Assembly: GCA_051530055.1 (NCBI GenBank)
Contig: CM121341.1
Location: 1,550,001 to 1,614,000 of the forward strand
Direction of reading: 5' to 3'
Length of the DNA: 64,000 nt
From: Neoechinorhynchus agilis
Taxonomy: Eukaryota; Animalia; Acanthocephala
Shown: positions 1 through 64,000 of the stretch, one piece after another
Layout of the letters: each line of letters starts with the position of its first letter
How positions within the stretch are numbered: the first letter of the stretch is position 1
The notes under the pieces: model-generated
Told to the model about the DNA's origin: nothing
The model's input: the letters and a program-made list of their open reading frames with translations, nothing else
The model's database searches: none
Translations under genes and position numbers: made by a program

Positions 1-3000
1 CAACAGATATTAAGATGCTGAATTCGATAAAGCGCATTTTGAGACGTTGCTGAAATGAGCGTTTTGACTAATGTTGACATGGAAGAAATCGGCAAATGAA
101 AAGTTGTATAAAGACACGCGTTTTTCTCATAAAAGTGTTCGAAAACAACATTGTCAATACGCCATCAGGAGAAAATCCGTTTGGTGATTGAGTTTCCGCT
201 GTTGTGATAATAATCCAGATTAGAATTTCTTTATTGAATCGAGGCATTTCAATAAAAAAATTTCAATCCTGGATTATGATCGCAACATCTCTGAATTCCC
301 ACAGAATTCAAAAGAAATTAAGATGCTGAATTCGAAAATACGCATCAAGTGACGTTGCTGAAATGGGCGTTTTGACTAATGTTGACATGGAAGAAATCGA
401 CAAATGAAAAGTTGTATAAAGACACGCGTTTTTCTCATAAAAGTGTTCGAAAACAACATTGTCAATATGCCATCAGGAGAAAATCCGTCTGGATGATTGA
501 GTTTTCGCTGATGTGATAATAATCCAGATTAGAATTTCTTTATTGAATCGAGGTATTTCAATAAAAAAATTTCAATCCTGGATTATGATCGCAACATCTC
601 TGAATTCCCACAGAATTCAAAAGAAATTAAGATGCTGAATTCGATAATGCGCATTTAGTGACGTTGCTGAAATGGGCGTTTTGACTAATGTTGACATGGA
701 AACAATCGACAAATGAAAAGTTCTATAAAGACACGCGTTTTTCTCATAAAAGTGTTCGAAAACAACATTGTCAATACGCCATGAGGAGAAAATCCGTTTG
801 GGTGATTGAGTTTTCGCTGTGGTGATAATAATCCAGATTAGAATTTCTTTATTGAATCGAGGTATTTCAATAAAAAAATTTCAATCCTGGATTATGATCG
901 CAACATCTCTGAATTCCCACAGAATTCAAAAGAAATTAAGATGCTGAATTCGAAAATACGCATCAAGTGACGTTGCTGAAATGGGCGTTTTGACTAATGT
1001 TGACATGGAAACAATCGACAAATGAAAAGTTCTATAAAGACACGCGTTTTTCTCATAAAAGTGTTCGAAAACAACATTGTCAATACGCCATCAGGAGAAA
1101 ATCCGTCTGGATGATTGAGTTTTCGCTGTTGTGATAATAATCCAGATTAGAATTTCTTTATTGAATCGAGGTATTTCAATAAAAAAAATTCAATCCTGGA
1201 TTATGATCGCAACATCTCTGAATTCCCACAGAATTCAAAAGAAATTAAGATGCTGAATTCGATAAAGCGCATTTAGTGACGTTGCTGAAATGGGCGTTTT
1301 GACTAATGTTGACATGGAAACAATCGACAAATGAAAAGTTCTATAAAGATACCCGTTTTTCTCATAAAAGTGTTCGAAAATAAGATTGTCAATAAGCCAT
1401 CAGGAGAAAATCCGTCTGGATAATTGAGTTTTCGCTGTTGTGATAATAATCCAGATTAGAATTTCTTTATTGAATCGAGGTATTTCAATAAAAAAAATTT
1501 CAATCCTGGATTATGATCGCAACATCTCTGAATTCCCACAGAATTGAAAAGAAATTAAGATGCTGAATTCGATAATGCGCATTTAGTGACGTTGCTGAAA
1601 TGGGCGTTTTGACTAATGTTGACATGGAAACAATCGACAAATGAAAAGTTCTATAAAGACACGCGTTTTTCTCATAAAAGTGTTCGAAAACAACATTGTC
1701 AATACGCCATCAGGAGAAAATCCGTTTGGGTGATTGAGTTTCCGCTGTTGTGATAATAATCTAGATTAGAATTTCATTGAATCGAGGTATTTCAATAAAA
1801 AAATTTCAATCCTGGATTATGATCGCAACATCTCTGAATTCCCACAGAATTCAAAAGAAATTAAGGTGCTGAATTCGAAAATACGCATCAAGTGACGTTG
1901 CTGAAATGGGCGTTTTGACTAATGTTGACATGTAAGAAATCGACAAATGAAAAGTTGTATAAAGACACGCGTTTTTCTCTTAAAAGTGTTCGAAAACAAC
2001 CTTGTCAACGAGTCATCAGGAGAAAATCCGTCTTGATGATTGAGTTTTCGCTGCGGTGATAATAATCCAGATTAGAATTTCTTTATTGAATCGAGGTATT
2101 TCAATAAAAGAAATTTCGATCCTGGATTATGATTGCAACATCCGCGAATTCCCACAGAATTTAAAAGAAATTAAGATGCTGAATTCGATAAAGCGCATTT
2201 TGTGACGTTGCTGAAATGGGCGTTTTGACTAATGTTGACATGGAAACAATCGACAAATGAAAAGTTCTATAAAGATACCCGTTTTTCTCATAAAAGTGTT
2301 CGAAAATAAGATTGTCAATAAGCCATCAGGAGAAAATCCGTCTGGATAATTGAGTTTTCGCTGTTGTGATAATAATCCAGATTAGAATTTCTTTATTGAA
2401 TCGAGGTATTTCAATAAAAAAAATTTCAATCCTGGATTATGATCGCAACATCTTTGAATTCCCACAGAATTGAAAAGTAATTAAGATGCTGAATTCGATA
2501 ATGCGCATTTAGTGACGTTGCTGAAATGGGCGTTTTGACTAATGTTGACATGGAAACAATCGACAAATGAAAAGTTCTATAAAGACACGCGTTTTTCTCA
2601 TAAAAGTGTTCGAAAACAACATTGTCAATACGCCATCAGGAGAAAATCCGTTTGGGTGATTGAGTTTCCGCTGTTGTGATAATAATCTAGATTAGAATTT
2701 CTTTATTGAATCGAGGTATTTCAATAAAAAAATTTCAATCCTGGATTATGATCGCAACATCTCTGAATTCCCACAGAATTCAAAAGAAATTATGATGCTG
2801 AATTCGAAAATACGCATCAAGTGACGTTGCTGAAATGGGCATTTTGACTAATGTTGACATGGAAGAAATCGACAAATGAAAAGTTCTATAAAGACAAGCG
2901 TTTTTCTCATAAAAGTGTTCGAAAACAACATTGTCAATACGCCATGAGGAGAAAATCCGTTTGGGTGATTGAGTTTTCGCTGCGGTGATAATAATCCAGA

Positions 3001-4582
3001 TTAGAATTTCTTTATTGAATCGAGGTATTTCAATAAAAAAATTTCAATCCTGGATTATGATCGCAACATCTCTGAATTCCCACAGAATTCAAAAGAAATT
3101 AAGATGCTGAATTCGATAAAGCGCATTTTGTGACGTTGCTGAAATGGGCGTTTTGACTAATGTTGACATGGAAGAAATCGACAAATGAAAAGTATAAAGA
3201 CACGCGTTTTTCTCATAAAAGTGTTCGAAAACAACATTGTCAATAAGCAGTCATCAGGAGAAAATCCGTTTGGGTGATTGAGTTTTCGCTGCGGTGATAA
3301 TAATCCAGATTAGAATTTCTTTATTGAATCGAGGTATTTAAATAAAAAAATTTCAATCCTGGATTATGATTGCAACATCCGCGAATTCCCACAGAATTTA
3401 AAAGAAATTAAAATGCTGAATTCGAAAATACGCATCAAGTGACGTTGCTGAAATGAGCGTTTTGACTAATGTTGACATGGAAACAATCGACAAATGAAAA
3501 GATCTATAAAGACACGCGTTTTTCTCATAAAAGTTTTCGAAAACAACCTTGTCAACGAGTCATCAGGATAAAATCCGTCTTGATGATTGAGTTTGCGATG
3601 TGGGGATAATAAACCAAAATAGAATTTCTTTATTGAATCGAGGTATTTCAATAAAAAAATTTCAATCCTGGATTATGATCGCAACATCTTTGAATTCCCA
3701 CAGAATTGAAAAGAAATTAAAATGCTGAATTCGAAAATACGCATCAAGTGACGTTGCTGAAATGAGCGTTTTGACTAATGTTGACATGGAAACAATCGAC
3801 AAATGAAAAGTTGTATAAAGACACGCGTTTTTCTCATAAAAGTTTTCGAAAATAACATTGCCAATAAGCCATCAGGAGAAAATCCGTTTGGGTGATTGAG
3901 TTTCCGCTGTTGTGATAATAATCCAGATTAGAATTTCTTTATTGAATCGAGGTATTTCAATAAAAAAAATTTCAATCCTGGATTATGATCGCAACATCTC
4001 TGAATTCCCACAGAATTCAAAAGAAATTAAGATGCTGAATTCGATAAAGCGCATTTTGTGACGTTGCTGAAATGGGCCTTCTTACTAATGTTGACATGGA
4101 AGAAATCGACAAATGAAAAGTATAAAGACACGCGTTTTTCTCATAAAAGTGTTTCAAAACAACATTGTCAATAAGCCATCAGGCGAAAATCCGTCTTGAT
4201 AATTGAGTTTGTGATGTGGTTATAATAATCCAGATTAGAATTTCTTTATTGAATCGAGGCATTTCAATAAAAGAAATTTCAATCCTGGATTATGATCGCA
4301 ACATCTCTGAATTCCAACAGAGTTCAAAAGATATTAAGATGCTGAATTCGATAAAGCGCATTTTGTGACGTTGCTGAAATGGGCCTTCTTACCAATGTTG
4401 ACATGGAAGAAATCGACAAATGAAAAGTTGTATAAAGACACGCGTTTTTCTCTTAAAAGTGTTCGAAAACAACCTTGTCAACGAGTCATCAGGAGAAAAT
4501 CCGTCTGGATAATTGAGTTTTCGATGTGGTGATAATAATCCAGATTAGAATTTCCTTATTAAATCGAGGTATTTCAATAAAA

Positions 4583-4717
4583 TGTCATATATCATTGTCC
4601 TCGGGGTGTGACAAACTTGCGAAACAATATCGACTGAAGAGGCAAGGAAAACCTTGTGAAATATTTCGAATATAAATGAGTAACGAAAGCACCGGGGGCA
4701 GGATTCGCCAACGCACA
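4583..4717 (+). mobile_element. 135-bp non-coding insertion in the satellite, flanked by a 12-bp target-site duplication and carrying a hammerhead ribozyme (retrozyme/PLE-derived-like)
   Basis: atttcaataaaa occurs at 4571-4582 and 4718-4729, whereas the normal unit has it once at this position. The insert is unrelated to the monomer. Confidence 0.85.
4627..4673 (+). ncRNA. Minimal type I hammerhead ribozyme
   Basis: Stem I ATATCGA(4627-33)/TCGA[A]TAT(4666-73); core CTGAAGA 4634-40 plus one extra G; stem II GCAAGG-AAAA-CCTTGT; GAAA 4658-61; then TA-T-T (AUU triplet, predicted cut after 4665). Confidence 0.8.
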
Positions 4718-7046
4718 ATTTCAATAAAAGATATTTCAATCCTGGATTATGATCGCAACATCTCTGAATTCCAACAGAATTCAAAAGAAATTAAGATGCT
4801 GAATTCGATAATGCGCATTTAGTGACGTTGCTGAAATGGGCGTTTTGACTAATGTTGACATGGAAACAATCGACAAATGAAAAGTTCTATAAAGACACGC
4901 GTTTTTCTCATAAAAGTGTTCGAAAACAACATTGTCAATACGCCATCAGGAGAAAATCCGTTTGGGTGATTGAGTTTCCGCTGTTGTGATAATAATCTAG
5001 ATTAGAATTTCTTTATTGAATCGAGGTATTTCAATAAAAAAATTCAATCCTGGATTATGATCGCAACATCTCTGAATTCCCACAGAATTCAAAAGAAATT
5101 AAGATGCTGAATTCGAAAAAACGCATCAAGTGGCGTTGCTTAAATGGGCGTTTTGACTAATGTTGACATGGAATAAATCCACAAATGAAAAGTTTTATAA
5201 AGACACGCGTTTTTCTCATAAGTGTTCGAAAACAGCATTGTCAATACGCCATCAGGAGAAAATCCGTTTGGGTGATTGAGTTTCCGCTGTTGTGATAATA
5301 ATCTAGATTAGAATTTCTTTATTGAATCGAGGTATTTCAATAAAAAAATTTCAATCCTGGATTATGATCGCAACCTCTCTGAATTCCCACAGAATTCAAA
5401 AGAAATTAAGATGCTGAATTCGAAAAAACGCATCAAGTGGCGTTGCTTAAATGGGCGTTTTGACTAATGTTGACATGGAAACAATCGACAAATGAAAAGT
5501 TCTATAAAGACACGCGTTTTTCTCATAAAAGTTTTCGAAAATAACATTGTCAATAAGCCATCAGAAGAAAATCCGTTTGGGTGATTGAGTTTGCGCTGTT
5601 GTGATAATAATCCAGATTAGAATTTCTTTATTGAATCGAGGTATTTCAATAAAAAAATTCAATCCTGGATTATGATCGCAACATCTCTGAATTCCCACAG
5701 AGTTCAAAAGATATTAAGATGCTGAATTCGAAAATAAGCATTTAGTGACGTTGCTGAAATGGGCGTTTTGACTAATGTTGACATGGAATAAATCGACAAA
5801 TGAAAAGTTTTATAAAGACACGCGTTTTTCTCATAAAAGTTTTCGAAAATAACATTGTCAATAAGCCATCAGGAGAAAATCCGTTTGGGTGATTGAGTTT
5901 GCGCTGGTGTTATAATAATCCAGATTAGAATTTCTTTATTGAATCGAGGTATTTCAATAAAAAAATTCAATCCTGGATTATGATCGCAACATCTCTGAAT
6001 TCCCACAGAATTCAAAAGAAATTAAAATGCTGAATTCGAAAATAAGCATTTAGTGACGTTGCTGAAATGGGCGTTTTGACTAATGTTGACATGGAATAAA
6101 TCGACAAATGAAAAGTTTTATAAAGACACGCGTTTTTCTCTTAAAAGTGTTCGAAAACAACCTGGTCAACGTGTCATCAGGAGAAAATCCGTTTGGGTGA
6201 TTGAGTTTGCGCTGTTGTGATAATAATCCAGATTAGAATTTCTTTATTGAATCGAGGCATTTCAATAAAAGAAATTTCAATCCTGGATTATGATCGCAAC
6301 ACCTCTGAATTCCAACAGAGTTCAAAAGAAATTAAGATGCTGAATTCGAAAATAAGCATTTTGAGACGTTGCTGAAATGAGCGTTTTGACTAATGTTGAC
6401 ATGGAAGAAATCGGCAAATGAAAAGTTGTATAAAGACACGCGTTTTTCTCATAAAAGTGTTCGAAAACAACATTGTCAATACGCCATCAGGATAAAATCC
6501 GTCTTGATGATTGAGTTTTCGCTGCGGTGATAATAATCGAATTAGAATTTCTTTATTGAATCGAGGCATTTCAATAAAGAAATTTCAATCCTGGATTATG
6601 ATTGCAACACCTCTGAATTCCAACAGGTTCAAAAGATATTAAGATGCTGAATTCGATAAAGCGCATTTTGAGACGTTGCTGAAATGAGCGTTTTGACTAA
6701 TGTTGACATGGAATAAATCGACAAATGAAAAGTTTTATAAAAACACGCGTTTTTCTCATAAAAGTGTTCGAAAACAACATTGTCAATAAGCCATCAGGAT
6801 AAAATCCGTCTTGATGATTGAGTTTGCGATGTGGGGATAATAAACCAAAATAGAATTTCTTTATTGAATCGAGGTATTTCAATAAAAAAATTTCAATCCT
6901 GGATTATGATTAATACATGTTGAAGGTTCACCCAGCCATTAAAAGAAAGTGTCGTCACGTGACAATTTCGATACGCGAAAGAAAGTCTGTTTATAAAAAT
7001 GAGTTACACGTGACGCTCTGAGGTTTGTTTATGCGAATGTTTTGAA

Positions 7047-8632
7047 ATGAAGACTGATCAAACGGAAGGTGAGTAAGACAGTTTGTGTGTTTGTTGAATT
7101 TTCGCTCAGGGAACGAATTAGAAGAGGGAGAATTGACTGGTAGCCCCGATATGATGGATTGTGACGACGAACGCGAATTGTTCTCGGCTTCAAGGCCAAC
7201 AAAATACAGAAGAGGATCAAGGCGCAGTGGCGGACGAAGGCACCGAGGTAGTTCCATCAGTACTCGTGCATATAAACAGCATCCTTTTCAGCGACCACCG
7301 GGCAATGTCACCCGTGGTCGTCGTCGTGGACTAGGTAACTCGAGTGGTCCACGATTATTATCATTATCAACGAGACCTACTAGTCTGACTCCTTGCCGGT
7401 TTTACTTAGAAGGACGGTGTAATCGCAAGGACCAGTGTCCATTTAATCATAACATCCGAGTTGAGAAGAAAAAGGAGCTATGTAAATTCTACTTGGCAGG
7501 ATTTTGTTCTAATGGAGCTGCTTGTGTTTATATGCACGGTGATTTTCCTTGTAAATTCTACCATTCCTCTGGATCAGACGGGTCTGCTTGTAAATTCGGA
7601 GATTCATGTCGATTCTCGCATGCTCCAATAACCGATGAATTGGTTTTGGTTGCATTTAAGAGACATTGTACGGGTGGATCGGATTCAGTAGAACCTCCAA
7701 CGAATGATCCACGACTTAATCGATTTTCCCCTTCGTTGCTTCACAATTCTGAATTTACGACAGAGCCTAGGGATGCACGGAAAAGATTTTCAAGCGACGA
7801 CGTTCGTTATAACAGATTTAATACGATGCGTGAGATTAAAGTTAGCAAAGGTGAGAAAGATCCACTGCCATTCAAAGTACAATCATGGGAAGCTTCAAAT
7901 GATAGTAAAAATTCAAAGGGCGTTACAAAATCTCCTTGTCTATGGGAAACATTCGAGAGATCGCGTTCACCAATCATTAAATCCAATGAAGACATTTCAA
8001 ACGACAAAGTTTCGTGCCCGCTTCAACATGAAATTCAGAATGTGGATACTTGCGCAGCTGAAATAGTCAGGAAACGATCTTGGATGATTCCACGGGATGA
8101 TTCAATCGACGATCGACGTTCCAAACATAATTTGGTAGCAAGAGTTGTTGAAGCTAGCGCTTTTTTTGAGAATATTGATACAAAATGTGGAAATAACGAA
8201 GGAGAAGAAGAAGTGGGCAATGAACGAACGGATTTATGGAACCCTGCGCACGTTACTGATACAAGAAAAACCGCCAGCGAATGTTTAATAAAACAAAATG
8301 ATCCAGTTGAAACCAAAATGAGACCTGGTAGATCTTTAGCCGCTAAGCAAACAATGCCTCCTGAGTTCGCTGCAAGTTTGTCGAATTTTCTAGACAAATG
8401 GAAACCCCAACAAGTCCCTTTGATTATTGGAAAACGATTATTTGACACTGTAAATGGCGTCCGACGGCCAGATGGATGGTTCAAAAGTTATTTATGTAAA
8501 GTAAAGATTAACCCGGGTATTGTAAATCCATATGAGAAAATCGCCACTAATCCACAAAGCCGTGATCCGAGATTACGTCCAAAGAACGGTGATCGGCGTA
8601 ATGTCATCTTTTCTCATGTTTTCAAAGAATAA
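7047..8632 (+). CDS. CCCH zinc-finger protein, ZC3H4/ZC3H6/Su(s)-like (2 exons: 7047-7068, 7110-8632)
   Basis: Three tandem CCCH fingers (CRFYLEGRCNRKDQCPFNH etc.), an N-terminal ELEEGEL motif and DPRL motifs. A 41-nt GTGAGT..CTCAG intron joins MKTDQTEG in frame. Confidence 0.85.
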
Positions 8633-8696
8633 ATCAATTTTAATCCTATTCCACATAAACATTTTAATTTTTGTAGATTGAACTATTTTGATGTTT

Positions 8697-8952
8697 GTTT
8701 ATGACAGCTAAAAATTAAAGGAATTTTGGTTAAATTTGATTGGTTTCGGAGCCACAATCTTCCGTCATCCACTCGGACCCAGAGGTACATGGTCCTATTA
8801 AACAAAATAAAACGTGTTGTTGAGAGTTGTTGCTTGTAAGTTTCACAGTTGAAAAAACTTACAAGCAACTTTGATGAACGCATACAAGATTGTGCCTTGG
8901 CGAAAACAATCGGATTTAATCGAAACTCCTTTAATTTTTAGCCGTCATAAAC
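8697..8952. mobile_element. MITE-like fold-back element with ~65-bp imperfect terminal inverted repeats and an internal hairpin
   Basis: gtttatgacagctaaaaattaaagga...ccacaatct (8697-8760) is the reverse complement of agattgtgcc...tcctttaatttttagccgtcataaac (8887-8952). Internal tgcttgtaagttt/aaacttacaagca pair. Confidence 0.7.
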
Positions 8953-9419
8953 ACGCATGAATATTTTTAGCTTTTAAAAAATCAGCAAACTAATAATAAA
9001 AAGTTCTTTTTGAAAAAGTCTGTTGAACGAGAAAAATATGTTTAGAATTCATCAGAGATAAATAATTGACATAAACTGAAGAATATTTCTGATAAGCGTT
9101 GCTTGACCCGTCTAAGTATTACTAATTTATTCCCCTTTAAAACGATTATGATCTTTACTATCGAAGATGATGCCACCTAAGGATTTCAACCTTTATATGC
9201 GCTCGCTCACTTTTACGGGAAAAGGGCTTACATAATAACTGTTTTTAAGTTTAAATCATTAACAAAAATATCTAATTCTCTTGATTAAATCAGTTGTTGT
9301 TTTACTGCAAAAAAACCCAATAATTATTAAAATGCATTAATTGCATGCATTTACGGTTTTCTGTGGCTTTTGAAATCTTGGAGCAAATAGCGTGATAGAC
9401 ATTTATAAAAGTCAATCAC

Positions 9420-11400
9420 TACTTTGGGACAGGCAATTTCATTTGCAAGGCAAACACACGATCCTTTCCGATGTCACGACCCGTTGACGCTGCAATGATA
9501 CAATTTGACGCAACCAGCCACGACAGCCCAATTACGTATTCGAACCAATTAAATACCGAGGAAAAGTTCAATGCTACCGGGACACCAGGCCCCGTTTGTT
9601 TAGACTCTTTTTCAATCACGAAATAGGGGGTTTTGCGCATAAAATGAGCCCGTCAAATCACGTTGTGGTGGATCTGGTCAAATCCCGCGATCGCTTCAAC
9701 CGGCAACACCAGAAAATCCGTCGACGCTCCCCGATGACGCCGACAGTCTTCCTTCCGTTGCAGATCTCGTGCTTGTTCTTCCTAGGAACATTCTGAAACG
9801 GGTCGAAAAAAGGGCGTACGATATCTAGTAACTAAGGGGTTCACCACAGTTCTGCTGGACTGCTTCGAGCAAAATTCAGAGTCCTCCTGGACACGACTCT
9901 TTGCTTTCCCCATACTTGTACTTTCCGCTGGCGACGGTTCAGAGCAGTCGCTCATTGCGGTAATCAAGACGCCTCCTTTCCTCTGAGGAAAGTTTCTTGG
10001 GCATTCGTCGTTTCGCAAAGGAGGATACCAAACAACGTGCGAATGGAACTAACTGCCGTCGAACATCTACGAGACCGCTTACTGAGCGCGTATCTTCAAA
10101 ATTCGCCGATGGAGATTTTTGGGGAGCTGTCCGTATTTTGTCCCCCTCTGATACATTTGCAAGTGATTCGCCTTCCACACTTCAGGGTTTAAAGTTGAAG
10201 CATCCGCAAAGTTCAACCCAAACAGAAATTCCTACATGTTCCGTCCCTCAAATACACTCCACTTCGACAGTTGAACTGAGAATGGCCATATCCTCCTTCG
10301 CCAATGGCTCTGGCGATGACCTCGATGGGCTTCGTTATCAGCACCTAAAGGATATGATGTCGTTCTCAGTTGAAGATGCAGACATCTCCCTCGCTTCCAA
10401 TTTTTGTCGACTAGTCGACTTTTTCATCAAAGCAAATTTACACCCGCGGGCAATTGAGTTATTTTTTGGCGTATCCTTGTGCGCTTTGAACAAAAAGACT
10501 GGTGGGATTCGTCCCATCGCCGTTGGCTCTGCTCTACGTCGGCTCGCATTTAAAATCCTTTGCAAGCGTATTGCAGTAGGGATAGGGCAGCAACTTCGCC
10601 CAGTCCGACTAGGATGCTGCCACTCCGTCAGTTCATCACCAATAGTTCAACGCCGTGTGTTATTTTGAAGTGCGACTTTACAAATGCCTTCAATTCCATT
10701 CACCGTACCGCTCTGTTTGAGGCACTCAAAAGTCACGCATCAGAAGCTTTTCCTTATTTTCTAAACGCATACAGGACCCCGACTCCTTTGCGAGTACAGC
10801 CGGGAGACCCTCTCGGTCCAATCGCTTTCTCCCTTACAGTTAATCCGATAGCGCACTCTCTCCAGTGCAGCTTTAACGCTTGGTACCCGGATAACGCTAC
10901 GCTCGGAGGTGATCCCTCCGTTGTACTGAGCAATCTGGAGACACTCGTAAGGGAGACTGCGAGATTGAGCGTTGAGCTTAATGCAGGGAAATGCAAATTG
11001 TTTGTAATGAACATCGAAGACGAGTCAGCGCAGAGCGAAGTAGTCAAAGGTTTTCGAAATCTGGAACCCGGTTTAGAATTGATAACTCTAGACCGGCTGA
11101 GTCTTCTAAAAAGCTGCGTTTTTGATTCTAATGTGGAAGACTCTTGGTGCGCTCGGTAGCTCGGCACTTAGACTTACGAAGGAGTTATCGTGTAGACTCC
11201 AGGCCAAGAGAGGAAATACAAGAACTGGTGCCTTCCTGCGCCAAAACATTTGTCTCGCGATAGAAAAGAGTAAACGCAGCGAGTGTGGTCGCGACCACTG
11301 AGGGGAGAGCAATGCTTCTTCGTAGACGATGGTGATTGTTTAAACGTTTTGTTGTTGTGTGTTTGTTTCGTTTGATTGTTAAAAATAAACCATAATTCAT
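9420..11400 (+). mobile_element. Degenerate RLE-type (CRE-like) non-LTR retrotransposon, family A, with an internal deletion
   Basis: RT motifs RPIAVGSALRRL, KCDFTNAFNSI, GDPLGP and a decayed YxDD, in shifted frames. The C-terminal tail is near-identical to 48917-49136. The 5' boundary is approximate. Confidence 0.85.
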
Positions 11401-11622
11401 TTTAAAAAAGAAGTGAAATGTTACCAGTCAACTGTTTTTTCTTTCTCCCAAATCTTTGCATTGTGTTCATAAACAAAGTGTAAAACTCTTAGATTGTGTT
11501 AAAAAAATTCTAAGATCTCCAATAAATCAAACCTAAGCAAACACGCTATTTTCTCGGTTAAGAGAGCAAAATCAGTGTATTTTAAGAACATATTTAAGAA
11601 ATGATCAGCGTGGCATTTCTCA

Positions 11623-11897
11623 CTAATAATACGAATCGTAATATCCGTTCCCCCTTCCGGAATGAGTCAACTCATTGTCGTCTTCCCATCGATCCCTTGG
11701 CGCAAAAGTCAACGTTTTTAATGACAAATTTAAGCTTACAAACCTGCTTCTAAAAATCGGACAACATATTGGAAAGCAGAATGGAAATATGCAGCAGCAA
11801 CCCAAACAGCAGTCTTCGTCGGGATCCAAACAAAAGCACTTTTGGACACATCATGAGACAATAAATACAGAAATGAACTTGGAATTGCTCATACCAT
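11623..11897 (-). CDS. Possible small cysteine-rich protein (MCFCLDPDEDCCLGCCCIFPFCFPICCPIF...)
   Basis: Cys-rich hydrophobic ORF. An ATG-only first exon (11897-11895) plus a 56-nt GTATGA..AAAG intron would supply the start. No family recognised. Confidence 0.3.
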
Positions 11898-13834
11898 TTG
11901 TTAGGTGTAAACTCTTAACGAGAAAGCAGTTGTTCTCCTACTTTCTAGAGAGCTTTTTTTTGCGGCGTATCAAATCGTGTGCACATAACGCTCCACGAGC
12001 CACATTCGAGCTCGTCGCAAAAAGGTTGGTATATGGTAGAGCTAAAACAATAAACATCGAAATATACGACTAAAAATTTGGATGAAGCAAATCACTTTTG
12101 TATTAGCCGAGGAGTCTGGTAAAATTAAGAATGAAATTTGGTTTGAAAGCAAGAACTAGCATCAAGAAACAATTTTATTCCAAGCAGTTCCGCGATGAAC
12201 ATTTAATGGAGATTACTTTGGACGAATCTAAGATATGAAGCAAAAGATTTCTCGGTGATCTACAAGGCATTCGTCATCCTCGACGTTTTTTTATTATTAA
12301 ATGAAATTATGATACCTAAACTTTAATTTTGCTTAAAATACTTCGATCCACGACTTGGATCTTGTTTTTACAGCACCAAAAGGTCGATGACTGAAAACGT
12401 ACTGCGAAATGAAGTCAATCTTTGCGAGTGCGCGGTTTAGCTATTATATGGCCTTTTCTAAATAAACGATCAATGGAGTTCGATTTTCTTTTTAAATATC
12501 TCTGAATCGCTCAACCAAGTGTAGATCAAAGATTATTAAAATTGAAAATTGGCTGGATGAATAAAATTGAATTACTTTTATTCATCTCGCCCTCGTCAAA
12601 AAAACTCTGGAAAACATCTTTAAATTTTAATAAAGCATAGAATGCGTCCCGTAATCATGCATCAAATATATTATTGACATTAAAATTCAATTCGAAGAAA
12701 ATAAAGGAGTCTATCGGAAATATTTATGCTATTTATTCAATTTATTTTTAGTAAGGCATTTTCAGCTTTTATATTGTAGTCTATCTGATATTCGAACTAA
12801 AGTGGCACGAAATCGCATCGATAATGTACAAATATGAATAAATCAAACTTTGTGCTGCAAATATGTCATTAAAGTGAAGCAAAAATTAAATTGAACGTTA
12901 ATGTCAAGAGTGTAAATAGTCCCGTCTGCTGATAAAATTTATCACTACTAGTTAATTTTACTTATCTTTTGATAAAGATTAATCATCAAGGACAGACTTC
13001 CTCGCGAAATATCTCAATTCAATAGTTCCATTCAGAGATGATTGTTCGGCAGCTAGAATTTTTATAAATTTAAAACAGCAATTTTCTTACTTTGAGTAAT
13101 CGACGAATTAAAAATGATTGCAATCCATAAGTGTATTTGAATTGATTGCAAAAATATTTAGAATTGATACTACACAGCCTTTTAAAAATAGAATCTGATT
13201 TGGCCTAAAACTCCATCTAAAATTTGCCCTTTCATTCTGTTTGCACTTCCGTAAGCCACAATTAGTAATTCGAGATCTAAACGATCTTTTTTCCATCTTG
13301 TCAATCGGTTGAGAATTCACTGTGAAGGATATATCTATTAGACAATTCGAAATTAAGAACCTTTACAATGGTAGAATTTTTGTTCAAAGTGTTTTGTGAA
13401 GTTTCAATGAACTGTTGGATTCGCTATAATTTTTTCACTATAATACGTTGCCGAATATACTTTTTATAAACATTATCATTTCCTATTTGCTAAAAAATAT
13501 TCGGTGTGACAAAACTTATTTCGCCGGCTTTATTTTCAACAAATACTTGACCCTTCATCGGTTATTTTTTATTGTGTAGATATTCATTTAGGAATTAATT
13601 ATGATGGTGAACTGACGGAAATCGTTAGCGAAATTTTGGAGTGGGAATTTATTCCGTCATTATAGATGCGTTTGAGTATTCGAGTTTTAAATACAAAATA
13701 AAACGAACAAAAATGCAAATTAGTAGGATTAAGTAGCTGAAAGGTAATCAAGAAAATCTTTATAGGACCCAAATAAGTTCTTTTGCCCTCCAGCCACAAA
13801 TCCTTTACAAATTCCTGGATTATATGCATAAGAT

Positions 13835-16021
13835 TCAAACCGCAGTTCCATTACAGATCACATTGAGGTTATCACACGGTTCATATTTCTTGAATAACTT
13901 TAGATATGAGCAAATCACATACATAAGGCAAGCAGCGGCGAATTGACCGATCTTAACGCCAAATCGACAAGCAAAAGTGCTTGGTAGATCGATCTTTGCC
14001 AGAATTTGATCAGTGGAGAATTCACAGAACGAGAGTAAGAATGTTGCTAAGAGCCACGGGACAATTATGATTAAAGAGCTGATTGGTAGATCGAATCCAT
14101 ATGGGCATGGACTGTATGAAGCGGTTATCCATATGAAAGCGACGAAGAAACTCGCGAGTGCCGTTAGGATTTTGTGGGTTTGCCCGCTCATATGTGAGTA
14201 CAACGTGGATACGAGTGTTGCGAGTGGTGTTGTAAGTGGAATTAACATTGCTGCTACGTAGAAGAGATGGTCTCCATAGGGAAGGATTGAGTAGGTCATA
14301 AGAGCAGGTAAGACTCCAAACTTTAATACCGGCATAAGTTTGTTCAACAAAAACAATAATTGAAATTTTTCCGAAAGTGGTGGCTGCTTAACGATTGGTG
14401 GTGCTGGTTTTAAAACAAATATACTGTCTCTATAGTACCTGAGATCGAATTCGTCAACGTCGTCAGGATCAAATTCGTCTGTAGAAACAATACTTTGCCT
14501 GGCTACCATTCCGGATTTTAAAAGGTTTGTGAATCCAGCTAAACATGTCAGTGTGTAGGCTTCTATTGCAATAAATGAAATGAGTGATAGAAGAAGAGAT
14601 GCACCAATGACGAGCATAAAAGTCCTGAATGTCATGTGAGTTCGTGCGTATTGAGGAATGAGTGTTTGGTTGTTGTGAACGGTTGTGTTCATTGTACAGT
14701 TGATAAGCCCATGAGATCCTTGGATACCTGCCAATGCTGAGGGTATAAGCGCACCGAGCGAAACTCCCATAATGTGCGATACTTTGAGCGTTTGGCAATC
14801 AGCACGGCTTAAAGTTAATCGTATCATTCGAAAAAATAACTATTTTTAAAGAATAGTAGTAATTTTTCTTCTTCTACATTTATTTGTAGCATTTGAAAAC
14901 GAACTCAAAAGCTTAGTTCGATGAATGTTTTCAAATTTAGTTCATATGTCGCTACTATATCCACAACAATGCCTTTTCGTTTGGATCAAACAGGTCACTG
15001 ATAAGTCTTAAACGGTTCGCGTAAGCTATATGTTTTACTTTTAACAAAATTAGATTTACTGGTACTTTTTTGAAAATTAAAGAACTTTGAGCCATGAAAG
15101 AGCGATTTACGGAAACAAATATTCGGAACTTTAAGATTAAACTGAAATAATACCACTAGAATGTTTTCATTAGCTCCCATTCATGCGTCAATATTCAAAG
15201 AAGCACAAATAAAGTTGGACAAAACATTTTGTTCGTTTATTTTGCGATATTAGAAGAATCGAGTTTTTGTTGTTTTGTAATTTTTTAATCAAGCATTGCA
15301 TATGGAACGCAAATCTAGAATTGAATATCTTTCATTGATTTATTGAAGCTAAATAATAGAGCGTTGAACCTGCTAAAAAATGCACGGATAAGCCAATTGT
15401 TTCAAGAACGTTACAACACTTGAGTGCAAACCCTCGACTCCCCCAAAATACTCCACTGATTACCTGATTCTCAAAGTATTTGATATATTGCTCACATGAG
15501 TAAACCAGCGTTGTATCGGCGAATCCAACCAAAAAAACGCAGAAAACGACTGCGAATAGAAGGGTCTTGCTGCTGCCATCAAATGCCTGCAGCAGAATAA
15601 ATCCCATCGAAGAACAGGATGCTATTTGAGCAACGAGCATCACATAAACCAATGGAGATATCTCAGTTAGGAAAATCTTTCGAGCTGGTTCTTTAACTGC
15701 AATGTCGTCTGGGAAATTAACGACTCGCCTACGATTGCGCTGCCCTTCATTAGCTGTCCTTAGATCGTCCTTCTTCTCAACAACCGCATTTACTTTAAAT
15801 AGAGCCAAAAATGCCATAACGTTCGAAAGTTGGAGGATCATATTTATCAATGCAGGAAGGTCCCATTTGTCCGCAATGAATGATATGATAAATGGAAGCT
15901 CCACAAATATCGCATTTACACCCAATCCGTTGCAAATGGATAAAACGACAAACGCCAACCGATGAACAATCTCATTTGTTAACCGTTCTTTATTGTTGTT
16001 CATTTGTTTAATACCACTCAT
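13835..16021 (-). CDS. Riboflavin transporter, SLC52A family (probably 2 exons: 16021-15464, 14839-13835)
   Basis: NAIFVELP..WDLP...LQLSN in the first ORF; LIPSALAGIQG...C and SILPYG / SPCP motifs in the second. A CAG|GTAATC donor and a phase-0 AATAG acceptor join them in frame. The exact junction is uncertain. Confidence 0.8.
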
Positions 16022-16904
16022 TCTGGAGTTTGTAACTCCTTGTTATCTGAAAATTAAAGACAATAAATTTAAAATCTACGATTTATCACTAACGAAAATG
16101 ATGAAATATTTTCACGGGAAACTTTAATGGTCTTAGATAGCGCTTTATCGCTGTTGTTCAATGCGACGTAAAGCGTCACGTATAAATGTGGAGCTTTAAA
16201 AATTAATTTTGCTTTATTTTTTGGTTAGAATGTGGCTAAATTCGAAATTGGTCCAATATTAATACGTTTTATAATTCGATACTTTGCAGTACTTCAAGGG
16301 AAAACGCAACTAAAAAACAATCTCAAATTAGCTAAAACACTTTCAATAGGACGGAATCATTGGTTTTTTGATTACCTTTTTACAGACAATGATGTAGATA
16401 CACTATATATCCTCTTATTATTCGCTACAGTACCCCGGGCACCTTTTACTATCTGCACGCAAACAATTTCTGGATGCCACTGAATTACGCAAGTCACAAA
16501 TGGCTTGTAACACATAATAACGTATTTCTCCATTGGGAAAACGGCATTTGTACATCAATATTAATCTGGTTTCCATTGAAAAGACCAGTTCGTCCCTCAG
16601 TGTTAGGTAAAGTCTATTAAGTCCTTTAATAGCAAAGGTCCTTGTAGAAGTGTTATTTAGGTCTATTGGTTTATAAGTAATTAATGGCGAAATTCATCTC
16701 TTATTGTGTGGGATGCGAGATTTCTGTTGTATAAAAGACAAAAAAATCATAATATTCTTCGACTGATCGACAATTTATAGAGAGTTCATTTCACTACCGA
16801 AATAAATGAACCAAGAATATCAAATTTTAAAAAATAAAGATATAGCCCACTTTGGATTTTAAACTACTTTTACGGCGTCCATCGAGAGAGAGAGAAGTTT
16901 TTGG

Positions 16905-17309
16905 TCAAACTAAACAAGTAGCAAGCGAGACAATTTTCGCAAATCTCGCATCGTTTCTGAGGATTGTTGATACTGGACCGAAGATCCGCGTTCCTAATGG
17001 GTTCAGGTCTTTATCGACGAGTACGACGTTGTTTGTATCGAATCGAGGTCGGTTTTGTTTAGAGAAGTATCCCTTACATCCGACAATTACGGCTTTACAA
17101 GTTCTACCACGGACGGCCAGAAGGACAACATCGCCAGTACGACCGATCGATTGACGATTATAGACGTGAATGACGCAAGGTCTTCGTTTGTATAGCATTC
17201 CTTCAGTTGCGAGTTTGCTATTGTCCACAATGTTGACTGTGCTACGTCGGATGAGATGTCGGCATACTGAACTAGTTGAGAAAGTAGCACGTAAAACTAA
17301 AGCTGACAT
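16905..17309 (-). CDS. MRPL14: Mitochondrial ribosomal protein uL14m
   Basis: VDNS...PCVIHVY...[10 protein letters not shown]...KAVIVG...[12 protein letters not shown]...[10 protein letters not shown] motifs; N-terminal presequence-like segment; intronless. Confidence 0.92.
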
Positions 17310-17600
17310 CTATAATGTATTGAAAAAAGTCATGAACAAGTGTGGCAGACTAAAGCACTGCCAAGTTTACGACAAGGAATGTTAAAGAGCTTTCGGCGAC
17401 ATCGATTAAGTGACCAGGATTCACAAAGAAGACATGCGATGATCAAAATGATCCTACTTTAACACCGCCAAGATTAAAATCGCGGACGAAAATATAACTT
17501 TTATTTTAAAACCAAAAAAGATCCTACTGAGCAAAATGAATTTAAATAAAATCGAAAACAGTTTTTCGGTTTTTTAAGTGATTAAATCACCGCCAGTCAG

Positions 17601-17812
17601 GCACTCGGGTTGTTTGGTACCATGGCACAGGACCTGGTCAAGCAATTGTCTAAGAGATTGAGACGAATCATTGGCGATCCGAGATCAGGAGCACTCCTTC
17701 TACAAAACATAAGCCTGGCTCTTCAACGGGCTGGAAGGCTGCATCCGTACTCTGGACGATTACACCAGGACGCTCGTTGAGTGATCCAGAGCAGTGGCGT
17801 GAATGTTTGTAA
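17601..17812 (+). mobile_element. 3' tail fragment of a CRE-like retrotransposon (family F)
   Basis: Translates ALGLFGTMAQDLVKQLSKRLRRIIGDPRSGALLLQNISLALQRG/AASVLWT...*, the same C-terminal signature as the longer elements in the window. Confidence 0.75.
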
Positions 17813-18571
17813 GGTATAAACTACAAAAATGATGAAGAAAACTGGCATTGTAAAAAAATGTTGATTTATGGGAACTTTTAGACTGAGCCTGAGATTGGTA
17901 CTAAAATTCATTAGTTCTACTGTTAATTTAAAGAAGATTATATAAAAATCGGTAGCGAATGAAGCCGCGTGAATCCCAGTCGATTTACAGGTTGAACATT
18001 CAGGATGATAGTGGCGTTCCTGATGTTGAAAAGCGGGTGTTCCATTCAAAACGGGTTTTGCGCATTTATCACAGATCGGAACACGTCCAGTATCGTCAGC
18101 GGTGATCACAATTTTTTGACCGAGGAAATTTTCGATTTCAGGCGGTGCATGTTCACGACCAGAATGACCCATCGACATATGATGGCTGCAGTTGAGACAT
18201 TGAAATCGATTTTGGCCCAAATCCACGAATCGCATTCCATCATTAATCACAGCTTCACACCGATCACAAGTAAAGCATTGACTATGGAACCTAAGACCAT
18301 TATAACATTTCGCTCTAAGACCAGCTTGGATTTTCTGTCCACAAACAGCACAAACGGGACTTGTGGCATCATTGCATTGTTCACACATAAAGAGATTATC
18401 TCCTTTGGGATAAAAGGCAAGACCAGCTAGGCTCTTGTTGCATGATCGACATCGAAAACATTCGGGATGGTAATGAACGTCTTTATAAATTTGCATCGCT
18501 TCACCCCGCCTAAATCGTTGTTTACATATTCCGCACGAAATATCCAGGAATTGGCGGTTTCGGCTGTCCAT
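17723..18571 (-). CDS. LIM-domain protein (two complete LIM domains plus a truncated third)
   Basis: CGIC..HPECFRCRSC..CEQC; CAVC..HSQCFTCDRC..CLNC; the third, CDKC..HPECSTC, lacks its second zinc knuckle. ATG at 18571. The true 3' end is uncertain. Confidence 0.75.
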   Translation of the reverse strand: MDSRNRQFLDISCGICKQRFRRGEAMQIYKDVHYHPECFRCRSCNKSLAGLAFYPKGDNLFMCEQCNDATSPVCAVCGQKIQAGLRAKCYNGLRFHSQCFTCDRCEAVINDGMRFVDLGQNRFQCLNCSHHMSMGHSGREHAPPEIENFLGQKIVITADDTGRVPICDKCAKPVLNGTPAFQHQERHYHPECSTCKSTGIHAASFATDFYIIFFKLTVELMNFSTNLRLSLKVPINQHFFTMPVFFIIFVVYTLQTFTPLLWITQRASWCNRPEYGCSLPAR

Positions 18572-19364
18572 TCCGAATGGAGCGATTATTGGTGAGAAGA
18601 ATACAGTCAAAAAAAGAGTGTGAAGCTTTTTTTGGCTTGTATATCTGGCTGTTTATGTGTCGCGGTGACGAATCGGGGAGGAAAAGACTCGAAAATAGGC
18701 GACAGACACTCAGGTACGTACGGTAAAAGACAACCACGAATACTCAAGACGAGAAAGTAATCGATAGGGCGACATTCCAGAATGTACCGTGGTTTCTCTT
18801 AGAAAATAAATTAAAAGTCTAACGAAAATCGTACTCTCTTTTTTGCGGGGGGAATATTGGCAATCTAGGCGACGAAAATGAGCAAAAAATCCAAATAAAT
18901 TATAAAATTCAAGCAAAAATGTTCAATTTGAACGCCAAAAAACAATATCAAATGTTTACTGCGACGAAAATAATGGAACACAAGCAAAAAAATATGATTG
19001 CGCCATTTGTTTCGAGAGATTCAATCAAAATTTTAATCTAATGATAAAAAGTATTCCAAAAATTACAATCAAAATAAACAATTTTATTAAATGTATTTTG
19101 GAATAGGAAACTTATAATATTATAAACTATTGAGCTCTCAAAGTAGAACAGCTAAAAAAAATTAAAGTGAGTTAAATTAACAAATTAAACAGTACAAATC
19201 TTAAAAATAACAACTGAAAGAAATGTAGGCCTTTTAAAAAAAAGAAAAGCGAAAGACAGGAAAACCACAATTCGATTGACAGACTCACAGAAACGAACGA
19301 ATTTATAAAGATCTTATAACCAATCGTCATCGCGTCCGAAAAACAAGAAGTACGCCATTAAACG

Positions 19365-22300
19365 AGTTATTATATCCCGAATTTGGTTAAGGGGTAACTA
19401 CCGCGACGCCAGGACGTTGTGCTCTTTAAAAGAAACCATTTTATTAACCAAAAATCGAAGGCGACGATAAAACGGTTATAGAACCGAGACCTTTTCGGAA
19501 ATTCTATTAACCCAAAGAATACATTTTCTTGTAAAAGATAGCAAAAATTTAGTTGATTTCACTCTTGAAATGACAAAATTCTATCAGTGTTCGATGTGGA
19601 TCGCCATAAATGGCAAAAACATCAAGTTGTTATATCCCGAATTTGGTTAAGGGGTAACAATCGCTACGCCAGACGAGGACGTTGTGCTTTTAACATTTTA
19701 TACATCGAAGGTGCGTTGAGCCTTTTTCTATTCCGAATACTTTTTGTAAAAGATAAATTTAGTTGTCACTTGAATGCTCTATATGAAATCAATTTTATAT
19801 CGATTTGGGACTGCTACGCAGGACATCGACGGGACGTTGTGCTCTTTAAAAGAAACCATTTTATTAACCAAAAATCGAAGGCGACGATTTGGCAGTTGCG
19901 AAACCGAGACCTTTTCGGAAATTCTATTAACCCAAAGAATACATTTTCTTGTAAAAGATAGCAAAAATTTAGTTGATTTCACTCTTGAGATGACAAAATT
20001 CTATCAGTGTTCGATGTGGATCGCCATAAATGGCAAAAACATCAAGTTGTTATATCCCGAATTTGGTTAAGGGGTAACAATCGCTACGCCAGGACATCGA
20101 CGGGACGTTGTGCTCTTTAAAAGAAACCATTTTATTAACCAAAAATCGAAGGCGACGATTTGGCAGTTGCGAAACCGAGACCTTTTCGGAAATTCTATTA
20201 ACCCAAAGAATACATTTTCTTGTAAAAGATAGCAAAAATTTAGTTGATTTCACTCTTGAGATGACAAAATTCTATCAGTGTTCGATGTGGATCGCCATAA
20301 ATGGCAAAAACATCAAGTTGTTATATCCCGAATTTGGTTAAGGGGTAACAATCGCTACGCCAGGACATCGACGGGACGTTGTGCTCTTTAAAAGAAACCA
20401 TTTTATTAACCAAAAATCGAAGGCGACGATTTGGCAGTTGCGAAACCGAGACCTTTTCGGAAATTCTATTAACCCAAAGAATACATTTTCTTGTAAAAGA
20501 TAGCAAAAATTTAGTTGATTTCACTCTTGAGATGACAAAATTCTATCAGTGTTCGATGTGGATCGCCATAAATGGCAAAAACATCAAGTTGTTATATCCC
20601 GAATTTGGTTAAGGGGTAACAATCGCTACGCCAGGACATCGACGGGACGTTGTGCTCTTTAAAAGAAACCATTTTATTAACCAAAAATCGAAGGCGACGA
20701 TTTGGCAGTTGCGAAACCGAGACCTTTTCGGAAATTCTATTAACCCAAAGAATACATTTTCTTGTAAAAGATAGCAAAAATTTAGTTGATTTCACTCTTG
20801 AGATGACAAAATTCTATCAGTGTTCGATGTGGATCGCCATAAATGGCAAAAACATCAAGTTGTTATATCCCGAATTTGGTTAAGGGGTAACAATCGCTAC
20901 GCCAGGACATCGACGGGACGTTGTGCTCTTTAAAAGAAACCATTTTATTAACCAAAAATCGAAGGCGACGATTTGGCAGTTGCGAAACCGAGACCTTTTC
21001 GGAAATTCTATTAACCCAAAGAATACATTTTCTTGTAAAAGATAGCAAAAATTTAGTTGATTTCACTCTTGAGATGACAAAATTCTATCAGTGTTCGATG
21101 TGGATCGCCATAAATGGCAAAAACATCAAGTTGTTATATCCCGAATTTGGTTAAGGGGTAACAATCGCTACGCCAGGACATCGACGGGACGTTGTGCTCT
21201 TTAAAAGAAACCATTTTATTAACCAAAAATCGAAGGCGACGATTTGGCAGTTGCGAAACCGAGACCTTTTCGGAAATTCTATTAACCCAAAGAATACATT
21301 TTCTTGTAAAAGATAGCAAAAATTTAGTTGATTTCACTCTTGAGATGACAAAATTCTATCAGTGTTCGATGTGGATCGCCATAAATGGCAAAAACATCAA
21401 GTTGTTATATCCCGAATTTGGTTAAGGGGTAACAATCGCTACGCCAGGACATCGACGGGACGTTGTGCTCTTTAAAAGAAACCATTTTATTAACCAAAAA
21501 TCGAAGGCGACGATTTGGCAGTTGAAACCGAGACCTTTTCGGAAATTCTATTAACCCAAAGAATACATTTTCTTGTAAAAGATAGCAAAAATTTAGTTGA
21601 TTTCACTCTTGAGATGACAAAATTCTATCAGTGTTCGATGTGGATCGCCATAAATGGCAAAAACATCAAGTTGTTATATCCCGAATTTGGTTAAGGGGTA
21701 ACAATCGCTACGCCAGGACATCGACGGGACGTTGTGCTCTTTAAAAGAAACCATTTTATTAACCAAAAATCGAAGGCGACGATTTGGCAGTTGCGAAACC
21801 GAGACCTTTTCGGAAATTCTATTAACCCAAAGAATACATTTTCTTGTAAAAGATAGCAAAAATTTAGTTGATTTCACTCTTGAGATGACAAAATTCTATC
21901 AGTGTTCGATGTGGATCGCCATAAATGGCAAAAACATCAAGTTGTTATATCCCGAATTTGGTTAAGGGGTAACAATCGCTACGCCAGGACATCGACGGGA
22001 CGTTGTGCTCTTTAAAAGAAACCATTTTATTAACCAAAAATCGAAGGCGACGATTTGGCAGTTGCGAAACCGAGACCTTTTCGGAAATTCTATTAACCCA
22101 AAGAATACATTTTCTTGTAAAAGATAGCAAAAATTTAGTTGATTTCACTCTTGAGATGACAAAATTCTATCAGTGTTCGATGTGGATCGCCATAAATGGC
22201 AAAAACATCAAGTTGTTATATCCCGAATTTGGTTAAGGGGTAACAATCGCTACGCCAGGACATCGACGGGACGTTGTGCTCTTTAAAAGAAACCATTTTA

Positions 22301-23974
22301 TTAACCAAAAATCGAAGGCGACGATTTGGCAGTTGCGAAACCGAGACCTTTTCGGAAATTCTATTAACCCAAAGAATACATTTTCTTGTAAAAGATAGCA
22401 AAAATTTAGTTGATTTCACTCTTGAGATGACAAAATTCTATCAGTGTTCGATGTGGATCGCCATAAATGGCAAACATCAAGTTGTTATATCCCGAATTTG
22501 GTTAAGGGGTAACAATCGCTACGCCAGGACATCGACGGGACGTTGTGCTCTTTAAAAGAAACCATTTTATTAACCAAAAATCGAAGGCGACGATTTGGCA
22601 GTTGCGAAACCGAGACCTTTTCGGAAATTCTATTAACCCAAAGAATACATTTTCTTGTAAAAGATAGCAAAAATTTAGTTGATTTCACTCTTGAGATGAC
22701 AAAATTCTATCAGTGTTCGATGTGGATCGCCATAAATGGCAAAAACATCAAGTTGTTATATCCCGAATTTGGTTAAGGGGTAACAATCGCTACGCCAGGA
22801 CATCGACGGGACGTTGTGCTCTTTAAAAGAAACCATTTTATTAACCAAAAATCGAAGGCGACGATTTGGCAGTTGCGAAACCGAGACCTTTTCGGAAATT
22901 CTATTAACCCAAAGAATACATTTTCTTGTAAAAGATAGCAAAAATTTAGTTGATTTCACTCTTGAGATGACAAAATTCTATCAGTGTTCGATGTGGATCG
23001 CCATAAATGGCAAAAACATCAAGTTGTTATATCCCGAATTTGGTTAAGGGGTAACAATCGCTACGCCAGGACATCGACGGGACGTTGTGCTCTTTAAAAG
23101 AAACCATTTTATTAACCAAAAATCGAAGGCGACGATTTGGCAGTTGCGAAACCGAGACCTTTTCGGAAATTCTATTAACCCAAAGAATACATTTTCTTGT
23201 AAAAGATAGCAAAAATTTAGTTGATTTCACTCTGAGATGACAAAATTCTATCAGTGTTCGATGTGGATCGCCATAAATGGCAAAAACATCAAGTTGTTAT
23301 ATCCCGAATTTGGTTAAGGGGTAACAATCGCTACGCCAGGACATCGACGGGACGTTGTGCTCTTTAAAAGAAACCATTTTATTAACCAAAAATCGAAGGC
23401 GACGATTTGGCAGTTGCGAAACCGAGACCTTTTCGGAAATTCTATTAACCCAAAGAATACATTTTCTTGTAAAAGATAGCAAAAATTTAGTTGATTTCAC
23501 TCTTGAGATGACAAAATTCTATCAGTGTTCGATGTGGATCGCCATAAATGGCAAAAACATCAAGTTGTTATATCCCGAATTTGGTTAAGGGGTAACAATC
23601 GCTACGCCAGGACATCGACGGGACGTTGTGCTCTTTAAAAGAAACCATTTTATTAACCAAAAATCGAAGGCGACGATTTGGCAGTTGCGAAACCGAGACC
23701 TTTTCGGAAATTCTATTAACCCAAAGAATACATTTTCTTGTAAAAGATAGCAAAAATTTAGTTGATTTCACTCTTGAGATGACAAAATTCTATCAGTGTT
23801 CGATGTGGATCGCCATAAATGGCAAAAACATCAAGTTGTTATATCCCGAATTTGGTTAAGGGGTAACTATCGCTACGCCAGGACGTTTTGCTCTTTAAAA
23901 GAAACCATTTTATTAACCAAAAATCGAAGGCGACGATTAGGCTGTTGTAGAAACGAGGCCTTTTCGGAAATTCT
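19365..23974. repeat. Tandem satellite, 271-bp unit, ~17 copies, highly homogeneous; overlaps the 3' end of RPL5
   Basis: Identical ORF fragments recur every 271 bp (20050, 20321, 20592...). Terminal units are diverged, and one deletion-riddled unit lies at ~19680-19825. Confidence 0.97.
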
Positions 23975-24830
23975 CCATGACCTTCTGGACGCGGTGTTTA
24001 CGTTGTTTGAGATTAAGTCTTTTTCTATTAAATCTCTTTTGTTTTTCATAAACCTTCGTTGGTTTCTTCTCAAAGTCCGGATTCGAGCGTATTGCGGCAT
24101 GTGCCTTCTTATACATCTCTTCGATTCCATCCGGACTGATACCCTCTTTAATGTAATGAGAGAAATGCTTGTTATACTTATCTGGATCTTGCTTTTCAAG
24201 CAGACGCATATAATTTGCTACATGATGACCGAAGATTTGTCTTCGATGTGCTTCAGCATCATATGAACCTTTAGCATGGTCATAACCAAAATACCGTTTA
24301 TCGCTATGTGGTACATCGAGTCCTCCATCTACGGCTCCTTTCATAATACCGAATATTTTAACTCCGGTCACAGTACGAGCGAGACCAACGTCCAACACAG
24401 CACGAAACGCGTTTGGTCCTGTTTCAGCTTCTGGAATTTCAGCATCCTTTCCGTTACATTCATCAACGCCCGTGTACCGGCGATCGAGCCGCAATTTCTT
24501 TAGAAGACGACGAGCGACGAGTAGACCGACGCAGTAAGCAGCAGAATAGTTGGTTAGACCGACTCGGATGCCATAGCGTGTAAGTTCATGGGAATAGGCA
24601 GCACAGATAGTACGGTCCCCTTCAAGAGTGGCATAGATAACTTGAGCAACAATATCTTTGCTAGTGATCCGAGTTACTAGACGGTATTTGGGAGTCTGAT
24701 ATTTGTTTTTATCCTGATGAATAAGGCGACGACGAGCGTAGTAGTCGGTCTTTCCTTGCCGGCGGCGGCGAAACTTTACTTGAAAACGCTTGAAGTAAGC
24801 TTTGTTCTTAGTGACCTTCACAAATACCAT
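23937..24830 (-). CDS. RPL5: 60S ribosomal protein L5 (uL18)
   Basis: [36 protein letters not shown]...AYSHEL...[14 protein letters not shown]...GAVDGGL; 297 aa; intronless CDS. Confidence 0.99.
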
Positions 24831-25249
24831 CTATGGAAGCGATTGAGAAAAGTGGTAAGGGGAGCATCAAGGGCCGCCTTTTTCCCAAATCTAAACGAAA
24901 ACAACACGTAAAACTAAGAGCTTACCGTTGTCGAAGTTAGAAATTCGTTGCGGTTTGTTTTAAAAGATGCCGGCCCAAAATGAACTTTTAAAGCTACTTT
25001 TGAAGTCCGTGGACACAAATGAAAGGCAAGATTTGATTTGCACTCGAATAAGGACCTGCGTACGATGTTTGGCCAATGATAATGGCGAGTTCATCTAATT
25101 AGGGAAAAACTGAACGGTCCTTGCATCAACAATTGACGGAACCGGATCGCAACGCACTTAATCCAGACGAAACCTATGGACGCGAGCAGACAAAACGAAC
25201 TTTTCACATTTTAATGCCGCTAAAACACTTCAAAACTCCACGCGACTTT

Positions 25250-25292
25250 GTAGATTTCTGAAGAAGTCGTGAGACGGCGAAAACGCTCGGAA
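25250..25292 (+). ncRNA. Hammerhead-like motif (degenerate cleavage-site region)
   Basis: CTGAAGA (25258-64), an extra A, stem II GTCGT-GAG-ACGGC, then GAAA (25279-82). The downstream ACGCTC does not give a clean stem III/NUH. Confidence 0.5.
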
Positions 25293-25743
25293 ACAAAGAT
25301 TCTATCGTTACAAGAGGCCAAGTGTTAATTTTCGAGACCCCAAAGCTTAATCCTGCGACAGGAAAATAAAGGGTTGATTGAAATTGTAATCTATTGCTCC
25401 TTCAAGCGATGTCTCTAAAACAGAATTTTACCGTCGTTAATAAAACGAATTAAATTCGACTTTTTTTTCAGTGTTTCAATGGCCACTAAAAATAGAAACA
25501 AGACGCAATCTTCATGATCAATAATGGCAAAATCAAAAAACCATTTGCCAGCACTTGAGACCAAACAATTCCCAGGTTTTATTAAAAAAACCTTCACGCT
25601 AGAAGAGAACGATCGTTATACGGTCTAAAACAAAAAATTGGTGGATGAAAATACGACACGAGGAAGTAGGCAAAGCGCATGATGCGACGTTCGGGCACGA
25701 AAGAAAACAAGAGTATGGATCACTGTTTATTTAGAAACGACTG

Positions 25744-25786
25744 TGACGTCATTTTCTAAAAGGTGATTGGTTCGTATGTGACGTCA
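25744..25786. promoter_or_regulatory. Two TGACGTCA (CRE/ATF-type) palindromes flanking a reverse CCAAT box, in the divergent RPL5/C9orf78 intergenic region
   Basis: TGACGTCA at 25744-51 and 25779-86, with GATTGG between them. Confidence 0.45.
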
Positions 25787-26263
25787 TGTTCTCTTTATTT
25801 CTTTTCAGGACACAGCGATTTTCAAACCGAAAACCAACGCAGATTCACTCTTGCCGAAATTATCGACGTTTTTGACCCTTTTCATTATTTTGGAGCAAGA
25901 GTGCTTAATAATAACATATTTATTTGTTAATTAACAACGAAAAAGACCCATGTATCTTTGGGTCCTTGTGAACACTCGAATTCGCCGGAGAGAGTGAGTT
26001 TATTACTTCTTTAAGATTTGAGGAAAAAATTGTTTAGGCAAGTTTACTACGGTTCGTGGTAGAAATTGTTTTTGTTTTGATTTATTTGATTTTGGTTGAT
26101 TAAGTTGTTGGGTTGTTGTTTTTCGTTATTTCCTTCGAATCAATTCGCATTTGGAGGATTGAGCAATGGGGAAAAAGAATTGAGGTAAAGATTTGTGCGA
26201 GGAACTGAAGGATGGGAAATATTGGGGCGATTGCTTACATTGATTATTTTAGAAAGAGAAAGA

Positions 26264-27019
26264 ATGTCCAAACGTCGACGCAATTACAGAAAACCCCAGG
26301 CCCTACGTTCCTTCGATCCATCGGATGACGAAGACAGTTTAAATGAAAAGATCGCAGACGTTCGATTTTGGCAAAAAGTACGGCTTCGTCAGTCCGGATT
26401 TAGTGTAGAAATGTTGACAGCGTTAGAGCGTGATTCCAAACAACAGCAGCCGCCGTCTTCCTTAAAGGAGATTGTCCGTTGTCTGAATTCCGGTGAAGCA
26501 GTTGACGTACGAACCATGAAATCAAGAGACCTCGAGTGTTTAATGAAAGGCAATTTCGCTAAAGAAAAAGATAATCATGAAGAAGACGAGAGAATGTTGA
26601 AGTATATCGAAGAAGAGTTGGAAAAGAGACGGAAGGATGGCCAACTTGAAGGAAGTTCGTCGAAAGTTCAGAAAATCGATACTCTGGACGAAGCACTTCA
26701 TTCTGTGTCACGTCGATTGACCAATAGTATTGGAATACCGATTGTTCAGAATCGATCAGAGGAGATGTTGAGTGAGCAGATGCTTTCAGGAATTCCTGAA
26801 GTTGACCTTGGATTCGAAGAGAAAGTGCGGAACATTAAGGAAACTGAACGAATGCGACAACTTGTTTTAGAGAAGTTGAGAGAAAAAAAGGATGAACCGC
26901 AAGAAGATTGCATTGATTTTGTTCAACATTGCAGGTTCAATACTACGGACACGAGTTGTGAATTACCCTCTAGACTTGATAGTCCTTCGATGGACGATAG
27001 TCGAGGAGAAATATATTGA
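26264..27019 (+). CDS. C9orf78: C9orf78/TLS1 (HCA59-family) splicing-associated protein
   Basis: EEDERMLKYIEEELEKRR and LSEQMLSGIPEVDLG...KVRNIKETE, FVQH motifs. ATG at 26264 follows a 5' UTR GTAAAG..TTTTAG intron candidate. Confidence 0.88.
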   Translation: MSKRRRNYRKPQALRSFDPSDDEDSLNEKIADVRFWQKVRLRQSGFSVEMLTALERDSKQQQPPSSLKEIVRCLNSGEAVDVRTMKSRDLECLMKGNFAKEKDNHEEDERMLKYIEEELEKRRKDGQLEGSSSKVQKIDTLDEALHSVSRRLTNSIGIPIVQNRSEEMLSEQMLSGIPEVDLGFEEKVRNIKETERMRQLVLEKLREKKDEPQEDCIDFVQHCRFNTTDTSCELPSRLDSPSMDDSRGEIY

Positions 27020-27083
27020 TAAGTTTGATTGCTTTTAGGGATTCTATCTTTAAGATTTTTGAAGCCCTTTCGTTTTATTGTAG

Positions 27084-27299
27084 ATGGCTCAAGGTGAAGA
27101 ACCGATTCCACCTGAGGTTGCTGCTAAACTCGTCGGATTTAAAAAATATTTTAACTCCTATACGATTATTGGACGTAGAAATATGGTGCTTTTGTCGTGG
27201 ACTTCATTTGGACTATTGATTGGAGGAACTGTTTGGGCTTTGAAACGACCGAAAAAGGAAATTAGTGTGATGGAAAACGATATTGATAAAACGGAATAG
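27084..27299 (+). CDS. ATP5MK: ATP synthase membrane subunit K (DAPIT/USMG5)
   Basis: GFKKYFNSYTIIGRRN motif followed by one TM helix and a basic tail. Confidence 0.9.
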   Translation: MAQGEEPIPPEVAAKLVGFKKYFNSYTIIGRRNMVLLSWTSFGLLIGGTVWALKRPKKEISVMENDIDKTE

Positions 27300-27524
27300 A
27301 AATAACTAGAAAACATAGAATTTTGGTTTTGATTGTTCGATCAGATAAGAAGAGATCGTTTTGTTTTTGAGCTGAAATATTTTGACGCTTTTTTATAGCT
27401 AAAGAATGTTTTTATTAACTTCTCGTGTCTAATACTTTACACTTAATTCGCTTATTTTATAAATATGCTCGTTGGATTTATATTTTTGTGGACATGTGAA
27501 AAATCTTAAGCTAATGAGAAATCC

Positions 27525-27721
27525 AGATTTTTATGACATCTCTTCCTCGGCTTTTTGGCATGAAGCCACACCGATCTCTTACACCAGAGAAGTGATTGAA
27601 TCACTTAGACTCTGAGGCACACGATTGTGGGTTTGTAATCATCCCTCCGGACGCTCAGAAATCGGTGTGGCATCATGCCAAGAAGGAACTAAAAAAGCCG
27701 AGGAAAGGATGTCCTAAATCT
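27525..27721. mobile_element. ~200-bp branched fold-back element (MITE-like or structured RNA)
   Basis: gacatctcttcctcggcttttt pairs with aaaaagccgaggaaaggatgtc; ttggcatgaagccacaccgat pairs with atcggtgtggcatcatgccaa; internal aagtgattgaatcactt hairpin. Confidence 0.65.
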
Positions 27722-28009
27722 AAATCAATAGAATCGGCTTGCCAGTAAAAACATTTACGAACTGTTGAGAACTAACACGAACTTTCCATTTTAAAAATGA
27801 TCAAAAGAATGCGCTAATTTTCTACAATGAAAAATGTATTTGATTTTTTTGTGGATTCTATGATGCACGAAAACTGATTCGGTCTTTTAAACATAAAGAT
27901 GGTCTCAGAATTCTCTTTTTAAGACATCTTCATGGCGTCCATATCAAATTAACAATGTACGCAACCATGGTAACATTTTTGGATCTTTCTTTTTATTTTG
28001 AACAGCTAC

Positions 28010-28345
28010 ATGGCTATGGTCAATATCCTTCCCAACCGTATGAATATAACTATTTTTCATGGAAAAAGAATGGACACTGTGTTGGTCGCATCTTCGTCCC
28101 CTTTAACGGTTTCTAACCTTATGGAATCCATAGAAAATCGTCTCTCTTTACCGCGCGAGAAACAAGTTTTAATTTTTCGCCATCAACCGATTCACGAAAC
28201 ACCAATTGCAACATTTTCCGAATTAAAAATGGAAAATGATGCAATAGTAGTGATGGGATCAATGGACGACCGAAACGGGAGAATGGTTTGTAAGTGTGGA
28301 TACTGCTTACTTGAGAACCGTGATCGAATTGAGTTCTTTGAGTGA
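28010..28345 (+). CDS. Ubiquitin-like domain protein resembling the BAG1 Ubl; no BAG domain visible
   Basis: MNITIFHG...TVSNLMESIENRLSLPREKQVLIFRHQ...TFSELKMENDAIVVMG fits a Ubl fold. A GTAAGT donor at 28290 may alter the C-terminus. Confidence 0.6.
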   Translation: MAMVNILPNRMNITIFHGKRMDTVLVASSSPLTVSNLMESIENRLSLPREKQVLIFRHQPIHETPIATFSELKMENDAIVVMGSMDDRNGRMVCKCGYCLLENRDRIEFFE

Positions 28346-29237
28346 ATTTTAACTCGGTTTAAAGCTAAAAAGGAAAGCTCGTCTTTTGAAAATTGTGGTC
28401 GATTTAACATATCTGGATTTTTGGACCAAAAATTAAGGCTAGTCGTTTTCAATAGGAGTCAAAATTAACGACTTATAAATTCTTGAAATTCTCAGTTTAT
28501 ATGCCTCCTAAACTACCAAAATGATGTCCGTAATCTCAGAAACATTTTTACTTATTGGCGTAAAATATTAAAATTTCTGATAAACCCTTTCTTGGGTAGA
28601 GTTGTTAGGGCGAAGACCTTAATGTTAATTCCTTCATATGGAGTGCTAAACCGTTATTTAGGAATACACTTAGAACATATATAATGCATTTAGAATTCGG
28701 TGGATTTTAACTAAAATGTGAACACGATATTGAAGTGATTTCTAAAACACAGTTAATTTTTATTGTTTTGTGCAAAATAAAGCGAAAAGCATTTCTTAGA
28801 ATAGTTTGAAATCCTACTGAGAGGATCGCAATACTTTTTCTTATATTTCCTTTATTTATGTCGCAAAGAGTTTTGTATTTAGCTTGAAACATTTTTAGTT
28901 GGTGACAATTTTTACGTGATAATTTTCCTCTCTCAATGCTTATAAAAGCCAGACTTAAATTTAAAAATATTTGATGATTCAATGCCCAACGAAATTGTGA
29001 TTAGTTGATGGAAAAGTATTTCAAAGGTACTTGGCGAACAACGTTCGTCAAAAATTACTAAGCTAATATTAAATCATAAAATTTGTCGATATTTCTAATT
29101 TTAAAATACGTCTGAATCTCTAATTGATCGTTAATTTTCAATATTATGTGTGAGTTGCAACATTTTGGTGGTTATGCTCAAAATTTTTATCTTAAAGTAC
29201 CATATGACTTTTCGATGAACTTTTTCAGATTTCACTA

Positions 29238-29633
29238 ATGAATATTCAGCCAATAAAGGAAGCCTGTGACCACATTGGATTCTTAATCGGTGATATGTTT
29301 AGCGAATTGGAGAAGGCACCTGGACTGATAACGGTTTGTCAAACCTCAGATGATATTGTACGACAGGCTCAGGATTCCGCCCGGGATTATCTCGAAGGAA
29401 TGATGAAACTAAACATGTTATTGAAGCATCTCAGTTTTCAGCTAAAAAAGACATATCCGGAATTGGCGTTGATAGATGAAATCTCCAAATTGAAAGAAAA
29501 AATCGAAGTGAAGGAAAGTCTTGTAAATGAAGCACGAATGGTAATTGAAAAGTTTGTTAGCGAGAATAAGAGACAAAATAACAAGGAAGAGGATGAAGTG
29601 CATTCATCGAATTTCTTAAGAGAAAATCAATGA
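29238..29633 (+). CDS. Mediator subunit 28-like coiled-coil protein
   Basis: PELALIDEISKLKEKIEVKESLV resembles my recollection of the MED28 C-terminal helix; size 131 aa. Assignment from memory only. Confidence 0.5.
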   Translation: MNIQPIKEACDHIGFLIGDMFSELEKAPGLITVCQTSDDIVRQAQDSARDYLEGMMKLNMLLKHLSFQLKKTYPELALIDEISKLKEKIEVKESLVNEARMVIEKFVSENKRQNNKEEDEVHSSNFLRENQ

Positions 29634-30282
29634 AGTGATCTTTCCGTCATGCATTGAAGCGAGAATGAAAGCGAAGGTCGATATTCGTTTTTCAAAATGA
29701 TATTAATTATACACTAAACGAGCGATGCTTCTCTTATGTATTTATAGAATATTTGCTTCTAAGAAATTTTGCGCAGGACTTAAAATGTTCTTTAATGGAA
29801 GATGATCTGATCAGTATTTTAGATACGTTTACCTTGATTTAAGACGTTATCGAAGGCTCCATTATCCGTAAATTAATTCTGTCCATTTTTCCAAATAAGA
29901 ATGGAATTGTCAATGAATCGAGATGCTGTATGGATAAAATTAGCAAGTCGATAGACGGCGACTTCCTGGTGCACATCACGAAAAAGTATGGCTGCATGAA
30001 AATGGTAGAGAGTTCTAATCCTTACGAAAGTTTCTGAGCAAAATCATTTTCAAATTATAACGATTAATATCGCGCCCCTTTCAAATGTAAAATCGTACAA
30101 AAAAGCGACGTACATGCTTATTAATTGGCAGCTTTTATCGCAGTTGAACTGTAAAAAATTGTGGAATTAAACGTAAAGATGCATAAAAATTTATTATGAG
30201 AAAAATAGTTTAATATCCTACTCGACTGCTTAACTTTTGTGGAAGATCTTTTAAACGTAATTTACAGTTTACAGACTTCGCT

Positions 30283-30981
30283 TTAGCATCTCCTTAAATG
30301 ACCTTTCGGTAAAGAAGTAGGCAAGGATGAAGATTTTTCGATGAATTCAACGCAAGGACGACAGGGATGATAATGTGATTTGCATAAAGTGCAATATTTG
30401 AACGCACAAGACTTGTACCCGCATTGTCCTTGTTGATGTTCAATATCCTCCAATGATGTCCTTCGACATTTCGGACACTTCCAGCAGCGATAATCTCTAT
30501 TTCTTTGCAGTCGGCCAAGCAGATTTAAATCTAATTGCTCCGCCGGAAGCTCTTGCTTCGAAGGCAAAATGTTGAATTTTGTACATGAAAGTACTCTTGA
30601 TTCTTGACGCTTTCGTTTTCTTGTTGACTTCGTAACGATATTCTCCTTATTTTCATCGCTCACATTGTTCTTTTTTGATCGAAGATTGTACTCGACTCTT
30701 ATTGGCGTAGTCACAGCACTCCTTTTTCTTTTCGGACGTTTTTCGATTTCATTGGTTTTTAGTGGTAGTTGCTGTTGTAATTCTTGTTCAATGTATTCCG
30801 GTGGAGGAATTATTGGCAAATACATCTTTTGAAGACGACTGATTTTTGCGTTTGAAACGTTACTTATAAAAGTCAGCGACGCATTCGATTCGTTTTGGTG
30901 TATGGGATCAAGTAGTTTTCGTTTTCTGCTAAAACTGTTGTTTACAACATTTAGAAGCAATTTTTGAGATCCACGATCCAT
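30283..30981 (-). CDS. Emi1/Emi2/Rca1-like APC/C inhibitor, copy 1 (232 aa)
   Basis: C-terminal ZBR C-x2-C-x14-C-x4-C-x4-C-x2-C-x4-H-x4-C, a KEN box (ENKEN) and an LRRC tail resembling the RL tail. Confidence 0.8.
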   Translation of the reverse strand: MDRGSQKLLLNVVNNSFSRKRKLLDPIHQNESNASLTFISNVSNAKISRLQKMYLPIIPPPEYIEQELQQQLPLKTNEIEKRPKRKRSAVTTPIRVEYNLRSKKNNVSDENKENIVTKSTRKRKRQESRVLSCTKFNILPSKQELPAEQLDLNLLGRLQRNRDYRCWKCPKCRRTSLEDIEHQQGQCGYKSCAFKYCTLCKSHYHPCRPCVEFIEKSSSLPTSLPKGHLRRC

Positions 30982-32968
30982 TTTGTTTCGAATTGTAAGG
31001 TGAAAGTTTCTGCAAAAGAAATGTTTATACAATCTATCTGAGGGAAAATAATACGATGGGAGTACATATCACTCGGCGGTAGCAGTGAATTTCGACCAAT
31101 CAGCGCGCGAGAAAATGATTTGATAATATCAGTAAAAACTTTTACGCCCTTCGTACTAAATTGTCTAATTCACCTGGGAAATTTCTGGGCGTCTTTTGAA
31201 TACTTCAAGTGGTAAAGGTAATTGCAGGTATATCAAGCCCTCAAGTGTATATTCTTTTCCCATGAATGCAATAAAAGGTTTTTCAATCGAAAAAATCTTA
31301 AAGAATATTTGACTAATTGCTTCGGCTTTTAAGATTCATAAGAAAAAAATAGAAAAATTCTAACTGTTGCATGAAAATGGAGGTCAAGTTTTGACGGATG
31401 TTAAAAATGACAGCAATGAACACCTATGGAAATCGAGACTGTCTCTCAATTCTACAAAAATGCGTATCGGTTACATTCAATGTTTGTTTAATCAAATAAT
31501 TTTTTGAAATCAATACTTTAGTTCTAGCAAATCACTCCAGAAACAAGCGTTCATGTAAGCTACATTCTGTCCATTCACCTTGATTAATTATGTTTATTTT
31601 TCTGTTCTCTTGAGTGGACACCAGCATTTGGCTTTCTACTGAGCTCATAATTATATTTTTCTAGGTTACGCCCATTCACCTTAGATGAACCAAATGAAGG
31701 ATAATATGTAATCCAAGACCAGTTTATACGTGGAATAACTGTTTTAAATATGCATGAAGGATCTGTGTTTATTGCACCTAAATTTGATCCGTCAGGGGTA
31801 TTCACTTATTTTAAACTGAATTTTTCGAGAATTTTGGAATTGAAATCTTTTTGTCAGAATTTCACTTTTAGTGTTAAATGAACGAAATAAATTGCTTCAA
31901 GAAATGGTTGGCTTAAGGACGCGTTCAATTAAGAATGAACCGATGCCTTAACGATCTTATCATCCTGCTAAGAGATTTTAGGGAAATCAGAAACGCCTAT
32001 AATTATCATTGGTTTATTCAGATGTCCGTACGATAACATCAAAAAGTTAATCATTTTTAATTTAATCAACGAATTGTGTGCGTTACACTTTATCAGGTAA
32101 AACTGTGCGAAGTAAATTGAATGCTGCAATCCTCGTGTAATAAAATTAATACCCCTGACGGATCAAATTTAGGAGCAATAAACACAGATCCTTCATGCAT
32201 ATTTAAAACAGTTATTCCACGTATAAACTGGTCTTGGATTACATATTATCCTTCATTTGGTTCATCTAAGGTGAATGGGCGTAACCTAGAAAAATATAAT
32301 TATGAGCTCAGTAGAAAGCCAAATGCTGGTGTCCACTCAAGAGAACAGAAAAATAAACATAATTAATCAAGGTGAACGGACAGAATGTAGCTTACATGAA
32401 CGCTTGTTTCTGGAGTGATTTGCTAGAACTAAAGTATTGATTTCAAAAAATTATTTGATTAAACAAACATTGAATGTAACCGATACGCATTTTTGTAGAA
32501 TTGAGAGACAGTCTCGATTTCCATAGGTGTTCATTGCTGTCATTTTTAACATCCGTCAAAACTTGACCTCCATTTTCATGCAACAGTTAGAATTTTTCTA
32601 TTTTTTTCTTATGAATCTTAAAAGCCGAAGCAATTAGTCAAATATTCTTTAAGATTTTTTCGATTGAAAAACCTTTTATTGCATTCATGGGAAAAGAATA
32701 TACACTTGAGGGCTTGATATACCTGCAATTACCTTTACCACTTGAAGTATTCAAAAGACGCCCAGAAATTTCCCAGGTGAATTAGACAATTTAGTACGAA
32801 GGGCGTAAAAGTTTTTACTGATATTATCAAATCATTTTCTCGCGCGCTGATTGGTCGAAATTCACTGCTACCGCCGAGTGATATGTACTCCCATCGTATT
32901 ATTTTCCCTCAGATAGATTGTATAAACATTTCTTTTGCAGAAACTTTCACCTTACAATTCGAAACAAA

Positions 32969-33667
32969 ATGGATCGTGGATCTCAAAAATTGCTTCTAAA
33001 TGTTGTAAACAACAGTTTTAGCAGAAAACGAAAACTACTTGATCCCATACACCAAAACGAATCGAATGCGTCGCTGACTTTTATAAGTAACGTTTCAAAC
33101 GCAAAAATCAGTCGTCTTCAAAAGATGTATTTGCCAATAATTCCTCCACCGGAATACATTGAACAAGAATTACAACAGCAACTACCACTAAAAACCAATG
33201 AAATCGAAAAACGTCCGAAAAGAAAAAGGAGTGCTGTGACTACGCCAATAAGAGTCGAGTACAATCTTCGATCAAAAAAGAACAATGTGAGCGATGAAAA
33301 TAAGGAGAATATCGTTACGAAGTCAACAAGAAAACGAAAGCGTCAAGAATCAAGAGTACTTTCATGTACAAAATTCAACATTTTGCCTTCGAAGCAAGAG
33401 CTTCCGGCGGAGCAATTAGATTTAAATCTGCTTGGCCGACTGCAAAGAAATAGAGATTATCGCTGCTGGAAGTGTCCGAAATGTCGAAGGACATCATTGG
33501 AGGATATTGAACATCAACAAGGACAATGCGGGTACAAGTCTTGTGCGTTCAAATATTGCACTTTATGCAAATCACATTATCATCCCTGTCGTCCTTGCGT
33601 TGAATTCATCGAAAAATCTTCATCCTTGCCTACTTCTTTACCGAAAGGTCATTTAAGGAGATGCTAA
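32969..33667 (+). CDS. Emi1/Emi2/Rca1-like APC/C inhibitor, copy 2 (identical protein)
   Basis: Same as copy 1. ATG at 32969. Upstream TTCTCGCGCGC (E2F-like) and GATTGG at ~32835-32855. Confidence 0.8.
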   Translation: MDRGSQKLLLNVVNNSFSRKRKLLDPIHQNESNASLTFISNVSNAKISRLQKMYLPIIPPPEYIEQELQQQLPLKTNEIEKRPKRKRSAVTTPIRVEYNLRSKKNNVSDENKENIVTKSTRKRKRQESRVLSCTKFNILPSKQELPAEQLDLNLLGRLQRNRDYRCWKCPKCRRTSLEDIEHQQGQCGYKSCAFKYCTLCKSHYHPCRPCVEFIEKSSSLPTSLPKGHLRRC

Positions 33668-33912
33668 AGCGAAGTTGGAGCGATTTCTCCAAATTTTAAT
33701 TTTTGTTATTGACACGGGTAAATATTTAATCGACTTTTGTAATTATTTTTAAAGAAATTGTCCAAAGCTTTTGAATATAACGATAACTTTAATGTTTACT
33801 GGCAGGCGGGTTCTATAGATTCATTGTTTTTTCAGAAAATCCCTTTCCTCGGCTTATTTTCACTTGAAATCGGTTTCGCTGTATGCCGAAAAATCAAAAA
33901 TAAGCCGAGCCT

Positions 33913-34945
33913 GTGTCATCTGGGGGATCGGGAATTCAGGCGCTAGTAGACCTTGCTTTGCCGGCCTTTCTTGGATCGTTTGAGGGGAGCCTTCCAGTCT
34001 CGAAGAACATTTTGAGGGAAAAGTTCTGTCTTGACCGGGATTTCGTGGTGGCGGTTTAGGAATGGTGCCAGCAGACAGGCGCTAACCATGTTCCCGTGAA
34101 TGGACTCAGACAGTCGATCGGGGACGGACCTCTTGTCGCGAGAGCTCACAGCTCTCTACTTTCCGGTTCTCGCGATGGGGTCGTCCGAGCTAGACTGTTG
34201 GCAGTTTCAACACGAGAATCTGGGGCGTGGTTGGAGGCTGTTCCTCTGGCATCAGTGGGAACTCTTCTTACTGATGAGGTAACGAGGATCGCAGTATCCT
34301 TAAGACTTGGTCTCCCGATATGCACGCCCCATCGCTGTCGATGTGGGTCTTTGGTTGATGCTTTCGGGCGACACGGTCTCGTCTGCAGAAGGTCAGCAGG
34401 AAGGTTCTCACGCCATTCTGAAATCAATAACGCAATTTCTCGGGCGTTGAGAACGGCGAACTTCCCGAACATCCTGGAACCCGCCCATCTTTGTCGACTA
34501 GATGGCATTTCGGTCTTCCCGTGGCGGGAGGGCAAATGCCTTCTCTGGGACGCCACGTGTGTGGATACCCTCGCAGCCAGCAACATCCGCTACTCCCTCC
34601 AAATCGCCGGTGGTGCCGCCAGTGCAGCGGAAGGGGAGGAAAATACGGAAATATATTCAGTTATCGAGGTCTCACTATTTTGTCCCCTTTGGGGTAGGGA
34701 CGTATGGAGCGCTCGGCACTCTGCTCCCGGATCTCTCGAAGAAATTGAGAGAGGCAACCGGAGACTCAAGAGCAGGCTTATTTCTTCGACAAAATATCTC
34801 GCTGACAGTACAACGGGGCAATGCTGCCAGCGTGATGGCGACGGTCGAGGAAGGACAAAAGCTGGAATTTGGCGGGAGGTGGCGAGTGTGTTAATTGTCG
34901 AGAAATGAAGATTGATTGAATACATTTATTTGGTTAAAAAAACAC
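33913..34945 (+). mobile_element. 5'-truncated CRE-like retrotransposon, family B, copy 1 (frameshifted)
   Basis: ESGAWL, CRCG..D..G.H...C zinc knuckle, RHSEINNAI, PW..GK.LLWDAT RLE motif and QRGNAAS; near-identical to 45405-46571. Confidence 0.92.
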
Positions 34946-35231
34946 TGAATAACGATAACTTCATACAATAGCATTGATTTAAATTGATACTACAGCTTAT
35001 GTACCTATGATGGATCCATGATAAAAATAAGAGCTGTTTTTTAAGTTTATTTCCCAAATGAATCTTAGGGCTTAGAAATTACATCAGAATTTCCTGTTTT
35101 TATCAAAATATCGGTATACGCGTTGTCAGGGTAGGTATTCTTCCTGTAAGAATTTTTTTAGGAAAGACGCTTCTAACCTCCTTGGGTACATCATTAGTTT
35201 GTTATTTATTATCTTAAGCGTCTTTTAATAA

Positions 35232-35310
35232 TTAAAAAACTGATGATGAACCCGACGAAATTCAAAACGTCTTCAATAAAAAATTATTTACAGGGTAAAG
35301 ACCTAAATAA
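35232..35310 (+). repeat. Dispersed repeat carrying a decayed hammerhead (related to 47125-47213 and 51160-51226)
   Basis: CTGATGA-T-GAACCC GACG AAATTC-AAAA-CGTC followed by aataaaaaattatttac...aagacc, shared with the other two copies. Confidence 0.55.
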
Positions 35311-35485
35311 TACTTGCTTCCCGCCTATAGTTCAGAAATATCATCGTAAAAGATGAATTTAATGTTTCACTTCTTGCCATTAAATCTCGGCTACTTTGGA
35401 ACTCTCGCCAAGATCTACTCTGTGTTTGCTCACTGAAAGAAAGAATCACAGCTAAAAACAATATAAAAACTGAAAATTTCTTCAT
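35303..35485 (-). CDS. Possible small secreted peptide (60 aa)
   Basis: MKKFSVFILFLAVILSFSEQTQS looks like a signal peptide; RR near the C-terminus; no homology recognised. Confidence 0.3.
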   Translation of the reverse strand: MKKFSVFILFLAVILSFSEQTQSRSWREFQSSRDLMARSETLNSSFTMIFLNYRREASII

Positions 35486-35914
35486 TGGAGGGAACCAAAG
35501 GTACGTCACATTTAAAACACTGAATAAAAACTTGGTTTCCTCCGTACAAATTTATTCCGATTGTACAATTTTTATGCATTTTCCTCTCCCGATGAATTCC
35601 ACATTTGGAAAAAATATCCTAATTACGTATTAGAAACACAATGGAAATCCGTTTAAATCTTAGACGGCGATTGTAAGCATTTTATTTTACTTGATTATAA
35701 AAATACACGTTCTCTGAACTTTTCCGTGAAGCTTATGTAATCTTCCCTACTTTAATTTTCGAAATCAGACGTAATGTTGTCTTCTGCAATCCCATTGGCC
35801 AAATGTTTAAACCGCAAAATACGCATATTATTATAGCCGCATATAAAATTATTTATATTTAGTATTCATTCTATCTTAAGTTTTATGAAAAGTTCAAGAC
35901 GAATAATCATTACA

Positions 35915-36062
35915 TTTGCTTTTCGCTCACAAATTCCTCCTTTTCATCCAATTCTGCAACTGTCGTCATGATTGTTCGGCAGCTTCCTTGATGGCCGCGA
36001 CATTGCCGCGCTGGATCGCCGCGCTGATTCGCTGCATCAGGAAGCTGCTGGCGCGCATGTTC
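35915..36062 (-). mobile_element. 3' tail fragment of a CRE-like retrotransposon, family C
   Basis: Translates MRASSFLMQRISAAIQRGNVAAIKEAAEQS*; the 3' flank is homologous to 61175-61270. Confidence 0.8.
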
Positions 36063-36289
36063 AAGTTAAACATTCAACAATTTTTCCTAAAATTTAAGGG
36101 AAAATCGGGATCATCATTAGCTGCGAAATAATAAAAATTGCAAAATGTTAATAAATTGCACCTCTAATATTTTTAATAGGCAAATCAAAACTTATTAAAG
36201 CTAAAAAAAGATTTTGAAACGTTAGTTCTCCCAGATTATTCTCCTGTCGTTATTTTGACCAGTACAAAAAATGCCAGCACCAATAAAAC

Positions 36290-39200
36290 TGAAACTCTTA
36301 AGAATAGTTTCAAAATCTCAATATTAATTTTTTTGATCGTTTGCATTCCACATTTAAAGCAACTTTAGAGTCCAGTTTAATGTTCTTTTTAATTTATCAA
36401 CAAAGACTTTGTACATCATCTTCCAACGTCTTAGAGCACCGTTCAAACTTTAACTCTTAAAAATAGTTTCAAAATCTTAATATTAATTTTTTTGATCGTT
36501 TGCATTCTACATTTAAAGCAACTTTAGAGTCCAGTTTAATGTTATTTTTAATTTATCAACAAAGACTTTGTACATCATCTTCCAACGTCTTAGAGCACCG
36601 TTCAAACTTTAACTCTTAAAAATAGTTTCAAAATCTCAATATTAATTTTTTTATTATCTGCTTTCTACATTTAAAGCAACTTTAGAGTCCAGTTTAATGT
36701 TCTTTTAAGTTTATCCCCAACGACTTTGTACATCATCTGCCAATGTCTTAGAACACTGCTCAAACTTTAACTCTAAAATAGTCTCAAAATTTCAATATTT
36801 ATTTTTTTAATTATCTGCTTTCTACATTTAAAGCAACTAGAGTCCAGTTTAATGTTCTTTTTAATTTATCCCCAACGACTTTGTACATCATTTACCAATG
36901 TCTTAGAACACTGCTCAAACTTTAACTCTTAAGAATAGTCTCAAAATCTCAATATTAATTTTTTTGATCGTTTGCATTCTACATTTAAAGCAACTTTAGA
37001 GTCCAGTTAAATGTTCTTTTTAATTTATCCCCAAGGACTTTGTACATCATTTGCCAATGTCTTAGAACACTGCTCAAACTTTAACTCTTAAAAATAGTCT
37101 CAAAATCTCAATATTTATTTCTTTTAATTATCTGCTTTCTACATTTAAAGCAACTTTAGAGTCCAGTTAAATGTTTTTTTTAATTTATCTCCAACGACTT
37201 TGTACATCATTTACCAATGTCTTAGAACACTGCTCAAACTTTAACTCTTAAGAATAGTTTCAAAATCTCAATATTAATTTTTTTGATTGTTTGCATTCTA
37301 CATTTAAAGCAACTTTAGAGTCCAGTTTAATGTTCTTTTTAATTTATCCCCAACGACTTTGTACATCATTTACCAATGTCTTAGAACACTGCTCAAACTT
37401 TAACTCTTAAGAATAGTTTCAAAATCTCAATATTAATTTTTTTGATCGTTTGCATTCTACATTTAAAGCAACTTTAGAGTCCAGTTTAATGTTCTTTTTA
37501 ATTTATCAACAAAGACTTTGTACATCATCTTCCAACGTCTTAGAGCACCGTTCAAACTTTAACTCTTAAAAATAGTTTCAAAATCTCAATATTAATTTTT
37601 TTATTATCTGCTTTCTACATTTAAAGCAACTTTAGAGTCCAGTTTAATGTTTTTTTAAGTTTACCCCCAACGACTTTGTACATCATCTGCCAATGTCTTA
37701 GAACACTGCTCAAACTTTAACTCTTAAGAATAGTTTCAAAATCTTAATATTAATTTTTTTGATCGTTTGCATTCTACATTTAAAGCAACTTTAGAGTCCA
37801 GTTTAATGTTCTTTTTAATTTATCAACAACGACTTTGTACATCATCTTCCAATGTCTTAGAGCACTGCTCAAACTTTAACTCTTAAAAATAGTTTCAAAA
37901 TCTCAATATTAATTTTTTTATTATCTGCTTTCTACATTTAAAGCAACTTTAGAGTCCAGTTTAATGTTCTTTTAAGTTTATCCCCAACGACTTTGTACAT
38001 CATCTGCCAATGTCTTAGAGCACCGTTCAAACTTTAACTCTTAAGAATAGTTTCAAAATCTTAATATTAATTTTTTTGATCGTTTGCATTCTACATTTAA
38101 AGCAACTTTAGAGTCCAGTTTAATGTTCTTTTTAATTTATCTCCAACGACTTTGTACATCATCTTCCAATGTCTTAGAGCACTGCTCAAACTTTAACTCT
38201 TAAGAATAGTCTCAAAATCTCAATATTAATTTTTTAATTATTTGCATTCTACATTTAAAGCAACTTTAGAATCCAGTTAAATGTTCTTTTTAATTTATCC
38301 CCAACGACTTTGTACATCATTTACCAATGTCTTAGAACACTGCTCAAACTTTAACTCTTAAGAATAGTTTCAAAATCTCAATATTAATTTTTTAATTATT
38401 TGCATTCTACATTTAAAGCAACTTTAGAGTCCAGTTTAATGTTCTTTTTAATTTATCCCCAACGACTTTGTACATCATTTACCAATGTCTTAGAACACTG
38501 CTCAAACTTTAACTCTTAAAAATAGTTTCAAAATCTCAATATTAATTTTTTTAATTATCTGCTTTCTACATTTAAAGCAACTTTAGAGTCCAGTTTAATG
38601 TTCTTTTTAATTTATCCCCAACGACTTTGTACATCATCTGCCAATGTCTTAGAACACTGCTCAAACTTTAACTCTTAAGAATAGTTTCAAAATCTTAATA
38701 TTAATTTTTTTGATCGTTTGCATTCTACATTTAAAGCAACTTTAGAGTCCAGTTTAATGTTCTTTTTAATTTATCAACAAAGACTTTGTACATCATCTTC
38801 CAACGTCTTAGAGCACCGTTCAAACTTTAACTCTTAAAAATAGTTTCAAAATCTCAATATTAATTTTTTTATTATCTGCTTTCTACATTTAAAGCAACTT
38901 TAGAGTCCAGTTTAATGTTCTTTTAAGTTTACCCCCAACGACTTTGTACATCATCTGCCAATGTCTTAGAATACTGCTCAAACTTTAACTCTTAAAAATA
39001 GTCTCAAAATCTCAATATTTATTTCGTTTAATTATCTGCTTTCTACATTTAAAGCAACTTTAGAGTCCAGTTTAATGTTCTTTTTAATTTATCCCCAACG
39101 ACTTTGTACATCATCTTCCAATGTCTTAGAGCACTGCTCAAACTTTAACTCTTAAGAATAGTCTCAAAATCTCAATATTAATTTTTTAATTATTTGCATT

Positions 39201-39375
39201 CTACATTTAAAGCAACTTTAAGTCCAGTTAATGTTCTTTTTAATTTATCCCCAACGACTTTGTACATCATTGCCAATGTCTTAGAACACTGCTCAAACTT
39301 TAACTCTTAAGAATAGTTCAAAATCTCAATATTAATTTTTTTATCTTTGCTTTCTACATTTAAAGCAACTTTTTT
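36290..39375. repeat. Tandem satellite, ~158-bp unit, ~19 copies, two alternating subtypes
   Basis: ctcttaa(g/a)aatag recurs at 36295, 36454, 36613, 36771... Subtypes gatcgtttgcattc and attatctgctttc alternate. Confidence 0.96.
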
Positions 39376-39499
39376 TAATCCTTGAATGATGATGTTTTGT
39401 GGATAGGCATCACCTTGTGAATCCGTCCTTTTCACAGTCGTGATATTGCGACGTGCTTTTGCCCTATGTGAATTTGTTAGACTCTTAATACTGGAAACA

Positions 39500-40234
39500 A
39501 TGCCACCAATCAAGCATTTCTTATACGGATGGCTAGTTAAGAACCGCAATGTGAGTCCAATATACGAAGTGGTAGAATCTGGCACAAGAACCCGGCGACT
39601 ATTTGATTGTTCACTTCGAGTACCGACATTCGACTACGTTGCCACTGGGCGTTCTTCAAGTAAGAAAAATTCGATGGAAAGTGCATCTCGTGATTTTTGT
39701 GAGTATCTCATTCGTGAGAACGCGATGGATTCAAAACTATTTTCAAGTATCGACAATATGTTCGATGAATCATCGGCCAGTGTTATTAAGACAGTGAATG
39801 GTAAAAGTAGTAACGAATTGATAAAACCGGAATCACAAGATGGAATTTGGACATTGAGTAATGCAAAATGTCGTCTTAGCAAATATTTGCAATCACGAAC
39901 TACAGAACCTCAAAGTGATTATCATTTCACAGAAACGGTCGTTAATAATCAACCGATATTCACTTCAGAAATGACCGTTTTCGTTCACGAGATTGGGCAA
40001 GAGATCAGGGCAAAAAAGACAGGTCCTAGCAAAAAAGAAGCTTCTAAAGCAGTCGCTTTATCATTACTTCGACAACTTTACTTTCTTGGAGTGATTTCAG
40101 GCTCAGAAGATAAAATGAAAACAAAATCAAAGCCGGTCAGTTCCGACGCAAAGACTTTTTTAAACACTTGTTGTTGTCCGTGTCACAAAACGCAAGAAGC
40201 AAAAGAAACGCGTAAAAGGAGATTTACAGCTTGA
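39500..40234 (+). CDS. Protein made of the two N-terminal dsRBDs of DHX9/RNA helicase A/MLE, without the helicase
   Basis: IKHFLYGW..K...P.YEV...F.C.L.V..FDYVATG.S.SKK.....ASRDFCEYL (dsRBD1) and WTLSNAKCRL..Y...EMTVFV...KKEASKAVALSLLRQLYFLGV (dsRBD2); stop at 40234. Confidence 0.85.
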   Translation: MPPIKHFLYGWLVKNRNVSPIYEVVESGTRTRRLFDCSLRVPTFDYVATGRSSSKKNSMESASRDFCEYLIRENAMDSKLFSSIDNMFDESSASVIKTVNGKSSNELIKPESQDGIWTLSNAKCRLSKYLQSRTTEPQSDYHFTETVVNNQPIFTSEMTVFVHEIGQEIRAKKTGPSKKEASKAVALSLLRQLYFLGVISGSEDKMKTKSKPVSSDAKTFLNTCCCPCHKTQEAKETRKRRFTA

Positions 40235-40476
40235 ACGTTAACATTTGAACTTATAAACACGATTTTAAGCTCGAAGTATGAACATTGTTTGTGGGGCGTA
40301 AAAACTAAAAGAACTCAAAAAAAGCACTATTTTTCGCATTCTTTATCAAGGTTTCTTGTAGGTTTTCTACGATTTTAGCTCACAATAAGCATACAAGATT
40401 GTACTTCGGCGAAATCAATCGGATTCTCAAAAATGATCTTAATTTTCAATCGCCATAAAACAACCACTTTATGCAC

Positions 40477-40601
40477 AAACGAATCAACGCGGCGACGGAG
40501 AGCCAAGATCGACTTCGTTCTTGGCGCAAAAAATAAGCATTGCGGTGCAGCGGGGCAATGCGGCTAGCATTTTGGCCAGCGCCGATGAGTGGGAGCGTTG
40601 A
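40477..40601 (+). mobile_element. 3' tail fragment of a CRE-like retrotransposon, family D
   Basis: Translates KRINAAT/EPRSTSFLAQKISIAVQRGNAASILASADEWER*. Confidence 0.75.
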
Positions 40602-40651
40602 AGAAACTATAAATTTGTGAAATATTTATCGGAATAAAAAAACTGATATAT

Positions 40652-40791
40652 TTTATTTCAATCAATCTTCATTTCTCGACAATTAACACACTCGCCACCT
40701 CCCGCCAAATTCTAGCTTTTGTCCTTCCTCGACCGTCGCCATCACGCTGGCAGCATTGCCCCGTTGTACTGTCAGCGAGATATTTTGTCGA
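40652..40791 (-). mobile_element. 3' tail fragment of CRE-like family B (copy 3)
   Basis: Near-identical to 34787-34920 in reverse orientation. Confidence 0.9.
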
Positions 40792-41975
40792 CTCTTTTTT
40801 AATCGTAAAAAAATTCAAACATTTCGAAATTGGTTTCATTTTTCTTAAAGGTTTCAAATCGGCGCTCGTCCATTGACGTATACGCAATTCTTCTGCAATC
40901 AATTGACGCAATCAATGACCACGCATACCAAAATTGCGTCTACCGGCGGCTACTAATCCATAGAGTTTCTTCTCTTTCGGTTATGAAAGGTAAACGATTC
41001 CTCGAAATAACTTTGTTTAGTTAAGATTTGGCGATTTAATGTAGAGTATCGTCTCGGGATGTCTCGCCAAATGTCTTAATGTGTCGTTTGCATGAATAAA
41101 CCTCTGTTTTGTCTAAAGCTAAAATGATTTTCAATTTAAATACCTCGCATCTTTGAAAGAGAGAAAATTCAGAATAGGAAGGTTTTTGTTCGACTTTTGA
41201 CACGTACAAGCTCTTAAATTTAAGATTGTGATGTTTTTTCGCCTCCTAAAACAGCTCCAAATAGAAGAAGAATATTCTTGATTTTTGATCATTTTGAACC
41301 AAAATTTCGAGGCGAAAAGTCGAAAAATCAATTGGTGAAATAATGTTCTTTTTTAGATATCTTTCATATGAAATTATCGTTGTTAAGGTTACAATGTTGA
41401 ACTTTTGTAGTTTGTTTCTTATTCCAGTCTTAAGGTTCCTTATTTTCTCTTGAATTTCAATGCAGATATCATTTTAAAACGACTTTTATTTGGAGATTAA
41501 GTTTGGAAGAAATTAGTTCGTTTAAATTTATTCAAATTTTGCCAATTTAAACTCAAAATGTTTCCACTATATCATTTTCTGGTTCCATTGGATTGTAAGA
41601 TCAAGAAGTAAAACGCTTCGGACATTTTTCCCTAATTCAGTTCGTATAAAAAATTATTTGAGCAGCTACACATCATTTACCTTAAATTAAAAATTAAATC
41701 CTAGAGAACTGGACTGAGTGTACACAACTAAAAAATCGAGTACATTTTTTTAACATCAGAAACTGAGCGTTGGACATGTTAAAATTAACCAAAATTTTAA
41801 AAAATTTGCCTTCTTAAATATTATGATGTCAAGCACACGTTTTACAAAGCGCCAAGTTTTTTTTATAATATAAATTAAGTGATTTTAGCTAATTTTTGTG
41901 AACATTTTTGATCGAAATGAATTGATTTCTCAATCTATACGTCTTTTCTTATTTTCTTCATCAAAAGATTTTAAG

Positions 41976-43762
41976 ATGGAGAAGCAAGTTTCATCAAAAT
42001 CAGTCTCCTCGAAAGTTTCTACATCTGAGACCGGTTTAGAAAGTGAAAAACAAACGAAGGTTTCATCATGGCACCAAGAAAAAGAGCAACAACTTCAAGG
42101 CTTAAATGACCGTCTTGCAGCCTACATGGAAAAGGTAGAAGAACTCGAACTGGAGAATGTGGCAATTCAAGAAGCGATCGAAAATCTTAAAGCACAAGGT
42201 ACAATGACAGCATCAGAATTGAAAACGATATACGAAGATGAGAGAGCAGCACTACGTGCATCTTTAGATGAATACCACAAAGAATCGGCTGAACTTCACA
42301 AAGAAAACGAACGAATACAGGAATTGTACGAAAAAATTCAGGCTAGTGAACGCGCGAAGGGTGCACTTTTGGAAGATAAAGAACAAAAACTCGTTGAATT
42401 GGAACGTTTGATCGCTGAGCTTCGTTTGAAAGTCACTGATGTTAGTGGTAAACTCGAAGTTATGGCTCGAAAGTGGAAACAGAACGAAAAGCGTATTTTC
42501 GACCTTAAAACGGACATTAGCGATGTTAGGAAAAGGTTAAAAGCAGAGACGATGGCTAGGGTTGATTTGAGTAATCAAAACGCTTCTATAAAAGAAGAAT
42601 ACGAATTGTCGATGAATATGTCGGACCGAGACAGCTCGTTGAGCACTTCTAAAAGTCTCATAGACGTTGAATCCATACGGTGAAAAGGTGCGAGGATCTT
42701 GAGAGTAAAGGCGTTAGGGATTTTTTTGTCTAAACTATTAAACCTCGGTTTCTCGCGTCTTCTCTCATAGAGCAAATGGTAAAAGAGCGTTGTAACGTGG
42801 GTTTCCGCCAACAGCTGAGTCAACTGCGATGCGAAAATGAAGAGAAACGGCAGGCTTTAAAACAAGACAACGAACAAAAGATTGATAAGAAGATAAGCAA
42901 GGAACGTGAGCGGTATGAACGTATAATTTCTGCAACTAGCAGTCTTCAATCAAAATATGATATCACAAAGATTCAATTGGATCAAGCCAATACGGAATGC
43001 GACGCATTGATAGCAAGAGTTACTAAACTTTCTTCAACGGTTCTTGATTTAGAACGTCAAATAGACCATCTTCAGGAAGCTAACACATTTAAAGCTACCG
43101 AACAACAAAAGGAAATAGACCGCCTCAATGACGTTTTGTCTGAACTTCAGCTAAAATACGACGATCTCGTTCAAATTAACTTAACTCTTGATCAAGAGAT
43201 TTGCACTTTTAGGAAATTGGTGGAAAGCGGAGAGCAAAGACTTCAAGTTCAACGTAAACGACGAAAGTTCGATGCGGAAACTGAAGAGGCAGAAGGGAAG
43301 CATACTCGATTTTCGGTAATGTCCTCAGTTTCGACTGAAGGTATAGTTGAAATAATAAGTGCTTCAGAAGACTTAGTAAAGCTATTAAGTAAGCAGGAGA
43401 ATCCAGTATCTGTTTCTGGTTGGTATCTAAAATGGTTTGATACTTCTGAGCCTGCTGATGAAAAAAGTGAACCATTGGCGGTCTTCAAGTTCCCTCGAAA
43501 CGCAGTGATCAACGGCGAGGCTTGTGTTTACTCCGGCAACAATGCGCCACGAGGAGCGTTTCGTTTAAAACAACCAAATTGGCCTTCTCCTCATAATCCC
43601 CATGTACTAATTCTAATGGACGCTGACGATTCAATTGTTTCAAGATTAACAACAGAGTATGTTCATGAAGACAGTGGAGAGCAAGAGGAAAGTGCGGAAC
43701 GGGAGAAATCATGCGAAAAGGAAGAAAAACAAAAGAAATCACTTTTTGCGATGTTTTTCTAA
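41976..43762 (+). CDS. Nuclear lamin (two ORF blocks, 41976-42683 and ~42773-43762; junction not cleanly spliceable)
   Basis: LQGLNDRLAAYMEKV helix-initiation motif, LDQEICTFRKLVESGEQRL helix-termination motif, RKRRK NLS and an Ig-like lamin tail domain (GWYLK, FKFP). Confidence 0.88.
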
Positions 43763-44123
43763 AAATTTGACTTGTCAAAATGAGATTATCTAATTGAAAA
43801 ATGAGAGACGTAACACGAGGGTTATGCTTTTAAAGCTTAAATTATTTTCCGGCTAACCTATTCTTTAGCATTTAAACGAGAATTTACTTCAGCTTTTCAG
43901 TCTAAAATTTAGTAGTCCTTAGTTTCCGGTCATAAATCCGAGCTATTTCTTTTATTGTTAGTTAGGCGTCTTGGAAATTATGAGTCAAACTCTACGAAAA
44001 TGAAGACATTGTTGATTGTGTTTATTCAGTTGGTTGATTTTCGACTGATTTCTCAATCGCATGTTTTCTTTTCGATTGTCATTACTTTAGCAATTTACGC
44101 AATTGAAACGAGATGTTTATTTT

Positions 44124-44162
44124 GGACTAATATTTCGGAGATTTACTTCTTCTTCAGTGTCC
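44124..44162 (-). ncRNA. Minimal hammerhead-like motif with two mismatches
   Basis: Minus strand: GGACA-CTGAAGA-A-GAAG TAAAT CTCC-GAAA-TA-T-T-AGTCC. Confidence 0.6.
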
Positions 44163-44175
44163 TCCAAAACAATCT

Positions 44176-44570
44176 AAAAAGGTGAGGAGGCTAACTCTCA
44201 CATTGGCTGCCTCCTACGACCGCCACTCCCACTTTTCACCTCTTGAGGATGAGCAACGCTTCCGTAAGGGAAAGCTCCAATAGCTCTCTCGCTTGGTACC
44301 TCACGGAAGCCGAAAGTTTTACTCCTTAAGTAAGAGAATTAGAATAAAGGCTCGATGCAATAGACACAACCAAGCGTTTAAGAGTGACGAGGGACAACCC
44401 GGCCCTCCTCAACTTGTGATTCAAGGCTGACGATGCATCAACATTTGAATGGTATCGTCAGTCTTGCAAGAAAGCCATAGTCATGCATCGAGATTCTCAC
44501 AATTCTTTGATTAATGAATGAAGCGATTTACACTGTGATGCACTAGATTACAATTTTTTTGTTCATCTTC
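44176..44570 (-). ncRNA. Highly structured ~390-nt RNA candidate (7SK-like Pol III RNA or retrozyme-like element); identity unknown
   Basis: At least six nested complementary pairs (see findings). The minus strand has no internal T4 run and ends in a hairpin plus T5. A TATA-like tract lies ~30 nt upstream. Confidence 0.45.
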
Positions 44571-44609
44571 ACTGGAGGCAATAAATACCGCTACTGAGTA
44601 TATAAATAG

Positions 44610-44880
44610 AATGTTCGCTCCAAACGGCTATGTGTATCGAAAAATTGAGGGGCTTCAACGCCGAGCAGAATCGGTCTGCGAACGTTCGAGGAAGAGAAAA
44701 AGAATTGCGATTCCTTACCGATCCTCAAGATCCTGTAAGCGAGGAATTCACGAGCGATATCAAAAGGCTTATAAAAGAGACAGATCCGGAGGTTCGATTG
44801 GTCCATAGGACCGCTGAAACATTACGCAGGATCCTAACAAGGATGGCACACCCAAACTTGTCGACACCATGGGCCAAACA
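44610..44880 (+). mobile_element. Penelope-like element ORF fragment (post-RT linker region)
   Basis: PNGY motif then (frameshift) DIKRLIKETDPEVRLVHRTAETLRRILT, matching the PLE pattern IxRxLxxxxxxVxFxxxxTLxxIL. Confidence 0.55.
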
Positions 44881-45221
44881 CCTAGAAATTTTAGGTATTA
44901 TAATTTTTATAAAAAGTAATCAAAGTCACAAGTAAAAAACTGATAAATTTGAATTTAGACTTCAAATGCTGATATGCGCAATCGATTTATAAGTAAAAAT
45001 TATCCAACAAATATTTAATTAATTCCCCTGAAAACGTAACGTGTTTAAGCTTTTGATAATTTAGTGTATTTAATAAAATGACATCACAATCATTAAATCT
45101 TGGACGCTATTGCTCAAATAATTTTTTTAATTATTCCTAAGGAATCTTACAATACTTTAAGGTAAAGAAGTTATATATATGTATTTTTTGGTGATGAGAA
45201 AAATTGAGATTAATTTATTAA

Positions 45222-45263
45222 TTGTCAGTATTTCGTCCGTCTCGTCGGACTTCTTCAGGTCAA
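45222..45263 (-). ncRNA. Hammerhead-like motif at the end of a PLE GIY-YIG frame
   Basis: TTGAC-CTGAAGA-A-GTCCG ACGAGA CGGAC-GAAA-TA-C-T-GACAA: perfect 5-bp stem II; U16.1 and one stem I base substituted. Confidence 0.7.
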
Positions 45264-45400
45264 AAGGGTAGATTCTGTTTTCTTATTGACCTCGTTTCGA
45301 TGCTCACCAATCCTGCGTCGTAGATTGTTAGTCTGCCCAATGTAGATTTGTGGGTACTCCTTACAGGTATCTTATAGACGCACCCTTCCGAGATGGAGTT
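45255..45400 (-). mobile_element. Penelope-like GIY-YIG endonuclease fragment
   Basis: With one frameshift reads GCVYKIP(C)KEYPQIYIGQTNNLRRRIGEHRNEV...*. Confidence 0.8.
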
Positions 45401-45404
45401 GGCT

Positions 45405-46571
45405 AACAAGAACGCGGTCTTCATCCCCAAATTATTGTACAAGGTTCGCACAGCAACATTCTTCAAGCATAAGGAAGGATTGGCTAAGCTCGACGGCAAG
45501 GTGAGGGCTTGTCTCGAGCGTATTTTAAATGTGCAGCTCTCAGATGAGGCGTGGCGACAAGCTTCTTTGTCTGTGTCATCTGGGGGATTGGGGATTCGGG
45601 CACTAGTGGACCTTGCTTTGCCGGCCTTTCTTGGATCGTTTGAGGGGAGCCTTCCAGTATCGAAGAAAATTTTGAAGGAAAAGTTCTGTCTTGACCGGGA
45701 TTTCGTGGTGGCGGTTGAGGAATGGTGCCAACAGATAGGCGCTAACCATGTTCCCGTAAATGGCCTCAGACAGTCGATCTGGGACGGACCTCTTGTCGCG
45801 AGAGCTCACAGCTCTCTACTTTCAGGTTCTCGCGATGGGGTCGTCCGAGCTAGACTGTTGGCAGTTTCAACACGAGAATCTGGGGCGTGGTTGGAGGCTG
45901 TTCCTCTGGCATCAGTGGGAACTCTTCTTACTGATGAGGTAACGAGGATCGCAGTATCCTTAAGACTTGGTCTCCCGATATGCACGCCCCATCGCTGTCG
46001 ATGTGGGTCTTTGGTTGATGCTTTCGGGCGACACGGTCTCGTCTGCAGAAGGTCAGCAGGAAGGTTCTCACGCCATTCTGAAATCAATAACGCAATTTCT
46101 CGGGCGTTGAGAACGGCGAACTTCCCGAACATCCTGGAACCCGCCCATCTTTGTCGACTAGATGGCATTTCGGTCTTCCCGTGGCGGGAGGGCAAATGCC
46201 TTCTCTGGGACGCCACGTCCCTCGCAGCCAGCAACATCCGCTACTCCCTCGAAATCGCCGGTGGTGCCGCCAGTGCAGCGGAAGGGAGGAAAATACGGAA
46301 ATATCTTCACTTATCGAGGGCTCACTATTTTGTCCCCTTTGGGGTAGGGACGTATGGAGCGCTCGGCAGCTCGGCACTCTCTCTGCTCCAGGATCTCTCG
46401 ATGAAATTGAGAGAGGCAACCGGAGGATCAAGAGCAGGCGTATTCCTTCGACAAAATATCTCGCTGGCAGTACAACGAGGCAATGCTGCCAGCGTGATAG
46501 CGACGGTCGAGGAAGGACAAAAGCTGCAATTTGGCGGGAGGTGGCGAGTGCGCTTCAAACAGATTCTTTGA
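45405..46571 (+). mobile_element. 5'-truncated CRE-like retrotransposon, family B, copy 2 (open RT-thumb/zinc knuckle/RLE frame)
   Basis: 392-aa ORF with WRQASL.V..GGLGIR, ESGAWL, CRCG..GRHGLVC, RHSEIN, LLWDAT and QRGNAAS. Confidence 0.93.
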
Positions 46572-47124
46572 ATTGTTAAAAATATATTATGTTTCCCTTT
46601 TTATATTTCTAGAGGTAAGAGCTTGTAGTTTAAAAAAGAAAACTCGAAAATTTTGCACGAGTCGAAAGACGGCGAATGAGAAATCTATGCCCAGCACATA
46701 GAATATTGTTCATGATATTCAAGGAGCTTTTAGTCGTATTAGCAACTATCTATGCATTGTGATGATGAATAAGAATAAATCATTATCATAGACCTAAGAA
46801 TGAACAAATTTGTGTTTCCGAAAACCTTTCATTTCCAAAATTCTTGATGAAATCTTTATAGTAAATTGAATTTATAAATTGAACAAGTCCCATTTTCATG
46901 AGTAAGATAATTTTTCATATCCATGATATATTTTTCGACGCTGCTTGTGAACCAAACGATTTTTAATTTTTGAAGTTTAATTTTGGATTAATGCTTGAGA
47001 ATGCTGGATTTGCCCGGCCAAATATTGCAATAAATCAATATCTTTATTGTCCGGAGAGTAGGAATCACCTCAGCAACACTATAATACCTCCGGGGAACCT
47101 TTTACATCAGATTATTGTTGAATT

Positions 47125-47213
47125 CTTCACCCGATTAATGATTTTTTATTATTGATGTTTCGAACCTCGTCAGGCTCGTCTTTTTTAATAATAAAATCAT
47201 TTACCGGATGAAG
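47125..47213 (-). repeat. Palindromic copy of the hammerhead-bearing dispersed repeat (catalytic core eroded)
   Basis: cttcacccgattaatgattttttattatt / aataataaaatcatttaccggatgaag inverted arms enclose GAGCCT GACG AGGTTC GAAA CATC. Confidence 0.55.
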
Positions 47214-47684
47214 ACCTTAACAATAACACGCATTTTGCGATTTTAGTTCAACATTTATAAAATTTTCACAGACTGTATTTGATACCAATACGATATATTT
47301 GTGTAATTTCCTTCAAATTACACAAATAATTTAAAGGAAAATGACAAAAAATAATGAAGGTGCGAATTTTGATAATACTAGAAAGTACTGAATATTTTTG
47401 CGGAAATAAAAAGGTTTTCTCGGGAACATTTTTATAAGCAACACTGATTTCGGAAATAGAAATAAAGTTTAATCATTAAGTTCATCGAATGCGTAGACAG
47501 CCGTAATGATAAAATACTAATGCTTTGGACTTTTAAGTAAAGAAATTAATCGACTGACTGAATCTGCTTAACAGGACATTGACGAAAAAATAGATCACTG
47601 TTACAGCAATACCGGCAACTTATAATGGGCTTGAAATCAGATTATAAAGTAACAAATCATTCTATGACAAGTAGTACTGCGCGA

Positions 47685-49136
47685 CCTGGAGACACTCGTA
47701 AGGGAGACTGCGAAATTGGCCGTTGAGCTAAATGCAGGAAAATGCAAACTGTTGGTAATGAACATCGAAGACGAGTCAGCGCGGAGCGAAATCGTCAAAG
47801 GTTTTCGAAATCTGACACTGGGTTTAGAATTGATCACTCTAGACCGGCTGAGTCTTCTAAAAAGCTGCGTTTTTGATTCTAATGTGGAAAATGAAATCGA
47901 CCATCTACTCCGGAACATCACGATGCTGTGGGATGGAGTCCGAGAACTTTCGTCACACGAGGCTCTATTCATGATCAAGAATACCCTCTTCATTCCGAAA
48001 CTACTTTATAAACTGCGCACGGCTTCCTTCTTCAAGCACGTCGATAAGCTAAAGAAGCTCGATGACATTGTGAAGGCGTGTCTCGAGCACATTTTAAATA
48101 TCCAGCTATGATACGAAGCCTGGCGACAAGCTTCATTGCCTGTATCGTCCGGTGGCTTGGGTATTCGAAAAACAGTAGATGTGTCATTGCCCACGTTTTT
48201 AGGATCATTCGAAGGGAGTTGGGATCTGATAAAACGTATATTGGGACCCGAGTTCTGTTTAGCGGACGAATTTCTAGTGGGGGTCCAGGAATGCTGGGAG
48301 AAGACGGGTTACAATCAAGTTCCCGTGAATGGCCTAAAGCAGTCTATCTGGGATAAACCTTTAGTCGCTTGAGCTCATAGTTCTCTAATTTGAGGCTCTC
48401 GCGGCGAAGTCAACCGGGCTAGATTGCTGGCAGTCTCTACAAGAGAATCGGGAGCATGGTTAGAAGCCCTACCCATTGCATTCGCAGGAACACTCCTCGT
48501 AGACGAAGCAGTTCGGATCGGAGTTTCCATCAGATTAGGTCTACCGATTTGTGTCGAACATCGTTGCCAGTGTGGAATGATCGTGGATCCACTGGGGAGA
48601 CATGGTCTTGTTTGCAACAAATCAGGGGGTCGTTTCTCACGGATTGCTGAATTGAACGACGTAATTTCGCGTGCCCTGAATACGATGAACGTCCCAAACA
48701 TTTTAGAGCCAAGCAACCTGTGCCGACTCGATGGTCGTCGTCCGGATGGCGTCACCGTATTTCTCTGGGACGCCACAAGTGTAGACACGTTCGCGGCAAG
48801 TAACAGAAGGTTTGTGGTGCAGTCCCCAGGCGAAGCGGCTACTGCCGCGGAGGACCGAAAGGTGGCGAAATATAAAGAATTAAGTAGGTCTCACGTTTTT
48901 ATACCCTTTGGAGTTGAGACTCTTGGTGCGCTCGGTAGCTCGGCACTTAGACTTACGAAGGAGTTATCGTGTAGACTCCTGGCCAAGAGAGGAAATACAA
49001 GAACTGGTGCCTTCCTACGCCAAAACATTGGTCTCGCGATCCAAAGAGGAAACGCAGCGAGTGTGGTCGCGACCACTGAGGGAGAGCGATGTCTCTTCTT
49101 CGTAGACGATGGTGATTGTTTAAACGTTTTGTTGTT
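47685..49136 (+). mobile_element. 5'-truncated, decayed CRE-like retrotransposon, family A, copy 2
   Basis: Shares sequence with 10935-11340; RRPDGVT RLE motif; in-frame TGAs at ~48109 and ~48370. Confidence 0.92.
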
Positions 49137-49139
49137 TCG

Positions 49140-50110
49140 GTGGGAGGGGAATTTCTCTGGATGTAAAGGCGGGGGAGATGTGGGGTTATGAATGGGTGAT
49201 ATCGTCGGCATGTAAGAAAAGTTCAAAGTGAGAGGAGAGAGGAATGAGGTTGTTTAGGAAAATATTAAAAAGAAGTGGTGACAGCATAGCACCTTGATGT
49301 AGGCCTTTGGTGAGAAATTTGATGATTGAGGAAGTAGATCGGCAGTGAATGTATTGTTTGCGATTGTGAAGATAAGAGGCGAGCCAGCTTATCTGCGTTA
49401 AGTTCAGACATAAATCGGAGCACTCCCCGAGGATTGAATGGTCCACTGAGTCGAAAGCTTTCGATAAATCAAGTTGAATGAGACGGTGACGTGGGAGGAA
49501 TAATTGTTGAAGTTACATAGAAGCGTATTATAAATGCAAAATAGGACATCGTTTGTAGAAAATTTTGGCCGGAAGCCGAATTTCAGGGGCGATAACTTTT
49601 GATTGAAAAGTGAAAGAAGGCGAGATTTAAAACATTTTTCGATGATTTTTGAAAGAGCGGGTAAAATGGATATTGGATGGAATGATTCGGTGGAAATCGG
49701 ATGCCCTTTTTTCGGAACGAGTATAACTTTGGCAGTTTTAAGGCAAGAGGGGTAGATGCAATATAAAAAGCTGTGATTTATAATATGCGTAAGAGGGTCT
49801 ATGAGTTCGGGGACGATGTAGCGAAGAGCCCGGTATGCGATTTCAAATTGAGAGGACGAATTTCGAGATAATTTCTTGAGACGCTGTAGTGCTTTATATG
49901 ACGAAACTAAGGGGAGTATCGGCGAGTTGACAAAAGTGTCAGTTGTATTAGTTATAGTTTTGGGTAGAGTTTGATGTGGAACAATGATTATAATTTGAGT
50001 CAGGGCAGAGGTTCTGATTGATGGAGTCTAGAACATGTTTTAGTTCAGAAAAGGAACAAATTTGGGAAGGGATCAGGGTTGAGTAGACCAATAGAGTCCT
50101 TGACGGCCCG
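49140..50110 (-). mobile_element. Decayed APE-type non-LTR (CR1/L2/Jockey-like) reverse transcriptase relic
   Basis: LDLSKAFDSVDH, WLASYLHNRKQ, GLHQGAMLSPLLFNIFLN, LHADD and KTAKVI motifs, with stops and frameshifts. Confidence 0.85.
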
Positions 50111-50353
50111 CCACCATGTTCAATTGCGATCTGAACGAATTTTGAAGGAAAGCCAGTTTTTGCGGGCAACAATTATTTGGTTAGTTCTTTTTTTAAACGG
50201 GGAAAGATATCGGCTACTTTATGGATTATTTTTCATTTTTTTTGTAGAATCTACATTTGGAAATCGGAGAATAAAAAGGACGGAGGTGACGTCAGATGGA
50301 AAACTAATCTGTAAAAAGCGCAGCGCTGATTTTTTGAACAAGTATTGACGACC

Positions 50354-50866
50354 TCATAATTTATACCGATCAACGTCGATACTTTCAAGGTGTAGAGCGT
50401 CAATGGCTTCACCAAGTTCGTCCAATTGGCTCATAATCTCCTTCATGTTTTTACGCGATCGTTCCCTCCGTTCCTCTCTCTCCACTTCAGAATCTTGCTG
50501 ACTATGTTGAGTATCCGAAGTGCCAATTGACTGTTTTGAACCGTCAGGAAATAACAAACGCTCGTGAGTTCGAGCAATCCTTTCTTGTTCTTTTCGAACT
50601 GCCTCTACCTCAGCGTAGTCTTCTTCTACTGCTGCATTTGACTCACTAAAAGACTACACTGCGTCTAATTTCTCAAATGAATAAGATTTATCGAATAAGG
50701 AACCCGACCGGTATTGCTGGAGTAGGCGATGCAGTTCGGAATCCGTATCATCGCGATTTTGAGATTCAGTTGATGAATCCTCACCTTCACTATCGGCCAT
50801 TTGTTCACCTAAAAGGTGTTCAATCTCCTCCTTTGCTACTTCATCTGTACGTCCCGTGCGAAACAT
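50354..50866 (-). pseudogene. Acidic coiled-coil ORF (~170 codons) interrupted by one in-frame TAG; unknown family
   Basis: The ORF-track fragments 50654-50866 and 50354-50557 are in the same frame, and the stretch between them is open apart from TAG at 50656-50654. Confidence 0.45.
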
Positions 50867-51159
50867 TCTTTCGTATGATCGCGCATTGGGTTCGGATATC
50901 GATTGATTTCAATTATATTTATGGTTTCTTTCGTAGCCAGATTTAAATCTCGGCGTCATACTTGGAGATAGGCACGGGAATCTTGGTAATTCAATTAAAA
51001 GATTTGGCAGTGAAAATCTTACCTCTTCAATTCGTCAGAGGAAACTTTTCCTAACTCAAACATTTTCGATTGCTTAATCACTTGTAGAATTTTGATATTG
51101 TTAGCATTAAATCATTTTTAGATTATCCTTCAGCTTTCGTTAGGAAAATACAATTTTTG

Positions 51160-51226
51160 GTCTTCATCCGGTAAATAATTTTTTTATTAAAGATGTTTCG
51201 AGCCTTGCCAAGTTCATCATCAGTTT
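51160..51226 (-). ncRNA. Hammerhead-like motif in a dispersed repeat
   Basis: AAA-CTGATGA-T-GAACTT GGCA AGGCTC-GAAA-CATC-TTT; the family consensus would be GAAACGTC. Confidence 0.55.
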
Positions 51227-52208
51227 GGTAGATATTAAGCTTCTTATCGAAATACCTTTTTCTCTTTAAGAAAATCCTCTATAGGTTGCTGCCACTTAAC
51301 TATTCTTGAATCGTCTTTTAATCAACTCCTAATTCCCATAAGTTTTATGAAAATAGTTTGAAAAATTCATTCGAGTCTTCAAATCGTTTTGAATCATCAA
51401 TTCTCCGGGATGATAGAGTTGTGGTGATCGCTTCCTTGCGAAATATTTCAATTCACTAAAATATTTCCTTTCCGGGTTTATAATCAAAACAACTCTGATC
51501 TCTCAAAAATAATAGAAAGTTCGGCGATCATAATCTCTTGGATAAGAATAGAAAAACAATATAAAATAACTAAAAACTTTTTGGATGACTGACGAGGATA
51601 CGCTTTCTGGGATTTATGATCAAGACAACGCTAATCTCGGAAGTACCATTTAGAAGTTTTCACCCGGTAAAGAGATTATTAAAGACGTTATAATAACACG
51701 TTTCACTTGTTAATCCAAAAAGAATAGGACCAATGTCCCCGTTTGGGTCCTCACAAAAACACTCGATTTCTGATCGGTTAAATGAATGTTGATTATGGAC
51801 TGGATCACGGGTTCGGTTGGATTCGAAAGTCGGCGGTTATTCTTGTGAGGTTGAGTCTTTTTTCCTTTTCATTTCGGATGATGGTATGGAAAAATGAGGG
51901 GAGGATGAAATGAATTGGGATTACGATTGTTTTGCTCATGTGAAAAGAGAACGACTTTAGAGTTCCTGTTTTTAGAGGCAGTGACGGTTCCTGCGCCGGT
52001 GAAAAGTATCGAATTATTCGTCTTAATTGTTGAGTTTTGCGGGAATAAACACAAACTCCGAGTCGGATTCATCACCAGTTTGTAAGTTGTGAGCACGAAA
52101 ACAATGAATAATTTGAGTCGACGTGAAATACAAAATCTAAAGTATTTTAAAAAGAAATTTTACCCATCGAATCCAACAAAGTTCAGGCTTTATTCATTTA
52201 AATACAAA

Positions 52209-53665
52209 TCATCGATCATCGCCAGTAGCGATGATTTTTCTGATCTCCGCAGCGATGTCATTATGTGGCACTAGATTATAAGTTCCTCTGACCATACCAT
52301 CGATCATTTGTGTTTGTTGATGGCTCAAATCCTTCACGTAGTTTCTAACAAAACAAAGCAAAGATTGGTGGAATATAACAGGCATTCGATAAGGTTGTTT
52401 TCCCTCGCAATTGTCTAACATAGCAAATCGCATAAAATGGTCAAAAACGGCATTGACGACTTTGTACGGGAGATTGTACCGTTTCTCCAGTAAAACACGG
52501 ATAAAGATGCTTCGTGCTCCCGCAAACTGTTCAATCAATACTTTGGATTCAGACGGAACTGGTGATCCACTGCCTTCGCCTTGGCAAAGGATGTAAAGTG
52601 CAACAGCGACGTGTAACATTGGAAGAGAACTCTTTTCGATGATGGCACCAAGAATAACTGCTTCTCGAATAGTACAAGAACCGGACTCAACGAGCGGTAA
52701 GATTAGACCTTTAAAGAAGGCTCCAGGTTTAAACATTGCTTTACGAACTGCCTATCTCCTCCCGTGAGAGTGAATTAATGAAAGAAAATTTAAAAAACCA
52801 ACCATAAATAGGTGGTAATTGAGACGCTTGTATTCGACAATATCATCTCTGATTCGCGGTAAAAGAGTATCGCTGTAAAACCTATTTACGACGAGGATAA
52901 TATAAATAGTTATTGGTCTATGATTTGAAGTTAAAACCCACTGAGTAAACTTACTTTTGAACCAATTTTTCGTTCATATTAGACGCAAATATTCTTGTAG
53001 CTTGAAAAACAATCGCAGCTGACCAATTGTCAGGTCGAGTGATGGCTAGAAGATGTTCCCATTCACGAAGAGTTGGTAGAACTTTAAACGCTTTTGGGAG
53101 TTTTCCTGAACGGTATTTTGCAAGAACTGGGCCCATTTGACGATACAAAGCAATTATTTTGTCTTCTGCTGTAGGAGGTCCGGAATCAGAAGGCCCTTTA
53201 AAGCCTATCAAATGTTTCTGCATAATTTCCCGTTTCTTTAATAGCGACTCCTCGATCATTTGACTCAGACTTTTTACTTTCTTATTGGCTTCATCGTCGT
53301 CATGACCGAATCCCGTAAGCTCAATGAGCGCTTGTTCATCGGTGGGATCAAGTGGCTATATAGACTTTTTACTTGAACAGTGAGTTTTTTCTTACCTTTA
53401 TAAGATCAGAGTAAATTTGAGATGAAAGCTCAGTGCGTTGTGGTATGCATTCTGAAGGTTTGAAAAACGTCGATGCGTCCACATTGTCAAATTCTACAGG
53501 TTGGAAAGTCTGGCGATCCTCTTCCTCGAGGAAATCAGCTGCCTGCTTTATAGTCTTCTTATTCAGTCGAAGCACGTCTTTGTGAGTCGTAGGAAATTGC
53601 TTTTTGCTTCTATTTTTATTCCTTAATTCCTTTTTCGATTTGTTAGATCGTGATTTCGATTTCAT
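52209..53665 (-). CDS. BYSL: Bystin (Enp1); 4 exons: 53665-53396, 53355-52955, 52881-52803, 52751-52209
   Basis: [53 protein letters not shown] and REAVI motifs; GT-AG introns join in frame. Confidence 0.95.
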
Positions 53666-54057
53666 CTGTAACTTCGCATATTAAAACGGATAAATGTGTA
53701 ATTTTTCAGGAGCGAAAAAAAACAAGGTAAAAATATAGATTTTACTAGAAAAACCTGTGACTCGTTCAAATGTCGTTTCCGCTCGTGATGACAATTGGCA
53801 GTCTTCGAAAAAGGAATTTCACCCAATAAAGATTTAAAGAACACTGTAATTTCTTTTAATTTTAAAAACCGCAATATTGAAATCCTTAGGGAGACCTCTA
53901 GCGCAGGTGATTTTTTCGTGTCAACTTTATTCAATCGCCTAAAATATAAGCAAAAAGTCATGGACTTGTCCTGAGAAAAATTCCCTCAAAGATCACGATC
54001 CTATGAAGACTCGGATTTTATGAACTTAACAGATTACTCGAAAGTTGACTTAACTGA

Positions 54058-56858
<2,801 letters not shown>

Positions 56859-57669
56859 TTAGTATTTTGATTTCAGTGAAGAATACCCACTTATTTCTCC
56901 TTTCTTCATACGAAAGACATGAGAATAGAGAAAATATTTTTGTGTGTAAATTCGCTGATTTTGAACTAAATTTCTCGGAGGTACATTCGAAATCGTTGAT
57001 TGTCAGCGTTTTTCTCAGGTCATCGAAAAGTTCAATTTTATTGGTTTGATTTCGTTAATCGTCAAAGTATTCTTGCTCGTATTTAATAGAATATGTACCA
57101 GACTGTGTCAATCAGAAATATTTATTTAAAGCCAACACGCCATTTAACTCGCTTTATTTCAAAGTCATAGAATCGCTATCGTTTAAAAATTAAGCAATAA
57201 ACAGTTTACATTTGTTGTTTAATCCATTCGATGCTTATGAATAAAATTGTGCTTTTGCACTAAACTTTCCTTATTTTATCAAAAATAAAGTTCTTAATTT
57301 CGCCACTTGCAGTAAAGGTCTCACAGAAAAATTGAATTTCAATTATTAGCTTCACTCGAAAACCTCAAAATCAGTCAGAAATAACCTTCAAACCATTTGT
57401 GAGTCAATGGATTTCGGAGAAAGAATAAAAATTATAAAACTATCTCACAATAAAGATCAAATAATTGTCGCTTATTAATTAAGACATGATTATCAAATTA
57501 AAGTACATTTAAAAATATTGAAACATACAAATTAAAGACCTCAAAGGATTAAAACAGAGCCCGGAAATGCTGAGAGATAATTCGTTAAAAGTTCAATGCA
57601 CGCCTAACCTGCAATCATTTCACTTTCTCGAAATGAAATTTATAGGAACCACGTAAGTCGAATTTCCTC

Positions 57670-59477
57670 AACGGCGATCCATTCTTGACGCATGCAAAAC
57701 TGCCGCTCAAGTTCAGTTTGGATTAAATCAAAGCTACTAAAATTTTGCTTTTTAAACTATTTTAGAATAAAATATCGATGAAGTAACGGCAATCCATTCT
57801 TTACGAATGCAAAACTGCCGCTCAAGTTCAGTTTGGATTAAATCAAAGCAACTAAAATTTTGCTTTTAAAACTATTTTAGAGAAAATATCGATGAAGTAA
57901 CGGCAATCCATTCTTTACGAATGCAAAACTGCCGCTCAAGTTCAGTTTGGATTAAATCAAAGCAACTAAAATTTTGCTTTTTAAACTATTTTAGAATAAA
58001 ATATCGATGAAGTAACGGCGATCCATTCTTTACGAATGCAAAACTGCGCTCAAATTCAGTTTGGATCAAATCAAAGCAACTAAAATTTTGCTTTTAAAAC
58101 TATTTTAGAGAAAATATCGATGAAGTAACGGCGATCCATTCTTTACGAATGCAAAACTGCGCTCAAGTTCAGTTTGGATTAAATCAAAGCAACTAAAATT
58201 TTGCTTTTTAAACTATTTTAGAGAAAATATCGATGAGATAACGGCGATCCATTCTTTACGAATGCAAAACTGCGCTCAAGTTCAGTTTGGATTAAATCAA
58301 AGCAACTAAAATTTTGCTTTTTAAACTATTTTATTAGTATAAAATATCGATGAAGTAACGGCGATCCATTCTTTACGCATGCAAAACTGCCGCTCAAATT
58401 CAGTTTGGATTAAATCAAAGCAACTAAAATTTTGCTTTTTAAACTATTTTAGTATAAAATATCGATGAAGTAACGGCGATCCATTCTTTACGAATGCAAA
58501 ACTGCCGCTCAAGTTCAGTTTGGATTAAATCAAAGCAACTAAAATTTTGCTTTTTAAACTATTTTAGAGAAAATATCGATGAAGTAACGGCGATCCATTC
58601 TTTACGAATGCAAAACTGCCGCTCAAGTTCAGTTTGGATTAAATCAAAGCAACTAAAATTTTGCTTTTTAAACTATTTTAGAGAAAATATCGATGAAGTA
58701 ACGGCGATCCATTCTTTACGAATGCAAAACTGCGCTCAAATTCAGTTTGGATTAAATCAAAGCAACTAAAATTTTGCTTTTTAAACTATTTTAGAGAAAA
58801 TATCGATGAAGTAACGGCGATCCATTCTTTACGAATGCAAAACTGCCGCTCAAGTTCAGTTTGGATCAAATCAAAGCAACTAAAATTTTGCTTTTAAAAC
58901 TATTTTAGAGAAAATATCGATGAAGTAACGGCGATCCATTCTTTACGAATGCAAAACTGCGCTCAAATTCAGTTTGGATTAAATCAAAGCAACTAAAATT
59001 TTGCTCTTTAAACTATTTTAGAATAAAATATCGATGAAGTAACGGCAATCCATTCTTTACGAATGCAAAACTGCCGCTCAAGTTCAAGTTGGATCAAATC
59101 AAAGCAACTAAAATTTTGCTTTTTAAACTATTTTAGAGAAAATATCGATGAGATAACGGCGATCCATTCTTTACGAATGCAAAACTGCGCTCAAATTCAG
59201 TTTGGATTAAATCAAAGCAACTAAAATTTTGCTTTTTAAACTATTTTTAGTATAAAATATCGATGAAGTAACGGCGATCCATTCTTTACGAATGCAAAAC
59301 TGCGCTCAAATTCAGTTTGGATTAAATCAAAGCAACTAAAATTTTGCTTTTTAAACTATTTTCTTAGTATAAAATATCGATGAAGTAACGGCGATCCATT
59401 CTTTACGAATGCAAAACTGCGCTCAAATTCAGTTTGGATTAAATCAAAGCTACTAAAATTTTGCTTTTTAAACTATT
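57670..59477. repeat. Tandem satellite, 114-bp unit (113-bp variants), ~16 copies
   Basis: aagtaacggc recurs at 57781, 57895... The translated repeat period is 38 aa. Confidence 0.96.
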
Positions 59478-61174
59478 CCATCCGTTTTTCTAGGACCGTT
59501 TCGTACAAGTGTTCAGAATAAAAATTATTGGACTAAAAATCATATTCGATAATTTGAATCCAGCTAATAAGATGTTGAACAGAAGGAACGTTCACCAAGA
59601 TAATTAAAAACAAGAATGGACTGGCGATTTTGTATCCTCCGACCAACTCGTGTAAGAACTAAATCTATGGCAATATCGTTAAACTTCTGATCTTAGTCTC
59701 TAGCACGTCAGTGTAAAATTTCAGTGACTATTGCAACGAAAATTGTGCCGTAAAGTGCAATGAGCCAATAGAATCAAATGCCAAGATTGATAAGTGGGCC
59801 AATCACGATACAGCATCAGTGACTTTGGAGAAAAAGACCTGACTCGCACCATTCCAGAATCCGATTGTGACGCTGAAACTCTGTTAAATCCATAGATATT
59901 GAAATAATCGAAAAATTGTATTACATTTCCGACAAAATGACACAAAACAAATATAAATTTAAAACCAAGAGATACCTCATTCGAATTCTATGAGAATATT
60001 GCCCTAAAGTTAATACTGACTTGAACAATAAGCTAAAAAGAAGATAAAATAATTTATTTTAGAAAAACAAAGATTCGCAAAAATTCAAGTCTTGAAAGAT
60101 TTAAAGTTTCCCGAACTAAAACTTTTATGTTCGCTTTTCGCCAGCTCAACAAACGACGAATTAAATAATGATTAGGATATGTCCACGGCCGATTACTTCA
60201 TTAATCACGCAATAAAACAATAAGTGACAAATGGATTCTCGGTTTTTGTTCCGATTTTTTTTAAACATTTCGAATCTGAAAGAAATGTAAATGTGGCGCA
60301 AGTTCAAAAATTTACGAGTTTAATTAGAATCTTGCATTTTCGTACTTAAGTACTTAGCAAATTTTTCCTCGTTTGGATTCAAGAAAAAAGATTGTTCTTT
60401 CCATTTTTTCTTTTTGATTGTTTCAATGTTGATGTCATTTATATTGGCCAAAATGCCAATGGATAAATTATTTCGACGGAAAACGCGCACATCGACGTGA
60501 CTGTATTCGCCGTTTCCGTTCTGGATAAACATCGAAGACATTAACTCTTTTCCTTTGGTTCTGTCTCCTTTTTGGTCTTATGACGTTTTTCACCCTTCAA
60601 CCTTTTTCGAAAAGAAAAGGCTGTGTACAATTTTTAAATTTGGGATCTGATTACAAAGAAAAAAGTACGTCGAATGTTTCGCCTCTTATCCTTGATTGTG
60701 GATTTTAATTTTTGTAAAAGAAAGTTTACTTGCAAATCTTTAATAGTTTCCCAAGGTGAAAAATTGATATTTTCATTATTTTTAGGCTATTACGAAGTAG
60801 TCGCTTATTTAAGAAATGTGATCTGTGGTCTCTTGAAGATGTAACGGAAAAGTCACACTTGCAATCTTTCCGCTTCCGGATATTGGCAAAGATTTCGTAA
60901 ACGTTACAGTACACGGCCATGATATTTTTGCTTTTGTTAATGAAGGAATTCTATTAAACGTTTTCCAGTTGAAACCTCTCAGTTGTTGTACCTTTTTTTT
61001 CTGTTATTTGTGCAAGTATTTATCCATTTTTTTGTATGGCGGAATTTTTAATGTAATTTAATAAGTCCGATATTTAAAAGTTGCAAACAGCTTTGATAAA
61101 GGCACAAAATTATGTTGAAAAATCGGACTATATAAAAACATGGATTATTCATTCTTAAAAAGTATAATTCACTC

Positions 61175-61515
61175 TTTTCGTTCGCAAATTCCTCCTTTTC
61201 GTTCAATTCTGCAACTGTCGTCATGAGGCAGCTTCCTTCGCCGCGCTGATTCGCTGCAGCAGGAATCTGCTGGAGTGCATGTCGCCGGTGGCATATTTAA
61301 GCATCTTTCCCAGCCGGGAAAGGAAGTAATCGGCTTCTTTTCCGCAATCGGAATGAATACATATTGATGCCCATCGAACGATTCCTCGCTGAGGCTTTCG
61401 ACTGCTCCCGATTTTGAGGTGGCATCCCGTAAATGGGATGCTGCGAGCGTGTTGGGGCAGGTAAAATCCTAAACCAAAAATTTCTCGGAAAACCATGGAA
61501 GGAGAACCGCCTAAA
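61175..61515 (-). mobile_element. Decayed 3' fragment of CRE-like family C
   Basis: LLPWFSEKFLV*DFTCPNTLAASH (RLE motif) and FLLQRISAA; the tail is shared with 35915-36062. Confidence 0.8.
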
Positions 61516-62239
61516 TATTTATCCCTCGATTTATGATACAATTGATCGACAAGTACATTAAAATGTCAGTTAAAAGATCTTTTCTTCGAAATTAGCTGAA
61601 CTTGATTGTGCTCGCCCCAAATACAAATTCATTCAATTTGTTGTTTGTATCAAAAAATCAAGATATCGGTTTCCTCGATTTATACTCTTCGATTCACCAT
61701 GCTTTTATAACCAATTTATTAGCATTTCATTGATACGAGCGTACATTCGTTCAAATTTTTAAATAAGGCTCAATCTATGAATAATTCCTATTCGTTGTTC
61801 GGAATCTTTAATAGCTCAATTTGTCAATACGTCCGTTAACTGAATGGTCAGATCAAAATTATCATATAGTTTTCGGACATTCTACATTTAGAATTCAAGG
61901 TTTCTGCTACCAATTTTCCTTACTTATTTAAGTTTAAATAATTTGTCATTAATTCTGCGGCATCATTAAGCTAAAAAGGATTGTGTCGTGTACTTTCAAG
62001 ATTTTTGCATTTCTAAAAAATTAATGCCTATTTTGTTGGCGTCGTTGAAAGTTTTAAACATACGCAGGCAAAATTTTGTTCATTTCTTTTGTGATACATT
62101 TATCGAAATTGATCAACAAATCATTGTAGTTTACAACACTATTTTCTCAAAAAATCAGTGAATTGAGCTGCTAGTGAAAATTAAGCCTTTGAATTTTGTT
62201 ATTTTAGATACACTAGAGTAATATTGGATAATTTTTCAA

Positions 62240-64000
62240 ATGGCTAATAACGAAGCGGATAAGCTTGATTGGGAATCGTTACCTTATCATCAAAAGATTC
62301 AGCACAAATCGTGGCAAGCACGAGTATCTGGCTACGAAGAACTTACCAAAATTCTGTCATCAAAGTCCCAATTAACGGCTGAAGCTCTTAGTCGCTACTC
62401 ATCCACTTGTCAATCCTTTCCATTGGAAACGATTGAAGTAGTGAAATCTAAGGCTCTTGAGGCTCTTTTGGTCTTGCTTGATATTCATTTTTCTAGCGTC
62501 AAAAGAGCTGTTGGGGACATAGCCACAGGGGTTGTCAATAAATGCTTAGCGGGAAAGACGAAGACCCGAGAATTAGCATTCAAAATCCTGTGTACATGCA
62601 TTGAAATTGAACAACATGAAGTTACACTTGATGCTCTCTACACTGGAATGGAAAACAAGCAACCAAAAGTTGTGTTGGCCTGTGTGGAGTGTGTCCGGAT
62701 TAATCTACATGATTTTGGAATTAAAGTCGTAGCACCAAAGAAACTCATGTCGAAAATCACCAAAGTGCTCGATCATAAAGATGCTTCCGTTCGCAAAGAA
62801 GCAAAATTGTGCATGTTGGAGTTGTTTCGATGGGTCCCAGACCACTCTACAGTGATCGCCAGTGTTCAACAGAACATAAAAAGCGTTATTTTAAGTGAGT
62901 TAGAAAACGATTGGACTGCTTTGAAAGCGGAAGGGGAATTCGTTGGTGTGCCGACAAAATATTTAAGATCTCAACGGCCACTCGATAATGATGGCTTCGA
63001 CTTAGATGGAGTTACTGCGTCCGTCGACGAAGAAAAGGATGATGAACTAACTGACGAACTTGATTTAACGGAACCTACAGATCTTAAAGTTCCTGCAGAT
63101 TATTTTACTCGAATTATAAGTTCAAAATGGCAAGATCGAAGGGACGCTCTTTCTTCGTTAAAAACACTTCTTCCATCTGAACGAATGGATATTTTTCTTC
63201 TTTCCGACAGTATGGATTATTCTCAGCTGATTAGATCTCTTCATAAAGTGATCACGACTGATACAAACGTTATACTAGTCGTCGCAGCTGCTCAATGTCT
63301 TGAACCTATTGCTTATGGACTTAAAAACGGGCGAATGAATCGATCTTTAATGCTTCAATGTATTGAAGGATGTCTCGAACGTAGTCGAGAAAAGAAAGCG
63401 AATGTAGTGGACGCACTTCGTAAGACGGCGAATGCTGTAATGTCCACAGATCTTCAACAATTCGAAGTTGTGCTCACTGAGGTTCTCAATAATTTAGCAG
63501 ATAATAAAGTGCCTGGGGTAAAACAGTCTGTTCATATTTTAATACGTCAAACTCTTAGTGAATCTCGAGTTAAAGTGAACAAGAAACTGGGAAAAACTGT
63601 AGCTGATGTACTTCTGAAAAACGTTGGGGTTGCCGATAGTGGCGCTAGAGACAGTGCATTTCAAGCCCTTGCCCAACTGATTACCAAAGTTGGAGATGGA
63701 GTTATTGATTCTCAACTAAGCACTCTTGACTCAACGAAAATGGCTAAAGTTGAAGGTTATCTCAATGAGTATAAATCAGTCGCTCCAAAAGTAACGGCTA
63801 AAGTAGTTAAGCCCGCAACGCCAGCTCCCGTAGTAGCTGCTAACACGGTGAAGAAACCTCAACCGCCTAAACCAACAAAAGGAAAACCAGCTAAGAAGAT
63901 AAAAGCAAGCAATACAGCGCCATCGCAAATTCCTTCATCAGTATTGGCAAAAGAATCTCCATTGGAATTAGAGGCGGCTGAGACTATTGCAGAAGGGATT
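62240..64000 (+). CDS. CKAP5: CKAP5/XMAP215/ch-TOG microtubule polymerase, 5' part (runs off the window)
   Basis: MANNEADKLDWESLPYHQKIQHKSWQARVSGYEEL (TOG1), NKQPKVV and SSKWQDRRDAL (TOG2) motifs. It is missing from the ORF track, probably because there is no stop inside the window. Confidence 0.9.
   Translation, partial: MANNEADKLDWESLPYHQKIQHKSWQARVSGYEELTKILSSKSQLTAEALSRYSSTCQSFPLETIEVVKSKALEALLVLLDIHFSSVKRAVGDIATGVVNKCLAGKTKTRELAFKILCTCIEIEQHEVTLDALYTGMENKQPKVVLACVECVRINLHDFGIKVVAPKKLMSKITKVLDHKDASVRKEAKLCMLELFRWVPDHSTVIASVQQNIKSVILSELENDWTALKAEGEFVGVPTKYLRSQRPLDNDGFDLDGVTASVDEEKDDELTDELDLTEPTDLKVPADYFTRIISSKWQDRRDALSSLKTLLPSERMDIFLLSDSMDYSQLIRSLHKVITTDTNVILVVAAAQCLEPIAYGLKNGRMNRSLMLQCIEGCLERSREKKANVVDALRKTANAVMSTDLQQFEVVLTEVLNNLADNKVPGVKQSVHILIRQTLSESRVKVNKKLGKTVADVLLKNVGVADSGARDSAFQALAQLITKVGDGVIDSQLSTLDSTKMAKVEGYLNEYKSVAPKVTAKVVKPATPAPVVAANTVKKPQPPKPTKGKPAKKIKASNTAPSQIPSSVLAKESPLELEAAETIAEGI

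Follow-up and report, generated by a model that had tools for sequence, protein, structure and literature searches.

A 135-bp stretch inserted into a satellite array of the 64,000-nucleotide DNA stretch analysed here (the window) is very probably a small, truncated insertion product of a Penelope-like element (PLE), two-armed (inverted plus direct), made from a template that held only the pseudo-LTR (pLTR) and carrying a minimal hammerhead ribozyme motif (min-HHR). The insert cleanly illustrates an architecture that has already been published, and we do not regard it as a new kind of mobile element. Its derivation from a retroelement and its non-coding nature are both supported. An earlier sequence-only reading of the window had regarded the insert as a discrete mini-element; this view was not supported, because no second copy has this structure, the first 26 nt are antisense and the inner junctions of related insertions vary, and we therefore favour a two-armed product of the PLE machinery.

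The insertion target and the target-site duplication (TSD) are located as follows:
1–6910, no strand assigned: 309-bp satellite array, the insertion target, delimited by TRF, with an imperfect inverted repeat in each unit.
4571–4582, no strand assigned: left TSD copy, ATTTCAATAAAA, seen in the sequence and at the joint 4570→4718 in reads, where 12 letters fit either side.
4718–4729, no strand assigned: right TSD copy, 12 bp, from the sequence and the TSD comparison.

Direct reading of the window sequence revealed that one 309-bp satellite unit is split by 135 bp at 4583–4717 and that exact copies of the 12-mer flank the insert on both sides, bearing out the insertion and its duplication as first described. 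TRF delimited the satellite arrays at 1–4582 and 4718–6910. The 12-mer is present once in each uninterrupted neighbour unit of the array, and the TSD is exactly 12 bp, with no further extension possible at either end. In the raw WGS reads, uninterrupted units show the joint 4570→4718, at which 12 letters are compatible with both sides. The satellite and the PLE arm are both multi-copy and prone to mis-joins, and no contig among those listed from an independent DNA run spans the whole stretch; a repeat fragment misplaced within the satellite during assembly is nevertheless hardly credible as the source of the insert. Raw WGS reads cover the unique, insert-specific linker (4612–4623) at a depth of approximately 92, and approximately 57 and 37 reads hold positions 4580 and 4720, respectively, in their interior, which are indirectly taken to be junction-spanning reads; in addition, a perfect 12-bp target duplication would not be expected from a mis-join. 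None of the assembled RNA contigs covers the linker. The proposed landing in an arm of the monomer's own hairpin was roughly right, the actual position of the target 12-mer being the border between the loop and the inner 3′ arm of the satellite inverted repeat. The satellite units are hairpin-like, and all of them give spurious matches to miRNA models.

Within the duplication, the insert consists of the following parts:
4583–4608, minus strand: inverted arm of 26 nt, the reverse complement of the PLE 'tail' (ORF nucleotides approximately +51 to +76).
4583–4608, minus strand: inverted-arm end at reverse transcriptase (RT) start site 2 (...AUGACA), with a fixed outer end; the PLE ORF reads through the tail.
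4609–4612, no strand assigned: inner-junction bases TGAC, either filler or specific to a subfamily; the junctions of the window, L004 and L037 differ in the alignment.
4613–4717, plus strand: direct arm, a sense pLTR/ORF-start segment terminating at RT start site 1 (...GCCAACGCACA).
4676–4717, plus strand: what is left of the beginning of the PLE ORF (the ATG and 13 further codons), closely preceded by an in-frame TAA, from comparison with the L032 ORF.

Comparison with the autonomous PLE revealed that 4583–4608 is the reverse complement of 26 nt located 8 nt past the insert's own right end, and many copies carry insert positions 1–26 on the minus strand, 8 bp after position 135. A total of 1,047 reads join 4608 to 4719 on opposite strands. 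The sense segment 4613–4717 comes from a non-coding lineage of the PLE family, with insert positions 31–135 matching C1:2199663–2199766 at 99%. At 4613–4626 the insert reads ACTTGC[G]AAACAAT, as in the non-coding pLTR-only lineage, where the autonomous PLE has CCTCCATTTTAG instead. The insert is young, since bases 45–135 are 100% identical to many copies, some of which adjoin intact 826-aa RT/endonuclease (EN) frames. The recent mobilisation and the intact 12-bp TSD proposed earlier were both supported.

[quoted passage not shown] Pfam analysis of the PLE ORF recovered RVT_1 at 4e-12 together with GIY-YIG; two 826-aa frames are free of stops, and RT homologues number 500 at E ≤ 1e-10. The ORF of the L032 copy (3705–5942) starts within the arm. 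The junction between the pLTR and the ORF start contains the hammerhead, an ATG 11 nt past the predicted cut (the same distance as for the remnant ATG in the insert), and two insertion end points. These end points lie 34 nt apart, at ...CGCACA (site 1, ORF +42) and ...AUGACA (site 2, ORF +76). No master copy of the pLTR-only lineage whose arms are identical to those of the PLE was found, which counts against the preferred explanation.

Analysis of the wider family indicated a common layout, in which an arm in minus orientation and an arm in plus orientation are followed by 8 bp and a 26-bp tail that is found at one end only. Almost all insertions whose ends were inspected also carry an inverted arm and an inner junction that varies. 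The one-sided tail measures 34 bp, 11 of the 13 insertions examined end at site 1 on one side and at site 2 on the other, and the contiguous 45-mer spanning site 1 and the tail occurs 83 times, compared with 0 in the control. TSD lengths were 12, 13–14, 12, 18, 13, 9–12, 11–12 and 9–12 bp (overall range, 9–18 bp), and a clear TSD was lacking in three of the 13 (L006, L010 and L030). Members of the family often fold back perfectly on long inverted arms and have the ends TGT...ACA, as might a transposase-mobilised MITE or foldback DNA transposon in which the hammerhead-like motif is coincidental. Such an origin is nonetheless extremely improbable: the TSD length is variable, the ends are asymmetric with the 34-bp tail on one side, the long copies code for RT and GIY-YIG with no transposase, and the motif is both covarying and 66-fold enriched over the control.

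Besides the window insert, two further mini-insertions, L004 (156 bp) and L037 (141 bp), share its outer ends and differ in their inner junctions, and the TSDs of all three start with ATT. Their similar size and build, together with the intact TSD, the hammerhead motif, the missing coding capacity and the related pLTR-only tandem arrays in the genome, would fit a self-contained 135-bp non-autonomous mini-retrozyme that is transcribed, self-cleaved as a dimer, perhaps circularised, and copied back as a unit. We consider this origin improbable. A genome copy search with the full insert, 4583–4717, found the window itself as the sole match at 100%, so the discrete element of the sequence-only reading has no second copy of the same structure; L004 and L037 are 83% alike to the window insert, with other inner junctions. 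Moreover, the insert opens with 26 nt of PLE coding sequence in antisense, an arrangement that would not be expected in a ribozyme-cut, unit-length RNA, and the ends fall at the PLE RT start sites, away from the ribozyme cut. As a lone monomer, the insert also offers its palindromic helix III no partner and cannot form the dimeric hammerhead that such motifs presumably need, and the hammerhead of the solitary window copy is most likely inert.

For the favoured two-armed PLE product, we propose a mechanism after Frangieh et al. 2024. The PLE protein would cut both strands of the AT-rich target approximately 12 bp apart, and the two 3′ ends would prime reverse transcription of a non-coding, retrozyme-like pLTR-only RNA, each from one of its two internal start sites. 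One cDNA would be extended by just 26 nt and the other by approximately 105–109 nt, and joining of the cDNAs would yield 4583–4717 within the 12-bp duplication, with the hammerhead brought in by the template. In transcripts that are multimeric or of the form pLTR-ORF-pLTR, a hammerhead dimer would release RNA of unit length by cutting shortly before the ATG; the RNA ends expected from such a cut on the arm or the 118-bp arrays would start with UCGAAUAU... or UCUCAAAU... and end with ...GAAAUAUU. We infer the possible involvement of two cDNAs by analogy with in vitro work on a lizard PLE, and the scar would look the same had only one cDNA been made and jumped between templates.

The ribozyme motif lies in the direct arm:
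4627–4673, plus strand: minimal type I hammerhead motif, from the sequence, MFE fold, descriptor, covariation and features given in PMC4209133.

Helix I (4630–4633/4666–4669) comprises 4 contiguous bp and is followed by the core CUGAAGA (C4634–A4640) and an unpaired G4641. Helix II (4642–4647/4652–4657) has 6 bp, a G.U closing pair and an AAAA loop. It is followed by GAA (4658–4660), the loopless palindromic helix III AUAU (4661–4664) and U4665 at H17. The conserved hammerhead core, C3-U4-G5-A6-N7-G8-A9 with G12-A13-A14, A15.1-U16.1 and an H17 other than G, is present as CUGAAGA, GAA, A4661...U4664 and U4665, and the RNA MFE fold of 4620–4682 is exactly helix I plus helix II. Cleavage is predicted between 4665 and 4666. 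The sequence-only reading had described an almost complete hammerhead, and its CUGAAGA, 6-bp stem II, GAAA and AUAU plus U all stand; its 7-bp stem I forms through 4627–4629/4671–4673 only with A4670 bulged and is otherwise 4 bp, and the outer 3 bp are not conserved. An alternative with a closed helix III (AUAUU-UCG-AAUAU, cut after A4674) was rejected, as helix I would be lost and the subfamilies do not conserve it. The Rfam hammerhead models (Hammerhead_1, HH9 and HH10), suggested earlier as a check, gave no match at gathering threshold or at E ≤ 10, either in 4400–4900 or in the whole window. We judged this result uninformative and due to the absent helix III loop, because the models likewise miss the window's other PLE hammerheads.

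A descriptor of the min-HHR found 1,710 motifs in the genome versus 26 in the reversed control, all 1,710 having GAAAUAU in common, and the exact family of the window's hammerhead has 308 copies. Across 21 families, 95% of helix II cells are paired, with two-sided changes in all six pairs, and the helix II covariation score was 0.845, compared with 0.218 in shuffled alignments (reached in 0 of 500) and at most 0.245 when the helix was slid. Contiguous pairing in helix II averaged 4.4 bp versus 0.55 bp after shuffling. At least 5 bp of helix II form in 26 of 44 inserts, and the unpaired 5′ base is G or A in every one of these 26. The inner three pairs of helix I covary between families. Helix I also shows a compensatory U-A to G-C change between subfamilies, and its third pair is a C.U mismatch in the tandem subfamily that is most common. 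The hammerhead core is invariant in the 21 families, and core sites vary by 1.4–2% versus 5–7% in the flanks (55 monomers). The sequences of alignment A2 were chosen by core-motif pattern and family, a selection that favours intact motifs. Judged on its sequence, the motif is the published PLE min-HHR, beyond chance, and ribozyme activity is predicted for it; the earlier assignment to the minimal type I hammerheads known from Penelope-like elements is borne out feature by feature.

The same pLTR occurs in tandem with a spacing of approximately 87–118 bp, and the genome holds many such arrays. Two of them, L036 (118 bp × 8.8) and L043, show PLE features at their borders: ends at site 1 and at site 2 (the 'tail' end), an inverted block and an 11–14-bp TSD. 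The arrays may be true non-LTR retrozymes, the smallest yet, copied as multimers by the co-resident PLE RT/EN at two start sites, with the window insert as a one-monomer product; we hold this only tentatively and lean slightly against it. If true, the proposed mobilisation of animal retrozymes by PLEs would gain direct structural evidence from an invertebrate. The insert itself changes little; as a PLE insertion scar of textbook clarity, it can serve as an annotated example. The main value lies in the surrounding family, in a small genome (46 Mb analysed) with approximately 1,700 minimal hammerheads, intact RT/EN frames and pLTR-only arrays with PLE ends. This genome is a compact system for testing the purpose of PLE hammerheads and the mobilisation of retrozymes by PLEs.

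PLE insertions are known to consist of an inverted 5′-truncated copy and a 30–40-bp tail at one end only (PMC8557442, Craig et al. 2021), the tail corresponding to the sequence that separates two internal sites of RT initiation, and both DNA strands are cut and extended, with a preference for ATT targets (PMC11167929, Frangieh et al. 2024). The family described here resembles these insertions (Evgen'ev & Arkhipova 2005; PMC8557442; PMC11167929) in its partner with RT and C-terminal GIY-YIG, the hammerhead in the pLTR, the inverted arm, the one-sided 34-bp tail, the two fixed end points in the 5′ part of the ORF, the variable TSD and the AT-rich target starting with ATT. The window insert differs in being extremely short (26 + ~109 nt) and in being templated by a non-coding pLTR-only lineage, and its family has end points at ORF +42 and +76, compared with approximately +111–118 in the Anolis PLE. 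The papers searched made no mention of Acanthocephala, the host phylum. Twin priming of L1 likewise involves two cDNAs from both strands of a staggered break, an inverted plus a direct segment and one TSD, but it uses a different enzyme family and has one poly(A) end and one internal annealing site, whereas both outer ends here are internal RT start sites.

In published min-HHRs, helix I is short, helix II is long and preceded on its 5′ side by an unpaired nucleotide, and helix III is a small palindrome; the motifs occur in pairs on opposite strands, 100–700 bp apart (PMC4209133, Cervera & de la Pena 2014). The window motif shares with them the type I topology, the CUGANGA...GAAA core, the 4-bp helix I, the tiny palindromic helix III (AUAU) implying a dimer, and the scatter of single and opposite-strand paired copies through the genome. 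It differs in the closing pair of helix II, which is G.U in the window's subfamily and G-C in its relatives, and the predicted cut precedes the ATG of the ORF by 11 nt, in contrast to the Anolis PLE, in which the cut falls 26 nt inside the ORF. Compared with non-LTR retrozymes (Cervera & de la Pena 2020, PMC7229834; Li et al. 2026 preprint, 10.64898/2026.07.22.740005), the window insert is a single monomer with no array, the spacings of approximately 87–118 bp fall below the published monomers of approximately 170–400 nt, and the arrays bear a PLE signature of ends, tail and TSD that is unreported in these two sources. The likeness lies in the relatives of the insert, which form head-to-tail, non-coding arrays of type I hammerheads with a monomer homologous to the pLTR of a co-resident PLE.

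Two copies of the 12-mer ATTTCAATAAAA, at positions 4571-4582 and 4718-4729 of the window (G000:C1:1550001-1614000), enclose 135 unrelated bases, and the 309-bp satellite is broken precisely at the insert (arrays 1-4582 and 4718-6910, TRF). The 12-mer is single in each intact satellite unit, and the duplication is 12 bp, with no further base gained left or right, bearing out the target-site duplication (TSD) proposed in the sequence-only reading. In the raw WGS reads, the insert-specific linker 4612-4623 is covered to a depth of ~92, and positions 4580 and 4720 are interior to about 57 and 37 reads, which we took, indirectly, as junction-spanning; the insertion is therefore present in the DNA and not merely in the assembly. 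The reads also contain the joint 4570->4718 from uninterrupted units, with 12 letters compatible with both sides. The RNA-like runs X1 and X2 likewise yielded contigs with uninterrupted units (window 4480-4582 and 4733-4820), indicating either that the satellite is transcribed or that these runs contain DNA. Sub-threshold matches to precursor models of plant and animal miRNAs (mir-1422, MIR7504, and MIR9746) at every satellite unit (window 199-6303) are hairpin look-alikes from the satellite inverted repeat and no evidence for miRNA genes.

The genome search for further copies was positive for relatives only: at least 80 related matches were found, while 100% identity over bases 1-135 was seen nowhere but in the window itself. 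Mapping the insert pieces onto 37 fetched loci revealed a recurring layout of a minus-orientation arm (insert bases 45-135) and a plus-orientation arm; only one of the two is extended, by the 8 bp ATCAAATT followed by a tail that is insert bases 1-26 in reverse complement. Between the arms of long copies is an ORF with YVDD and GIY...YIG motifs, matching RVT_1 (4e-12) and GIY-YIG in Pfam, with uninterrupted 826-aa frames in two copies and 500 RT homologues at E ≤ 1e-10. The long copies are a canonical Penelope-like element (PLE) of the endonuclease-bearing type. The PLE ORF opens within the arm, at an ATG that corresponds to window 4676 and is closely preceded by an in-frame TAA, and it continues straight through the 8 bp and tail, so that arm, 8 bp, and tail form one contiguous PLE stretch. 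The insert therefore consists of the following parts:

Insert bases 1-26, antisense arm: antisense to PLE ORF nucleotides about +51 to +76; the ORF reads through the tail
Inner junction: four bases, TGAC, between the antisense and sense parts, possibly filler or subfamily-specific
Sense arm: about 105 nt, ending ...GCCAACGCACA

The sense part 5' of the hammerhead is AAACTTGCGAAACAAT, as in the non-coding relatives L002 (99% identical to the insert over bases 31-135) and L003-L012, whereas the autonomous PLE has CCTCCATTTTAG at this place. The sequences suggest that the template was a non-autonomous lineage consisting of the pseudo-LTR (pLTR) only. Locus L032 (G000:C2:12244000-12253999) is a cluster of nested and inverted autonomous copies, in which an inverted copy has inserted at the tail sequence of a 745-aa frame and truncates that frame within GIY-YIG; homing of the endonuclease to the pLTR/tail region would predict such a target.

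Of the 13 insertions whose ends were compared, 11 have site 1 (...CGCACA) at one outer end and site 2 (...AUGACA), 34 nt on, at the other. The inner junction is not fixed. Three mini-insertions (window, 135 bp; L004, 156 bp; L037, 141 bp) share outer ends and differ in their inner joins, and their TSDs all start with ATT. The foldbacks L009, L010, and L002 have about 90-105 nt in each arm, and long copies carry 1-2 kb. TSD lengths across insertions are 12, 13-14, 12, 18, 13, 9-12, 11-12, and 9-12 bp. In published PLE insertions, a 5'-truncated copy lies inverted and a tail of 30-40 bp occurs at a single end (Craig et al. 2021, PMC8557442); this tail spans the distance between two internal sites at which reverse transcription starts, and cutting and extension involve both strands of the target, ATT being preferred (Frangieh et al. 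2024, PMC11167929). The insert family agrees with this signature in end points, tail, and inverted copy, and the three mini-insertions agree with it in their ATT-starting TSDs. A staggered break of roughly 12 bp would have let each strand give one cDNA; the cDNAs would have started at sites 2 and 1 and been joined at lengths of 26 and about 105-109 nt. The TSDs vary in length, the ends are asymmetric, and the partner encodes RT/EN, which excludes a MITE or foldback DNA transposon.

Every hammerhead part named in the sequence-only reading was found, with one adjustment: of the claimed 7-bp stem I, four pairs are contiguous (4630-4633/4666-4669), while the other three require a bulged A4670. Helix I and the 6-bp helix II make up the whole of the minimum-free-energy RNA structure of 4620-4682. 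No Rfam hammerhead model matched the insert region or the whole window even at E ≤ 10. The window contains two other minimal hammerhead motifs, which belong to different PLE families:

Window 44130-44157, minus strand: CUGAAGA-A-...-GAAAUAU/C; degenerate, lacking helix I and having only 1 contiguous pair in helix II
Window about 45226-45256, minus strand: CUGAAGA-A-...-GAAAUAU/C; clean 5-bp helix II

Since these are likewise without Rfam match, the blank result reflects the missing helix III loop. The minimal hammerheads of PLEs (min-HHR) combine a short helix I with a long helix II that has an unpaired nucleotide on its 5' side; their helix III, tiny and palindromic, implies a dimer, and lone as well as opposite-strand paired copies are scattered in the genome (Cervera & de la Pena 2014, PMC4209133). 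The predicted hammerhead of the insert agrees in every feature. The insert is a PLE insertion carrying a PLE minimal hammerhead, and a new element class is rejected.

The descriptor CTGANGA-N14-24-GAAATAT gave 826 + 884 matches in the genome (1,710) against 12 + 14 (26) in the reversed control. The matches represent at least ten families, whose helix II sequences differ yet pair, with 4.4 contiguous pairs on average against 0.55 after shuffling (44 distinct inserts, one unpaired nucleotide after A9). In an alignment of 21 families, selected by core pattern and family and thus favouring intact motifs, 84.5% of cells are paired (helix II, 95%), both-sided changes occur in 6/6 helix II pairs, and covariation scores 0.845, whereas shuffling gives 0.218 (0/500) and sliding 0.245 at most. 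For the motif of the insert's own family there are 308 occurrences in the genome and none in the control. Helix I shows a compensatory U-A to G-C change between subfamilies, but the third pair of this helix is mismatched (C.U) in the most frequent tandem subfamily. Variation across 55 monomers is 1.4-2% at core and helix II sites and 5-7% in the flanks. A PLE protein search gave 1,584 candidates at first look, and both PLEs and their hammerheads seem to be highly abundant in the 46 Mb of N. agilis sequence analysed; no mention of either was found in a genome-reduction paper using this species (PMC12256650).

Cleavage by such hammerheads is reported as weak or protein-assisted (Cervera & de la Pena 2014, PMC4209133; Frangieh et al. 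2024, PMC11167929), and insertion in vitro is independent of it (Frangieh et al. 2024, PMC11167929). An uncut 3'UTR-hammerhead-arm-tail stretch is present in the RNA-like runs, as assembled contigs in which RNA ends are not visible. The predicted cut (4665/4666) lies 10 nt 5' of the PLE ORF ATG (4676; L032:3705), and an in-frame TAA directly precedes this ATG; RNA cleaved there would therefore begin with a 10-nt, 5'-OH leader ahead of the start codon.

The insert is not a retrozyme in the strict sense, because it holds a single monomer. The same pLTR also forms many head-to-tail arrays, most on contig C3, with spacings of about 118, 109, 107, and 87 bp and variants of 225 and 281 bp that contain the tail:

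G000:C3:6693525-6694531: spacing about 87 bp
G000:C2:4455760-4456494: spacing about 87-107 bp
G000:C3:3410155-3410834: spacing about 281 bp
G000:C3:3846408-3846902: spacing about 225 bp
G000:C3:5708645-5709941 (L036:2645-3941): nine inverted monomers, two direct, tail; ~14-bp TSD with one mismatch
G000:C3:5741613-5742623 (L043:1485-2495): inverted tail, about nine monomers, one direct, site 1 end; 11-12-bp TSD

The 109-118-bp monomer arrays L036 and L043 are bounded as single insertions, each having a site 1 end, a tail end at site 2, an inverted block, and a TSD of 11-14 bp. This appearance suggests insertion of multimers through the PLE machinery; alternatively, the arrays may have grown once inserted. 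Animal retrozymes have been proposed to be PLE-moved pLTR derivatives (Cervera & de la Pena 2020, PMC7229834; Li et al. 2026 preprint, 10.64898/2026.07.22.740005), and the arrays fit this proposal. The shortest spacings are well under the 170-400 nt published for animal retrozymes, and these arrays, if retrozymes, would push the size range below 170 nt.

Follow-up and report, generated by a model that had tools for sequence, protein, structure and literature searches.

A number of repeat families descend from functional genes, including Stellate/Su(Ste) of Drosophila and the satellites derived from 5S rDNA, from rDNA spacers, and from tRNAs. Classical satellite DNA spans tens of kilobases or more and usually occupies several loci or heterochromatin. 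Variable-number tandem repeats (VNTRs) and minisatellites also occur at gene 3' ends, as exemplified by the 40-bp VNTR in the 3' untranslated region (3'UTR) of SLC6A3. Our search of the literature on exon-derived satellites found nothing closely comparable to the array that we describe here, which lies in a 64,000-nt stretch of the Neoechinorhynchus agilis genome (hereafter the window), directly behind the 3' end of RPL5.

As in other gene-derived satellites, a functional gene segment has become the monomer of a concertedly evolving array in which the core is homogenized and the edges have diverged. This locus differs from those systems in that RPL5 still physically forms unit one of the array that it gave rise to and remains fully functional, in that the unit starts inside the coding sequence (CDS) and carries the stop codon, the 3'UTR, and the poly(A) signal, and in that the array is short (~4.6 kb as assembled, perhaps ~8 kb in truth) and known from one locus. 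Like tandem alternative polyadenylation, it places identical AATAAA signals in series downstream of one gene, although here the sites stem from repeated copying of a 271-bp block and did not originate within a single UTR. With 3'-end VNTRs it shares a length-variable tandem repeat tied to the end of a gene; those repeats, however, sit inside the mature mRNA, whereas the RPL5 array begins in the CDS and its later copies lie outside the mRNA. The array is real, ordinary in kind, and without sign of function, and it leaves general knowledge of RPL5, polyadenylation, and satellites unchanged. What it provides is a clean, datable snapshot of repeat DNA arising from the end of a gene while the essential, expressed parent is still attached: the parent state can be read beside its derivatives, and the far edge preserves an old relic unit. 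Homogenization appears to have overwritten a functional 3'UTR and spared the coding tail, making the locus a natural test of how far conversion reaches into a gene.

The features of the locus, with the units numbered U1 to U17 outward from RPL5 and read in gene sense, are these:

24831..24832, minus strand: splice acceptor AG abutting the ATG (X3 contig extending 23 loose letters past 24830)
23937..24830, minus strand: RPL5 (uL18) CDS, single exon, 297 aa (ORF list, Pfam, RNA depth)
23937..23974, minus strand: block common to gene and array: final 11 codons plus stop codon, preceded by 2 nt of a Glu codon (unit alignment, head comparison, tail orthology)
23894..23936, minus strand: RPL5 3'UTR of 40-43 nt; AATAAA signal, 23914-23909; poly(A) site, 23897-23894 (X3 contig)
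23715..23974, minus strand: U1, the gene-side unit, 260 bp (unit alignment)
19926..23714, minus strand: U2-U15, 14 homogenized 271-bp units (repeat finding, unit alignment, read pile-up)
19506..19925, minus strand: U16, a composite of 420 bp (unit alignment, head comparison)
19365..19505, minus strand: U17, a distal partial unit with unit columns 1-152 only (local alignment, head comparison)
17723..18571, minus strand: gene for a LIM-domain protein, the next gene downstream on the same strand (public gene calls, ORF)

The array runs head to tail over 19365-23974 and fills most of the spacer between RPL5 and the LIM-domain gene. Repeat finding and alignment both confirm the preliminary description of a 271-bp array whose terminal unit takes in the last ~38 nt of the RPL5 CDS: Tandem Repeats Finder reports 19813-23974 with a period of 271, 15.4 copies, and 99% matches, and the anchor CCTTTTCGGAAATTCT occurs 17 times in the array at a spacing of 271, with exceptions of 269, 269, 270, 260, and 420. 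There are no substitutions among U2-U15, whose sole differences are three deletions of 1-2 bp, and every one of these units carries the AATAAA block and the junction ttaatag followed by AGAATTTCC. Divergence is confined to the edge units U1 and U17 and to a relic within U16. U1 is without the 11-nt block that the inner units carry and matches the consensus fully over 23715-23867; U17 is likewise without that block and has the head variant NFRKGLGSITVL. U16 consists of a consensus head and tail with a deletion-ridden, 149-bp relic unit between them (19673-19821), which, compared with a permuted consensus, has many deletions and is identical at 131 of the 140 aligned pairs. With its constant period, near-identical core, and diverged edges, this is a satellite-type tandem array under concerted evolution. 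Its distal end does not fall on a unit boundary, since local alignment of U17 stops at 19365 (column 152), and the unit tail has no homology to the distal flank (score 19, against a shuffle mean of 19.5).

The parent gene is clearly functional. Its protein matches Pfam PF17144 and PF14204 and ~8000 RPL5 homologues, its stop codon is the TAA at 23939-23937, and RNA contigs cover the CDS at a depth of 380-1100 (runs X2 and X3), while a DNA depth of ~18-20 marks the gene as single-copy. The X3 contig joins a 23-nt leader to the mRNA right before the ATG; this leader has no match within the window with up to 3 mismatches allowed. No internal donor is in use in the CDS. At the other end, the same run yields a contig over 23894-24778 (depth 1108) that continues into 23 T on the plus strand, which represent the poly(A) tail, and RPL5 mRNA is thus polyadenylated at ~23894, 12-15 nt past the first AATAAA and inside U1. 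The ~17 tandem candidate poly(A) signals that had been proposed do exist in the sequence, where AATAAA occurs in gene sense 17 times across the array, but the X2 and X3 RNA contigs, from which rare forms may drop out, have a tail after the first signal only. Because only the first signal is used, the remaining AATAAA signals lie beyond the end of the transcript. The motif ttaatag does stand immediately before the common block in 16 units, as had been noted; its proposed role as a splice acceptor finds no support, on weak negative evidence, in the joints tables of X2 and X3, which hold no joint from RPL5 to an inner unit, although contigs can lose rare isoforms. The other 16 signals and the ttaatag acceptors have no detectable use, and the inner units have an RNA depth of 0 in X3 and of 3.8 in X2, where a 301-nt RNA contig derives from inner units, compared with 380-1100 on the CDS.

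Several lines of evidence bear on the direction of descent. The final 38 nt of the RPL5 CDS (23974-23937) align to the start of every unit, and the tail that they encode resembles that of other RPL5 proteins. Among database entries, the nearest RPL5 (P0004, 68% identical) ends in EQFLKGLEATNA, shares 7 of the last 12 residues and the same end residue, and gives the best tail match among 119 homologues; the tail Phe is present in 74 of these 119, and the family tail motif F-x-K-x-L is retained. The normal length of 297 aa and the C-terminal Phe, both taken in the preliminary description to favor an origin of the satellite from the gene, hold up against the ORF and the homologues. Read together, these comparisons point from gene to array, with a tail that is ancestral and orthologous to those of other RPL5 proteins, in agreement with the origin first proposed. 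Contigs of both RNA and DNA pass out of the CDS into U1, which is therefore continuous with functional RPL5. The units continue ~180-190 nt beyond the mapped poly(A) site, and have no A-tail, so they are DNA-level copies and not retrocopies. The RPL5 gene of Pomphorhynchus laevis, by comparison, contains introns and lacks an array of this kind.

The common block also records the relationships among the unit heads. The change from GCC TAA in RPL5 to GCC AAA in the inner units was correctly reported; the same 38 nt hold 7 further mismatches (6 events if gaps are allowed) that had gone unmentioned. The three head types form a star with RPL5 at its center, in that RPL5 ACA is one step from U17 ATA and one step from inner GCA, and RPL5 TAA is one step from TTA and one step from AAA. 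This central position of the RPL5 codons implies that the ancestral monomer carried the RPL5 stop. Relative to the array consensus, U1 differs at 8 of 38 coding positions and at 3 of 222 positions elsewhere (Fisher p = 1.2e-5); the 222 nt of its noncoding part are set apart by those 3 substitutions plus an 11-nt indel. Homogenization had been seen as a risk to the C terminus or stop of RPL5, and that expectation stands for the noncoding part of U1, which has been homogenized, but not for the 38 coding nucleotides, with their 8 mismatches. No variant at or above 10% of reads is listed for the CDS tail. Columns 39-90, which hold the 3'UTR and its signal, do not vary among U1, U17, and the inner units, whereas the flanking parts differ; U17 has 0 differences in these 52 nt and 13 in 89 flanking nt.

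Very probably, the array arose in place, by DNA-level tandem amplification of a segment of ~260-271 bp straddling the working 3' end of RPL5. That segment would have taken in 38 nt of coding sequence, the 40-43-nt 3'UTR including the poly(A) signal, and, downstream, ~180-190 nt of DNA that is not transcribed. Unequal exchange or gene conversion would then maintain and resize the array, and a recent burst or round of homogenization would account for inner units that are identical and carry the 11-nt insertion, with older states kept in U1, U17, and the relic. Exchange would have overwritten U1 up to about the stop codon and left its coding head as RPL5's own. The head was possibly spared because crossovers distal to it leave it untouched; alternatively, selection against converted alleles may be responsible, given that conversion of the RPL5 end would turn the stop into Lys, add 8 residues, and cause V>G, S>F, and T>A changes. 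Cleavage and polyadenylation of the mRNA at the first signal, within U1, leave RPL5 unaffected by the array, the remainder of which we infer to be spacer that is silent, or almost so, and without function. Since the array ends out of phase, at column 152 of U17, an extra event is needed beyond simple duplication of the segment. Candidates are a deletion at the distal end and an a-b-a origin, with the 119-nt tail having begun as filler that separated two head copies.

Other readings of the locus must be weighed against amplification in place. We take the source genome to be the published Neoechinorhynchus agilis assembly. That assembly is a hybrid of Nanopore and Illumina data from a pool of ~50 worms (PMC12690905), and this build, the three units whose 1-2-bp deletions resemble long-read errors, and a copy number that disagrees with the reads all lend substance to the doubt that the array or its junction with RPL5 might be an assembly artifact. 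Illumina reads and Logan contigs nevertheless carry both the monomer and its head-to-tail junctions, the unit junctions are covered at a depth of ~250-350, a 301-nt contig covers more than one unit, and DNA and RNA contigs and reads pass from unique CDS into U1. Because the monomer and its junctions recur in independent reads, the array is not an invention of the assembly, its tandem arrangement is confirmed, and the chance of an artifact is negligible; the doubt is refuted for existence and linkage, with copy number and internal order excepted. Read depth clearly supports a multicopy array and leaves the count of 17 uncertain, with the reads above the assembly: they hold ~27-29 unit equivalents (X8, summed depth) or 35-41 (X1 word depth), compared with ~16 assembled, so that monomer DNA in genomic reads amounts to about 1.7-2.5 times that of the assembly. 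The assembled inner units lack several features of the reads: a G>A change in ~46-48% of units, present in each of two separate DNA samples; ~12 linked variants at 14-20%; and U17-type heads at 2-3 times single-copy depth. This excess and these unassembled variants mean either that the assembly is missing part of the array or that the monomer occupies a second block or locus. A variant U17-type loose end recovered from the reads has no second copy within the window. The surplus of monomers, along with array ends that fall at an arbitrary unit phase on both sides, would fit a history in which a preexisting satellite replaced the 3' end of RPL5 and supplied its final 11 codons, stop codon, and poly(A) signal. 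Such a capture is already disfavored and strikes us as very unlikely, given the orthologous tail (7 of 12 residues shared with P0004, the same end point, F-x-K-x-L, and 297 aa) and the RPL5 codons as the central state of the three head types.

A function tied to RPL5 deserves somewhat more attention. The array might be a fail-safe stack of terminators shielding the LIM-domain gene, on the same strand, from the very high expression of RPL5 next to it, or a source of small RNAs against the RPL5 3'UTR, much as Su(Ste) repeats supply small RNAs against Stellate. The 17 intact copies of the AATAAA block, the perfect retention of columns 39-90 even in the diverged U17, the genes downstream on the same strand, and the inner-unit 301-nt contig in RNA run X2 are all compatible with this idea, and the identity of columns 39-90 could reflect constraint rather than conversion. 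Conversion tracts can also explain the conserved block, however. Past the first poly(A) site X3 holds no RNA, and the signal in X2 amounts to ~0.6-1% of RPL5 depth and could be genomic DNA given ~30 copies. The fold of one monomer is not notable (z = -1.34), no Rfam family matches, and the unrelated arrays elsewhere in the window argue for a neutral process. We therefore consider a function unlikely. A related proposal, that the RPL5 3'UTR and poly(A) signal coevolve with the array, selection holding the boundary at the stop and the perfectly conserved UTR block serving as stacked terminators for the same-strand genes downstream or as a template for small RNAs against RPL5, seems to us similarly improbable. 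It is even harder to credit the array as a set of box C/D snoRNA genes in which the RPL5 piece is a passenger, and we regard this as extremely unlikely. In its favor, cmscan weakly matched snoTBR5 to the minus strand at 23475-23561 and 23746-23832, from unit column 154 (Rfam, E up to 1, 23100-24000). We rejected this match as subthreshold noise: it scores 17.3 bits where the gathering score is 44, with E = 0.33 in 901 nt. On our reading of the sequence, the required position has no canonical terminal box D, and nothing in the window reaches a gathering threshold.

In the rest of the window, a blastn comparison with the monomer (word size 7) returned chance matches of 16-23 nt only, among them a 20-nt match to the 114-bp array, and the monomer is unrelated to the other three arrays. 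We considered whether arrays at gene 3' ends might be a rule and discarded the idea: the 159-bp array ends upstream of a gene 5' end, and the window follows no such rule. A hammerhead ribozyme has no Rfam match in the whole window at the gathering threshold or in 23100-24000 at E up to 1. Inverted repeats within the unit have short arms of 9-12 nt. The public-contig gene calls place no ORF within the array; the array ORF starts with TTG.

The RPL5/uL18 reading frame ends in 38 nt of coding sequence (23974-23937) that are homologous to the initial 38 nt of every unit in the 271-bp array behind it, and this homology continues through the 3' untranslated region (UTR) and past it. Tandem Repeats Finder places the array at 19813-23974 (period 271, 15.4 copies, 99% matches). 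A 16-nt unit anchor occurs 17 times from 19490 to 23959, with a spacing of 271 save for intervals of 269, 269, 270, 260, and 420, confirming both the coordinates and the count of 17 copies in the preliminary description. We defined units by cutting the array at these anchors, flipping the pieces to gene sense (minus strand), and aligning them; they are numbered U1 to U17 from the gene outward.

24830..23937, minus strand: RPL5/uL18 open reading frame, 297 aa, Pfam PF17144 and PF14204, about 8000 homologues matched
23939-23937, minus strand: RPL5 stop codon, TAA
23914-23909, minus strand: first AATAAA
23715-23974, minus strand: U1, the gene-side unit in the unit alignment, 260 bp
19926-23714, minus strand: U2 to U15, the 14 inner units, with 0 substitutions between them and just three 1-2 bp deletions
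19506-19925, minus strand: U16, 420 bp, head and tail of consensus sequence flanking a 149-bp insert
19673-19821, minus strand: relic unit in U16, 149 bp, an old, deletion-ridden unit
19365-19505, minus strand: U17, unit columns 1-152 only

The 17 copies comprise 14 homogenized units and three atypical ones, plus the relic. Past 19365, similarity to the unit tail is at the level of shuffled sequence (score 19 versus a shuffle mean of 19.5).

The direction of origin turns on whether the 11 residues coded by the shared block are RPL5's own. The database RPL5 closest to that of N. agilis (P0004) is 68% identical to it overall, ends in EQFLKGLEATNA, shares 7 of 12 tail residues with it, and stops at the same alignment position, making it the best tail match of the 119 homologues compared. 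The tail Phe is present in 74 of these 119, and an F-x-K-x-L pattern recurs across animals, e.g., SFAKALVEANA in Owenia. Judged by these protein comparisons, the tail is ancestral RPL5 sequence, conserved to the same degree as the remaining protein. Its orthology with other RPL5 tails strongly disfavors capture from a satellite and supports the gene-to-satellite origin previously proposed.

The heads of the units, their first 38 nt, point to what was copied. The alignment bears out the earlier statement that GCC TAA in the gene became GCC AAA in the inner units, which differ from the gene at 7 further positions among the 38 (6 events when an insertion and a deletion of 1 nt are taken to compensate each other). 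Read in the gene's frame, the gene itself encodes 11 residues and then a stop, the inner units NFRKGLGFATAKSSPSIFG and then a stop, and U17 NFRKGLGSITVLSSPSIFG and then a stop. One change separates the gene's ACA from ATA in U17, and one separates it from GCA in the inner units; the gene's TAA stands in the same relation to TTA and AAA. It follows from this central position of the gene among the three head types that the ancestral monomer carried the RPL5 stop. No A-tail is present in the units, which extend about 180 to 190 nt beyond the poly(A) site; copying took place at the level of DNA, not mRNA. Pomphorhynchus laevis, the one other acanthocephalan compared and too distant for dating the birth of the array, has no array of the RPL5-tail kind behind its RPL5. 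The two genes differ greatly in structure, the RPL5 coding sequence (CDS) being intronless in N. agilis (23937-24830) and the P. laevis gene having introns over a 7.5-kb span (P. laevis locus L001, 6001-13527).

Homogenization of the array appears to stop short of the RPL5 coding sequence. U1 is a mosaic, identical to the consensus over 23867-23715 and also from the stop to 23889, and its differences from the consensus are concentrated in coding sequence (8/38 versus 3/222 elsewhere; Fisher p = 1.2e-5). From this contrast we infer that array exchange overwrote the DNA downstream of RPL5 along with the gene's 3'UTR and poly(A) signal and spared its last codons. The suggestion that homogenization could convert the gene's own end thus holds for the UTR but not for the CDS tail (23937-23974), in which no variant at ≥10% of reads is listed. 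Two compatible processes could have spared the head: unequal crossovers distal to it would leave it intact, and a converted head would lose the stop and add 8 residues, so that such alleles might be purged. An 11-nt block is found in all inner units, and U1 and U17 lack it and share older states; together with the still older relic in U16, this suggests a core repeatedly homogenized or re-amplified via unequal exchange, with edges that lag behind. The far end of the array falls at unit column 152, off the unit boundary, a misfit with one simple duplication. Either the far end was truncated later or the initial arrangement may have been head-filler-head, with unequal exchange between both heads making the remainder.

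Read analysis of 23174-25800 in four sequencing runs (Illumina whole-genome [WGS] reads, X8; DNA contigs, X1; RNA contigs, X2 and X3) shows that the array and its linkage to RPL5 are real, with unit junctions crossed by reads at full depth. The monomer DNA in the assembly, however, is only about half of that in the reads. X8 depth is about 18 to 20 across RPL5 and its upstream region and up to 350 on the monomer, and summed depth over 23174-23877 corresponds, after division by single-copy depth and unit length (271), to 27 to 29 unit equivalents; the total of placed reads agrees with this estimate, so that reads were not counted twice. In X1, a 59-nt monomer unitig has a word depth of 4100 (4808 including variants) versus 117 for a single-copy contig, or 35 to 41 copies. 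At ≥95% identity, about 16 unit equivalents are present in the assembly. Reads also carry unit types that no assembled inner unit has: G>A at 23507 and 23778, an equivalent unit position (about 46% of X8 reads and about 48% of X1 depth), a group of about 12 linked changes at 14 to 20%, and heads of the U17 type, whose depth is 2 to 3 times that of single-copy sequence (in X8, 58 loose-end reads; in X1, contig depth 256 versus 117).

The missing half could reflect a collapsed array, a second block or locus, or differences between worms. The published 46.2-Mb N. agilis assembly, presumably the source of contig CM121341.1 (19,375,080 bp), has three major scaffolds, and its MaSuRCA build combined Nanopore with Illumina data from about 50 pooled worms (PMC12690905), which makes both collapse and polymorphism plausible. 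That the main variant recurs at the nearly equal share of 46 to 48% in two separate DNA samples disfavors chance polymorphism and favors a fixed second block. Single-base variants at roughly 40 to 55% of WGS reads also occur in the RPL5 CDS (24243, 24513, and 24597) and upstream (25110, 25451, and 25610), indicating either that two haplotypes are common or that the sample was pooled.

The transcript ends at the first signal. An X3 RNA contig (contig 17, depth 1108) spans 23894-24778 and is preceded on the plus strand by 23 T, the poly(A) tail of a minus-strand mRNA; cleavage therefore falls at 23897-23894, 12 to 15 nt past the first AATAAA, leaving a 3'UTR of 40 to 43 nt. RNA from the array is essentially absent: inner-unit depth is 0 in X3, and in X2 it is 3.8 (one 301-nt contig) versus 383 to 657 over the CDS, a trace that could be contaminating DNA given about 30 genomic copies. 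The tandem poly(A) sites envisaged earlier thus find no detectable use at the other 16 signals, nor do the proposed ttaatag acceptors, as no splice joint from gene to inner unit was found in RNA contigs, a data type that loses rare forms.

Nothing indicates a function for the array. The unit has no Rfam family match, its predicted RNA structure is unremarkable, and the public record has no called ORF inside the array. Columns 39-90, the 3'UTR and signal block, are identical even in U17, whose adjacent parts diverge by about 15%, an observation compatible with a terminator-stack or small-RNA role; a conversion tract accounts for this identity equally well, and we consider such a role improbable. 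We favor a neutral propensity of the genome as a whole for in-place amplification of short segments, since three other arrays, none related to the 271-bp unit, occupy the window (1-6910, 36286-39372, and 57670-59477; periods of 309, 159/317, and 114 bp). Tandem arrays make up about 25% of the 64 kb. The P. laevis RPL5 locus has its own unrelated repeats of 114 to 356 bp, tandem or dispersed, in an intron (L001, 10488-11747) and just downstream (13908-14902), and their CTGATGA/CTGAAGA motifs adjoining GTTTCGCCCC look like those of hammerhead-bearing repeats.

The RPL5 array belongs to a recognized class, tandem arrays that arose from genes, whose other members include Stellate/Su(Ste) and satellites derived from 5S genes, rDNA spacers, and tRNAs. 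Three features set the RPL5 array apart: it descends from an essential single-copy gene with high expression, that gene remains attached as unit 1 of the array, and the gene's functional UTR has been homogenized along with the repeats. No close parallel emerged from a shallow search of the literature on exon-derived satellites.

At the 5' end, an RNA contig (depth 250) carries 23 letters without counterpart in 23174-25800, and their junction with RPL5 lies precisely at the AG that precedes the ATG (24830-24832, minus strand). In mRNA sense this leader is 5'-GAATATTTAAAAACTTACAAGCA, and it has no match within the 64-kb window at ≤3 mismatches; the RPL5 mRNA thus consists of the leader, the CDS, and a very short UTR. 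Spliced-leader trans-splicing in N. agilis is thereby supported by direct transcript evidence; the two papers located that mention spliced leaders as well as acanthocephalans do not describe such a leader in acanthocephalans. The ACTTAC..AAG core resembles the bdelloid rotifer leader. Upstream of the acceptor, 24831-25550 (minus strand) is represented in RNA at about 1% of the depth of the mRNA (11.5 versus 1108; X3 contig 24801-25414), with depth reaching zero near 25550, and looks like an outron of roughly 700 nt. RPL5, a LIM-domain gene, a ribosomal L14-family gene, and an SLC52-type transporter gene lie closely spaced on the minus strand over about 13900-24830 (locus L002, 10001-20894), a cluster that, in a trans-splicing organism, could be operon-like, with the array interrupting it.

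Follow-up and report, generated by a model that had tools for sequence, protein, structure and literature searches.

A truncated, helicase-less paralogue of DHX9 in the acanthocephalan Neoechinorhynchus agilis

DHX9 is a much-studied helicase whose domains for the binding of double-stranded RNA (dsRBDs) guide it to inverted-repeat and hairpin RNAs. It has been reported to interact with the enzymes of RNAi and of A-to-I editing and, in the full-length protein, dsRBD2 normally contacts the helicase module. In MLE, mutating the lysines of region 3 of the dsRBDs weakens RNA binding, and the mutation of dsRBD2 abolishes function (PMC6451107). The dsRBDs of DHX9 have also been reported to serve for contacts with the proteins CBP and WRN (PMC5173168). 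Other proteins, such as TRBP/TARBP2, PACT, Loquacious, R2D2, plant DRB4 and the core of DGCR8, consist of dsRBDs only, together with a flexible linker. A partial duplicate kept as a non-enzymatic RNA-binding protein is a kind of gene already familiar, and a limited search of the literature found no report of a natural gene derived from DHX9 and reduced to its dsRBDs.

We analysed a stretch of 64 kb of the genome of N. agilis (the window, positions 1-64000), in which a gene related to the N-terminus of DHX9 begins at position 39500. Its parts are the following, "parent" designating the complete DHX9 of the same species, which is described below:

39500..40234, plus strand: coding sequence of the truncated DHX9 paralogue, a single exon of 244 codons followed by TGA (from the list of open reading frames)
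39509..39739, plus strand: dsRBD1 (residues 4-80), HMMER match to dsRBD1 of MLE and DHX9
39740..39838, plus strand: inter-domain linker (residues 81-113), 33 residues; in the pairwise alignment that of the parent is 28 residues longer
39839..40099, plus strand: dsRBD2 (residues 114-200), HMMER match to dsRBD2 of MLE and DHX9
40100..40135, plus strand: last 12 residues homologous to DHX9, a basic stretch past dsRBD2 (from the alignment; the tblastn match ends at 40132)
40136..40231, plus strand: non-homologous tail of 32 residues with CCCPCH and RKRR, without match in the parent

We consider it rather probable (about 0.72) that this gene is a lineage-specific truncated paralogue of DHX9, kept under purifying selection and acting as a motor-less binder of dsRNA with two dsRBDs in tandem.

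The frame opens with the ATG at 39500, which aligns with M1 of the parent, and closes with the TGA at 40232-40234, so that the product has 244 aa; an identical 244-aa product is on record, in its unspliced form (NCBI source, contig of 19,375,080 bases). Two stretches of this protein match Pfam dsrm (1.2e-15). Among solved structures, the top HMMER matches are the constructs of dsRBD1+2 of MLE (5ZTM and 6I3R, approximately 3e-25), followed by full-length MLE and then by dsRBD2 (3VYX, 1UIL) and dsRBD1 (3VYY, 1WHQ) of DHX9. The human and mouse structures of the two DHX9 domains match separately and in the correct order, and the extents against the solved structures are residues 4-80 for dsRBD1 and 114-209 for dsRBD2. 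The sequence-only reading, made from the letters of the window, had described both dsRBDs as of DHX9 type and as followed by a CCCPCH and basic tail and a stop: the matches above agree with the former statement, and the open reading frame reads exactly as was quoted in the latter.

The AlphaFold2 model of the protein, computed from an input alignment of 25 rows, predicts two alpha-beta-beta-beta-alpha domains, each with pLDDT >90; the pLDDT falls below 50 at linker residues 96-113 and the confidence is low after residue 200. The top Foldseek matches of the model are the dsRBDs of MLE and DHX9 (5ZTM at 4.4e-17), with TM 0.87 and rmsd 1.5 A for dsRBD1 against 3VYY, and TM 0.81, rmsd 1.8 A and 42% identity for dsRBD2 against 3VYX. 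In the model, both domains have the predicted fold of a canonical (type A) dsRBD.

The N and K residues of helix 1, which contact RNA, are retained in both dsRBDs. In the HMMER alignment, region 3 of MLE dsRBD1 (N52/K53/K54/K58) corresponds to S54/K55/K56/E60 and that of dsRBD2 (N223/K224/K225/K229) to S177/K178/K179/K183, so that K55 and K56 align with K53 and K54 of MLE, and K178, K179 and K183 with its K224, K225 and K229. This means that the KKxxK lysines are kept in both domains, except at the fourth position of dsRBD1 (K58 of MLE), which is an E in the window copy as well as in the parent. From the retention of the helix-1 N/K and of the region-3 lysines, we infer a motor-less protein binding dsRNA or hairpin RNA. 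The GPxH loop of region 2, lying between strands 1 and 2, is lost in dsRBD2, where VVNN stands in place of the GPDH of other animals and of the GPDN of the parent, and several conserved alanines and glycines and one histidine are also altered in the window copy. Hence, the affinity for RNA may be reduced or altered.

Compared with DHX9 and MLE (5ZTM, 6I3R, 3VYX, 3VYY), which give the best matches in sequence as well as in structure, the window protein has the same two domains in the same order and keeps the lysines of region 3. It differs from them by the absence, from the whole 244-aa product, of the MTAD tryptophan linker, of the DExH core (RecA1/RecA2, motifs I-VI), of HA2, of the OB-fold and of the C-terminal RGG/nuclear-transport region with its NLS, its own tail having no RGG. 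The shorter linker, the lost GPxH of dsRBD2, the new tail and a rate of evolution 2-4 times higher are further differences from DHX9. Stand-alone cofactors are also found among the structural matches of Foldseek (7ZPK, 8DFV, 5N8L, 2N3F, 7V6C) and, by analogy with TRBP-type cofactors, the window protein can be presumed to work in the same mode, i.e., to bind duplex RNA and to pass it to enzymes or shield it from them. Unlike these cofactors, to which it is 13-22% identical, it was derived independently, from a helicase gene, and it lacks the third, Dicer-binding type-B dsRBD of the Dicer cofactors TRBP, PACT, Loqs and R2D2. Membership in the TRBP/PACT/Loqs/R2D2 family was considered and rejected: the protein has two domains, the resemblance is one of structural matches only, and the closest sequences are those of DHX9.

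A comparable architecture is predicted in tsetse flies. The protein A0A1A9VZS9 of Glossina brevipalpis (279 aa, predicted) combines a dsRBD1 and a dsRBD2 of DHX9 type with a basic tail and has no helicase; it belongs to another phylum, is 28% identical to the window protein and forms a long branch among the arthropod DHX9 in our tree. Two further predictions, A0A1A9Z0E1 of G. pallidipes and A0A1A9VZU2 of G. brevipalpis, consist of two or three repeats of dsRBD2 type. As the tsetse proteins stand on a separate long branch among arthropods, their truncation looks like a parallel and independent event, and these predicted proteins hint at convergence. (The labels P0044, P0007 and P0022 designate dsRBD-only predictions of G. 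brevipalpis and G. pallidipes.)

Our genome searches covered the assembly of N. agilis, i.e., 46,219,100 bases in 102 contigs with an N50 of 16.4 Mb (PMC12690905). The six-frame search with the 244-aa product found one other locus, C2:11759498-11760217, which is part of the following gene:

C2:11759490-11762856: complete DHX9 (the parent), with both dsRBDs and the helicase core

The first exon of the parent has 372 codons, encoding dsRBD1, a longer linker, dsRBD2 and a tryptophan-rich linker, and its second open frame, of 706 codons, matches human DHX9 at 6.8e-265; the parent was searched exon by exon (L009:4490-5605 and L009:5740-7857). Apart from its helicase core, the genome contains no core of DHX9 type, the other DEAH matches being at most 50% identical. 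The title of the sequence-only reading presented the window gene as DHX9 itself, reduced to two dsRBDs; since a complete DHX9 lies on another contig, the window gene is instead an additional paralogue. The parent is annotated as a protein of N. agilis of 1085 aa (P0174). The interruption of the parent before Walker A (C2:11760604-11760716) can be taken out as an ordinary GT-AG intron of 113 nt in phase 2, in agreement with the sequence of P0174 (...GTALE/PRTVLDK...); approximately 13 extra residues compared with human DHX9 are left by this model. At 1085 aa, P0174 ends without the usual C-terminal region of DHX9.

When the pieces of the parent were compared with the 64-kb window by tblastn, positions 39509-40132 alone were matched, at 41% identity over 239 aa. 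The homology stops at residue 242 of the parent, short of its WxPP...NWNPW stretch; the helicase piece gave nothing better than E = 2 in the window, and no remnant of parent residues 243-372 or of the helicase was found by tblastn downstream of the window copy. The lack of any helicase in the window, which had been read from the letters, is thereby confirmed with the worm's own DHX9 core. These results support a stand-alone protein of DHX9 ancestry with two dsRBDs and no helicase to join.

A maximum-likelihood tree of the dsRBD1-dsRBD2 region was built from 25 sequences, namely DHX9 from vertebrates, flatworms, nematodes, a nematomorph and arthropods; the dsRBD-DZF proteins of tunicates served as outgroup. 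In this tree the window copy is the sister of the N-terminus of N. agilis DHX9 (support 100/99); the branch of the copy measures 1.38 and that of the parent 0.32 (a ratio of about four), and their shared stem 0.74. Tajima-type relative-rate counts with six outgroups gave 28-39 changes unique to the copy and 10-14 to the parent, with p between 7.5e-5 and 0.016. The copy has thus evolved about 2-4 times faster than the parent. At eight positions where the parent changed, the copy retains the pan-animal residue (K179, E157 and A62, for example), which argues for an old split and not for a recent derivative of the parent. Both worm copies have KAVALSL, in contrast to the KSCALSL of the other animals (a rotifer fragment included), and KKSAM or KKNSM instead of their KKDAQ; these common motifs suggest that the duplication took place on the acanthocephalan side, a placement drawn from short shared motifs only. 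In the databases, the DHX9 models of rotifers are truncated at their N-terminal end, that of Brachionus (P0182) beginning within dsRBD2. The HMMER search of 1.84 billion representative proteins found no orthologue of the window gene, the best match other than itself being at 8.8e-28 with 30-40% identity, and a word-based search of proteins with the 244-aa product gave back nothing but the product itself.

Two side observations can be added on relatives of these sequences. The dsRBD-DZF proteins (P0002, P0011, P0018 and P0020, from the tunicates Phallusia and Styela and from metagenome or Logan contigs) carry DHX9-like dsRBD1 and dsRBD2 and then DZF; the members which we inspected have a further dsRBD2-like domain, and Pfam, run on P0002 only, reports DZF_N and DZF_C. 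Their domain order is the reverse of that of ILF3/NF90, and they form a clean outgroup to the DHX9 N-termini in the tree. In addition, an orphan fragment of 45 nt at C1:7693469-7693513, minus strand (L010 2970-3014), is 93% identical to positions 40060-40104 of the window; it corresponds to the end of dsRBD2 of the window copy, and the rest of the gene is absent around it.

The six-frame scan of the genome (46 Mb) for dsrm gave ten exon-level matches, which is a lower bound: two in the window gene, two in DHX9, and the others in ADAR, Dicer, a dsRBD protein with a JAZ zinc finger and three small unclassified proteins. The dsRBD repertoire of this genome looks small. As Dicer and ADAR were found, enzymes of RNAi and of A-to-I editing are present in it.

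The DHX9 homology ends at 40132, and the sequence CCG/GTCAGT follows at 40133-40141, with its GT at 40136-40137. This donor-like site had been pointed out from the letters, together with the lack of a helicase exon to join; the site is indeed present, and tblastn finds no such exon in the 64 kb. The parent has no intron at the position equivalent to 40136. In the local non-coding DNA, the probability that a frame stays open for 32 codons after a random point is approximately 0.09-0.10, AlphaFold2 gives the tail a pLDDT of 45-59 (low confidence), and the tail with the 3' flank (40133-40476) has no other match in the genome. Hence, CCCPCH and RKRR may be mere read-on sequence, and the significance which the sequence-only reading attached to the tail does not survive: it starts where the homology ends, its length is within that of chance read-on and its modelled structure is of low confidence. 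The tail is probably disordered. As 40133-40476 is unique in the genome, the tail does not visibly come from a transposable element. RKRR could serve as a nuclear import signal in place of the C-terminal one which was lost.

A donor-like GT exactly at the end of the homology would speak for a split gene, with the dsRBD and helicase halves encoded apart, or with 40136 spliced to helicase exons outside the window. The sequence-only reading had kept such a half gene among its explanations and had proposed a search for a full-length DHX9 or a helicase-only half elsewhere: the full-length gene exists in one copy, at C2:11.76 Mb, and the genome search with the helicase core found no helicase-only half. 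Since the sole DHX9-type core is joined, on another contig, to dsRBDs of its own, the split gene is refuted, and we leave it a barely perceptible chance; moreover, the window gene is just 41-47% identical to the N-terminus of the parent, tblastn uncovered no trace of a helicase in the 64 kb, and the closest locus of DEAH type on the contig of the window gene lies at a distance of 11 Mb, with 32-46% identity. The same GT could be a real donor if the window gene were the first exon of a chimeric gene, whose true C-terminus would be a different, non-helicase exon. The site lies in phase 0, at the very point where the homology ends, and resembles nearby donors (the lamin-like gene downstream uses ACG/GTGAAA). 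However, joining 40136 to any of the plausible acceptors (YAG with a pyrimidine tract) of the 1.8 kb ahead of the next gene adds at most 28 residues, the longest continuation falls within a repeat element, and the product on record is the unspliced one of 244 aa. We therefore regard a chimeric gene as distinctly unlikely, and either C-terminus leaves a pair of dsRBDs: the protein is helicase-less whether or not the donor at 40136 is used.

The window gene could also be a dead relic, i.e., a partial duplicate drifting neutrally whose frame stayed open by luck, or a very recent pseudogene. The fast branch of the copy, the loss of the GP of the dsRBD2 loop, the position of the gene between the satellite array and the inserted mini-elements and the fact that no orthologue or transcript was found would suit such a relic; the protein collection holds no transcript-derived copy of the window product, and the supplement of the N. 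agilis paper (PMC12690905) has no DHX9 or dsrm entry. The divergence from the parent, on the other hand, tracks the codon structure. Over the 212 codons aligned between copy and parent (a comparison of the pair), codon positions 1, 2 and 3 show identities of 0.60, 0.66 and 0.38; with a saturated pS (0.84) and a dN of 0.48, a dN/dS proper is not computable. A neutral drift long enough to saturate silent sites would have brought positions 1 and 2 near random too, unlike what is observed. In the stretch of homology, three gaps, of 28, 1 and 2 codons, separate the copy from the parent, and none of them breaks the frame. At conserved positions (residue common to at least 60% of the other animal DHX9 sequences) the copy keeps 72% of the parent residues, versus 31% at variable ones, i.e., 2.3 times more (odds ratio 5.7, Fisher p = 2.6e-7). 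Finally, in simulations of neutral decay from the parent, the frame of 243 codons was open in 0.03% of the runs at d = 0.25 and in 0/20,000 at d >= 0.5; the simulations allowed substitutions only, and frameshifts would cut this chance further. Taken together, the codon-position pattern, the in-frame gaps, the retention of conserved sites and the simulations point to selection for a readable, folded protein during most of the history of the copy. By these sequence comparisons, the window copy is a coding gene under selection, or was one until a short time ago; we take it to be almost certainly functional, and a dead relic is most improbable. A selected gene could have been kept for another function: its dsRBDs would mainly bind proteins (Dicer/RISC, ADAR or the DHX9 helicase module), titrating or bridging partners. 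The degenerate region 2 of dsRBD2, the contacts reported with CBP and WRN and the presence of both Dicer and ADAR in the genome are in keeping with such a protein-binding module. Against it, the RNA-contacting lysine motifs and the helix-1 N/K are kept in both domains, just as RNA binding would select, and we hold it to be unlikely.

For a selected, motor-less paralogue binding dsRNA, the following course of events can be proposed. An old duplication took up the start codon of DHX9 and, with it, the ~242 codons at the beginning of exon 1, i.e., dsRBD1, the linker and dsRBD2; the helicase core, the HA2/OB module and the C-terminal tail either were never copied or were lost later. The frame of the copy now continues for 32 codons in unrelated DNA until it meets a stop. 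Purifying selection has acted on the two dsRBD folds and on the lysine RNA-contact motifs in spite of the faster rate. The product, of 28 kDa and presumably expressed, would bind RNA that is double-stranded or forms hairpins, but would not unwind it. This protein might act in trans, competing with full-length DHX9 or modulating it on shared RNA or protein partners or, by analogy with TRBP, Loqs and the DRB proteins, act as a stand-alone dsRNA-binding cofactor. A gene made of the targeting head only and maintained by selection would show the function of this head by itself, be it RNA shielding, competition or that of a cofactor, and would offer a natural separation-of-function allele of DHX9. 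More daring, and in our estimate very improbable, is the idea that the RNA-recognition head of DHX9 has become a free-standing regulator which coats or marks hairpin RNAs and controls the access of DHX9, Dicer and ADAR to them, its candidate targets being, speculatively, the transcripts of ~10^3 hairpin or hammerhead mini-elements. If this were true, a helicase gene would have given rise to a natural competitor of its own product, acting in trans and maintained by selection. As far as these sequence-based arguments go, the locus would remain a well-supported case of gene evolution rather than a new mechanism.

The surroundings of the gene contain the following features:

36172..39372, no strand assigned: satellite array with a period of 159 bp, ~20 copies (repeat families D1-D6)
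40477..40615, no strand assigned: high-copy mini-element of ~140 bp, inserted 240 bp past the stop, with many copies at 96-97% identity
40640..40791, no strand assigned: second high-copy mini-element, 135-152 bp, with copies at 90-99% identity
41976..43759, plus strand: lamin-like gene, the next one on the same strand, with an intermediate-filament domain (PF00038) and a GT-AG intron

The lamin-like gene is the one which the sequence-only reading had named as the next on this strand, correctly. The 159-bp satellite is made of two alternating subtypes and stops 128 bp short of the start codon. Only these 128 bp of unique promoter space precede the window gene, which we count against a functional paralogue. 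On the other side, the two mini-elements span 240-560 bp downstream of the stop, and their copies are found on all large contigs. They were searched with a query of 868 bases covering both, which gave 955 first-look candidates, 40 of which were scored; among the matches listed, 30 of the 43 fall on the element at 40640-40791. Rfam at gathering thresholds found no RNA family, hammerheads included, in the whole window (1-64000), minimal hammerheads being such as may score below these thresholds. Any link between the window gene and hairpin or ribozyme elements is pure speculation. A further copy of the element at 40640-40791 lies in the window at 34786-34920, on the minus strand, and an inverted repeat (40545-40588 / 40726-40769) spans both mini-elements.
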